Source of the DNA: an uncultured Melioribacter sp.
GTDB lineage: Bacteria; Bacteroidota; Ignavibacteria; Ignavibacteriales; SURF-24
Assembly: GCA_964537965.1 (NCBI GenBank)
Contig: CAZIDB010000005.1
Span: 1-45,289 of the forward strand
Reading direction: 5' to 3'
DNA: 45,289 nucleotides
The notes below the pieces were generated by a model that made no database searches, was not told the origin of the DNA, and saw nothing but the letters and a program-made list of their open reading frames with translations. This document shows positions 1 to 45,289 of the stretch, piece after piece (the stretch's first letter is position 1; every line of letters begins with the position of its first letter). A program made the position numbers and the translations under genes.

Positions 1-15
1 TTTATTGAAAGATTG

Positions 16-62
16 AAAAAGGAATTAAATGCTTCCTGACTTGTCGTGTTAATTCCTTTTTT
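16..62 (+). terminator. Rho-independent terminator-like hairpin (potentially bidirectional) upstream of hemW
   Basis: Perfect 13-bp inverted repeat AAAAAGGAATTAA (16-28) / TTAATTCCTTTTT (49-61) with a 20-nt loop. A T-run follows the stem on the + strand, and an A-run precedes it, giving a T-run on the - strand. Confidence 0.6.
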
Positions 63-98
63 ACGTTTTGAATAATACTTTTCCTGAAAGGAAATGCT

Positions 99-1229
99 TT
101 GAAAGAATCTGCTATTTACGTTCATATACCATTTTGTGATCATAAATGTATATACTGCGATTTTTACTCTATCGTTACTAAAGACAATGTTTCCAATTAT
201 CTCGGAACGCTTACAAAAGAAATAATTATTTACGCGAAAGAATTTTCTGAAGGAAGAGTTTACAAGTCAATATTTTTTGGTGGTGGAACTCCATCCCTGA
301 TGGAGCCGGATTACCTTAAAGATATTATCAGTTGCATTAAGAATTATTACACTGTTTCTGATGATGCAGAGGTAACGATTGAAACAAATCCCGGAACAGT
401 TGATAAAAACAAGCTCTCGGAATTTATCAAGTCAGGTTTTAACCGGATAAGTATTGGGGTGCAGTCATTTATTGATGAAGAATTAAAGTTTCTTACAAGA
501 ATTCATGATAAAGATTTAGCTATAAATACAATTGAAAATGCCGCTTCAGTTGGATTTGAAAATATCAATCTGGATTTAATTTTTAATCTTCCCGGCCAAT
601 CAGTTAAAAACTGGATGTATAACCTGGAGACGGCTGTTAAATTACCTGTTAAACATATTTCAGCTTACAGCCTTATCCTGGAACAGGGAACAATTCTAAA
701 TAAAATGGTTCTTGATGGCAGAATTGAATTGCAGGATTCCGATTACGATGCTGAGATTTATAACATTACTATGGAATTTTTGAATAAGAATGGTTTCATC
801 CAATATGAAGTTTCAAATTATGCCAAGCCCGGCTTTGAATGCAGACATAACAAGGCATACTGGCAATACAAAGATTATCTTTCATTCGGAACATCTGCTC
901 ACTCTTTTGTTAACGGAAAACGCTGGTGGAATTATTCAAGCCTCAAACAATATATCCACAATATTAATGATTTGGGAAAAGCAGTTGCTAATTTTGAAAT
1001 TCTTACTCAGAAGCAAATGCTTAATGAATATGTGATGCTTGCATTAAGAAGCGACGGTTTGAATCTGGTTAATTTGAAGGAAAGATTTGGAGAGGATTGG
1101 CTGAATTCTACGATGAGTACATTAAAAATGTTAGAGAGAAAAGGTCTGCTAATTTTTCAAAAGGATTTAATCCGGCTTACTCAAAAAGGTTATTCTTTAT
1201 GCGATAAAATTCTCGAGAAGATTTTATAA
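99..1229 (+). CDS. hemW: Radical SAM heme chaperone / oxygen-independent coproporphyrinogen-III oxidase-like protein HemW (YggW type)
   Basis: 376-aa ORF with a TTG start. HIPFC followed by CDHKCIYC (CxxxCxxC radical SAM cluster), a GGGTPS motif and a HemN_C-like C-terminal region. The length fits HemW rather than full-length HemN. Confidence 0.85.
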   Translation: MKESAIYVHIPFCDHKCIYCDFYSIVTKDNVSNYLGTLTKEIIIYAKEFSEGRVYKSIFFGGGTPSLMEPDYLKDIISCIKNYYTVSDDAEVTIETNPGTVDKNKLSEFIKSGFNRISIGVQSFIDEELKFLTRIHDKDLAINTIENAASVGFENINLDLIFNLPGQSVKNWMYNLETAVKLPVKHISAYSLILEQGTILNKMVLDGRIELQDSDYDAEIYNITMEFLNKNGFIQYEVSNYAKPGFECRHNKAYWQYKDYLSFGTSAHSFVNGKRWWNYSSLKQYIHNINDLGKAVANFEILTQKQMLNEYVMLALRSDGLNLVNLKERFGEDWLNSTMSTLKMLERKGLLIFQKDLIRLTQKGYSLCDKILEKIL

Positions 1230-1268
1230 TTTGTTTTAGCCGTTTATTAACCTGTAAAGTACCAGCAA

Positions 1269-2651
1269 TTAAACCAGACCCTTTTCAGTTTTAGTATTGG
1301 AAATATCTCTTATAAATCCTTCAAATCCAACGGCTTTATGAGAAGAATTATATACTTTATGGATGTTAACAGAGCACAAAATTATGCCGTTTGATTTTGT
1401 AATAAGCTCGAATTCAAAATTATCCAGGCGTTCAACTTTTTCAAGCATTCCCATTGCCTTACTCCAGAGCTCCGGATTTGTACAGAATTCATAAACCTTT
1501 TTCCCAAGTACTTCTTCTTTTTTATAACCTGTAATTTTTTCTAAAGATGGGCTTACTAAAATTAATGTTCCTTCCGAATCAATTTTATAATAAACGTCCC
1601 GGATATTTTCAAAAATAAGTTTGTATGTTTCTTCGTTTCTGTCAATTACTGTTTCAGCATCTTTGCGTTGTTGGATTTCAACCATGAGTTGTAATTTCTG
1701 CGAGAAAAAATTTATAATTAACTGCGAGAGTTTTCCGAATTCATCTTTCTTTTTTGTAAGAGTTCTTAATGAAGCCGGGTTCTGTTCTTCTAATGCACCA
1801 AGAATAATATTGAGTTGCCTGACAATATACCTGCTTAAAAATACATACGTGCATAAAAGAATAATTATTGAAAATACAATAAGAACAATCATCTGTTCAC
1901 GGTATGATTCGCTTGACTTTTTTAGTATCTGAAAATAACTATTGGAAATAATATCCATGACAGGTTTGCCATCGAATCCATTGAGAGGTTTTATAATTAT
2001 TGTTCTGAAATCCTGATGCTGATTTTCAGTATCAGTATTTAAAGTGTGTTTATTAAGCTCAACAATTGAAGCGGACTGCAGGCTAAGTTCATGTAATATC
2101 TGGTCATTCCATCGTCTTGTAACAAAGAAAAATCCCTTTGGTTTGGTCTTTCGCTCAGAATCTTCGGAAGGTTGTATTGGCGCATAATGAATTTCGAAAA
2201 GATAATTGTCTATCATAATGAAAAAATTTGATATCCAGTTTCTGTCTGTTATTTCTTTAACTTCACTTTTAGACAGTGGAAAACTTTCAAGTGATTTCAG
2301 GTTCAGGTTATTTATGGAATATACCTGGTTAAGTTGTTCATCCATTACCCATACAGCGTTTGCATTAAAGGTTGGCAAAGATTCTTCTATATTCACTTTT
2401 GCCCATATTGTATTCGGTGTTTTTACGAACTCAACCATTTCACCCCATACGCTGTAATCCTGTGAAAAAATTTCAAGCGCTTTCGAAGATGACTGGAGTG
2501 ACCTGTTAAATGATTGTAATTTTTCGTTTCTTCTTTCTTGCAGGATATCCGCTGTCTTTTGCCTTTCAACTAGTGTGAGGACAAAAAAAACTATAAAGAA
2601 AATCCCCGTTAAAGTTATCATAAAAATAAATGCTTTTACCTGTAATTTCAT
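1269..2651 (-). CDS. Membrane sensor protein: TM, CHASE4-like extracytoplasmic domain, TM, coiled coil, single PAS; no output domain
   Basis: 460-aa ORF. N-terminal TM (FIFMITLTGIFFIVFFVLTLV). Roughly 200-aa region with a CHASE4-like signature (DYSVWGEMVEFV...NANAVWVMDEQ). Second TM (MIVLIVFSIIILLCTYVFL). C-terminal PAS (YKLIFENIRDVYYKID...FIRDISN). No HisKA/HATPase, GGDEF, EAL or HD motifs. Confidence 0.7.
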   Translation of the reverse strand: MKLQVKAFIFMITLTGIFFIVFFVLTLVERQKTADILQERRNEKLQSFNRSLQSSSKALEIFSQDYSVWGEMVEFVKTPNTIWAKVNIEESLPTFNANAVWVMDEQLNQVYSINNLNLKSLESFPLSKSEVKEITDRNWISNFFIMIDNYLFEIHYAPIQPSEDSERKTKPKGFFFVTRRWNDQILHELSLQSASIVELNKHTLNTDTENQHQDFRTIIIKPLNGFDGKPVMDIISNSYFQILKKSSESYREQMIVLIVFSIIILLCTYVFLSRYIVRQLNIILGALEEQNPASLRTLTKKKDEFGKLSQLIINFFSQKLQLMVEIQQRKDAETVIDRNEETYKLIFENIRDVYYKIDSEGTLILVSPSLEKITGYKKEEVLGKKVYEFCTNPELWSKAMGMLEKVERLDNFEFELITKSNGIILCSVNIHKVYNSSHKAVGFEGFIRDISNTKTEKGLV

Positions 2652-3373
2652 TTATAGCTTTACTCCGTTAGGTTACAATTACCTAATTGAAAATGTTTTT
2701 ACCGTAAATAAAGAAATGGAGGTCGTATATAAAATGAGGTTGATCATTGATTATTATTACTTCCAAGTATAAAGTTTTGTTAATAATTAAACATAACCTG
2801 TTGCCTTAAACCAAAATCCGGATTTGTGTCACTTTAAAAGAAGATCAGGTTGCTGAACAAATTTACAGCAAGAAAATAGTTATAAAATCAAATAAACTCC
2901 AAATTAATTCTCGGCTTTGTTTAAGAAATCTTTTATTTTTCAAAAGTAAAAATTCGATTGAATTTGCACGAATTATAATGTACTTTACTCAAAATTATTC
3001 CCGGGAAATTATGCGTTTGAGGTATCAAATGATCAAAACACTATGTCTCCAGGATTTAACTTTGCAAACCGGAACAAATAAAAAAAGAGTTACATTAAAA
3101 TATTATTCTAGTCCATCAATTCTGGGCACATCTTATAAAAATTTTTTAGGAATAGGTTGAACATAAACAGCAGGTTTACTAAGTAAAAAAAGATTAATGA
3201 ATTTCTTAAGCTTTTCACAATCTGAACGCAACGTATAGTAATTTTGTCATGTGTTTGTTTTTTATTAATTGTTAAGAGTGATGATTTTTATATATTCAAA
3301 CATAAAATGAAAATGATGCTTTTATTTCAATATGAATATGGTTATAAGTAAGGGTTATACAAGGGAGTATTAA

Positions 3374-6300
3374 TTGAAGACTTTGAAAAATCTATTTCGC
3401 AATAAGAACCGGAAAGGGATTTCACTTATCTTTTTCTTCTCTGCCTTGTTGTGGATTTACTTATCAATTATGATGTCTTCACAGGATATTACTGATTCCC
3501 CGGTTTTCAAGAATATGTATTTCTGGAAGGATATTTTATTCCTTGTAATTCTTGCCCTGCTGTTCCTGCTTACGGTTATGCTGCGGACAGATCACACAGA
3601 ATACTTACAAATGCTGAAGCTGGATGGTAAGAACCAAACTACTGATGTTTTAGTGAACAATGCTCCGGTTGGCATTGCAGTTTTTAAGAATCAGAAAATT
3701 ATTTATATAAACTCAAGATTCGCATCAATGTTTGGGTATATGACAGTTGAGGAAATGTTAAGTGAAAGGATAGATAATATCTTTACTCAAACCGAGTCCG
3801 AAAAGGTACTGAAAATTATAAGGTCTTTAGAACAATTAGAACAGGAAGAAATTGAGTTCGAGTCTGTTTCAATAAATAAAACCGGTTTACAATTTCCTGT
3901 AAGCGTTACTCTTAAATCCAAAGAGTTAAATGATGAGAAAATAATTATCGGTTATTTCCAGGATATTTCAGACAGGGTACAGGCTGAAGAAGCTTATAAG
4001 TTGTTAAACTATGCTGTTAAAAGTATAAGTCAATGTGTAACTATAACAGATTTGAATAATCACCTGATTTTTGTAAACCAGGCGTTTACAAATCAATATG
4101 GTTATACCCGCGATGAGGTGGTCGGCAAACATATCAGTATTTTATTTGCCGATAAGACTCTTGATGATCGGGTTATAATAGAAGGAACCCTGCAGGGTAG
4201 CTGGAAAGGAGAAATTCTAAACCGCAAAAAAGACGGTAAAGTTTTTCCAATATATTTAACAACGGCAGTCGTCTATAATGAAAAAAATAATCCCATTGGG
4301 CTTATTGGCGTTAGTGATGATATAACGGAAAAGAAGAAAGCTGAAATTGTTTTAAGAGAGAGTGAAGAACGTTACCAGACCTTTATTAATACTCATAAGG
4401 ATTTAATCTTTATAAAAAACAATGAAGGCAGATATTTAGTTGTAAATAATCAGTTTGAAAAGTTCTTTGGAAAAGATAAAAGAGAATTCATAAATAAAAC
4501 CGATTATGACCTGTTTGACAAAGAAAAGGCAGACAACTTTTATCAATCGGACATAAAAACGCTTGCAACAAAATCAGTAATTGTAGAAGAACAGCTTTTT
4601 AATGATAAAATACTTGAAATAACAAAATTCCCGATGAAACTTCACGATGGTAAAATCGGGATTGGGGGAATGATTCATGACATTACGGTAAGAAAATCTG
4701 CCGAAGAACAACTTAAATATTCACTCTCTTTATTACAGGCAACTTTAGAATCTACTGTTGATGGAATACTTGTAACCGACAGCAAAGGCAAAATTACTCA
4801 TTATAATAAAAGATTTGTCGATATGTGGAGAATTCCCCAACACGTCATAGCAACGATGGATGATAATGTTGCGTTGGAATATGTTCATGAACAATTGGTC
4901 TCTCCTGAAAAATTCCATTCTGATGTAATGTCTCTGTATATTCAACAGGATAAGGTAAGTTCTGATGAATTGGAATTTAAAGACGGACGGATTTTCGAAC
5001 GATATTCCAAGCCTCAGATAATTGATGGTAAATGTGTCGGTCGCGTTTGGGATTTCCACGATGTGACTTCAGAAAGAATTGCCAAAGCAGAATTACAGAA
5101 TGTAAGTAATATGCAGGCTTTAATTCTTGACAACAGCGCTGTTGGAATTACTTATGTTAAGAACAGGATACAACAATGGGCTAACAGGCGAATGGCAGAA
5201 TTGTTCGGTTATGAGCAGAGTGAACTAAGCTCTATTCCTACCAGAGTTCTTTATAAAGACGATGATGAATATCGGAAAATAAGCGAAGAGGCTTATTCAA
5301 AGTTGCGGGAAAAGCGAAAAGTTGCACTTGAAATTGAAATGCGTAAAAAGGATAACTCCATTTTTATATGCAGAACAGAAGCAAAAGTATTAAATCCTGA
5401 CAACCCTGATGAAGGTTCTATCTGGATATTTGAAGATATTACAGAAAGTAAGCTGGCGGAAGGATCTATCCGGAGGAGCGAAGAAAGATTTCGTCATGTT
5501 ACTGAAAGCGCCGAGGAATGGATCTGGGAAGTAGATTTAAATGGCCTTTATACGTTCTCCAACCCTGTTGTTGAAAAAATACTGGGATACAAACCGGAAG
5601 AAATTGTTGGTAAAAGATATTTCTATGATTTCTTTCTGCCCGAATCAAGAGAATTTCTTAAAGACTTTACATTGAATATCTTTCAGCAAAAACAAACAAT
5701 AAGTAAACTTGAAAATCCGAACCTACATAAAAACGGAAGCATAGTATATCTTGAATCAAATGGTTTTCCTATTCTTGATGAAACAGGTAGACTTATCGGG
5801 TACCGCGGGGCAGATAAAGATATTACAGATCGTAAATTAATGGAAGACGGCTTACGAAAGAGCGAAAGAAAAATAAGGAGCATTTATTCTGCAGTTCCGG
5901 CCGGAATTGGTTTTGAAAACTATAAAAGATTTATTGAAGTGAATGATCACTTTTGTGAAATGGTAGGATATTCAAAAGATGAAATACTAGAAAAGGAAAC
6001 AAGAATTGTTTATCCCACGGATGCGGAGTATGATGCTGTAACTTATCTGTCGCATAAGTTACTTGAGGAAAAAGGAACATCTGAAATTGAAACAAGGTGG
6101 CAAAAAAAAGACGGCACCATTATAAAAGTTTTGCTTCGTCTTGAAACTCTTGAAGTTGGAAACACCTTTACAGGTATTGCATTTGCCGCACTTGATATTA
6201 CCGAACGAATCCGGTCTGAAGAAAAATTGAAACGCCGTGAAAGAGAATTCAGGATGATCTGGGAGAATTCTGTTGATGGTATGCGCCTTACCGATGAAAA

Positions 6301-8185
6301 TGGTACGGTTATTATGGTAAATGAATCATTCTGTAAACTTGTTGATATGAAAAAAGAAGATATAGAAGGAAAACCATTATCATATATCTATAAAAATGAA
6401 CGTCATAAACATATTGTTTTCCAGCACAAGAAAAGATTTGCTTCAAGGTCAGTGCCTACAAATATTGAAAAGAAATTTACTCTTTGGAATGGACAGGTAA
6501 AATGGCTGCATGTTTCCAATACATTTTTTGAATCGAGTGGGCATCGTTTATTATTACTTGCAGTATTTCGGGATATTACAAACCGAAAATATGCCGAGTT
6601 GGCTCTGAAAGAAAGTGAAGAACGTTTCCGCAGCCTTTACGAAAATGCGACAATCGGTTTATACAGAACTAAACCTGATGGGAAAATTATTTTATCCAAT
6701 GGCACTTTAGTTAAGATGCTCGGATATAATTCATTTGAAGAATTGGTTACAAGGAATGTTAAGGAAAGTGGTTATGTTGACCCTGAAAAACGAGAAGAGT
6801 TTAAAAGAATTCTTGAAAAAAGAAATGAAATAACCGGCTTCGAAACAGAATGGTACCGCAAAGACGGTTCCATTATTTATATTCGTGAAGGAGCAAGAGC
6901 TGTTAGAGATGACGCCGGTAATGTCATTTATTTCGATGGCACTGTTGAAGATATAACTGAACGCAAAAAAGCTGAAATAGCTCTACAGGAAAGCGAAGAA
7001 CGTTACAGAAAATTAGTTGCTTCTGTGCCAGACATTATTTTAAGAACAGATTTTAACGGGAATATTCTTTTTATTAATGATGAAATTTCTTTTATATCAC
7101 CAAAAATATCTGTTAATACCATACTTGGAAAAAATATGCTTTCCTTTGTAATTGATGAGGATAAAGAAACAGCTATTGAAAATATGAAACTGATGTTTGA
7201 GAAACCTCTCGGAATTAAAGAGTATAGAATTGAATTGGAAGACGGAACAAGATTTGTGTGTGAGCTTAACGGTGATGTTCTCCGTGATTCGGCAAATAAA
7301 CCAACAGGTATGGTGTTCGTTATGCGCGATATTACCAGGCGAAAAGAAATTGAAGCGGAACTTGAAACCTACCGCCTGCACCTGGAAGAATTAATTAAGA
7401 ACAGGACAAATGAACTGGAAACCGTTAATAAACTGCTTCAGGAGGAAATACTAAAACAAATTGAAGCTGAGAAAAAGGTTAAAGATGCTCTCGAAAAGGA
7501 AAGAGAACTTAACTACCTTAAAACAAAATTTATATCAATTGCATCGCACGAGTTCAGAACACCTCTTACTACAGTGCTTTCTTCAACCGAATTACTTGAA
7601 AGATACGGCAGAAACTGGGAGATTGAAAAGTATTATAAACAAACAGAAAGAATTAAAAAATCCGTTAACTATTTAACTCATCTTATGGATGATGTTCTGA
7701 TTATAAGCAGGGCGGATTCAGGTAAAACAGTTTTCGACCCTAAACCTGTGGAGTTTAAAAAGTTTTGCCAGAGTATTGTTGATGAAATGAAATTGATGCT
7801 TACCGAAAAACATGAATTTGAATTTACTTACAAAGTTGATAAAAATATCCTTTATGTTGATGAGAAACTTTTAAGACATATTCTGAACAATCTTTTATCC
7901 AACGCAATAAAATATTCTGTTAACGGCGGTAAAATATTTTTCGAAGTGCTATACTTACCTGATGTGCTTCAGTTTATTATTAGCGATTCCGGTATTGGAA
8001 TTCCGGATGAAGATCAGACAAATCTTTTTGAGCCGTTTAACAGGGGCAAAAACGTGAAAGATATCCATGGGACAGGATTAGGAATGTCAATTGTAAAACG
8101 CTCTGTTGATATGCATAAAGGATCTATTACATTTACAAGTAAGGTTGGACTTGGCACTACTTTTAACATAAAAATTCCAATTTAA
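3374..8185 (+). CDS. Multi-PAS (about ten PAS/PAC modules) membrane-anchored sensor histidine kinase
   Basis: 1603-aa ORF with a TTG start preceded by GGGAG. Two N-terminal TM segments. Repeated PAS modules are separated by (D/E)IT(E/D)RK...SEER(Y/F) linkers. H-box SHEFRTPL, N-box LNNLLSNAIKYS, G1 DSGIGIP, G2 GTGLGMSIV. Confidence 0.9.
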   Translation: MKTLKNLFRNKNRKGISLIFFFSALLWIYLSIMMSSQDITDSPVFKNMYFWKDILFLVILALLFLLTVMLRTDHTEYLQMLKLDGKNQTTDVLVNNAPVGIAVFKNQKIIYINSRFASMFGYMTVEEMLSERIDNIFTQTESEKVLKIIRSLEQLEQEEIEFESVSINKTGLQFPVSVTLKSKELNDEKIIIGYFQDISDRVQAEEAYKLLNYAVKSISQCVTITDLNNHLIFVNQAFTNQYGYTRDEVVGKHISILFADKTLDDRVIIEGTLQGSWKGEILNRKKDGKVFPIYLTTAVVYNEKNNPIGLIGVSDDITEKKKAEIVLRESEERYQTFINTHKDLIFIKNNEGRYLVVNNQFEKFFGKDKREFINKTDYDLFDKEKADNFYQSDIKTLATKSVIVEEQLFNDKILEITKFPMKLHDGKIGIGGMIHDITVRKSAEEQLKYSLSLLQATLESTVDGILVTDSKGKITHYNKRFVDMWRIPQHVIATMDDNVALEYVHEQLVSPEKFHSDVMSLYIQQDKVSSDELEFKDGRIFERYSKPQIIDGKCVGRVWDFHDVTSERIAKAELQNVSNMQALILDNSAVGITYVKNRIQQWANRRMAELFGYEQSELSSIPTRVLYKDDDEYRKISEEAYSKLREKRKVALEIEMRKKDNSIFICRTEAKVLNPDNPDEGSIWIFEDITESKLAEGSIRRSEERFRHVTESAEEWIWEVDLNGLYTFSNPVVEKILGYKPEEIVGKRYFYDFFLPESREFLKDFTLNIFQQKQTISKLENPNLHKNGSIVYLESNGFPILDETGRLIGYRGADKDITDRKLMEDGLRKSERKIRSIYSAVPAGIGFENYKRFIEVNDHFCEMVGYSKDEILEKETRIVYPTDAEYDAVTYLSHKLLEEKGTSEIETRWQKKDGTIIKVLLRLETLEVGNTFTGIAFAALDITERIRSEEKLKRREREFRMIWENSVDGMRLTDENGTVIMVNESFCKLVDMKKEDIEGKPLSYIYKNERHKHIVFQHKKRFASRSVPTNIEKKFTLWNGQVKWLHVSNTFFESSGHRLLLLAVFRDITNRKYAELALKESEERFRSLYENATIGLYRTKPDGKIILSNGTLVKMLGYNSFEELVTRNVKESGYVDPEKREEFKRILEKRNEITGFETEWYRKDGSIIYIREGARAVRDDAGNVIYFDGTVEDITERKKAEIALQESEERYRKLVASVPDIILRTDFNGNILFINDEISFISPKISVNTILGKNMLSFVIDEDKETAIENMKLMFEKPLGIKEYRIELEDGTRFVCELNGDVLRDSANKPTGMVFVMRDITRRKEIEAELETYRLHLEELIKNRTNELETVNKLLQEEILKQIEAEKKVKDALEKERELNYLKTKFISIASHEFRTPLTTVLSSTELLERYGRNWEIEKYYKQTERIKKSVNYLTHLMDDVLIISRADSGKTVFDPKPVEFKKFCQSIVDEMKLMLTEKHEFEFTYKVDKNILYVDEKLLRHILNNLLSNAIKYSVNGGKIFFEVLYLPDVLQFIISDSGIGIPDEDQTNLFEPFNRGKNVKDIHGTGLGMSIVKRSVDMHKGSITFTSKVGLGTTFNIKIPI

Positions 8186-8204
8186 TTATTAATGAGTTTA
8201 ACAA

Positions 8205-8987
8205 GTGAATAAAGAAAAAATACTTATTATTGAAGATGAAGGAGATATCAGGGATAACATCCGGATTCTTTTGGAATTGGAAAATTACGAAACTGCCGTG
8301 GCTATAAACGGTAAAGAAGGTATCCGGAAGGCTAAAGAATTTTTACCGGACCTGATTATATGCGATATTATGATGCCGGGAATTGATGGTTATGAAGTTC
8401 TTGACGAGTTAAGCAGAAATAAAAGAACCAGTTTGATTCCTTTTATATTTCTTACTGCTAAAGTTGAACTTAACGATTTAAGAAAGGGGATGTCATTAGG
8501 TGCGGACGATTATATTTTTAAACCTTTCAATACATCCGAACTTTTACAGGCAATAAGAACCAGGTTGAATAAATTCAGCAACCTTGTTGCTACAATTCTG
8601 GACGGTAAAGGAAATAATAATTACTCTTCTACGGATATTCAGAAAAAGGTTCTTAATGAGCGATTCTTTATTTCATATCATAATACTTCTGTTCCTGTTG
8701 CACTTAAGAAAATTAAATGTATTACAGCAGATAACCAGTACTCAAAGATTATATGTGATGAAAATAAAAATTACCTTATAAGAAAATCCCTTAATGAATG
8801 GGAAAAAATATTACCGTCAAATCAGTTTGTAAGGATTCACAGATCTACAATAATGAGCTGGAATCATATTGATAAAATTGAAAAACGCATTGAGGGCAAA
8901 TATTTTGTCTTACTTAAGGATTCAACATACGAATTCGAAATAAGCAGGAGATTTATAAAGAAGGTTAAACAGAACTACAACAAATAA
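8205..8987 (+). CDS. Two-component response regulator, REC + LytTR DNA-binding domain
   Basis: 260-aa ORF with a GTG start 20 nt after the kinase stop. REC motifs ILIIEDE and LIICDIMMPGIDG. The C-terminal LytTR signature is ...IKCITADNQYSKIICDENKNYLIRKSLNEWEKILPSNQFVRIHRSTIM. Confidence 0.85.
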   Translation: MNKEKILIIEDEGDIRDNIRILLELENYETAVAINGKEGIRKAKEFLPDLIICDIMMPGIDGYEVLDELSRNKRTSLIPFIFLTAKVELNDLRKGMSLGADDYIFKPFNTSELLQAIRTRLNKFSNLVATILDGKGNNNYSSTDIQKKVLNERFFISYHNTSVPVALKKIKCITADNQYSKIICDENKNYLIRKSLNEWEKILPSNQFVRIHRSTIMSWNHIDKIEKRIEGKYFVLLKDSTYEFEISRRFIKKVKQNYNK

Positions 8988-9000
8988 TTTTTTAGTGTAA

Positions 9001-9052
9001 CTAACCGCTTACAACAAAATTCCTGCTGTTTACAACTTTTTATTTCTATAAT
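9001..9052 (+). promoter_or_regulatory. Candidate LytTR-type operator/promoter module upstream of the REC-HK gene
   Basis: Direct repeats CCGCTTACAAC (9005-9015) and CTGTTTACAAC (9026-9036). The TTACAAC cores start at 9009 and 9030, exactly 21 bp apart. TATAAT lies at 9047-9052, 10 nt after the proximal repeat. The same architecture recurs at 10241-10293. Confidence 0.5.
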
Positions 9053-9102
9053 TTAACTAATGTAATAATATTAAAGTCTAGATTTTAGGGAATTGCGGTT
9101 TA

Positions 9103-10176
9103 ATGAAATCAATTTTAATAGTTGAAGATGATATTGAAATTCTTGAGAATCTTGAGATTCTTTTAGATGCCGAAGGCTTTAATGTTTATTCGGCAACAAA
9201 CGGGTTAGCTGCATTAGATAGACTTGAAACTGATCTGCCCGATCTCATCCTTTCCGATATTATGATGCCCTTTCTTGACGGGATTGAATTCTTCCGTAAA
9301 GTAAAAGAGAATAACAGAACAAAAACTATTCCCTTTATCTTTTTAACTGCAAAAAATGATTATGTCTCATTACGCCGGGGTATGAACCTTGGCGCAGATG
9401 ATTACATTTCAAAACCGTTCTCTACCGATGATCTTTTGCGCGCCATTAATATCCGGCTAGAAATAAGGAAAACAATAAATAAGCAGATTGAGGAAATGAA
9501 AGACAGCATCAGTAAGTTTTTACCCCATGAACTTAGAACCCCATTGGTTGCAATTATGGGTTATTCACAAATAATCCTCTCGGAAAATGATACAATTGAA
9601 AAAAAAGAAATCATGGATATGGTTGACCGGATTGATTATTCGGCTAAAAGATTATATAACAGAATAGAAAAGTTTATCCTTCATTCGGAATTAGATTCAT
9701 TAAACAGGAATGATATTCTTTTTGAAGATGATATTTGCCTTATAAATAATGAACTGATAAAAGAAGTCGCAGGCTTTCATCATTTACTTAGGGAAAGAAA
9801 TGGAAGTATTCAAACTGATATTGAGCCTGCAGTTGTGAAATTAAGCAGCCGGTTATTAAAAATTGTAATAACCGAACTGATGGAAAATGCCGTTAAGTTT
9901 TCCAGACAGGATAGTCCTGTAATAGTGATCGGGAAAAGAGATAATAATTTTTATTCGCTTAATTTTAAAGATTATGGTGTCGGGATGGACGATTCTCAGA
10001 TTCAGCGTATTATTCCTTTCCAAAAATCTTACGGGCTGTCAAACCAGCAGGAAGGTAACGGATTAGGGCTGGTTATTATTAAGAAAATATTAGAAGGAAT
10101 TAAAGGCGAAATAAATATTGAAAGCTCTAAAAACAGTTACACGAATATAACCGTAAAATTACCATTGGATTTATAG
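9103..10176 (+). CDS. Hybrid REC-histidine kinase (N-terminal receiver, HisKA, HATPase)
   Basis: 357-aa ORF. REC (ILIVEDD, LILSDIMMPFLDG) is clearly paralogous to the REC of the LytTR regulator (shared IPFIFLTAK...LGADDYI.KPF). H-box PHELRTPL, N-box ELMENAVKFS, G1 DYGVGM, G2 GNGLGLVIIKKI. Confidence 0.85.
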   Translation: MKSILIVEDDIEILENLEILLDAEGFNVYSATNGLAALDRLETDLPDLILSDIMMPFLDGIEFFRKVKENNRTKTIPFIFLTAKNDYVSLRRGMNLGADDYISKPFSTDDLLRAINIRLEIRKTINKQIEEMKDSISKFLPHELRTPLVAIMGYSQIILSENDTIEKKEIMDMVDRIDYSAKRLYNRIEKFILHSELDSLNRNDILFEDDICLINNELIKEVAGFHHLLRERNGSIQTDIEPAVVKLSSRLLKIVITELMENAVKFSRQDSPVIVIGKRDNNFYSLNFKDYGVGMDDSQIQRIIPFQKSYGLSNQQEGNGLGLVIIKKILEGIKGEINIESSKNSYTNITVKLPLDL

Positions 10177-10240
10177 AGTATTGGTTTTTATGGATGATAA
10201 AATCAAAAATAAATTGTGTCTTTCGATCTTAATTATTTAG

Positions 10241-10293
10241 AACTACCGTTTACAACATAATTTATACCATTGACAACATTTGATATTTATTTT
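10241..10293 (+). promoter_or_regulatory. Second copy of the candidate LytTR-type operator/promoter module, not followed by any ORF
   Basis: Direct repeats CCGTTTACAACAT (10246-10258) and CCATTGACAACAT (10267-10279). The cores are 21 bp apart (10250 and 10271). TATTTT lies at 10288-10293, the same 10-nt offset as TATAAT in the first module. The flank AACTACCGTTTACAACATAATT closely matches AACTAACCGCTTACAACAAAATT at 9001-9023. Confidence 0.5.
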
Positions 10294-10467
10294 AAAGAAA
10301 AGAATACGATATTAACCATAGAAGGTTTAGCGTTTATTTAAGATTGATCGTTCTAAATAAAAAGTTCTTTATAATTTATTGAGTTACTAAATTTGGAGTG
10401 TATCAGTGCATTCACTCTGTTAAAAAGAGTGGAACTTATTCTTTAAAATAAGAGGGCATAGATTAAA

Positions 10468-10516
10468 GGATAAGATACTAATCAGATAAAAATAAAATCA
10501 AATTAGTATCTTATCC
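10468..10516. repeat. Perfect 15-bp inverted repeat with 19-nt spacer
   Basis: GGATAAGATACTAAT (10468-10482) and ATTAGTATCTTATCC (10502-10516) are exact reverse complements. Confidence 0.9.
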
Positions 10517-10633
10517 CTGAATTTTGAAATGTTCTTTTTGATAATATAAAGTTTAATAATCGGTATTCTTAATATGAGGCGAACATTGATTTGAATACCG
10601 TATTAACAGAGTCCCCCCCCTCCCTTAAACCTT

Positions 10634-10670
10634 AAAGGAATGGTTGCCTTGTGTAGCCGTTCCTTTTTTT
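10634..10670 (+). terminator. Rho-independent terminator
   Basis: Stem AAAGGAATGG (10634-10643) / CCGTTCCTTT (10657-10666) with one G-U pair and a 13-nt loop. The T-run continues to 10670. It is oriented for the + strand. Confidence 0.7.
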
Positions 10671-11062
10671 ATGCCTATTTCGGCTTTCCCTCAAATATCG
10701 TAAGAAGAAAGGTTTTTCATCCGGGAAATTTATTTGAATTACAAGAGGACTATTGAAAACTTATTGAAGCCTAATAGCATTATTACAAATATTTTGAAAT
10801 GAAAAGAAAGCTAAGAAAATTGAAGTGTTAAAGATTGTGAATCGTGGGCTATTTTATCGTAAAGATATTTCCAAGCTTAATTCGCGTTTTATAAAAGTAT
10901 ATAGCAATCCTTATTATGGAAATTTCAGAGTATATAAGATCAATCGTTAAATCTTTTTGCCTTAATTAGAATTTTGATTCTTCGGTAAACAGTATTTAAT
11001 TTTGCCGTAAATGAAAGTTATAGATATTAAAATATTACTACTCGGCAACTGAAACAGGTGAT

Positions 11063-11740
11063 TTGAGCTTTTATAATAATTACTTGAAAGCTGTTTATTT
11101 AAATGACGGCTCATCAACACAAAATTCAGTTAAAGGAGTTGAAGGCACATCATTTAGTTCTGTTGCAGCTACTATCGGACAAGTGTATCCTGAAGATTTT
11201 CCTGATGACATAGAAGCAACTAATGGCGGTGTAAATATTCTTCAGTATAATGCAAAAAGAACGAATGGTGATTATATGAAAGCCGGAATTTCATACTCGG
11301 GTAAATTTGGTACAAGTGATAAACCAGGTAAGCTTGTATATGTTTCCTTTCCTTTTGAAACTATCAGCTCATTATCGCAAAGGAAAACCCTGGCTTCAGA
11401 AATTCTTAAATTCTTCGATAATACTACGGGTATTCATTTGGAAGACAGTGAATTACCAACTGAATGGAGTTTATCCCGTAATTATCCAAATCCATTTAAT
11501 AGTCAGACAAATTTTGAGATTCAGGTTCCGGAAAGAAATTTCATGAATCTTTCAATTTATGATGTACTTGGCAGGAAGGTAGCGGAAGTTTATTCCGGTG
11601 AAATTGAAGTCGGAATACATAAATTGAGCTGGAACAGCAATGAATTAGCAAGCGGGATATATTTCGCAAAATTATCGGTTGAATCTAAAGATAAAATTAG
11701 GAATCAAATCCAAGTAAAGAAATTATTATATTTGAAGTGA
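11063..11740 (+). CDS. T9SS C-terminal-sorting-domain protein, probable 5'-truncated fragment (no signal peptide)
   Basis: 225-aa ORF with a TTG start. The reading frame stays open upstream to the stop at 11021-11023 with no start codon (ILKYYYSATETGD...). The C-terminus has a T9SS CTD (NYPNPFNSQTNFEI...GIYFAKL). There is no N-terminal signal peptide, although T9SS cargo needs Sec export. Confidence 0.55.
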   Translation: MSFYNNYLKAVYLNDGSSTQNSVKGVEGTSFSSVAATIGQVYPEDFPDDIEATNGGVNILQYNAKRTNGDYMKAGISYSGKFGTSDKPGKLVYVSFPFETISSLSQRKTLASEILKFFDNTTGIHLEDSELPTEWSLSRNYPNPFNSQTNFEIQVPERNFMNLSIYDVLGRKVAEVYSGEIEVGIHKLSWNSNELASGIYFAKLSVESKDKIRNQIQVKKLLYLK

Positions 11741-11741
11741 G

Positions 11742-12713
11742 ATGAAAAAAGTATTTGTAATATTTGTGTTTTTTATGGCGGGCAACATTTTTGCCGGTGA
11801 TCCTGTTCCGGGTTGGAAAGTTGAGACTAATAAAACTGGCGCTGCATCTAAAACCGGTGAGAATAATCAGGTTTATTTTGAAGTTTATAATGAAAAAGGG
11901 GAAAAGGTATATTCGGTCTCAAAGTCCTTGCCTTTTGATGTGCCTTATCCTTCCGCTTCGATCTTTCAGGCGGGTGAACTTATGGTTGTCTATTCTTTTG
12001 ATGGCGTGATTGAATTCTACAACAACAAAGGTGAATTGGTTAATACGATAAAACCAAATTACAATACCAGTCCCGAATTTGAACGTTCAATAAAATTTGC
12101 CACGCTTGATGATGAATCTGTTATTCTTGTTTCCGAACCGGAACATTATTATTCAAGATTGCTTATCGTTACTTCAGACGGAAGAATTAATATTGAGAAG
12201 GATATTGAAGGAACAAACGCTACCGGAGTTGTAATTTCAGAAAGCGGCAACCTGATTGCGACCGGCACATATTCATGGATTGATACCGTTTTCCTTGAGC
12301 AGACTAATTTTTTTGATAACGAGGGAAATTTAATTGGCAAAGTACCGTTAAGTTTTACATCCGGTAAATTTAATGCTGAGGAAACAGAGTTCCTTGGTTT
12401 TACAAATTCAAATCTTTTTAGCGTTGATATTGAAGATGAAAAAATTATCTGGAACAAAGAATTACAAAGCGACTTAGTAATTACCGATGCGACAATTAAT
12501 GGTGATAAAATTGCATATATTACTTCTGAATTACCAACGCTTAAGGATGGTAAGTGGTATTACTCCCGGCTTGAACTTGAATTAGTTAATGATGATGGTG
12601 AAGAAATAATTTCAAAGAAGCTGCCGGATGGATTATTTGAAACTGTTGAATTTACTAAATGTGATAGTATTCTTCAGGTCAACCTTGATAATAAACAAGT
12701 TAAAGTTGAATAG
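11742..12713 (+). CDS. Secreted hypothetical protein
   Basis: 323-aa ORF starting 1 nt after the previous stop. Signal peptide MKKVFVIFVFFMAGNIFA. I recognise no family motif. Confidence 0.6.
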   Translation: MKKVFVIFVFFMAGNIFAGDPVPGWKVETNKTGAASKTGENNQVYFEVYNEKGEKVYSVSKSLPFDVPYPSASIFQAGELMVVYSFDGVIEFYNNKGELVNTIKPNYNTSPEFERSIKFATLDDESVILVSEPEHYYSRLLIVTSDGRINIEKDIEGTNATGVVISESGNLIATGTYSWIDTVFLEQTNFFDNEGNLIGKVPLSFTSGKFNAEETEFLGFTNSNLFSVDIEDEKIIWNKELQSDLVITDATINGDKIAYITSELPTLKDGKWYYSRLELELVNDDGEEIISKKLPDGLFETVEFTKCDSILQVNLDNKQVKVE

Positions 12714-12773
12714 AGATCATTTCAACTTTTCAGGTTAATCTAATCAAACTACCAAACGCTGAATAAGAAAATA

Positions 12774-14111
12774 TCATTTAGGTGATGTTTGAGTATTATA
12801 TTTTTTAACTCTGCCGTTTTCATCATAATTAATTTCCGAAATCAGAACATCTTCATCATACTTGGCTTCAGATTTAACAAATCCATTTTCGTAATAGGAA
12901 ACCGATAAGCCGCTTTGTTTTCCTTTTCTGTAGAAAGAATATTTTTCCGTGTTTCCGTTTGGGAAAAACCACGTCTTAACTCCATCTAAAAGACTATCCG
13001 AATATTCCGCTTCCCATTCAAGCTTACCATCCTGAAAAAATCCCTTTGATTTACCTTCAAGTTTTCCGTTAACATAATTCATTTCGGATTTAACGGATTT
13101 ATCCGGGTAGTATAAAACCGATTTGCCATCAAGTATACCTTGTTTATAGGTCATAGCTCCAATCAGTTTCCCGGTTTTATCATACTCCTCACTTAATCCT
13201 GTTTCTTTAGTATTCTCATAATGTATTATTGATTTTACAGTGCCGCTGTCATAGTAAGCAATGCAGGTGCTGTCAGGTATTCCTTTTGTATAATTAAATT
13301 CTGATTGTATAAATCCGCTTGGGTAATACGTTTTGTTTAATCCTTCTTTTAGTCCGTTATCAAAACTTGTCTCAGATTTCATTATTCCGTTATCGTAAAA
13401 ATCTTTGAAGCTTTCCTCGGTCTTTTCAAATTTACCGACAATATCATAACGCTCGCGTTTAATTATTTGTCCGTCTACATAAGTATCAATTACTTTAATC
13501 AGTCCGTCCGGGTAGTATAGTTTTGAAATGCCTTCCAGTTTATTGTTCTTATAATTTGCTTCGAGAGCGAGTTTACCGAAATCAAAATAAACCCGGTTTT
13601 TTCCTTCAAGTCTTCCTTCAACATAATATTTCTCAACTTCAACTTTGCCGTTTTCAAAAAACGTCTGGGATAAACCATTCAGCAAACCATTCTCATATTT
13701 CCACAAGCCCATTATAGCGCCGCTTTTGTAATAGGTTTTAGTGATGCCTTCAAGTTTATCGTTAACATAATTTTGTTCAGCAAGCAGTTCCCCGGTTTCA
13801 TAGTACCAGCGTGAAATACCTTCTAATTTACCATGGATATAATTCCAGTCAAGATGCGTTGTGCCGTTTTTATAATACCACCTGTGGCTGCCTTCTTCTT
13901 TATCGTTTTCAAAGTACCATTCTTTCCAGAGTTTACCGTCGTCATAAAACTCTTTGAAATTTCCGTTTCGCATGTTATTCTTATATTCACCCTCGGTCTT
14001 TATAACACCGTTTGGGAAATAAGTTTTGTGGATTTCAACTTCCTGGGGAAGTGAGACAGTTAACAAAAAAAGTATGTTTAGAAAAGCCAGTTTTATATGT
14101 AATAATTTCAT
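12774..14111 (-). CDS. MORN-variant (YwqK-like) repeat protein, exported
   Basis: Many tandem copies of a roughly 23-aa repeat of the form G.....YY.NG.........G...G (for example YFPNGVIKTEGEYKNNMRNG, YYKNGTTHLDWNYIHGKLEG). I place the start at the ATG at 14111, giving signal peptide MKLLHIKLAFLNILFLLTVSLP. The ORF track extends to a TTG at 14135. Confidence 0.75.
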   Translation of the reverse strand: MKLLHIKLAFLNILFLLTVSLPQEVEIHKTYFPNGVIKTEGEYKNNMRNGNFKEFYDDGKLWKEWYFENDKEEGSHRWYYKNGTTHLDWNYIHGKLEGISRWYYETGELLAEQNYVNDKLEGITKTYYKSGAIMGLWKYENGLLNGLSQTFFENGKVEVEKYYVEGRLEGKNRVYFDFGKLALEANYKNNKLEGISKLYYPDGLIKVIDTYVDGQIIKRERYDIVGKFEKTEESFKDFYDNGIMKSETSFDNGLKEGLNKTYYPSGFIQSEFNYTKGIPDSTCIAYYDSGTVKSIIHYENTKETGLSEEYDKTGKLIGAMTYKQGILDGKSVLYYPDKSVKSEMNYVNGKLEGKSKGFFQDGKLEWEAEYSDSLLDGVKTWFFPNGNTEKYSFYRKGKQSGLSVSYYENGFVKSEAKYDEDVLISEINYDENGRVKKYNTQTSPK

Positions 14112-14232
14112 CGTGCTCTTAAAAAAACTCCACAAATTTAAGGAAAATAATTTTCAGATAAAGTTTATTTAATTCTATACAAATTGAATAAACAAAAAAT
14201 TCACTAAATTAACATAGAACTTTTGAGGAAAT

Positions 14233-14634
14233 ATGTTCACTAAACTTGTCAGCATAAATTTTTTTGATACCGATGCAGCCGGTGTTTTATTTTTCGGAAA
14301 TCTTTTCAGGCTTGCTCATTCTGCCTATGAAGAGTTCATGAGCAACGGTAATTTTGTACGGAATTATTTTTTAGATAATGAATTTGCCATTCCAATCGTG
14401 CATACAGAAGCTAATTACTTAAAGCCAATTCTGCCTTCTACCCAGCTTAAAGTTGAATTAACTGTTGAGGAATTAAAAGAATCAAGTTTCGCACTTGAAT
14501 ATTTCTTTGTAAATGAGAACCATGCTATACTGGCCAAAGCAAAAACCATTCACGTTTTTGTTTCCAAGAAAGAATGGAAAAAAACAGCAATTCCTGCGGA
14601 TGTAAAAAGTTATTTAATGAAACATGTTTCTTAG
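14233..14634 (+). CDS. Hotdog-fold acyl-CoA thioesterase (4HBT/YbgC-like), likely 1,4-dihydroxy-2-naphthoyl-CoA hydrolase
   Basis: 133-aa ORF. N-terminal FFDTDAAGVLFFGNLFR carries the conserved Asp typical of 4HBT-class thioesterases. The functional call rests on its position next to the men operon. Confidence 0.6.
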   Translation: MFTKLVSINFFDTDAAGVLFFGNLFRLAHSAYEEFMSNGNFVRNYFLDNEFAIPIVHTEANYLKPILPSTQLKVELTVEELKESSFALEYFFVNENHAILAKAKTIHVFVSKKEWKKTAIPADVKSYLMKHVS

Positions 14635-16059
14635 TTCGTCTACTCTTGTTTTACCAAGTTCGGTTTTGGGCAGATACTTAAGAAAAATTATTTTCTTGGG
14701 AAATTTAAATGAAGCCAAATGTTGTCGTAGGTAATCAGTCACATCTTTTTTATCCAATTGAATATTCTCTTTGAGTACAATTGCTGCGGCTAAAATCATT
14801 CCCCAGTTGTTATCGGGTAACCCAATTGTACAAGCTTCTTTAATCATTGGATGATGCAGTATTTGCTCTTCAACCTCTTTCAGGTTTATATTTTCACCGC
14901 CGCTGATTATAAAATCTGTACTTCTTGATTCAACAAAAAGAAAACCATCATTATCAATGTATCCGAAATCTCCGGTAAGAAAATAATTTTCACGCCATGA
15001 AGAATTGGATAGTTCATCATTATATAAAAAACCTTTAGCAATTGATTTCCCGGTAACAGCTATCTCACCAATCTTTCCTGGGGGAAGAATCTTCTTTTGT
15101 TCATCAACGATTGCAATATTATTGCCGGGTAAAGCCTTACCGGAAGATTCTATTTTATCCGGGTAGGTTGCTGTATCAATTGCTGTTATCATCGAGGCGG
15201 TTTCTGTAGAACCATAAACTTTAACAATATTCCAGCCCGCATCATTAGCATGGTGGATTAAATCTTTGCTGCTAGGACCACCGCCAAGAAATGTATATCG
15301 TAATTGCTTTCCGGATTGAACATTAGTTCCCATTAATCTTAGTAAAGAAGTGGAAACAAGAGATACTAATGTTGGTTTATAATTTTTAATTGAATAGGCT
15401 AAGTCTTCAGTTTTAAGCGAAGAGGGAATTATTAGTGTTGAACCAAATAATAATGTGCGTATAAGAATCATAAGTCCGCCAATGTGGTAAACCGGCAAAC
15501 TCAAAAGCCACCTGTCATTCTGTGTAAAACTAAAAGCGGAGTGTGAACTTAATGCACTGTTAATCAAATTATTAAATGAATGGAGAATGCCTTTGGGCAA
15601 TCCGGTTGAACCGGAAGTGTACATTATCAAAGCTGTCTTATCATATCCAAAAGTACTTTCAAAAGTATTCTCTGTTCGCTTTGCATCAAATGGGAAGTTG
15701 ATAATTTTAACGATATCATCTTTTTCAATCAACCAATTATTCTTTTCATCAACCAGGACATGAGAAGTTGCTGAATGCTTAAGTAACGTCTTCAATTCGT
15801 TTTGGGATAACCTGATGTTTAATGGAATTGGTACAGCGTTAATTTTCCAGATTGCCATTAACAGAAGTAAATAATCAATGAAAGGTTCTGCAAGAATAGC
15901 AACCTTACCGGATTCGATTATACCTTGCTTGAGTAATGCTGAAGAAATGCCTGAGACAATTGAATCCAGTTCATCGTAGTAAATTGTTCTTTCGTTTGAA
16001 ATGAATGCAGGATGATGAGAGGGTAAATCTATTTCCTTGTTAAAAAATGTAAATCTCAT
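14614..16059 (-). CDS. menE: O-succinylbenzoate-CoA ligase
   Basis: 481-aa ORF. AMP-binding motif YTSGSTGLPKG, later YGSTE and GDFGY. Last gene of the men operon. Confidence 0.8.
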   Translation of the reverse strand: MRFTFFNKEIDLPSHHPAFISNERTIYYDELDSIVSGISSALLKQGIIESGKVAILAEPFIDYLLLLMAIWKINAVPIPLNIRLSQNELKTLLKHSATSHVLVDEKNNWLIEKDDIVKIINFPFDAKRTENTFESTFGYDKTALIMYTSGSTGLPKGILHSFNNLINSALSSHSAFSFTQNDRWLLSLPVYHIGGLMILIRTLLFGSTLIIPSSLKTEDLAYSIKNYKPTLVSLVSTSLLRLMGTNVQSGKQLRYTFLGGGPSSKDLIHHANDAGWNIVKVYGSTETASMITAIDTATYPDKIESSGKALPGNNIAIVDEQKKILPPGKIGEIAVTGKSIAKGFLYNDELSNSSWRENYFLTGDFGYIDNDGFLFVESRSTDFIISGGENINLKEVEEQILHHPMIKEACTIGLPDNNWGMILAAAIVLKENIQLDKKDVTDYLRQHLASFKFPKKIIFLKYLPKTELGKTRVDELRNMFH

Positions 16060-16087
16060 TGCTAAAACAGCAGCTTAGTTTGGAAGT

Positions 16088-16153
16088 GAGAGTAAGAGAA
16101 AGAGTAAGAGAAAGAAAGATATCTGTAATTCGTTTTCTTACTCTTACTCTTAA
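16088..16153 (-). repeat. Intercistronic purine/pyrimidine repeat hairpin between menA and menE
   Basis: Tandem 12-mer GAGTAAGAGAAA x2 (16090-16113) faces the tandem hexamer TCTTAC x2.8 (16136-16152). AAGAGTAAGAG (16100-16110) pairs with CTCTTACTCTT (16141-16151), giving an 11-bp stem and a 30-nt loop. Confidence 0.6.
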
Positions 16154-16166
16154 TCATCATCTTGCT

Positions 16167-17066
16167 TTACAATAAAATTCCAATTGAAAACAGAACAGCA
16201 TACATTGCAGATAGTTTTGCAGTTAAGGCAAGAGTACTATTCAATTCTTTACCTTCCAGTGTATAAATCATTTTAATAAGTTTTAATGAAATAGGGAAGG
16301 TTAACACAGGCAAAAAAATCCATACTTCCTGTTTGAAAGTAAAGTACACAACCACCAGAATCAGGTAACTGATTATCATGAAGAAAACGTACTGGAGGCG
16401 TGCAAATCTTTTCCCAAAAATTACCGATAAAGTTCTTTTGCCGGAAAGCCTGTCTTCATCAGTATCCCTGTAATTATTAACGACTAATATATTTGTTATC
16501 AATGCTCCTACTGGTATAGATGACCAGAATGCAAGCGGAGAAATTTGCTGCGTCTGGACGTAATATGTTCCGACTGTTCCAATCAAACCAAAAAAGATGA
16601 AGACGAAAATATCACCTAACCCGTTGTATGCTAATGGATATGGACCGGCAGTATATGCAAATCCTGCAAGTATGGAAATCACACCAATGAGCAGAATAAG
16701 CCAGCCGCCTATGCTTACAAGGTGCAATCCTAAAATGAATGACAAACCAAATGTTAAAATAACTCCGTACTTCATTTCATTTGGAGTTATTAAACCGGCA
16801 GTAACAACCCGTGTTGGTCCTGAACGATCTTTCTTGTCAGTCCCTTTAAGAAAATCATAAAGATCATTTGTAAAGTTTGTTGCAATCTGAATTAGTAATG
16901 AACAAATTAATGTTATGATAGCAGGAAGAATATGGAAGCTTCCATCTGAGTAAGCAAGTGCAGAGCCTATTAGTACCGGTACAATTGCTGCCGGAAGTGT
17001 TTTTGGTCTGCTTGCTAAAAGCCAGCTTTCAATTTTTGTTGGAGTATGTACATTTGCTTCTATCAT
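16167..17066 (-). CDS. menA: 1,4-dihydroxy-2-naphthoate polyprenyltransferase
   Basis: 299-aa polytopic membrane ORF. UbiA-family motifs NDLYDFLKGTD and NNYRDTDEDRLSGKRTL. Confidence 0.85.
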   Translation of the reverse strand: MIEANVHTPTKIESWLLASRPKTLPAAIVPVLIGSALAYSDGSFHILPAIITLICSLLIQIATNFTNDLYDFLKGTDKKDRSGPTRVVTAGLITPNEMKYGVILTFGLSFILGLHLVSIGGWLILLIGVISILAGFAYTAGPYPLAYNGLGDIFVFIFFGLIGTVGTYYVQTQQISPLAFWSSIPVGALITNILVVNNYRDTDEDRLSGKRTLSVIFGKRFARLQYVFFMIISYLILVVVYFTFKQEVWIFLPVLTFPISLKLIKMIYTLEGKELNSTLALTAKLSAMYAVLFSIGILL

Positions 17067-17072
17067 AAATTT

Positions 17073-17912
17073 CTATGGAACCCGCGGAAATTTTTTAAAA
17101 TCAGGTTTTCTTTTTTCAAGATAAGCTTTCTTACCTTCCTGAGCTTCTTCACTCATATAGTAAAGTAATGTGGCATTACCGGCTAATTCCTGTATGCCTG
17201 CCTGCCCGTCAAGTTCGGCATTAAAAGCAGATTTAAGTAACCTTATTGCAAGCGGACTTTTCTCAAGTATTTCATTTGCCCACTTAACTCCTTCTGCTTC
17301 AAGTTGCTCAACCGGTACAACTTTATTAACTAATCCCATGTCTTCAGCTTCTTTTGCATTGTATTGCCTGCAAAGGTACCAAATCTCGCGTGCCTTTTTT
17401 TGCCCGACAATTCTTGCAAGATAACCTGCACCGAAACCGCCGTCAAAGCTGCCGACTTTTGGCCCGGTTTGTCCAAAGACTGCATTGTCTGCTGCAATTG
17501 TTAAATCGCATACAAGATGAAGAACATGACCACCACCGATTGCATACCCGGCAACCAGCGCAATTACAGGTTTAGAAATACTTCTTAATAATTTCTGAAG
17601 ATCGAGAACGTTTAATCTTTGAACTCCATTTTTTGCCTGGTAACCTTTGTCCCCGCGTATTCTTTGATCACCGCCAGAACAGAATGCATATTTACCGTCT
17701 TTGGCAGGTCCTTTACCTGTCAGCAGGATAACACCAATTTCTGAATCCTCTCGCGCATCTGCAAATGCATCATACATCTCAATTACAGTTTCCGGGCGAA
17801 AAGCATTTCTAACTTCAGGACGATTAATTGTAATCTTAGCAATGCCATCCATTTTTTCATAAATAACGTCTTTATAACTTCCGCAAGATTTCCATTTGAA
17901 ATTCATTGTCAT
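17073..17912 (-). CDS. menB: 1,4-dihydroxy-2-naphthoyl-CoA synthase
   Basis: 279-aa crotonase-fold ORF with FCSGGDQ and [20 protein letters not shown], typical of MenB. Confidence 0.9.
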
Positions 17913-17916
17913 CCTT

Positions 17917-18735
17917 TTAAATAAACTGATTTATAAAACTGTTAAGCAAACTTACAAAAACTTCCGGTCTTTCTAAATGAATGTTGTGTCCGCAGTTTTC
18001 AATAATTAAATGTGTAGAGTTTTTAATCTCTTTATTCATCCTTCTGTTTATTGCTGTGAATTTATCATCAAGATCACCTGTTATTAGCAAAGAAGGACAG
18101 ATTATTTTTTCAAGCTTCGGCCAGAGGTTTTTCATTGAACCGGTTCCAAAACCTCTGAGCGCATTAGCTAAACCAATCCGGTTGTTTAAAAGTTTCGTAG
18201 TGCGGATTTCATCCAGGATTTTTTTATCTAATTTTTTTTGTGAATTAAATAACGGAAGATTCAACCAGTAATCAATAAAAGTCTCAATTGAATTGTGCTC
18301 TATAAACTCTGCAAGATTTGAATCCTGTTCAATCCGCTCGTTCTTTTGCCCCGGATCTTCCAATCCTGCTGTTGAGCTTTCAAGTACAAGTCCCTTTATT
18401 TTTTCGGGGTGACTACAAATGTAAGTTAATGCTGCTCTTCCTCCCATAGAATAACCGACAAGAATTACTTTTCCGGTACAGAGATTTTTTATTATAGAAT
18501 CAATTTCTTGTAGGATAAATTCTGAGTTGTAGTAGTCCGGGATTGCTGATGAATAATTTTTTCCATGTCCGGGAAGATCAACGGCAATTAAAGCAGCAGG
18601 GGCGGTTAATTTATTAAAGAACGGCAACCAGTCGTTTGATGATCCGGTAAAACCATGCAGAAAAATAATTGAAATTTTAGAATCGGAAGAAGTTTTAATC
18701 TGATAATTCAGATTTATTTTTTCAGAATTATTCAT
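17917..18735 (-). CDS. menH: 2-succinyl-6-hydroxy-2,4-cyclohexadiene-1-carboxylate synthase (alpha/beta hydrolase)
   Basis: 272-aa ORF. HGFTGS oxyanion region, nucleophile elbow GYSMGG, C-terminal CGHNIHLE. It sits between menD and menB, and its ATGA start overlaps the menD stop. Confidence 0.75.
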
Positions 18736-20519
18736 TGGAATTTTTCTGATAAATCCTTTGAGACGTTTGACCAGTATTTTCTTCGTAGGTCTGCAGAATA
18801 TTTTGAATTGGTTTTTACCTGCAGAACTGTGAGCTTGTTTTGCTTTAATGCTGATTTGAATTCAACTTTCAAATCTTTCCAGCTTGTAATGTTTATAAAA
18901 CTGCCGCCGTATGATTTAACAATAAAAGAGAAATTCAAATTATGCGGAGTGATAAAGTAATCATTAAAAACTTTATCATAGCCGGAAACAGGAAGCATCT
19001 GGAATATGCCACCGCCATTATTGTTTACAAGAATTACCACTAACGGAATTTTATATTTAAGTGAAGTTAATAATCCGTTCAAATCATAATAGAAAGCAAG
19101 ATCACCGGTTATTAATACAGTTGGTTTTTGTGAATGAGCCTGGATGCCAAGAGCAGTCGAAGTAATTCCATCTATGCCGCTTGCACCACGATTGTTGTAA
19201 ACACAAATATTCTCATCTGACTTGACTGCGAAATAATCAGTATCACGTACAGGCATGCTATTGGAAATCATCAGCATAGAATTATCAGGAAGCAGCGAAG
19301 TAATTTCTCCGATAATTCTACCCTCAAATGGAAAGTCGGCTATATCAATTATTTTTTTTCTGCTTGTTACAGAAATATTTTCCAGTTTCAAATATGTATT
19401 AAGCCAGTCATCTTCAGCTCTTTGGAAATTTTCTTTTTCAAGCGCATCAATAATGGATTTACAATAAACAGAAGGCTTCAGCCCGATTACTGCCACCGCT
19501 TTGTTTGACGGATCATACCAATCGCCAAATTCATTAACAAGATATTTTACAGAATCACTTTGCTCAAAAAATAATTCCAGTCCTTTTGAAGTTGGTGTTT
19601 TGCCAAAATGAAGGATCAATTCAGGATTCCAATTCTTTAAAAATGAATCGGTTCTTAAAAAGCCTTCGAAGTTTACAAGAATATTTTTTTTGTTGTGTTT
19701 GCCAAATCTTAACTGGGAAATTCCATCAGCTAATATAGGGTACTTTAATTTAGCGGCGAGCTTTGTACAATTTTCAGCAAAGTTAGAATCACTATAATCA
19801 GGTCCGGTAACTATCAATCCTTTTTTTGTTTGCTTTAGAAGTTTATAAAGCTCGTTAAAATCCTTTTTGCTGTAAGTGCTTTTTACATTCTCTTGAGTTG
19901 ATACAGGTAATTTAGAAGAAGAGATTTTTGATTTAATTAAATCTTCCTGTATCTCATCTGTAAATTCATTTGGTTCGAATGGTTTACGGAACGGGAAATT
20001 TAAATGAACCGGTCCCTTTGAATTTATCGTGCTTTCGTAATATGCTCTTGCGGCAATCGTCTTTAGGTTCAATAATCTTTTAACCGATAATTCTGGTAAG
20101 CCAAGATTGAAGTACCATCTTATATGATTCCTGAAAATGTTATCCTGGTTAATGGTTTGGTTTGCCCCGCAGTTTAATAATTCTGGTGGTCTGTCTGCCG
20201 TGCAAACAATCAGAGGAACGTGATGGTAATATGCTTCAATTATTGCAGGATAAAACTCTGCTACCGCCGTACCTGAAGTACTTACAATTACTACAGGACT
20301 CTGAGATGCTTTTGCCAAACCAAGAGCAAAGAAACCGCTTGATCGTTCATCAATTATAACGTAAGACTTGATAGCTTTATTTTCTGAGAACGCAATTGTA
20401 AGAGCAGTATTTCTTGAACCCGGAGAAATACATGCATACTTAACACCAAGAGAAGCTAATTCCTGGACAAACGTGGTGCACCAAAAATAATTCCGATTAA
20501 CTTTTTTTATCATTATCAA
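18732..20519 (-). CDS. menD: 2-succinyl-5-enolpyruvyl-6-hydroxy-3-cyclohexene-1-carboxylate synthase (ThDP-dependent)
   Basis: 595-aa ORF. N-terminal SPGSRNTAL and the ThDP-binding motif GDLAFYYDLNGL...NNNGGGIF. Confidence 0.9.
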   Translation of the reverse strand: MIMIKKVNRNYFWCTTFVQELASLGVKYACISPGSRNTALTIAFSENKAIKSYVIIDERSSGFFALGLAKASQSPVVIVSTSGTAVAEFYPAIIEAYYHHVPLIVCTADRPPELLNCGANQTINQDNIFRNHIRWYFNLGLPELSVKRLLNLKTIAARAYYESTINSKGPVHLNFPFRKPFEPNEFTDEIQEDLIKSKISSSKLPVSTQENVKSTYSKKDFNELYKLLKQTKKGLIVTGPDYSDSNFAENCTKLAAKLKYPILADGISQLRFGKHNKKNILVNFEGFLRTDSFLKNWNPELILHFGKTPTSKGLELFFEQSDSVKYLVNEFGDWYDPSNKAVAVIGLKPSVYCKSIIDALEKENFQRAEDDWLNTYLKLENISVTSRKKIIDIADFPFEGRIIGEITSLLPDNSMLMISNSMPVRDTDYFAVKSDENICVYNNRGASGIDGITSTALGIQAHSQKPTVLITGDLAFYYDLNGLLTSLKYKIPLVVILVNNNGGGIFQMLPVSGYDKVFNDYFITPHNLNFSFIVKSYGGSFINITSWKDLKVEFKSALKQNKLTVLQVKTNSKYSADLRRKYWSNVSKDLSEKFQ

Positions 20520-21888
20520 ATAAAGATAAGATAGGCTTGAATTTTAAATCAGTTTCTTTAACTTCCTGGGCAGGATCAGATCCATCAAGTATTCCGCCAC
20601 CGGCAAAAGCGTAAATCTTTTTCCCGATATTCAGTGCAGATCTTATGGAAACAGTAAACTCACCAAACTTATCCTTATTAAACCAGCCAACTATTCCCGA
20701 ATATAAACCTCTCGGATAATCCTCGGTTTCTTTGATAACCTGGATTGCAGAGCTTTGCGGTAAACCGCATACAGCCGGAGTCGGATGAAGTTTTTCAAGT
20801 ATATGGAAAATACTATTCTCACTATTTACCTTTATCTGAACCGGAGTCCAGAGGTGCTGAATATTTTTCAGTTTTTTAATCTGTGGTTTACTGTCGAAAG
20901 AAATCTCACATTCGTTTGATTTAAATTGCTGTTCAATAAAATCTAAAACTGTTTTATGTTCTTTTAAATCCTTTATTCTTTCAAGTAAATCTTTAGCAAA
21001 CTGTTCATCTTCATTTTCATCTTTGCCTCGTGGTGCTGAACCTGCCAATGCATCGGTAGAAATAAACTCGGGCCCAAGCTCAACAAATTTTTCCGGAGAT
21101 GCTCCGAAGAAAGAACTTTTACCAGAGTGAAAAGAAAAGATATAACAATCAGGATAGTCTTCTCTGAATGAAGAAATGAAGTTGAATACATTAGGTTCTT
21201 TTTCTATCTCGATCTCAACCATTCGCGAAAGTACAACTTTCGTAATAATATCAGACTCAATCTTTTCAAGTGTTTTCCTTACGCTTTCCTGCCATCTCTT
21301 TTTATCTTTAGGTGAATTCCCAATCAGGTGTAATACTTTGGGAGTTGAATTAAAATTTTCATGCCGGTCTTGTTTAATAAGAGCTAATCTTTTCTCGAAT
21401 TCCTCTGTAATTTTTGTATTGGATGCATCGGGCGGAAAAACAAAATTAAATGTTACATATTCCTTATTGTCAACCTTTGATAAAATAATTTTCGGAACAA
21501 ACCAATGACTGTCGCTGAAATCTTCCCAGATTGACTTTTCATTTTCTGGCAGGAATTTTAATCCGCCAACAAACAATGGAATTTTTTCGTTTACCTTGTT
21601 ATCGTTTGAAAAGAAATTCGAAAGAATTCCATTTACTTTTTTACCCGTATAAATGAATCTTGCTTTGCCGCTTTCTTTAATTGATAGAAGCTCACCAAGT
21701 GCAATAAAAGAAAATCCGGACGAAGGTTTATCCCAGTAAAAATATTTTTCAAATCCCTTTGCAATAGGATACAAATTATCAAACAGATTTATCTCTTCAA
21801 GCCTAAAGGTATAAGTGATTATTGAGTTACCGGATTTGAAAAATTTCTGATGCGCAGCCTGAAGAAAATTTATAAATTCAGTGTTCAA
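20497..21888 (-). CDS. menF: Isochorismate synthase
   Basis: 463-aa chorismate-binding ORF with HPTPAVCGLP, GLYSGIVGWF and SIRSAL...AGGGI. First gene of the men operon. Confidence 0.85.
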   Translation of the reverse strand: MNTEFINFLQAAHQKFFKSGNSIITYTFRLEEINLFDNLYPIAKGFEKYFYWDKPSSGFSFIALGELLSIKESGKARFIYTGKKVNGILSNFFSNDNKVNEKIPLFVGGLKFLPENEKSIWEDFSDSHWFVPKIILSKVDNKEYVTFNFVFPPDASNTKITEEFEKRLALIKQDRHENFNSTPKVLHLIGNSPKDKKRWQESVRKTLEKIESDIITKVVLSRMVEIEIEKEPNVFNFISSFREDYPDCYIFSFHSGKSSFFGASPEKFVELGPEFISTDALAGSAPRGKDENEDEQFAKDLLERIKDLKEHKTVLDFIEQQFKSNECEISFDSKPQIKKLKNIQHLWTPVQIKVNSENSIFHILEKLHPTPAVCGLPQSSAIQVIKETEDYPRGLYSGIVGWFNKDKFGEFTVSIRSALNIGKKIYAFAGGGILDGSDPAQEVKETDLKFKPILSLFDNDKKS

Positions 21889-22257
21889 GAGTAAATCAAA
21901 TTAGTTGTTAAATAGTATTTGTATTTCAGAATAATGATTCAATAAACAAAAGAATTAGTAACACGTCTTGTTTAAAGTACAAATGAAAACATTTATTTAG
22001 GCACATTTAAATTACTACAAAATTTTACTACAAATCAAGAGTATAAAAAAAATTCTAATCCTTATAATGAAAATTAAATTAATAAACAGATGCAATTAAT
22101 AATCATGAAAAAAAGTTTATTATTATTTGAGAACGCATGTTATCTTTGAACAGGTTTAATCGCAATACCTCTGGTACTAACAGCAAGTGAAAAATTTTTT
22201 ATTTGAAACTTAAAAACAAGTTAATTACTTTATATTAAAAATGAATGGATTGAATCT

Positions 22258-22680
22258 ATGACAGATGAGAAAATTAAAACAGCAATTGAATTATGGGGTC
22301 AGATTAACAAGGTGTATGAAAAATTTAGGAAGGCTCAGGTAAAAACTATATTTGAAGCTGATTTGACTGTTCCGCAATACGGAGTGTTGGAAGTTCTTTT
22401 AAATGAAGGTCCAATGACTCTTAAGAAAATTGGCGAAAGACTTTTTGTTAGCGGTGCAAATATAACCTGTGTTATTGATAACCTGGAGAAGGAAGGTTTT
22501 GTTAAAAGAGTGCCTTCTAATGTTGACAGAAGAATGATTTTGGCAGAACTTACAGACGATGGTAAAAATAAAATTGAAACATTGTATCCGCAAAACTCGA
22601 AGAATATATATGAAACTGCTTCAATGCTGAATACAATGGAACAGGCTGAACTACAGAATTTGCTTGCTAAATTCGATTAA
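22258..22680 (+). CDS. MarR-family transcriptional regulator
   Basis: 140-aa ORF. Winged-helix pattern LTVPQYGVLEVL...GPMTLKKIGERLFVSGANITCVIDNLEKEGFVKR...DRR. Confidence 0.8.
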   Translation: MTDEKIKTAIELWGQINKVYEKFRKAQVKTIFEADLTVPQYGVLEVLLNEGPMTLKKIGERLFVSGANITCVIDNLEKEGFVKRVPSNVDRRMILAELTDDGKNKIETLYPQNSKNIYETASMLNTMEQAELQNLLAKFD

Positions 22681-23549
22681 ACGGTAATTGTGTTTTTCTG
22701 AAATAGAATAGAAATCCACTCATCAAGTACCTTCGTCTTTACGGGCGTAAAACCTAACGATGAATATTGGTCAGTTATATCTTTTTCATCCTGTACTAAA
22801 AGACCCGAAAGTATCAGTTTACCGGAATCAGCAACAAATTTGTAAACCTCGCCGGCAATTTCAATTAGGATATTTTTGTTAATGTTAGCGCAGACAAGAT
22901 CAAATTTTTCCGGTTGAATTGATGAAATCTCGGCAAGTTTAACATCAATTTTATCCGAGACATTATTCAGCTCAATATTTTCTTTGGCATTAATAAAGCA
23001 CCATTCGTCGTTATCAATTCCTACTGCACCTGAAGCGCCAAGCATTACTGCACCAATTGCAAGAATACCGGTTCCGGTTCCTATATCAAGAACTTTAACA
23101 CCGGGATTGAGTTCCTCTTCAAGCATTCTTAGAACAAGTTTTGTAGTTTGATGTTCGCCTGTGCCAAATGACATCTTGGGATCAATAGTAATTACAAGCT
23201 GCTCCGGTTTGGGGTTATATTCTCTGAATGAAGGTTTAATTACAATCCGTTCGCTAACTTCAATAACGTTAATTGATTTTTCCCATTCTTCATTCCAGTT
23301 CTTATCTTCAAATTCGAACTCCTGAATGGAGAATCTTTCTATTACATTTTCTTTCCGCAGGTTTTCTAAAACGGATTGAACGGAATTAAGATTTATCTTT
23401 TTGTTTTCATTTACAAAAACGTTAAGCTCTTTATCTTCTTCAGTAATACCATCAATATCTAATTCCCATAATGCACCGCTAACTAATTCGGGAATAAAAG
23501 GTTCGAATGTAATTTTAAATTGTGTGAACTTTTTCATAGCAACTCTCAT
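22677..23549 (-). CDS. prmA: Ribosomal protein L11 methyltransferase
   Basis: 290-aa ORF with FGTGEHQTTKL and SAM motif I VLDIGTGTGILAI. An alternative start is the ATG at 23537. Confidence 0.85.
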   Translation of the reverse strand: MRVAMKKFTQFKITFEPFIPELVSGALWELDIDGITEEDKELNVFVNENKKINLNSVQSVLENLRKENVIERFSIQEFEFEDKNWNEEWEKSINVIEVSERIVIKPSFREYNPKPEQLVITIDPKMSFGTGEHQTTKLVLRMLEEELNPGVKVLDIGTGTGILAIGAVMLGASGAVGIDNDEWCFINAKENIELNNVSDKIDVKLAEISSIQPEKFDLVCANINKNILIEIAGEVYKFVADSGKLILSGLLVQDEKDITDQYSSLGFTPVKTKVLDEWISILFQKNTITV

Positions 23550-23555
23550 ATTTAA

Positions 23556-24548
23556 TTAAGCCTTTGGCCCGGTAAATTCAATTGAATAGATGATTCTTAC
23601 TAATACATCGCCAACTTGTTTTAACGTTTCTTTACCGATATTATCGATGGTATCATTATGTGTATGCCAGTAGTTTCTTCTTTCATCCGGAGTATTAGCG
23701 CCAACAAGTTCAGCATCAATAATATTTACAGTTCTTAACCCTACCTGGTTTAAAGGAATATGATCATCGTAAATACCTTCACCTTCAAAGTTATTAAATG
23801 ATGTTGCATTAAGTTCAGCGGCAGTTGTCCAAATAATATCTACAACATCGGGCGCATACATCATTGAGTTTGTTTCTTTGGAGAATTTTGCTTCCTTATC
23901 TCCTACAAGGTCTAACAGAATTCCGAAAGCTGGTCTATAATCTTTAGGCAGATTAGCGGCGAAATATTTTGAACCAAGTAAATAATTCTGCAGATCAGAT
24001 TCGGTTCCGTAATCTTCACCATCAAATAAAATTAAGTCTATTCCAATCTGCACCTTTTTTTCTTTTAATATTCTTGCTAGTTCAAGCAGTATTGCTACAC
24101 CGCTTGCTCCGTCGTTTGCACCTGGAATTGGGTTATTTACAAGTGCAGGATTTTTATCGTGATCCGCACGCGGCCTGCTATCCCAATGTGCACATAAAAA
24201 TATTCTATTCTTTGCATCAGGATTAAAGCTTGCAATAATATTTGTAAGATTAAGTGTTTCATCGTTATAACCGGGATAAGAAAAGTTTTGAAGAGTAACC
24301 TTATCGGCAAATTTTTTCAACTCGGTTTCAAAATATGCTAACGCTAATTGATGTGCTGTTGAGTTTGGATTTCTCGGTCCGAATGAAAGTTGCTTCTCAA
24401 TGTAACTGAAAGCATTATCAGCGTTAAAGGCAGGTAATGTTGTCATAGGTTTTAAAGAAAATTTTTGTTCAACTTCTTCTTTCGGTGTTTCTTTACCGCA
24501 GGATAAAATAAGAAGCGAAAGTAAAACTGGAATAATTATTTTTTTCAT
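23556..24548 (-). CDS. M28-family lipoprotein, glutaminyl-peptide cyclotransferase-like
   Basis: 330-aa ORF with lipobox LILSC. Metal-binding regions FLCAHWDSRPRADHD, GANDGASGVA, FDGEDYG and WHTHNDT. The HWDSRP pattern resembles the glutaminyl-cyclase branch of M28. Confidence 0.65.
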   Translation of the reverse strand: MKKIIIPVLLSLLILSCGKETPKEEVEQKFSLKPMTTLPAFNADNAFSYIEKQLSFGPRNPNSTAHQLALAYFETELKKFADKVTLQNFSYPGYNDETLNLTNIIASFNPDAKNRIFLCAHWDSRPRADHDKNPALVNNPIPGANDGASGVAILLELARILKEKKVQIGIDLILFDGEDYGTESDLQNYLLGSKYFAANLPKDYRPAFGILLDLVGDKEAKFSKETNSMMYAPDVVDIIWTTAAELNATSFNNFEGEGIYDDHIPLNQVGLRTVNIIDAELVGANTPDERRNYWHTHNDTIDNIGKETLKQVGDVLVRIIYSIEFTGPKA

Positions 24549-24623
24549 ATATATTAAATCCGATTTTATTTCTGTTCATAAAAAATTCAGGTGATAAGTA
24601 ATCACATGTTAACAAGTGTGCTT

Positions 24624-25985
24624 TCAGGAAAAATACGTTCTCTCTCTGAAGTTGACGCCAATTACTTCCTCAGCAAACTTTTTCGCTTTTTCAATATCAA
24701 TTTCATCTAATCCAACAACTGACAAAGTCAGTCTGGAAAATTCTTTTACTTTCTTAGCGAAGTCTATCATCTCATCAAACATTTCCGGTGCTACTCTCAT
24801 AAGATTTGCATACTGTACTTTGTCTGTACTGTTCAGGCTTATCGATACTTCATCAATCAAGCCTTTAAACTCGGGAGTAATATCGCGTTTATTAATTACG
24901 TTTCCATGTCCATCGGTATTGATTCTTGTTTTGCCGCCGTTAGCTTTAACGTATGCTGCAATTTCTTTACAAACCTCCCATCTAATTGTCGGTTCACCAA
25001 AACCGCAGAATACTATCTCATCATAATTCTTTGGGTCACCAATTTCTTTTATGTATGTCTCAGCAGGAGGTTCCTGGCTTTTAGTCATCTTTAAGTTGTA
25101 ACCTTTAACAGTAGCGTCACCTTTTCTATCGCAGAAAACACAATCAGCATTGCATCGGTTTGTAACATTAATATAAAGTGAATTCCGGATTTTGTAAGTG
25201 AAAGTCAGTTCCGGCAATTTTCCAATGCCGAAAAGTTTAAACGCATTTAATGAAGTTGAGTTTGCAACATCTTCAACCGAGAGGTTTTGTATCTCGGCAA
25301 TTTTCTCTGCAACTAATTTTACATTAGATGGTTCGTTTCTTAATCCGCGATGTGGAACAGGCGTCATAAACGGAGAATCTGATTCAAGTAAAAGATTATC
25401 CACCTGAATTGATTTTACTATCTCACGTAATGTGTCTGCTTTCTTGAAAGTAATATTACCGGTAAAAGATAAATAATGCCGCATTTCAATCAATTCTTTT
25501 GCGTCCTGTATAGTACCGGCAAAACAATGAAACTGACATTTTAATCCCGAGTCATTATACGATCTTATGATTCTCATTACATCGTCATTGGATTCGCGGT
25601 TATGAACTACCACGGGCAGGTTTAATTTAAGCGCAAGATTAATCTGATCTTCAAATACTTTAAGCTGTTTTTCTTTTGGAGAAAAATCGTAGAAATAATC
25701 GAGCCCAATCTCTCCAATTGCAACAACCTTTTTATTTTGAGCTAAACTTTCAAGATCATTGAGATAATTCCCATTTAAATCTTTTGAATCGTGTGGATGA
25801 ACGCCGATAGTAGCATAAATATTTTCATACTTTTCTGCAAGTGCTACTGCCTGGCTTGAACTTGCAAGGTCTGTTCCGGGTACAATTATATAATCTACAC
25901 CGTTTTCAAAACTGCGGTTAATTACTTCTTCTAAATCTTCATTAAAATTTGGATAGAAGAGATGAGCGTGAGTATCAATAAACAT
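24624..25985 (-). CDS. Fusion protein: TatD-family metal-dependent hydrolase (N-terminal) + TatD-associated radical SAM domain (C-terminal)
   Basis: 453-aa ORF. TatD motifs FIDTHAHL, GEIGLDY, VVHNRES, FHCFAG and LLESDSPF occupy aa 1-255. Then NVTNRCNADCVFCDR gives a CxxxCxxC (codons at 25131-25154), followed by FCGFGEPT. Confidence 0.8.
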   Translation of the reverse strand: MFIDTHAHLFYPNFNEDLEEVINRSFENGVDYIIVPGTDLASSSQAVALAEKYENIYATIGVHPHDSKDLNGNYLNDLESLAQNKKVVAIGEIGLDYFYDFSPKEKQLKVFEDQINLALKLNLPVVVHNRESNDDVMRIIRSYNDSGLKCQFHCFAGTIQDAKELIEMRHYLSFTGNITFKKADTLREIVKSIQVDNLLLESDSPFMTPVPHRGLRNEPSNVKLVAEKIAEIQNLSVEDVANSTSLNAFKLFGIGKLPELTFTYKIRNSLYINVTNRCNADCVFCDRKGDATVKGYNLKMTKSQEPPAETYIKEIGDPKNYDEIVFCGFGEPTIRWEVCKEIAAYVKANGGKTRINTDGHGNVINKRDITPEFKGLIDEVSISLNSTDKVQYANLMRVAPEMFDEMIDFAKKVKEFSRLTLSVVGLDEIDIEKAKKFAEEVIGVNFRERTYFS

Positions 25986-26006
25986 TTAAAACCTGAATAC
26001 ATTTAA

Positions 26007-26357
26007 TTAAATGAAATAGATTGTAATAAATACAACAGACAACAATAAACCTGTTAATATTAGCGGAATCATAGATGTGGAATCAGAATACAAATCCTCT
26101 CGAAAATAAGCAGTATTGATTTTGGATATTGGAATCTCTTCAATACTTCCGTCATTCAAAAACCTTACTACAGCATCATCTTTAACCAATCCGTATCCCA
26201 ATTCATCATCTGATAAATTCACAACTCTGCCGTCCGATAAAATTATTTTGGTAACCTTTTGATTTGGCTTGAGTTTAACTATTATAGATTCACTATAACA
26301 ACCCAAAAAGAACAAAGCAAACACATTTAAAACAAAATATTTGAAAGCGTACTTCAC
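26007..26357 (-). CDS. Small lipoprotein/membrane protein, unknown function
   Basis: 116-aa ORF with lipobox FFLGC and a C-terminal TM (MIPLILTGLLLSVVFITIYFI). It lies 7 nt downstream of the TonB-dependent receptor gene. Confidence 0.55.
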   Translation of the reverse strand: MKYAFKYFVLNVFALFFLGCYSESIIVKLKPNQKVTKIILSDGRVVNLSDDELGYGLVKDDAVVRFLNDGSIEEIPISKINTAYFREDLYSDSTSMIPLILTGLLLSVVFITIYFI

Positions 26358-26364
26358 TTTATCA

Positions 26365-28536
26365 TTAAAAAGTTACTTCTAAACTTAGCGAAATATTTCT
26401 AATTGGTGAAAGATTACCGATCATCTCGACATAATAATAATTCAAAAGGTTATTGGCATTTAAATTCATTTTGAAAGGGAGATAGTTTATAATAAAAGTA
26501 TAACCAATCCGCGCATCCCATAAATAAACAGGAACACGTTTATCTCCGTCTATTACAACGCCAAGATCTATAATCTCATTATCAATTTCTTCAACTCTGC
26601 TCCAGAATCTGAAATTCGATTCTACTTCGAACGATGCAAAAGTGTAAATTGCAGAAGCATAAAATGTATGCCTTGGTCTGTACTTAAGCATCTTTTTCTT
26701 TTCCACATCTCTTGCCCAGAGATAAGTATGATTCAAATTAAGTTTAAGCGATGAATTAAACAGTACATAATTCAATGTTGTTTCAAATCCCTGGATTCGT
26801 GCTCTTGTAACATTATCAAAGAAAACCTGTCCGTCAGTCAGATCGATTCCCGGTTCAATGAAATCATAAAATTCATTTTGAAAAGCCGAAACATCAAGAA
26901 TTAAATTATCAAGACAAACCTGGTTTATTCCAACCTCAAAAGAGTAATTATACTCAGGAATAAGCGAAGGATTTGGTTTTATTACAACTCCGCTTGCCGA
27001 AGTTTTTGTATAAGCTTCTGCAAGCGTTGGTGCCCTGAAGCCTTTGCCTGCCGATGCTCTTAATATGGTTGTTTCATAAAATTTATAATTCAATCCTATT
27101 TTAGGAGAGAATGAACTGAAGTTATCAATTGAATCTAATTTGCTGTAATCAAACCTTGCCCCGGCAGAAATTAATAACGGGAAATCAAACTTCAAATCAA
27201 TGTGTGAGTAAAAACCAAATCCGGAAGACGAGTGTTGGCTGAAAATATTCGATTTAACTTTTCCGTAACTTGCTTCAACCCCATTAATCCAGAATAAATT
27301 TTTATTGAAGTTATAAGTGGATTGAATTTCCGCGCGGCCTAAGCCGGCTCTTGAATCATCATTGCTTTCTGTTTCATCTCGCCAATGTGTATTGTAGTAA
27401 CTTACTTTTGTATTAAGCGAAAAATCATTTGAGAAAATTTTGTTGTACATAAGTCCAAGCATATATCTGTCAGAATAAACACGCTGACCCTGGTCAATAT
27501 CCCTTGGTTGTAAAGCGCTTCTTATACTTTTCCAGTAAATAAAATTGCCCCTGTTCTGGGTTAAACCGTTCGCCAAAAGAGTAACAGTATTTAAACTATC
27601 AATGTTGTAAGTCGATTTTAAGTAACCGGTGTATCGCTTTACAAAACCAGATTGTCTGTAGCTTAAATCTTCAGTTCTTGTGCCGGATAATGTGAATCCA
27701 AGTTTCCCAACTTTTTGCGAATGAGTTAAAGTAAGTCCGTTAAATGTTCTGTATTCACCGGACCAGTCCCATTCTTTGTAAGAAGGTTTATCATAAGCAC
27801 CGAAGTAAGATTTAAAGTAGGTGATTGGTTTATCAGTAATTTCTCTCGTAATAATATTGATTACTCCGCCAATTGCTGTTGAACCATATAAAGAACTTGC
27901 AGCGCCCTTTATAATTTCAATCCGTTCAAATTCTGTAACAGGAATAATTTCCCAGATAATTTCACCGGTATCGCCGGTGTATAATGGTATTCCATCTTGG
28001 GCAACTAAAACTCTAGTTCCGGCTCCTCTTGAATAACCGCTTGAGCCACGGATGCTTATCTGGTCCAAATTAATTGATACTCCCGGAACGTGTCGCATTG
28101 CTTCATCCAATGAAATAAAGTTACGATTGTTAACCTGCCGGTTACTTAAAACAAACGTACTTACAGGAAGCTCCGATATTTTTTGTTCGTGTTTACCTGC
28201 GGTTATAACTATACTCTCTGATTGAATTATCGCTTCTTCCAACCAAACATTTATTGTTATTGATTGATTTGAAATGATAATATTATTTCTGATTTCCTTT
28301 TTATATCCGACAATTGAGAATTCTAAATTATAACTTCCTGCCGGGAGATGAGAAAAACTAAAATTGCCGGAAGAATCAGTATGAGTTCCGGTTGATCTAT
28401 TCTGAAGAAAAACATTAACCCCAGAAATGGGATTCAGATTAATATCCGTTACTTTGCCGCTCAAAGAAAAATCCTGTGAGTAAATAATCGAAACAGTACA
28501 AAAGTAAATCAGGCAGATAATTTTGAACATCTTCAT
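26365..28536 (-). CDS. TonB-dependent outer-membrane receptor with N-terminal carboxypeptidase-regulatory-like domain
   Basis: Signal peptide MKMFKIICLIYFCTVSIIYS. CarboxypepD_reg-like region (LSGKVTD...PISGVNVFL), plug region (DEAMRHVPGVSI...IRGSSG) and a beta-barrel ending ...LSLEVTF. I place the start at the ATG at 28536. The track ORF extension to 28575 would overlap the upstream gene. Confidence 0.85.
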   Translation of the reverse strand: MKMFKIICLIYFCTVSIIYSQDFSLSGKVTDINLNPISGVNVFLQNRSTGTHTDSSGNFSFSHLPAGSYNLEFSIVGYKKEIRNNIIISNQSITINVWLEEAIIQSESIVITAGKHEQKISELPVSTFVLSNRQVNNRNFISLDEAMRHVPGVSINLDQISIRGSSGYSRGAGTRVLVAQDGIPLYTGDTGEIIWEIIPVTEFERIEIIKGAASSLYGSTAIGGVINIITREITDKPITYFKSYFGAYDKPSYKEWDWSGEYRTFNGLTLTHSQKVGKLGFTLSGTRTEDLSYRQSGFVKRYTGYLKSTYNIDSLNTVTLLANGLTQNRGNFIYWKSIRSALQPRDIDQGQRVYSDRYMLGLMYNKIFSNDFSLNTKVSYYNTHWRDETESNDDSRAGLGRAEIQSTYNFNKNLFWINGVEASYGKVKSNIFSQHSSSGFGFYSHIDLKFDFPLLISAGARFDYSKLDSIDNFSSFSPKIGLNYKFYETTILRASAGKGFRAPTLAEAYTKTSASGVVIKPNPSLIPEYNYSFEVGINQVCLDNLILDVSAFQNEFYDFIEPGIDLTDGQVFFDNVTRARIQGFETTLNYVLFNSSLKLNLNHTYLWARDVEKKKMLKYRPRHTFYASAIYTFASFEVESNFRFWSRVEEIDNEIIDLGVVIDGDKRVPVYLWDARIGYTFIINYLPFKMNLNANNLLNYYYVEMIGNLSPIRNISLSLEVTF

Positions 28537-28537
28537 T

Positions 28538-29047
28538 CTAATTACCTCCGGGCGGCTGTGGCGGAGGATTATCAAAATCGCAGATGAAATTTATATTTCC
28601 TGTAAACTCATTATCTTTTATTATCAACTTACCGGGATTCAGGCTGTCATTCTCAGTATAATAAATTCCAACCACAATCCAGTCTTTTCTGCTAATTGAA
28701 ATTTCCGCAGTCTTTGATTGTGCGACAGCAACGTAAGAATACTCACCCGGTTTAATTTCAATTAAAGGATTTTTTGCTGAGCTATAATAAACCGAACGTG
28801 TATTGTTTGGAATAGAATCACTGACAAAACCAAGATTGAATGCATTAAAATCGCCTATAGAATTAAGCGGATTTTTAAATGCCACAACGTGAGTGCGTGT
28901 AATTCCCTGTGGCCAGTTTCCTTTAAAAGTAATTGTTCCTCCGAATCCTGTGTTTGTTTCAATCACTTCCGGTTCAGGTGAAATTCCTAATCCGCAGCCG
29001 ATGAATAAAACTGCAAATAAAAGTATTATGGTAAACTTAAATTTCAT
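28538..29047 (-). CDS. Lipoprotein of unknown function, co-transcribed with the TonB-dependent receptor
   Basis: 169-aa ORF with lipobox LFIGC. Its stop lies 1 nt before the receptor start. The C-terminus is Pro-rich (NPPPQPPGGN). Confidence 0.6.
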   Translation of the reverse strand: MKFKFTIILLFAVLFIGCGLGISPEPEVIETNTGFGGTITFKGNWPQGITRTHVVAFKNPLNSIGDFNAFNLGFVSDSIPNNTRSVYYSSAKNPLIEIKPGEYSYVAVAQSKTAEISISRKDWIVVGIYYTENDSLNPGKLIIKDNEFTGNINFICDFDNPPPQPPGGN

Positions 29048-29200
29048 TGCGAAGCAGAATTGCCCTTAATATTAAATATTTTTTACCTGGCAGTGAATTA
29101 CAAGCTCGGTTAAATTTAATCCTGACATAATTCGTGCTTAGAATTTCACACAACTTTTATTACCAAGATAACATTTTTAAGTAATAGTCGAAAGGAATAG

Positions 29201-32143
29201 TTAGGCAAGTTTAAATTGCTGCAGAATGTGGTAAAGCATTCTGCCATCAATAAGGCAGAAATGTTTATTGTTAATACCAAGATATTTTTTACATGATGGA
29301 GAAAAAATTCCGGAAGTAATGATGAATGCTTTGGATAAATTTTTATAATCCGAGAACAAGGAAATAAATTCCTGCAGATCTTCACTGTTAATCGTTTTCT
29401 CAGCGCTAATAAGGAATAAGGCTGATTCTTCCGTTTTACCAACAAGACGAGTCCCAACAGCTACATCATCTTTTTTATCTTCCTTATATTTTAAAAACTT
29501 CAAGCTGCCGAATCCCAGTTTAACAAGAAACTTTTTCACAGCTTCTCTTAAATCGTCCTGTTGAAGTTTAAGGTAATCTTCAAATGTAATTTCAGGATTA
29601 ACGGAGGTTACTTCAATCATCTCCTGCGCTTTAATGTTGAAAAGTGAAAGCAATTCTTCAGTTGGAATTAAGTCAGATAAAACCGAAGGAGTGAAGCCTT
29701 CGTATACTTTAAGCTGCATCAAACCGCTTTTGGATAAAAGCATATAAATTTTTTCTACAATTGTATCTTTTGTAAGATAAGAATAGATATTAACTGGTGT
29801 CTTTCCGCTCATCTCTATTTTATCCTCAAGCTGCGATACAGATGCAGGATTCCAGGAATGATCGAAATGAATGATTGTCGAAAAATCTCCCGGCTTGAAT
29901 TTCTTCTGGACTGCTTTTGAATCAAGAAGGAAAACGCGGACCTTGCCGGACTTAAAAGCCTGTGTGGCCTTTTGAATAGAACCTTCCTGCATACCGATTT
30001 TTATTAGAGAATAATCAATTCCGTTACTTTGTAAAAGTTTTTCAAGCTTATCAAGCCCGTATTTCTCATACTGGGAGAAGATAAGGATTCTTTCTTCCGA
30101 GTGTAGTAAATAATCCAACAGGTAATCAGCCTTGGGATTAGTAAATTCCCTGGAAGCAAAGTTGCATACCTGCATAAGCTGGTTTATCAGACTGAAAATC
30201 TGCGGGCGTACTATATAATAATTCCCACGTTCAATTGTTGAGTAAATTTTTACTTCAGCTTCCTGGATTGCAATATCATATTCTTTAAGTTGTTCTTCTG
30301 TAATGTTAAACCATTTGTTGTGGAAAATCTTTAACGGTAATTGCTGCTGAACTTCTTCTTTCTTTCTTTGAAGTATATAAGAATTCAATTCATCTTCAGC
30401 CGGTTTGGCAGAAAACAGTGTGGTAATAAGCGACTTGAAATTATCAACAATCAGATTCGCTTCATCGTGTACTTTATTTGACAGCAACCAAAGATAGTTC
30501 AGGCTGCTGAAAGTAAAAATTCCTGTAATAAAATTTATAGCTTTAATTTTCTGGAATGAATCAATAACAAGGCAGTCAAATTTTGCAAACTGTTTAGAGT
30601 TAATGCTTTCTGCTTCAGCATTTTCCTTAAGAAGTTTGTAATCGATAATTGCAACATCAAATGCTTTTCTTTGCTTAGAAATTTGTTCGGTTGAGGAAAT
30701 GACATTAACCTTAAGTTCAGGGGCAAATGTATTAAATAAACCTTCCCAGCCTTCCGGATTTCCGCTTGAGTTAGTTAGAAATGAACTGCCGATATCAAAA
30801 CTATCAGAAACGATAAGCGCTTTTTTAATTCTTCTTTTGGAAAGAAGAATTTTTAAAGCATAAATTGTCTGAACAGATTTACCAAGACCATGATCATCTG
30901 CAAACAAGGCGAAGTTATTATTTATAAGAAACTGAACTCCATCTTTCTGGAATTGATAAAGACCTTCCACCTGGTTAGTAGTAAACTCCAGGTTAAGCTT
31001 TTCCATACTTGAAAGTACAGGGAAAGCAGCCGTACTTTTTACAATTAAATCAGGTTGCTTCCAACCTGCAAAATCAAGGGTTATTCTTGAAACGAGCGAT
31101 GACGCTTTATAATTAAAAATCCATGAAGAAGGAATCGTTTGTATATTAGTGTCAAATGAAAATGAAACCGGGGTACTCATTAGTCTGCTTTCAAAAGACC
31201 AGTAATTGTAAGTGAACATGCTTTCCTGTGCAGATAGCTGAAGTTTGTTCAACTTATAAACTTTCGCCTTTGTCAGTCCTTCGATTGATGGTATTTCAAA
31301 TGAAGCTACTTCTGATTTTCTGTGAAGCCCGGAGAAACTGTAATCATAAATTGTCGTACTGAATTTTTCAACATTAAGCAACTTAATATTATAAACTGTT
31401 GTTGGCGGGGTAAGCAGGTTTTCAGAAGCAGTAATCGATTCAAAGAAATATTTTGAAGTGGTTTTATCGGTTATAAACTTAGCGTCTTTTCCGGTCTGCA
31501 ATAAATTCTCTGACAAGTTCTGCTTTTGTATAAAATACTGTTCTTCAGATATTACATCGGTAACAGCTCTATCGATACTTATCTTCCAACTGCTTAGCTG
31601 TTTCATTTGATCTATGAATCTTAATTTATCCTGGAAGCTAAAAGTATCTTTTATTGACTTATTAGAATCATCAAAAGAATATAATCTTTTGGTAAGAACA
31701 GGTTTTACTTTATGTTTGAAGTTATAAATTCCCGGAGTTTTGAAATACTCTTTAAGAATTGTTGTATGAACAATTTCTGCTTTTGTTTCAGAGGGAGTTA
31801 AATTTTTACCGACTTCCGTTTTTACAAGTACAAAGAAAAATCTTTCTGTCTTAGCCGGTTTAAATATTGCGCTTATATTTTTAGTTGCCTTGGCAAGAAG
31901 GAATTTGTTGAAAACCTTTTTGTCAAATAATCCGCGTGAATAAACAAATGTAGTGGCATCAAAAGTTTTAGTCGGTTCAAAAGATGAATCTAATGACGTT
32001 TGCTTGATTTTTTTTACAGGTGGGAAATCAAACGTCCTTTTTTCTATTGTGGGCTTTTTAAGCCACCTATTCCAATGCCAATCGTCTGGTCTGTCAATTT
32101 TATCAATTGACTCCGCGACTTTCAGCCGGGCTTTTTTAAGCAT
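29201..32143 (-). CDS. SNF2-family helicase-like protein with degenerate catalytic motifs, unknown 390-aa N-terminal region and C-terminal Mrr-like (PD-(D/E)xK-type) domain
   Basis: 980-aa ORF. The SNF2 scaffold is recognisable: motif I ADDHGLGKSVQ (GLGKS at 30875-30889), WEGLFNTFAPELKV, LQRKKEEVQQQLPLK, ILIFSQY and IIHFDHSWNP. Motif II reads VIDSFQ instead of DExH/Q (DSFQ at 30551-30562). Motif III TGTP is replaced by SNKV. Motif VI reads QLEDKIEMSGK instead of QAxDRxHRIGQ. C-terminal aa 860-975 follow an Mrr_cat-like pattern (LGFGS...DDVAVG...FLISAEK...AFIITSGIFS...CLIDG). Confidence 0.7.
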   Translation of the reverse strand: MLKKARLKVAESIDKIDRPDDWHWNRWLKKPTIEKRTFDFPPVKKIKQTSLDSSFEPTKTFDATTFVYSRGLFDKKVFNKFLLAKATKNISAIFKPAKTERFFFVLVKTEVGKNLTPSETKAEIVHTTILKEYFKTPGIYNFKHKVKPVLTKRLYSFDDSNKSIKDTFSFQDKLRFIDQMKQLSSWKISIDRAVTDVISEEQYFIQKQNLSENLLQTGKDAKFITDKTTSKYFFESITASENLLTPPTTVYNIKLLNVEKFSTTIYDYSFSGLHRKSEVASFEIPSIEGLTKAKVYKLNKLQLSAQESMFTYNYWSFESRLMSTPVSFSFDTNIQTIPSSWIFNYKASSLVSRITLDFAGWKQPDLIVKSTAAFPVLSSMEKLNLEFTTNQVEGLYQFQKDGVQFLINNNFALFADDHGLGKSVQTIYALKILLSKRRIKKALIVSDSFDIGSSFLTNSSGNPEGWEGLFNTFAPELKVNVISSTEQISKQRKAFDVAIIDYKLLKENAEAESINSKQFAKFDCLVIDSFQKIKAINFITGIFTFSSLNYLWLLSNKVHDEANLIVDNFKSLITTLFSAKPAEDELNSYILQRKKEEVQQQLPLKIFHNKWFNITEEQLKEYDIAIQEAEVKIYSTIERGNYYIVRPQIFSLINQLMQVCNFASREFTNPKADYLLDYLLHSEERILIFSQYEKYGLDKLEKLLQSNGIDYSLIKIGMQEGSIQKATQAFKSGKVRVFLLDSKAVQKKFKPGDFSTIIHFDHSWNPASVSQLEDKIEMSGKTPVNIYSYLTKDTIVEKIYMLLSKSGLMQLKVYEGFTPSVLSDLIPTEELLSLFNIKAQEMIEVTSVNPEITFEDYLKLQQDDLREAVKKFLVKLGFGSLKFLKYKEDKKDDVAVGTRLVGKTEESALFLISAEKTINSEDLQEFISLFSDYKNLSKAFIITSGIFSPSCKKYLGINNKHFCLIDGRMLYHILQQFKLA

Positions 32144-32145
32144 CT

Positions 32146-32676
32146 TTATTCGTCAATCTTCTGCAGGTGAACTTGTTCGCAGGCAGTTTTCAACCTGTCG
32201 AACGGTTCAATTAAATTTCTTAATGCAGAAATCTGTCCAAGCTTTTCTGCTATTTCAGGCAGCTCAGATGAAAATTTCTTTACCGTATCGATGAATATCC
32301 CTGTATCTCCCGGTAATTTTACATTGTCTTCACCTGACTTTTTGCCTTTTGCCGAGCCTTCATTGTCTTTATAAAGACGGACAGCACGAACACCCTGCTT
32401 GTTGTTTATACCTAAGAATAACGGATCTCTGAGAAGAATGAGATCGAGGTCATCTTTAATAGCGCCAAGTAAAGGAAGGGCAATAAGTTCAACAAGTATA
32501 TGTTCAAGCAGAACATCACCGTATAAAGTTTTCTGGAAGTTCGTTGGTTTTATTGGTGCAGTAACTCGGAATTCAAGAGGTTTAGTGTCTGGGTCAGTCA
32601 CAAGGATTGCGCCCATAACACCGGAGTTATCATCAAAGGTATAGGTTTCTAAGAATGCAATTCTTACTAAGTCCAT
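32146..32676 (-). CDS. Hypothetical 176-aa protein, translationally coupled partner of the SNF2-like gene
   Basis: ATG at 32676 is preceded by AGGAGAACAA. The track ORF extends to 32739 without comparable support. The stop lies 2 nt before the SNF2-like start. No signal peptide or TM segment. I recognise no family signature. Confidence 0.65.
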   Translation of the reverse strand: MDLVRIAFLETYTFDDNSGVMGAILVTDPDTKPLEFRVTAPIKPTNFQKTLYGDVLLEHILVELIALPLLGAIKDDLDLILLRDPLFLGINNKQGVRAVRLYKDNEGSAKGKKSGEDNVKLPGDTGIFIDTVKKFSSELPEIAEKLGQISALRNLIEPFDRLKTACEQVHLQKIDE

Positions 32677-32971
32677 TTGTTCTCCTAAAAATGTAATTAT
32701 GATGAATAATCGAAAAAAAAATGAATTAGTTAAATACAAATTTTACATTACAGCAAAAATTCTTTTTGGGAATTTTTCCGGAAATATATCCTTGGCCGGT
32801 ATTTAATATTCTAATAATTACTCTCTTATTTACCAAATTAAATTACTGGAAGCAGATGGTGCAAAGAACAAATCAATTTTTTAAAACTATCAATCCAGGA
32901 TCAACTTCAGATGGAATTTAATCTGGTAAGTCAGACTAAAACAGAAGTTGCATTGTGCCGTTCATTAATAC

Positions 32972-33967
32972 TTATATAACTTTCCCGATTACCCTACCTG
33001 TTAAATCCATTTCGTTAGAAATAGCAAGAACCTTTTCAACATCTTTTTCATTAACAACCGAAACCAACCCTATTCCTAAGTTAAATACTTCATACATCTC
33101 TTCATTTTTAATATTGCCTGCTTGTTGTATAAGCCGGAAAATTGGAAGCCATTCCCATGCATTCCAGTTAACTTCAAGACTCAATCCTTCAGGGATGATT
33201 CTTTTTGTGTTACCGATAATTCCGCCGCCGGTAATGTGTGAGAAACCTTTTACATCAACATTCTCTATAATTTTCCTTATCAAAGGCAGGTAAGATTGAT
33301 GAACGCTTAAAAGCTCTTCACCTAAAGCATTTGTTAAAGGAGAAGGTGTATCGGTTAATTTATATTTTTCAAGTAAAACTTTTCTTGCCAATGAATATCC
33401 GTTTGTATGAAGTCCGTTTGATGGAAATCCAACAAGAACATCCTCAGCTTTAATATTCTTACCATCAATTATTTTAGATTTTTCAACAACGCCAACAATT
33501 GTACCTGACATGTCATAATCATCAGGAGCGTACATACCGGGCATCTCAGCAGTTTCACCGCCAATTAAAGCCACACCATTTTCCCTGCATGCAATTGAAA
33601 ATCCTTCAATTATCTTTTCGGCTATATCAGGATTCAATTTCCCAAATGCTAAATAATCCATAAAATAGAGAGGTCTGGCCCCGCAAACAGCAATATCATT
33701 TACACAATGATTTACCAAATCCTGACCGACAGTGTTATGTTTATTCATGGCAATGGCAATCTTCAGCTTTGTACCAACCCCGTCAACACTTGAAACCAGG
33801 ACAGGTTCTTTATATTCTTTAACCGGAACCTCAAAAAAAGCTCCAAAATGGCCAATATCCTTAAGTACATATTTGTTAAAAGTGGATTTAACATGTGTCT
33901 TGATCCTCTGGACTGTTTCTTCACCTGCCCGAATATTTACACCGGCTGATTTATAATCTGCTTCCAT
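32972..33967 (-). CDS. purM: Phosphoribosylformylglycinamidine cyclo-ligase (AIR synthetase)
   Basis: 331-aa ORF with SVDGVGTKL, DYLAFG, GGETAEMPG and HITGGG motifs. Confidence 0.92.
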   Translation of the reverse strand: MEADYKSAGVNIRAGEETVQRIKTHVKSTFNKYVLKDIGHFGAFFEVPVKEYKEPVLVSSVDGVGTKLKIAIAMNKHNTVGQDLVNHCVNDIAVCGARPLYFMDYLAFGKLNPDIAEKIIEGFSIACRENGVALIGGETAEMPGMYAPDDYDMSGTIVGVVEKSKIIDGKNIKAEDVLVGFPSNGLHTNGYSLARKVLLEKYKLTDTPSPLTNALGEELLSVHQSYLPLIRKIIENVDVKGFSHITGGGIIGNTKRIIPEGLSLEVNWNAWEWLPIFRLIQQAGNIKNEEMYEVFNLGIGLVSVVNEKDVEKVLAISNEMDLTGRVIGKVI

Positions 33968-34083
33968 TTCTCCTCTTCATTTTTACCTGCAGAAAGTTAA
34001 AGATTATTAGGTTCTAAATCAAAAACAGCGAAACCTGAAAGTGAATTTTATTGTAAAAAATAACGTTTTCGATTAAGAGGCTA

Positions 34084-34110
34084 TTAGCACTCTCGTATGA
34101 ATAGTGCGGG
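34084..34110 (+). promoter_or_regulatory. Degenerate CIRCE-like operator upstream of hrcA
   Basis: TTAGCACTC (34084-34092) is a perfect CIRCE left arm, followed by a 9-nt spacer. The right arm TAGTGCGGG (34102-34110) matches GAGTGCTAA at only 5 of 9 positions (core AGTGC). The site is 47 nt upstream of the hrcA ATG. Confidence 0.45.
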
Positions 34111-34156
34111 AATTTTAATATATTTGTTCCGTTTTATTGCAAAAAAATTGTGACCT

Positions 34157-35200
34157 ATGGATGTAATTGAATTAAATGAACGTGAAAAATCGATACTGAG
34201 AAATATTATTAATTATTTCCTTTTGACGGCAAACCCGGTCGGTTCAAGAAATCTTACTAAAAAATATAACCTGGGGTTTTCTCCGGCAACTATAAGGAAT
34301 ATAATGTCTGACCTTGAGGACGAAGGGTTTCTTAATCATCCGCATACATCTGCCGGAAGAGTACCGACTGATAAAGGTTACCGGTATTATGTAGATTCTT
34401 TAATGGATCCACCGACTCTTGGCAACGAAGAAAAGGAATTTATTCGTAATGAGTTAAAAACCTTTACGGATGAAACCGACGAATTGTTCAGAATAACATC
34501 AATTCTGTTAAGTAATATAACTAATCAGCTTGCTTATGTTACTTATCCGAGTTTTGATTCCGGTATCCTTGAAAAACTTCAGATTGTACAACTAACATCT
34601 TCAAGATTGCTTGTGGTTGTTGCAATAAAATTAGGATTGGTTAAAACTATCACTCTTGAACTAAAAGCTGAGCTTAACAGGGATCATATAAGTTTTATTG
34701 AAAGGCTTCTGAACGAAAAACTATCCGGATTAACTTTTTCAGAGATAAGGAAAACTTTTAGTGAAAGATTTAAGGATGTAGCCGATACTTATAAGCCGGT
34801 TGTAAGAGTGTTTATTGATTCTGCGGATAAAATTTTTACCGACGTAGTCAAAAATGAAAAAGGCGTGCTTACCGGTGTAAAAAATATTCTTAAGCAACCG
34901 GAGTTTACTGATCAGCTTCACTTTCAGAATATAATTGAACTTGTTGAGGATAAAGATATAATCCTTCAGTTTATGAACGAAACTCCTTTAAACGACCAGG
35001 TGGTTGTTAAAATAGGTAGTGAAAGCAATTCTGATATTCTTAGTGATTACAGCCTTATAAGCAAAGAATATAAAATTGGCGATATTAAAGGCAGGCTTGG
35101 TATTGTTGGTCCCAAAAGAATGCAATACTCAAAGGTAATTGCCATTGTGGAATTTGTAGCCGAAAGGTTATCTGAATATTTAAAAAAAGGAAGTTTATAA
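34157..35200 (+). CDS. hrcA: Heat-inducible transcription repressor HrcA
   Basis: 347-aa ORF. N-terminal winged helix L(N)EREKSILRNIINYF...PVGSRNL...SPATIRNIMSDLEDEGFL.HPHTSAGRVPTDKGYRYYVD. Confidence 0.9.
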   Translation: MDVIELNEREKSILRNIINYFLLTANPVGSRNLTKKYNLGFSPATIRNIMSDLEDEGFLNHPHTSAGRVPTDKGYRYYVDSLMDPPTLGNEEKEFIRNELKTFTDETDELFRITSILLSNITNQLAYVTYPSFDSGILEKLQIVQLTSSRLLVVVAIKLGLVKTITLELKAELNRDHISFIERLLNEKLSGLTFSEIRKTFSERFKDVADTYKPVVRVFIDSADKIFTDVVKNEKGVLTGVKNILKQPEFTDQLHFQNIIELVEDKDIILQFMNETPLNDQVVVKIGSESNSDILSDYSLISKEYKIGDIKGRLGIVGPKRMQYSKVIAIVEFVAERLSEYLKKGSL

Positions 35201-35226
35201 AATCAAATTGAATCAAAGGAGAACCC

Positions 35227-35877
35227 ATGTCCAAAGACAGAAATGATAATAAAGAAAAGAATAAGCATAAAGATGAAAATAAAATTGAAATTGAAAGACC
35301 TGAAAAAAAAGAGTTGAAAGAAGATAAGATTCCGGATGAACAGCAGGATACTTTAAATGAAGCAACTTCGGAAAAATCAATTGATGATATTTACTCAGGT
35401 GAGATTATTGAGCTAAAAGAAAAAACAGACAAACTTGAGAAAGAAGTAGCCGATTATAAAGATCGTCTTGTACGTAAAATGGCCGAATTTGAAAACTATA
35501 AAAGACGTACCGAAAATGACCAGGTAAACCTGCTTACATATGCTGCTGAATCATTTATTGTTAAGATCCTCCCGGTTTATGATGATCTTGAAAGATCACT
35601 TCAGCATATTGATGATGAAAAAAATATTGATGCCGTTAAAGAAGGTTTGAAAATGGTGTTCAATAAATTCGGTAAAATACTTGATGAGCAGGGAGTTAAA
35701 AAAATTGAAGCTAAAGGTAAACCGTTCGATCATAATTTTCATGAAGCTTTAATGCAGCAAAAAGTTGAAGGGGTTGAACCTCATACGGTTATTGAAGAAG
35801 TTGAACCGGGCTATATGTATAAGGATAAAGTTATACGCCATACAAAAGTAATTGTTAGCGATGACGGTTCTAATTAA
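35227..35877 (+). CDS. grpE: Nucleotide exchange factor GrpE
   Basis: 216-aa ORF. Charged N-terminus, coiled coil (DYKDRLVRKMAEFENYKRR), and C-terminal FDHNFHEA...GYMYKDKVIRHTKV. Confidence 0.9.
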   Translation: MSKDRNDNKEKNKHKDENKIEIERPEKKELKEDKIPDEQQDTLNEATSEKSIDDIYSGEIIELKEKTDKLEKEVADYKDRLVRKMAEFENYKRRTENDQVNLLTYAAESFIVKILPVYDDLERSLQHIDDEKNIDAVKEGLKMVFNKFGKILDEQGVKKIEAKGKPFDHNFHEALMQQKVEGVEPHTVIEEVEPGYMYKDKVIRHTKVIVSDDGSN

Positions 35878-35910
35878 TTTGTAATCCAAAACTAAATCAG
35901 AAAAAACAGA

Positions 35911-37029
35911 ATGGATAAAAGAGATTATTACGAAGTGCTGGGTGTTGGTAAATCTGCAACCCAGGATGAAATTAAAAAGGCTTACAGGAAACTTGCAATG
36001 CAGTTTCACCCCGACAGGAATCCTGATAACAAAGAAGCTGAAGAAAAATTTAAAGAAGCCGCAGAAGCATACGAAGTATTGAGCAACGATGATAAACGAA
36101 GCAAGTACGACAGATTTGGTCATGCAGGTTTACGCGGCGGTCAGGATTTCCATGGCTGGTCAAATGTTAATGATATCTTCTCACAATTCTCTGATATATT
36201 TGGCGGCGCATTTGGCGGCGCATCTATCTTTGAAGATTTTTTTGGCGGAGGTGCTCAATCAAGAGGAAGAAGAAGAGGAAACGGAATTCCCGGCTCTGAC
36301 CTTAAACTTACTCTTAAACTTACGCTTGAAGAAATTGCGGCTGGGACAACAAAAAAAATCAAAATAAAAAAATATATTAAATGCGAGGATTGTAACGGCA
36401 CAGGAGCAAAAGGCGGTGACTCTGTAAAGACCTGCTCGGTTTGCGGTGGTTCAGGTGAAGTAAGACAGGTATCCAGATCTGTATTTGGTCAGTTTGTGAA
36501 CATTTCCACCTGCTCAAATTGTGATGGCGAAGGAACTGTGGTTGATCATCCCTGCAAAACCTGTATGGGAGATGGCCGCATTCAGGGCGAAACTACAATC
36601 AAAATAAATGCACCTGCAGGTGTTACAGACGGCAGCTATATGACTTTACGCGGAGAAGGTAATGCCGGAAAAAGAGGCGGCTACGCAGGTAACATTATTG
36701 TAGTGTTTGAAGAACTTCCACACAACTTGTTCCTTAGAGATGGTGATAATATAATCTACGAGTTATTCTTAAGTTATCCCGAAGCTGTTCTGGGATGTGA
36801 AGTTGAAGTGCCGACTTTAAATGGGAAAGCCAAATTAAAAATTGATCCGGGTACTGAAGCAGGTAAATATCTTAAGATGCGGGAGAAAGGCATTCAGCAT
36901 TTGAATCGTCATGGTGCGGGTGATCAGCTTGTTAAAATAAATATCCACGTTCCGAAGAAAATATCTTCAAAGGAAAAAGATTTATTGAAAGAACTTGGTG
37001 AATTGCCTAATATTAAAGTGCCTTCTTAA
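35911..37029 (+). CDS. dnaJ: Molecular chaperone DnaJ
   Basis: 372-aa ORF. J domain with HPD (QFHPDRNP), a G/F-rich region, and four CxxCxGxG zinc-finger repeats ([32 protein letters not shown]). Confidence 0.95.
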
Positions 37030-37123
37030 AAAATAATTGAACAGGCATTCCGGGCTTAAGTGAATGCTTAAGCTGTTGGTGTTGGAAATATTTCTTTAAG
37101 ATAAATTCAATAAAAATATTTTT

Positions 37124-37615
37124 ATGAAACTTAAGAAGATTTCTGACCTTGTTGGTTTTACTGAAACTGAATTTAAAGTTACCGGCTTTGTGGTGATTGC
37201 TCTGCTGGCAGGACTTATAATAAAATTCTTTAACTTTGAAAAAGCAGTTTACAAACAATATGATTATAAAACGGAAGACAGTCTTTTTTACCAGGGTAAA
37301 TCTGCAAATGAACCTGAAGAAATTAATGTAGTTACTACTAAAGACAGCGTTAAAGTGAAAGTGCTGGGATTAAGTGAAAATAAATTCCCTGAAGCAAAAA
37401 AGAAAACTGTTCTTAAAGAAAAAAGCTTAAACCTGAATACTGCTGCAAAAGAAGATTTGATGAATTTACCCGGAATTGGTGAGAAAACAGCAGAGAATAT
37501 AATTGAGTTCAAAAGAATAAACGGCAGGTATAAAAGTATTGATGAACTGATGAACGTAAAAGGAATTCAGCAGGCAAAATTCAGGAAGATTGAGAAATAT
37601 ATTTACGTGAAATAA
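37124..37615 (+). CDS. comEA: ComEA-like helix-hairpin-helix DNA-binding protein
   Basis: 163-aa ORF. N-terminal TM (VTGFVVIALLAGLII). C-terminal tandem HhH region LNLNTAAKEDLMNLPGIGEKTAENIIEFKRINGRYKSIDELMNVKGI. Confidence 0.75.
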   Translation: MKLKKISDLVGFTETEFKVTGFVVIALLAGLIIKFFNFEKAVYKQYDYKTEDSLFYQGKSANEPEEINVVTTKDSVKVKVLGLSENKFPEAKKKTVLKEKSLNLNTAAKEDLMNLPGIGEKTAENIIEFKRINGRYKSIDELMNVKGIQQAKFRKIEKYIYVK

Positions 37616-37642
37616 AAATCTTATCATTAAAAGAAGTAAACT

Positions 37643-38557
37643 ATGAATGTCTTTCATAATCATATCGGAATCAATCTTACAAATTCCAGGATGCAGCTTG
37701 TAGAAGTTGCGTTTGCAGGTGAAGATTTTATTGTCTCAAATATTGATGAAGCTTATTTTAATGAGTCGCTCGACTTCAATGAAAAGGAAACAAAGATAAG
37801 TTCTTTACTTCAGAATGCTTTTAATGATATTTTAATCAGGAAACCTTTGACTGGTAAACACGTATCTTTTACACTTCCGCAGAATTTATTTTTCATTGCA
37901 GAACTTCCGCTTGAAAACACTTTATTGGACAACGATTTGATGGAGCATCTTCAGTGGGAATTTTCACTCTTGTTTCCATACAACGATATAAAGGATTTCC
38001 ATTTTCAATTTCATAGGATTGATTCTGCTACTCCCGGCAGAGTTGTTGTAGGCGGATTGCATAAGAAATTCATGAAAATTTTATCTGATTTCTGTTCGAG
38101 AAATGAGCTGACATTAAAGTATATTGATACACCTCATTTTGCTTCGGATAATATTCTTAAAACAGATACTGATTTTAGTTCAGGTAAAAAAATTATCAGC
38201 CTTTTCGTTAGTGACGGAAGTGTAACCTTAAATGTCTACAAGGATGAGAAGTATATTGAGTTTCATAAACTGTTTCCTAAAAATGCAGGTGAGATTATTC
38301 CGAAATTAATTGAAGTTATAAAAGACAGCATAGCCGTCGGCGGAGATATTGGTTCAATTTCCAAACTTTATGTCGCCGGTGAAGATATAACCGAAATATT
38401 TTTGGAGAATTTAAAGAAGAACATCAAAGTAGAGGTCGAACGGCATAATCCATTTGACAAGATTAAAATTGACTCATCGTTACTTGAAAGCAATATGCAG
38501 TTCAGTAAACAATATTCCTTTATATCTGCTGCGGGAATTGCATTCAGAATTGTTTAG
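37643..38557 (+). CDS. Hypothetical protein, possible PilM-like actin-fold protein
   Basis: 304-aa ORF. N-terminal IGINLTNSRMQLVEV... and ...HVSFTLPQNLFFIAELPLE...LQWEFSLLFP resemble the PilM N-terminal pattern. There are no adjacent pilN/O/Q genes, so the assignment is weak. Confidence 0.35.
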   Translation: MNVFHNHIGINLTNSRMQLVEVAFAGEDFIVSNIDEAYFNESLDFNEKETKISSLLQNAFNDILIRKPLTGKHVSFTLPQNLFFIAELPLENTLLDNDLMEHLQWEFSLLFPYNDIKDFHFQFHRIDSATPGRVVVGGLHKKFMKILSDFCSRNELTLKYIDTPHFASDNILKTDTDFSSGKKIISLFVSDGSVTLNVYKDEKYIEFHKLFPKNAGEIIPKLIEVIKDSIAVGGDIGSISKLYVAGEDITEIFLENLKKNIKVEVERHNPFDKIKIDSSLLESNMQFSKQYSFISAAGIAFRIV

Positions 38558-38572
38558 CCATAAAAGATAATA

Positions 38573-39124
38573 ATGCGAATAATCTCCGGTTTACATAAAG
38601 GCCGAACTCTAAAAGTACCAGGTTCAAAATTTACAAGACCAACAACCGATAAAGTCCGCGAATCACTTTTTAATATTTTAAATAACACGATTGACTTTGA
38701 TGGTATTGAAGTGCTCGATATTTATGCCGGGTCAGGTTCACTTGGACTTGAAGCATTGAGCAGAGGAGCAGGCAAAGTTGATTTTGTTGAAAAGAATTTT
38801 CCTGTTTATAAAATACTGAGTGAGAATATATCACATCTGAAAGTTGATGAACAGTGTTACATTTATAAAATGGAAGCAATCGGGGTAACCAGATTAGCTA
38901 ACCACAAACAATACCACCTTATACTTGCGGATCCGCCTTTCTTCAAAGATGATATTCATGATGTTGTAAAAAATCTTTTAGCTAATTCCTTCCTTTACGA
39001 TGAAGGAATTATAATAGTTGAAAGATCAATCCAGACAAAAGAAAAAGACATTCAGCAATTCGGAACAGAACCTTTTAAACGAATTGGTGACACTCTTCTA
39101 TACAGGTTTGAAAAGACTACGTGA
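38573..39124 (+). CDS. rsmD: 16S rRNA (guanine966-N2)-methyltransferase RsmD
   Basis: 183-aa ORF with IISGLHKGRTLKVP...TRPTTDKVRESLFNIL, SAM motif LDIYAGSGSLGLEALSRGA, and DPPF. Confidence 0.88.
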   Translation: MRIISGLHKGRTLKVPGSKFTRPTTDKVRESLFNILNNTIDFDGIEVLDIYAGSGSLGLEALSRGAGKVDFVEKNFPVYKILSENISHLKVDEQCYIYKMEAIGVTRLANHKQYHLILADPPFFKDDIHDVVKNLLANSFLYDEGIIIVERSIQTKEKDIQQFGTEPFKRIGDTLLYRFEKTT

Positions 39125-39202
39125 ATTAACCTCTGATGACGTGTTGTTTAATTCGCATCTGCTCTATATTTTTCTATCAGTTGAAATAACGAAGAGTGAT
39201 AT

Positions 39203-39682
39203 ATGCGAAAAGTAATTTATCCCGGTACTTTCGATCCGGTTACGTACGGACACATTGATATTGTAAGAAGAGCAATAGATCTTTTTGATGAAGTTAATGT
39301 AACGATTGCAGTAAATCCGAATAAAGCAGTTACGTTATTCACAGCTGAAGAAAGAATTTTTTTGCTAAAGGAAAGTTTAAAAGAATTTGATAATGTATAC
39401 GTTGATTATTTTACAGGTTTAACCGTTGATCATGCACGTGAAGTTGGTGCAGGAGGGATTATCCGTGGCTTAAGGGCAGTAAGTGATTTTGAATTCGAGT
39501 TTCAGATGGCGCTGATGAACAGGAAACTTGCAGGCGATATTGCAACAATTTTTTTGATGCCGCATGAAAAATATACTTACCTTAATTCATCATTGATAAG
39601 AAACTTAGCCAGCCTTAAAAGTGATGTTAGCGATTTCGTTCCGCCGTGTGTACAGGAAGCTTTGGCTAAGAAGTTTAAATAA
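39203..39682 (+). CDS. coaD: Phosphopantetheine adenylyltransferase
   Basis: 159-aa ORF with YPGTFDPVTYGHIDI (the T/HxGH nucleotidyltransferase motif). It follows rsmD, a conserved pairing. Confidence 0.92.
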   Translation: MRKVIYPGTFDPVTYGHIDIVRRAIDLFDEVNVTIAVNPNKAVTLFTAEERIFLLKESLKEFDNVYVDYFTGLTVDHAREVGAGGIIRGLRAVSDFEFEFQMALMNRKLAGDIATIFLMPHEKYTYLNSSLIRNLASLKSDVSDFVPPCVQEALAKKFK

Positions 39683-39861
39683 TTTTCAATCCATGTTTAT
39701 CGAAACAATAATATCTTATCAATTCAATAATGAATGATAAACAGGATTAATATCTTTATTCAGTTTTAATGTTCGTAAATTGGTTCTTTAAGGGGCATAG
39801 CTTTTGAAAGATATATTTAATTAATCAAATTAAATCTGTGCAATAAACTTTCAGCGTTAAA

Positions 39862-42084
39862 ATGAATATAAAACTAAAGAAACAAACTTCATCTAAAAGC
39901 CCATTCTTACTTTTACTCTTATTCTTACTCTTCTCCATTTTACCGTCGGGTATTTATTCTCAAACAATAATCGCAGCAGATGATCCTAACATACAGTATT
40001 TCGGCAGATGGGATTTTGCAGATCCTTTAGCTCCAACTCACTCCTGGCCCGGCGTTTATATCTATGTTGAATTTGAAGGTACAAGTATCGGCGTTAAGAT
40101 GAATGATAATTTTGATTACTACAATGTTATAATCGATGATACAATACTGACTGTATTTCATGGAACAAATTCGGGAATATCATCTTATACATTAGCGTCC
40201 GGTTTGCCGGAAGGACAACATTCAATTTTATTCGTTAAGCGTAGTGAAACCAACTGGACTAAATTTTCTTTCAATGGTTTTATACTTGATAATGGTAAGA
40301 CTCTTCTTCCTCCAAAAGAAAAACCAGTTAGAAAGATTGAGTTTATCGGCGATTCGTTTACCTGCGCTTCCGGTAATGAATGGACAGATAATTCCGCTCC
40401 TTCGAATGTTGAGAAGTACACAAATATTTATGAGGGTTTTGGTTCCATAACCGCAAGACATTTTAATGCCCAGTATGTTTTGTCAGGTCGTTCTGGTTAC
40501 GGATTAGTACTTGATTATACTGGTAATTACGAAGGTAACCTGCCGGATGTTTTTGACAGGACGGTATTGATTGCAGAAAATCCGAAATGGGATTTTGAAG
40601 GGTGGGTTCCAAATTTAGTGGTTATTTGTCTTGGCTTAAATGATTACTCGGGCTTCGGCGGTTATTCATCAACTGTTGCCCAGGATAAAACTGATTTATA
40701 TAAAACGAGATACCATGAATTTATTGCTCAGATAAGAGATGTTTATCCAGGAGTTAAAATACTTACAGTAGCTGCCCACGTTGAATGGATTCAGAATACG
40801 GTACAGAAAGTTGTGCAGGAAGAAAACGAAAGTGGAAACAAGGATGTATTTTATACTTACTTCCCTTACTACAACGGTGGCTATGTAAATAACGGTCACC
40901 CGAATGTAGAGACTCATCATAAAATTGCCGAGAGATTAATTGCTGCTATTGATACAATAAATGCCTGGGAACCTTATGTTGATAATGTCCCTCCTGAAAT
41001 TGTAAAACTACCGGTGTCACCTTTTACTGTTTACGATACGACTTATACTTTAGAGGTGACAACAGATTCCTATTCAACCTTAAGATACAGCACTGCCGAT
41101 AAGCCTTTTGATGAAATGGAAAATGATTTTACTGTAACAGGCAAACGTGAACATTCAGTTAAAATTTCCTGTGAACATAACCAGCAGTACACAATTTATA
41201 TCAGGGCAGAAGATTTAAATGGAAACGCGATGAGTTCATCCGCTGTAGTTCAGTTTGATGTTGATACAACTAAAATACTTTTAAGCTGGCAGGCTCCCTG
41301 CTATGATGCTTCCTCATGGAAATCCGGACCTACACCAATGGGCACGGTTGGAAAAACAGGTATAAAGACTGAACTGGCTTCGGTTACTACTGCTTACTTC
41401 AGAAAGAAATTTGAAATTCAGAATTATGAAACCCTTATTGGTTTTGGTTTGATGATAAAAGGAAATGATGGTGCGGTAGTTTATCTTAATGGTCATGAAG
41501 TAGAAAGAATTAATATGTTTACCGACGAAGAAGTTCTCTATAATACACTTGCAATAGAACCGCAGAATATGACCAAAATGGTGGTTATAAATTCAGCCAA
41601 AGGATTGGACAAACTTCATAATGGTGAAAATGTGGTAACTGTTGAAATTCACTCCAGTAATTCTGCAGCACCGGGTTTGTTGTTTGATTCACAGCTGTTT
41701 GATAACACAAACAAAATTTATTACAAGCTTGGTTCGGACTGGTCTTATTACGATGCGGGCAATACTCCTGAAGATCAGCTTACAAACAAAACGACGGATG
41801 TTGCTACCCCATCTGTTCCTGTTGAAACAACTTTACATGCAAACTACCCGAATCCTTTTAATCCGGAAACAAACATCTCATTTTCACTAAAAGAAAAAAG
41901 CAAAGTTGAATTGAAAGTCTACGATATGCTGGGAAAAGAAGTTTGTGCTCTTACTGATAAAGAATTAAATCCAGGGAGACATAGCTATAAATTTGATGCC
42001 GGTAATTTATCGTCGGGAATTTATTTTTACAGGCTTAAGACAGGTTCATTTATTAGCTCAAGAAAGATGATCCTGATTAAATAG
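39862..42084 (+). CDS. Secreted SGNH/GDSL hydrolase (CE2-like carbohydrate esterase architecture) with extra beta-sandwich domains and T9SS C-terminal sorting domain
   Basis: 740-aa ORF with a signal peptide ending IYS|Q. N-terminal beta-sandwich region. SGNH blocks FIGDSFTCASGNE, SGRSGYG, CLGLNDY and NNGHPN. A jelly-roll-like region (AYFRKKFEI...DGAVVYLNGHEVER). T9SS CTD NYPNPFNPETNISF...GIYFYRLK. Confidence 0.75.
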   Translation: MNIKLKKQTSSKSPFLLLLLFLLFSILPSGIYSQTIIAADDPNIQYFGRWDFADPLAPTHSWPGVYIYVEFEGTSIGVKMNDNFDYYNVIIDDTILTVFHGTNSGISSYTLASGLPEGQHSILFVKRSETNWTKFSFNGFILDNGKTLLPPKEKPVRKIEFIGDSFTCASGNEWTDNSAPSNVEKYTNIYEGFGSITARHFNAQYVLSGRSGYGLVLDYTGNYEGNLPDVFDRTVLIAENPKWDFEGWVPNLVVICLGLNDYSGFGGYSSTVAQDKTDLYKTRYHEFIAQIRDVYPGVKILTVAAHVEWIQNTVQKVVQEENESGNKDVFYTYFPYYNGGYVNNGHPNVETHHKIAERLIAAIDTINAWEPYVDNVPPEIVKLPVSPFTVYDTTYTLEVTTDSYSTLRYSTADKPFDEMENDFTVTGKREHSVKISCEHNQQYTIYIRAEDLNGNAMSSSAVVQFDVDTTKILLSWQAPCYDASSWKSGPTPMGTVGKTGIKTELASVTTAYFRKKFEIQNYETLIGFGLMIKGNDGAVVYLNGHEVERINMFTDEEVLYNTLAIEPQNMTKMVVINSAKGLDKLHNGENVVTVEIHSSNSAAPGLLFDSQLFDNTNKIYYKLGSDWSYYDAGNTPEDQLTNKTTDVATPSVPVETTLHANYPNPFNPETNISFSLKEKSKVELKVYDMLGKEVCALTDKELNPGRHSYKFDAGNLSSGIYFYRLKTGSFISSRKMILIK

Positions 42085-42093
42085 AAATACGGA

Positions 42094-45000
42094 ATGATGA
42101 AACCGAAATCTGTTTTATTGTTTTGTATTTGGATTTTTATGGAAACCTGCACTGCCCAGGTTTCCAAAGTTTATATTAACGAGATTCTTGCTTCTAACAC
42201 TTCAACAAATGTCAGCTATGATTTTTCCGAGTATTGCGACTGGATTGAAATAGTAAATTTCAATCCGATAGTAATTGATCTTTCCGGGTATTATTTAAGT
42301 GATGATACAGCAAATCCTTATAAATGGAAAATTCCGGATCATTCACTAATTGGTTCAGTAAATGCCAAATTATTCTGGGCTGACGGCAGAGATACTCTTC
42401 TCCATACAAATTTCAAACTTGATAAGGAAGGAGAATATATTGGACTGTACGATCCTTCCGGTAATGTGGTTGATTCAATAACATTCGGGCAGCAGAAAAA
42501 TGATATGTCCTTCGGCAGGCTTTCGGGTGATATTAATTCATGGGGGTATTTCTCTCATCCAACCCCGTTAAAAATAAATAGTGCAGAATACATTAATGGC
42601 TTTACTAAAGAACCGGAATTTTCATTTAAAGGAGGATTTTATAAAGGGCATCAGCAATTATCTTTATCCTCAAATGATCCGTCTGCAGAAATCAGGTTTA
42701 CCACAAACGGTACTCCGCCTGATGGTTCATCCGAACTTTATACTAAACCAATAGAGTTGGATTCAACCACTGCAATAAGAGCAAAAGCTTTTTCAGAAGG
42801 AATGGTACCTAGCGAAGTTGTAACACAAACTTATTTTATAAATGAAGAGATTGATCTTCCTGTTGTTTCTATTGTAACAGACCCGGGTAACTTTTTTGAT
42901 GATAAAATCGGAATTTATGTCACCGGAACAAACGGCACTTACGGCGAATGCGATCCTAAAATTCGTAATGTAAACCAGGACTGGGAACGCCCGGTTAATT
43001 TTGAGTTTTATGAATCAACAGGTGAACAGAGAATTAATCAGTTGGCAGGAATAAAAATTTTCGGCGGCTGTTCACGTACAAGGTATCCGCAAAAATCTCT
43101 GGCGCTGTTTGCTCGTAGCGATTACGGTAAAAGTTCATTTGAATATAAATTTTTTGCTGATAAGAATATTGATAAATTCGAATCCGTTTTATTGCGAAGT
43201 GCTTCTGATGACCAGGTCTTTACAATGTTCCGTGATGGATTGGCTCACACTATTCTGTCAAAAGAACTTGATATTGATTATCAGGCATTTCGGCCGGCTG
43301 TGGTTTTTCTGAACGGAGAATACTGGGGCATTCACAACATAAGGGAAAAAATTAATGAACATTATTTTGAAGAGAATTTTAATGTTCCGGCAAGTGAAAT
43401 TGATCTGCTGGAAAGGAATGCAAACATTCTTACCGGTACTGCTACTGCATACAACAATATGCTGAACTATGTCAGATCCAAGGACATGGCTCAGACTGTT
43501 CATTATGAATATGTTAAAACATTGATGGATGTTGATCAGTATATAAATTATCAAATAGGTCATATCTATCTTGCAGAAAGAGACTGGCCAGGAAATAATA
43601 TAAGATTCTGGAAAGCAAACTCGGGTAACTATAAAAAATGGCGCTGGATTAATTACGATATGGACCAGGTTTTTATTTATACAACTACAAATTCAATTGC
43701 TGTTGCTGCAGCTTCAAACGGACCAAACTGGCCTAATCCACCATGGTCAACCCTGCTGTTCAGAAGACTATTAATGAACAAGGAATTTAAAAATAAATTT
43801 ATCCAGAGATATGCTTATTTAATGAATACGCTTTTTGAACCCGGTAATGTAATTCAATATATCGATAGCCTGCAGAATATAATTGCCAAAGAAATTCCAA
43901 GACATATAACCAAATGGGGCGGTAAAGTTGATCCGGATTTTAGTGAGGTGGGATGGACGCCTGAACCAACATTTAATTCTGTTGAGGAGTGGAATGAAAA
44001 TGTTGAAGAACTTAGAGAGTTTGCCGGAGAAAGACAGAACTATTCCTGGAAACATATGATGGAGTATTTTAAAATAAGTGATACAGTTTGTATTACAATC
44101 TCATCCAATATTCCGGAAGCAGGTGAAGTAAAATTTTTCAATTGGCAAATACATGAACCTGATTTGAAAGGTAAATACTTTAAAGGAATTCCTTTTACTG
44201 TTGAAGCCGTGCCTTACTTTGGTTACAGGTTTTTATACTGGAAGCATGGTGATTCAACAAAACACAAATCGTGCATAGAAATAATACCCGACAAAGATTC
44301 TTTGCTAATAGTTTACTTTGAGAAGGAAGTGTTAAGCGATAGTAACCTTGTCATTATAAATGAAATAAATTATAACTCATCAGATTTGTTCAATAGCGAA
44401 GATTGGATTGAGTTATACAATAGGAGGTATGCACCTGTTAATCTGTCTGGCTGTATATTGAAAGATGAAAATGAAGAATCTCCTTTTATTTTTCCTGAAG
44501 GCACTGTGATTGGAGCCAATAGTTTTTTAGTCGTTTGCAAAGATACTAACTCGTTCAATTCATGTTTCCCGTTGGTAGCGAATAAGACAGGTAATTTAGG
44601 TTACGGCTTAAATAATAAAGGTGAAGTTGTAAGATTGTATTCTTCTAATGGTTTGCTTATAGATTCAGTTCATTACGATAATAAATCCCCCTGGCCCGTT
44701 GAGGCTGACGGTACCGGTGCAACATTAGAACTAAAAGCTCCGATGCTTGATAATAATTTACCAGGCAACTGGATTTCTGCTGCAGGTAAATATGGTACAC
44801 CAGGATACATAAACTCAACATTAATGGAAGTTGAATCCGCTAATCCGGATGCCAATCCAACTGAATTTATACTTTACCAGAATTATCCGAATCCATTTAA
44901 TCCAACAACAAAAATAAAATATACAATCCCAGCCTCCCTAAATCCCTCCCAAGGAGGGACTTTAATATCATTAAATGTATATGATATTCTTGGGAATGAA

Positions 45001-45144
45001 GTTATAACTATTGTTAATGAAGAACAACCTGCGGGAGAATATGAAGTAGAGATGAACGGAAGTAAATTATCAAGCGGAATTTACTTTTACCAGCTAAAAG
45101 CCGGAAGTTATGTTCATACAAGGAAATTAATTCTCCTTAAATAA
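42094..45144 (+). CDS. Secreted CotH-family protein with two lamin-tail-like domains, chitobiase/Hex C-terminal-like domain and T9SS C-terminal sorting domain
   Basis: 1016-aa ORF with a signal peptide ending CTA|Q. LTD-like segments (VYINEILASN...DWIEIVN... and VIINEINYNS...DWIELYN...). A CHB_HEX_C-like segment (EIRFTTNGTPPDGSSELYTKPIELDSTTAIRAKAF). A central CotH-like region (FRDGLAHTI...GEYWGIHNIREK...NNIRFWK). T9SS CTD NYPNPFNPTTKIKY...GIYFYQLK. Confidence 0.7.
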   Translation: MMKPKSVLLFCIWIFMETCTAQVSKVYINEILASNTSTNVSYDFSEYCDWIEIVNFNPIVIDLSGYYLSDDTANPYKWKIPDHSLIGSVNAKLFWADGRDTLLHTNFKLDKEGEYIGLYDPSGNVVDSITFGQQKNDMSFGRLSGDINSWGYFSHPTPLKINSAEYINGFTKEPEFSFKGGFYKGHQQLSLSSNDPSAEIRFTTNGTPPDGSSELYTKPIELDSTTAIRAKAFSEGMVPSEVVTQTYFINEEIDLPVVSIVTDPGNFFDDKIGIYVTGTNGTYGECDPKIRNVNQDWERPVNFEFYESTGEQRINQLAGIKIFGGCSRTRYPQKSLALFARSDYGKSSFEYKFFADKNIDKFESVLLRSASDDQVFTMFRDGLAHTILSKELDIDYQAFRPAVVFLNGEYWGIHNIREKINEHYFEENFNVPASEIDLLERNANILTGTATAYNNMLNYVRSKDMAQTVHYEYVKTLMDVDQYINYQIGHIYLAERDWPGNNIRFWKANSGNYKKWRWINYDMDQVFIYTTTNSIAVAAASNGPNWPNPPWSTLLFRRLLMNKEFKNKFIQRYAYLMNTLFEPGNVIQYIDSLQNIIAKEIPRHITKWGGKVDPDFSEVGWTPEPTFNSVEEWNENVEELREFAGERQNYSWKHMMEYFKISDTVCITISSNIPEAGEVKFFNWQIHEPDLKGKYFKGIPFTVEAVPYFGYRFLYWKHGDSTKHKSCIEIIPDKDSLLIVYFEKEVLSDSNLVIINEINYNSSDLFNSEDWIELYNRRYAPVNLSGCILKDENEESPFIFPEGTVIGANSFLVVCKDTNSFNSCFPLVANKTGNLGYGLNNKGEVVRLYSSNGLLIDSVHYDNKSPWPVEADGTGATLELKAPMLDNNLPGNWISAAGKYGTPGYINSTLMEVESANPDANPTEFILYQNYPNPFNPTTKIKYTIPASLNPSQGGTLISLNVYDILGNEVITIVNEEQPAGEYEVEMNGSKLSSGIYFYQLKAGSYVHTRKLILLK

Positions 45145-45289
45145 TAATTCTTACTTTAAAACTAGAAAAAAAACTATTAAAAAATGTAAAGGTTCACACT
45201 AACCTGCATCAGTAGTTTTTTAAGAAGAATGAAAGAAGACTGATTGTAATTACCAGGAGTGAAACGATGAAGTAATCAATGGAATTAAT

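Follow-up and report, generated by a model that had tools for sequence, protein, structure and literature searches.

An Ignavibacteria gene pair that looks like the inactivated descendant of an undescribed helicase–nuclease system

Two adjacent genes in an uncultured Melioribacter sp. probably descend, by exaptation and loss of enzymatic activity, from a two-gene helicase–nuclease system that has not been described. In the Ignavibacteria the pair looks like a former nuclease–helicase system, probably one of defence, that has been kept for a non-enzymatic role, because its large protein has lost catalytic residues that are kept in other phyla. The window, the whole stretch of DNA that was analysed, is 45,289 nt long (contig CAZIDB010000005.1).

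Both genes lie on the minus strand, as do all the features given below: a small gene of an unannotated family (176 aa, 32146..32676) and a large gene (980 aa, 29201..32143). The original prediction had placed two adjoining ORFs here, 2 nt apart, and exactly this gap and these coordinates were found in the sequence. A longer small ORF starting from a TTG at 32739 is possible; the ATG at 32676 was taken as the start because a Shine–Dalgarno-like AGGAG (32682..32686) stands 5 nt upstream of it and because, in the alignment, the corresponding MDL/MEL position is the start in 35 of 35 small-protein homologues. The TAA of the small gene is separated from the ATG of the large gene by a 2-nt spacer (32144..32145), the junction reading gaa-TAA-ag-ATG, and no separate Shine–Dalgarno sequence for the large gene could be read at it. 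Translational coupling, which had been suggested from the spacing, is therefore probable. The two genes are a true two-gene module, tight in its translation.

Since every related locus that was examined has the same pairing, it goes far beyond what chance would give. Matches were found in 166 Ignavibacteria species genomes, and in the best 80 of these 166, which were inspected, the small gene was followed directly by the large one at all 79 loci with downstream DNA. The long ORF starts between −4 and +30 nt from the small-gene stop at 74 of the 79 (29 overlaps, 29 gaps of 0–10 nt and 16 of 11–30 nt), at 31–100 nt in two and farther away in three; tblastn with the large protein of the window gave a match at 76 of the 80 loci. 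Outside the Ignavibacteria the commonest junction is a 4-nt ATGA overlap, and the small gene was directly followed by the gene of an SNF2-family protein (627–867 aa) at all 11 loci looked up. Mrr_cat was present in nine of these 11 proteins, the others being those of L166, which has no Mrr match, and L167, which has SNF2-rel_dom only. Among 80 metagenome loci, nearly all of those with enough downstream DNA have the same small-then-large order, and no third gene is common to the loci of either group (80 + 91 loci). The window and its relatives share a small gene immediately upstream of the large one, on the same strand and probably coupled to it, as members of one two-gene family. Co-occurrence had been proposed as a check on the module, and the partners were together in every genome and contig examined (79/79 and 11/11).

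The neighbours in the window are housekeeping genes: purM, hrcA-grpE-dnaJ, a lipoprotein gene, a TonB-dependent receptor gene, prmA and men genes. No tRNA, Rfam match, integrase or transposase was found in this context, which bears out the earlier description of a housekeeping setting free of mobile-element hallmarks. The window contains none of the partner genes zorABC, dpd and drm, no defence genes adjoin the pair, and searches of phage, plasmid and IMG/VR collections gave no member.

Pfam analysis of the 980-aa protein gave SNF2-rel_dom at 399–535 (E 4e-13, 49.4 bits against a cut-off of 24.9), Helicase_C at 671–773 (E 2.5e-10, 41 bits against 23.5) and Mrr_cat (PF04471) at 859–972 (E 1.6e-6, 28.6 bits against 21), and aa 401–865 align with ISWI over the two lobes of the SNF2 fold. 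The SNF2-type ATPase and the C-terminal Mrr-like domain that had been predicted are thus present as folds, but their catalytic residues are missing. In the two-lobe ATPase region (aa 391–835, 29639..30973, dN/dS 0.085) motif I/Walker A, the P-loop, is retained as GLGKS (aa 419–423, 30875..30889). The ISWI alignment and a motif census showed the remaining motifs to be degenerate. Motif II reads DSFQ (aa 528–531, 30551..30562) instead of DEAH/DExQ, aligned with IIDEAHRIK of ISWI, and its catalytic Glu is missing; motif III is LSNK/SNKV, not (S/T)GTP; motif VI reads EDKIEMSGK (aa 773–781, 29801..29827) instead of (E/D)RxHRxGQ, aligned with MDRAHRIGQ of ISWI, and both arginine fingers are missing. 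On alignment with active homologues, the Mrr_cat-like restriction-endonuclease fold (29228..29569, dN/dS 0.009) lacks the D…(Q/E)xK catalytic residues, a call that depends on how a highly divergent region is aligned; one alignment puts an Asp of the window protein in the column of the catalytic Asp.

At the N-terminus, a helix/Trp motif (aa 1–31, 32051..32143) was found in the conservation profile of 72 homologues, with R6, K8, A10, S14, E20, F22, W24, KWL at 26–28 and P31 conserved, and comparison of the N-termini of both groups showed a related basic helix in all lineages. The region that follows (aa 32–390, 30974..32050) is indel-rich and poorly conserved in the alignment (conservation 0.15–0.39, dN/dS 0.125) and has no Pfam or PDB sequence match. 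The median length of the large protein is 920 aa in Ignavibacteria versus 791 aa elsewhere. Judged from the alignments, most of the long N-terminal region is a clade-specific expansion, and only its first ~31 residues are conserved. Its description as rich in Lys, Ser and Phe did not hold up: these residues make up 31% of the N-terminal 390 aa versus 28% of the whole protein.

The motif census compared 72 Ignavibacteria large proteins with 47 others, with fewer sequences at the Mrr columns. The motif II Glu is present in 43/72 Ignavibacteria proteins but in 47/47 others, the first arginine of motif VI in 6/72 versus 47/47, the Mrr Asp in 10/64 versus 32/38 and the Mrr Lys in 0/63 versus 32/37; the motif III Thr was found in none of the 72 Ignavibacteria proteins and both motif VI arginines together likewise in none. 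GKT, DE, TP and the first motif VI arginine are present in all 47 of the other proteins, and the Mrr site of these active relatives reads D(G/K)G(I/V)D … QCK(R/H). Since 64/72 Ignavibacteria proteins keep the Walker A Lys and 43/72 keep DE, and a Lys occupies the first arginine-finger position in 28/72, some members of the class could keep a weak or non-canonical ATPase. Aminicenantes, Chloroflexi and numerous uncultured lineages have the active-type pair, and several active relatives adjoin McrBC/BREX, type I R-M or toxin–antitoxin genes. In a neighbour-joining tree of the small protein the Ignavibacteria form one split (100/100 bootstraps) whose sisters are active-type, and the nearest outgroups (L169, L170 and L171) have fully canonical large-protein motifs. 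The degenerate clade has a single origin, and the catalytic residues have been lost in its large proteins.

Both genes are under purifying selection, with dN/dS values against L001 of 0.086 for the large gene and 0.043 for the small one. Where the small proteins are 55–65% identical, identity of the SNF2 core is 32% in Ignavibacteria versus 66% elsewhere, a reversal of rates. Between L002 and the window the identities are 78% for the small protein, 76% for DnaJ, 73% for GrpE, 72% for PurM and 28% for the large protein; the small protein is conserved to the same degree as DnaJ or PurM.

The small protein belongs to a family of 1142 50%-identity clusters when distant homologues are counted, and has 414 close cluster homologues. 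Sequence searches of Pfam, PADLOC, NCBIfam, PHROGs and the PDB gave no match to it, and neither did Pfam across 103 diverse members at E ≤ 10 (Endonuclease_5 included) or a PDB profile search with the family. Two family-wide motifs, PxEFRxT (aa 33–39) and EPFxR (aa 157–161), are both present in the window protein; P33, E35, F36, R37, T39, E157, P158, F159 and R161 show little or no variation across 90–103 diverse members. The protein had been described as having no family signature, which is correct for sequence families, but its fold is recognisable by AlphaFold and Foldseek. The AF2 model (pLDDT 87.3; 85–87 for all five models) has the predicted order β-β-β-α-β-α-β followed by C-terminal helices. 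The top 24 Foldseek matches in the PDB were all EndoV (E 4e-5 to 8e-4, TMq 0.43–0.60; best E 3.8e-5, probability 1.00), with the best EndoV TMq, 0.65, given by 3goc at rank 26, and the match was reproduced with two models. Archaeal DUF99-type 2qh9 and PIWI domains came after EndoV in the list. The modelling therefore points to an RNase H-like fold of the EndoV/PIWI type. The likeness to EndoV is at the fold level only, because the RMSD is 5.6–10 Å; there is no sequence-level relationship to EndoV, DUF99 or PIWI, and the catalytic D-E-D-H/K positions are not conserved in the family. Catalytically inactive short prokaryotic Argonautes of the SPARTA/SPARDA type, which were among the weaker Foldseek matches, likewise have an RNase H-fold (PIWI-like) subunit without a conserved catalytic tetrad, which works with a partner from the same operon. 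However, the small protein has only 176 aa and no MID/APAZ, and the pair contains no TIR, SIR2 or nuclease effector, so this likeness would be an analogy of fold and logic only.

The available comparisons support the conclusion that the pair matches no described system. As had been noted, no recognised layout emerged: PADLOC gave only partial ZorD/DpdE/DrmD matches to the SNF2 core of the window large protein and nothing for the small one. The active relatives match the PADLOC models of ZorD from type I Zorya, an SNF2 helicase with an Mrr-like nuclease in these models, over the SNF2 + Mrr part (E 1e-75 to 1e-83), and EcZorD 8qy7 is a PDB sequence match (E 8e-46). The likeness of the SNF2 core is not peculiar to Zorya, since the best PDB sequence match is the generic archaeal SsoRad54 core 1z63 (E 5e-58). 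As an effector, ZorD degrades DNA in an ATP-dependent manner, and its DEAQ box is required for this activity (PMC11946911). In the window protein, unlike ZorD, the DEAQ box is without its DE, neither the arginine fingers nor the catalytic residues of Mrr are present, and the PADLOC ZorD matches are fragments only; the active relatives cover profile positions ~441–1065 only, leaving the N-terminal ~440–500 residues of ZorD unmatched. The pair also differs in lacking zorA, zorB and zorC, only two genes being conserved across the 80 + 91 loci, and in having the 176-aa EndoV-fold protein, not ZorC, as partner. DpdE, which belongs to the Dpd system of 7-deazaguanine DNA modification, and DrmD share an SNF2-family helicase core with the large protein. 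DpdE is the best PADLOC match of the window protein (E 1.8e-24), but this match is confined to the C-lobe (profile positions 910–1139 of 1176) and the small protein matches no DpdD model; DrmD of DISARM gave E 9e-4 in PADLOC and 12.7 bits in NCBIfam, where the cut-off is 610. HmaA, an SNF2 helicase with a C-terminal DUF3883/NOV_C PD-(D/E)xK nickase, acts in phage defence as part of the three-gene Hma system, together with a methyltransferase and a DUF499 ATPase (PMC11232893). Like the large protein, it fuses an SNF2 helicase to a C-terminal restriction-endonuclease-fold nuclease. However, that nuclease is DUF3883, for which Pfam gave no match in the window protein, and not Mrr_cat; Hma has no small EndoV-fold partner, and HmaA was matched in PADLOC only weakly, over the C-lobe, in active relatives.

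It is highly improbable that the window encodes an active SNF2 motor–nuclease defence module of the ZorD/DrmD/Hna type, a likeness drawn in the original prediction. The SNF2 + Helicase_C + Mrr_cat architecture and the partial PADLOC matches to DpdE, ZorD and DrmD would suit such a module, but the window protein cannot act as a motor–nuclease like ZorD or DrmD because the catalytic residues are missing clade-wide: the window protein has neither the Walker B Glu nor motif III, the two motif VI arginines or the Mrr D/K, and the 72 homologues do not conserve them. The zorABC, dpd and drm partners are also absent, and the window PADLOC matches cover the C-lobe only. That the pair is an ATP-driven housekeeping remodeller, for instance an RNA-polymerase recycling factor like RapA/HepA together with a small accessory subunit, is very unlikely too. 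Such a role would be in keeping with the class-wide conservation, the housekeeping neighbours, the SNF2 fold and the retained Walker A, but a factor of the RapA type must hydrolyse ATP, whereas here the arginine fingers are missing and, in the window, so is the Walker B Glu. NCBIfam matches of the window large protein include no RapA/HepA model, the closest relatives are ZorD-like nuclease fusions and the SNF2 core has a much higher rate of evolution than that of the active relatives. Of the two possibilities originally offered, a domesticated defence module or a conserved chromatin or RNA-polymerase factor, the evidence favours the former. That the large gene is a decaying remnant, a pseudogene in progress beside a small gene that alone is functional, is barely credible. 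All its catalytic signatures are lost, identity across the class is very low and a few copies are shortened or split (L003, 678 aa; L024, 470 aa; L029, 330 aa). However, large ORFs of 678–1165 aa are intact in 71 species-level Ignavibacteria genomes, and ORFs of ~900–1000 aa in ~70 species at about 24–35% identity would be impossible without selection. The pseudogene reading is largely refuted by a dN/dS of 0.086 for the whole gene and 0.009 for the Mrr-like domain, and the N-terminal motif, lobe-2 motifs and start/stop coupling are all conserved.

An unlikely alternative is that the pair still serves in defence, in a non-canonical way, with the small EndoV/PIWI-fold subunit, either newly or from the outset, as effector nuclease or sensor and the dead SNF2–Mrr protein solely as a DNA-binding scaffold or trigger. 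Nucleases (EndoV, PIWI, RNase H) have the fold predicted for the small protein, and the large protein evolves very fast (24–33% identity across the class), as arms-race proteins often do. In RNase H-fold enzymes a catalytic Asp stands at the β1 position and a catalytic Glu is expected at the α1 position. The family as a whole has S/A/D at β1; all 35 Ignavibacteria small proteins have E/D10 there, where the sister clade has Ser, and D84 and H170 are near-invariant in the clade. Against this, Gln48 is invariant family-wide at the α1 position, and the co-occurrence of acidic10, acidic84 and H170 outside the Ignavibacteria clade is not above chance (5 observed, 4.5 expected). The housekeeping-grade conservation of the small protein, the housekeeping neighbours and the absence of adjoining defence genes in the window also argue against a present defence role.

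In the preferred reading, that of an inactivated descendant, a widespread parent system would have consisted of a small EndoV/PIWI-fold protein and an SNF2–Mrr translocase–nuclease, the locus being its class-wide inherited derivative. The ancestral large protein would have been ZorD-like, with a full set of SNF2 ATPase motifs and a canonical Mrr site (D…QxK), and would have stood partly in defence islands. A defence role for the active relatives is suggested by their ZorD-like similarity and by a minority of defence-island contexts; the ancestral form presumably served in defence and the present form presumably does not. On this view motif III, both arginine fingers of motif VI and the catalytic Asp and Lys of Mrr disappeared from the large protein at the base of the clade, and its N-terminal region lengthened; many members, that of the window among them, lost the Walker B Glu too. 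Walker A, the lobe-2 scaffold and the conserved N-terminal helix have been kept. Given these losses and the retained scaffold, the pair today would most likely be a non-catalytic complex, at most ATP-binding, that presumably binds nucleic acid. The highly constrained small subunit would be its functional core and the large protein a scaffold or adaptor, with aa 1–31 a candidate docking site for the small subunit, should the two form a complex.

On the widest interpretation, which is unlikely, a whole class has domesticated a helicase–nuclease immune system, turning the SNF2–Mrr protein into a pseudoenzyme scaffold and the small partner into a housekeeping-grade core. Because an acidic residue has been gained at the β1 position of its RNase H-like fold, this partner may now carry a catalytic or nucleic-acid-recognition function. 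If this is true, the active parent would be a previously undescribed two-gene defence system, represented by at least 1100 sequence clusters in several phyla.

Re-reading the ORFs of the window placed the large gene at 29201-32143 (minus strand, 980 aa) and the small gene at 32146-32676 (minus strand, 176 aa from its ATG), the positions and strand of the original prediction. A TTG at 32739 allows a longer form of the small protein; the ATG is the right start, since 35 of 35 aligned homologues start at the equivalent Met and AGGAG lies 5 nt upstream. The 2-nt spacing claimed for the pair was also found: the junction reads GAA TAA ag ATG, and no separate ribosome-binding site for the large gene is present in the 2-nt spacer. 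In the large protein, Pfam matches above the gathering score to SNF2-rel_dom (aa 399-535), Helicase_C (aa 671-773) and Mrr_cat (aa 859-972) agree with the proposed SNF2 two-lobe core and C-terminal Mrr-like domain. The N-terminal 390 aa gave no Pfam match and only noise in a PDB search. This region had been called Lys/Ser/Phe-rich, a description that did not hold: K, S and F make up 31% of the first 390 aa and 28% of the whole protein.

The housekeeping setting without mobile-element hallmarks was likewise borne out. The neighbours are ordinary chromosomal genes (purM, hrcA-grpE-dnaJ, a lipoprotein, a TonB-dependent receptor, prmA, an M28 peptidase, men genes, sensor kinases and T9SS-secreted enzymes); integrase and transposase are absent. 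Scans of the window for tRNAs and Rfam families were empty, and a scan for sigma-70 promoters and terminators gave only background level, as expected for an FCB-group organism. Several other genes of the window were recorded. At 24624-25985 (minus strand) one 453-aa protein joins a complete TatD_DNase domain (aa 3-253, E 3e-85) with a Radical_SAM domain (aa 272-439, E 9e-16), an unusual combination. A lipoprotein-like ORF of 169 aa without a Pfam family (28538-29047, minus strand) lies just before the TonB-dependent receptor (26365-28575, minus strand) and overlaps its predicted TTG start by 38 nt; these two genes are conserved alongside the SNF2 operon in one other genome only, L002. A sensor histidine kinase of 1603 aa with at least 8 PAS domains (3374-8185, plus strand) precedes a hybrid response-regulator/kinase (9103-10176). 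Two adjoining secreted proteins with T9SS sorting (Por_Secre_tail) occupy 39862-45144 (plus strand), the first a CE2/GDSL esterase (740 aa) and the second a CotH-kinase and lamin-tail-domain protein (1016 aa).

Generic SNF2 candidates dominated a homology search with the large protein, which yielded just six real relatives; co-occurrence was therefore judged from loci found via the small protein. The latter has 414 close homologues (61-95% identity), nearly all from Ignavibacteria MAGs, and a scan in which each GTDB species was represented by one genome gave relatives in 166 genomes, a number of hits and not a prevalence. The best 80 of these 166 were inspected; nearly all are labelled Ignavibacteria, Ignavibacteriales, Ignavibacteriaceae, Melioribacteraceae or generic Bacteroidota/Bacteroidetes, and one record is titled 'Bacterium'. 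The pairing on which the original prediction depended was found throughout: among these best 80 of 166, a long ORF begins at or near the small-gene stop in all 79 loci with downstream DNA. The genes overlap in 29 loci and are separated by 0-10 nt in 29, by 11-30 nt in 16 and by more in 5. The window's large protein was matched by tblastn in 76 of the 80 loci. When flanking ORFs of the 80 loci were clustered only two genes were common, the small (80/80) and the large (72/80); the third most frequent cluster, present in only 13 loci, was an antisense shadow ORF. The operon is a coupled one of two genes. Synteny with purM and hrcA-grpE-dnaJ does not extend beyond the four or five most closely related genomes; the pair thus changes its housekeeping surroundings as one unit. 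Two MAGs each have the pair on two contigs (L027/L029 and L032/L036) with near-identical proteins, which could be due to duplicate strains within the bins or to genuine paralogues.

The small protein, said in the original prediction to carry no family signature, indeed has no match in Pfam, PADLOC, NCBIfam, PHROGs or the PDB sequence set. Pfam searches of 103 members at E ≤ 10 and PDB searches by phmmer and by profile also gave nothing. An AlphaFold2 model from a 90-sequence alignment (pLDDT 87.3, pTM 0.84, five models at 85-87) agreed in topology with a first run on a shallower alignment. It has strands at 6-14, 19-27 and 33-38, a helix at 46-72, a strand at 79-82, a helix at 85-92 and a strand at 98-103, then a variable, low-confidence linker (about 104-126), a strand at 127-130 and helices at 133-152 and 157-175. 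In a Foldseek comparison with the PDB the top 24 matches were endonuclease V (E 4e-5 to 8e-4, TMq 0.43-0.60), and below these ranked archaeal 2qh9, the EndoV structure 3goc (TMq 0.65), prokaryotic Argonaute PIWI domains and RNase H; a viral library gave weak RNase H-fold matches only. Because of these matches to EndoV, PIWI and RNase H, the small protein is predicted to have an EndoV/PIWI-type RNase H-like fold. The structural comparison proposed at the outset thus supplied a fold and no sequence family: the protein is related to EndoV and PIWI by fold but lies outside those sequence families. In one homologue from the wide profile search, P0149 (279 aa), a Ribosomal_L12 C-terminal-like domain (PF00542, E 1.4e-7) sits within the variable linker.

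The residues invariant across the family (P33, E35, F36, R37, T39, Q48, G53, P68, E157, P158, F159 and R161) are not at the canonical catalytic positions of the fold. The beta1 position is S, A or D outside Ignavibacteria, and an invariant Gln stands at the start of alpha1. A conserved D-D-H catalytic triad was considered for the family and rejected, as an acidic residue 10, an acidic residue 84 and His170 co-occurred 5 times against 4.5 expected. On this pattern the small subunit probably has a role in recognition or regulation and is mainly non-catalytic. Position 10 is Glu or Asp in 35 of 35 Ignavibacteria small proteins and Ser in the sister clade; gain of an acidic residue here in the Ignavibacteria can be taken as a hint and no more.

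When 1.84 billion representatives were searched with a profile, the family grew to 1142 small-protein clusters at E ≤ 1e-3, all of about 170-200 aa, with named members including Candidatus Aminicenantes and Chloroflexi. An SNF2-family protein of 627-867 aa directly follows the small gene in 11 of 11 non-Ignavibacteria loci looked up, and nine of these carry Mrr_cat; of the other two, L166 has SNF2 and Helicase_C without an Mrr match and L167 (627 aa) matches SNF2-rel_dom only. The same gene order was seen among 80 metagenome loci, in nearly all of those with enough downstream DNA, where the commonest junction is a 4-nt ATGA overlap and neighbour clustering gave no third conserved gene. The neighbours differ among the look-up loci: McrBC, BrxC/PglY and GIY-YIG at L166 (1-7715), type I R-M and SLFN/AlbA at L083 (1-4911), a HEPN/nucleotidyltransferase pair at L084 (9959-10724), IS elements and DUF3800 at L081 (10836-13054) and an HNH protein at L165. 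The neighbours in the remainder are plainly housekeeping, and in five metagenome loci a type I HsdR lies near the pair. No family member was found by tblastn with a non-Ignavibacteria query in plasmid or phage collections, or in two scans of IMG/VR, all poor in the relevant phyla; there is thus no sign of carriage on sequenced mobile elements.

The large proteins outside Ignavibacteria have the motifs of active enzymes: D(D/E)MG(T/L)GKT (motif I), DE(A/V/I)Q (II), (S/T)GTP (III), QAEDR(A/V/T)HR(I/P)GQ (VI) and D(G/K)G(I/V)D...QCK(R/H) at the Mrr site. In the window the corresponding SNF2 motifs read GLGKS, DSFQ, LSNKV and EDKIEMSGK, and in an alignment with ISWI VIDSFQKIK stands opposite IIDEAHRIK and LEDKIEMSGKT opposite MDRAHRIGQT. 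A census of 47 non-Ignavibacteria and 72 Ignavibacteria-locus large proteins showed the Walker A Lys in 47/47 and 64/72, respectively, the Walker B Glu in 47/47 and 43/72, the motif III Thr in 47/47 and 0/72, the first motif VI Arg in 47/47 and 6/72, both motif VI Arg in 37/47 and 0/72, and the Mrr Lys in 32/37 and 0/63. In a neighbour-joining bootstrap tree of 125 small proteins, built on Poisson distances, the 72 with degenerate partners form one split in 100 of 100 bootstraps, and the sisters of this split have active partners. The closest outgroups by small protein (L169, L170 and L171, 47-52% identity) have fully canonical large partners. As the SNF2 and Mrr motifs are ancestral to those enzymes, degeneracy is the derived condition and has a single origin; the Ignavibacteria lost the catalytic residues one time and did not regain them.

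Variation was also seen among the other lineages. Six loci (L090, L091, L096, L097, L100 and L107) have large proteins of about 682 aa without the Mrr domain and with all ATPase motifs kept. The partner at L167 keeps the P-loop only and may represent a second, independent degenerate lineage. Nine active-type proteins (L128, L133, L140, L141, L142, L145 and related) have R...G and not R...R in motif VI; a motif I with Q in place of its first Gly, and a motif VI altered at the 'H', are likewise seen in 9 sequences each, maybe not the same nine. The large proteins of the R...G group are about 830-918 aa long, and these features suggest a distinct subfamily.

Purifying selection acts on both genes. 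Against L001, the closest genome, dN/dS is 0.086 for the large gene (N-terminal 0.125, SNF2 0.085, Mrr-like 0.009) and 0.043 for the small, and in 71 species-level genomes the large ORF is still intact (678-1165 aa, median 920) although identity is only 24-33%. Pseudogene decay of the large gene is unlikely in the light of these ratios. Conserved in the clade are the first 31 or so residues (R6, K8, A10, S14, E20, F22, W24, KWL, P31), the start of lobe 1 including the P-loop, and the lobe-2 scaffold motifs GNP...Q...F...H.L.Q..NF, FSQYD and Y.I.FDQWW.P...WQ.E; across the class, conservation is poor in aa 120-390 and in the Mrr-like domain. A related basic helix is present at the N-terminus in all lineages. 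Where small proteins are 55-65% identical, the SNF2 core is 66% identical in other lineages versus 32% in Ignavibacteria, and outside Ignavibacteria the core is better conserved than the small protein. Between L002 and the window the small protein is 78% identical, DnaJ 76%, GrpE 73%, PurM 72%, HrcA 65%, the TonB receptor 54% and the large protein 28%. Constraint on the small subunit is thus of housekeeping grade, and that on the large is only that of a scaffold.

The pair was originally said to match none of the recognisable layouts of Zorya, DISARM and Hna-type proteins, and literature searches found no published description of it. Large proteins from outside Ignavibacteria match the PADLOC ZorD models (E 1e-75 to 1e-83) over the SNF2 and Mrr part (about 441-1065 of 1071), followed by DpdE and DrmD; among PDB sequences SsoRad54 (1z63, 5e-58) is best and EcZorD (8qy7, 8e-46) lower. 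Zorya was rejected as the identity of the pair, which is without zorABC and whose large protein is without the ZorD N-terminal domain, as were Dpd and DISARM, for which profile matches are partial and partner genes absent, and Hma, a three-gene system with another nuclease family (PMC11232893). From sequence, the pair is predicted to work most like the ZorD-type helicase-nuclease defence modules.

The small and large proteins may form a complex, with the large protein's conserved N-terminal helix as the probable contact. Because of the ZorD-like similarity and some defence-island neighbours, the ancestral complex would have been an ATP-driven translocase-nuclease on DNA, plausibly in defence. 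It seems rather probable that the Ignavibacteria pair is a complex derived from this one that has given up both ATP-driven translocation and cleavage by Mrr; it would now be a nucleic-acid-binding, at most ATP-binding assembly, with its key activity in or around the small subunit. The main rival, to which we give a distinctly smaller chance, is that the pair is still a defensive, non-canonical system with the small subunit as effector. Canonical motor-nuclease defence is unlikely, the SNF2 and Mrr catalytic residues being degenerate in the window and the Ignavibacteria clade, and so is a RapA-like remodeller, as an NCBIfam scan gave no RapA/HepA model.

If correct, the derived-complex reading would define a large, unannotated EndoV/PIWI-fold family of about 180 aa whose members are obligately partnered with SNF2-Mrr enzymes of the ZorD kind across many uncultured phyla, and would make the pair a candidate for a new defence system of helicase-nuclease type that PADLOC v2 lacks. 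Automated labels such as 'SNF2 helicase/restriction endonuclease', or defence scoring, could be avoided for the Ignavibacteria genes. The functionally critical part would be the small subunit and not the conspicuous helicase-nuclease, a focus that may help work on small partners in helicase-nuclease systems. The Ignavibacteria pair would also be a clean natural case of an enzymatic subunit that lost its activity a single time and has since been maintained by purifying selection throughout a class: a bacterial pseudoenzyme exaptation that is datable on the tree and directly comparable with active sister lineages.
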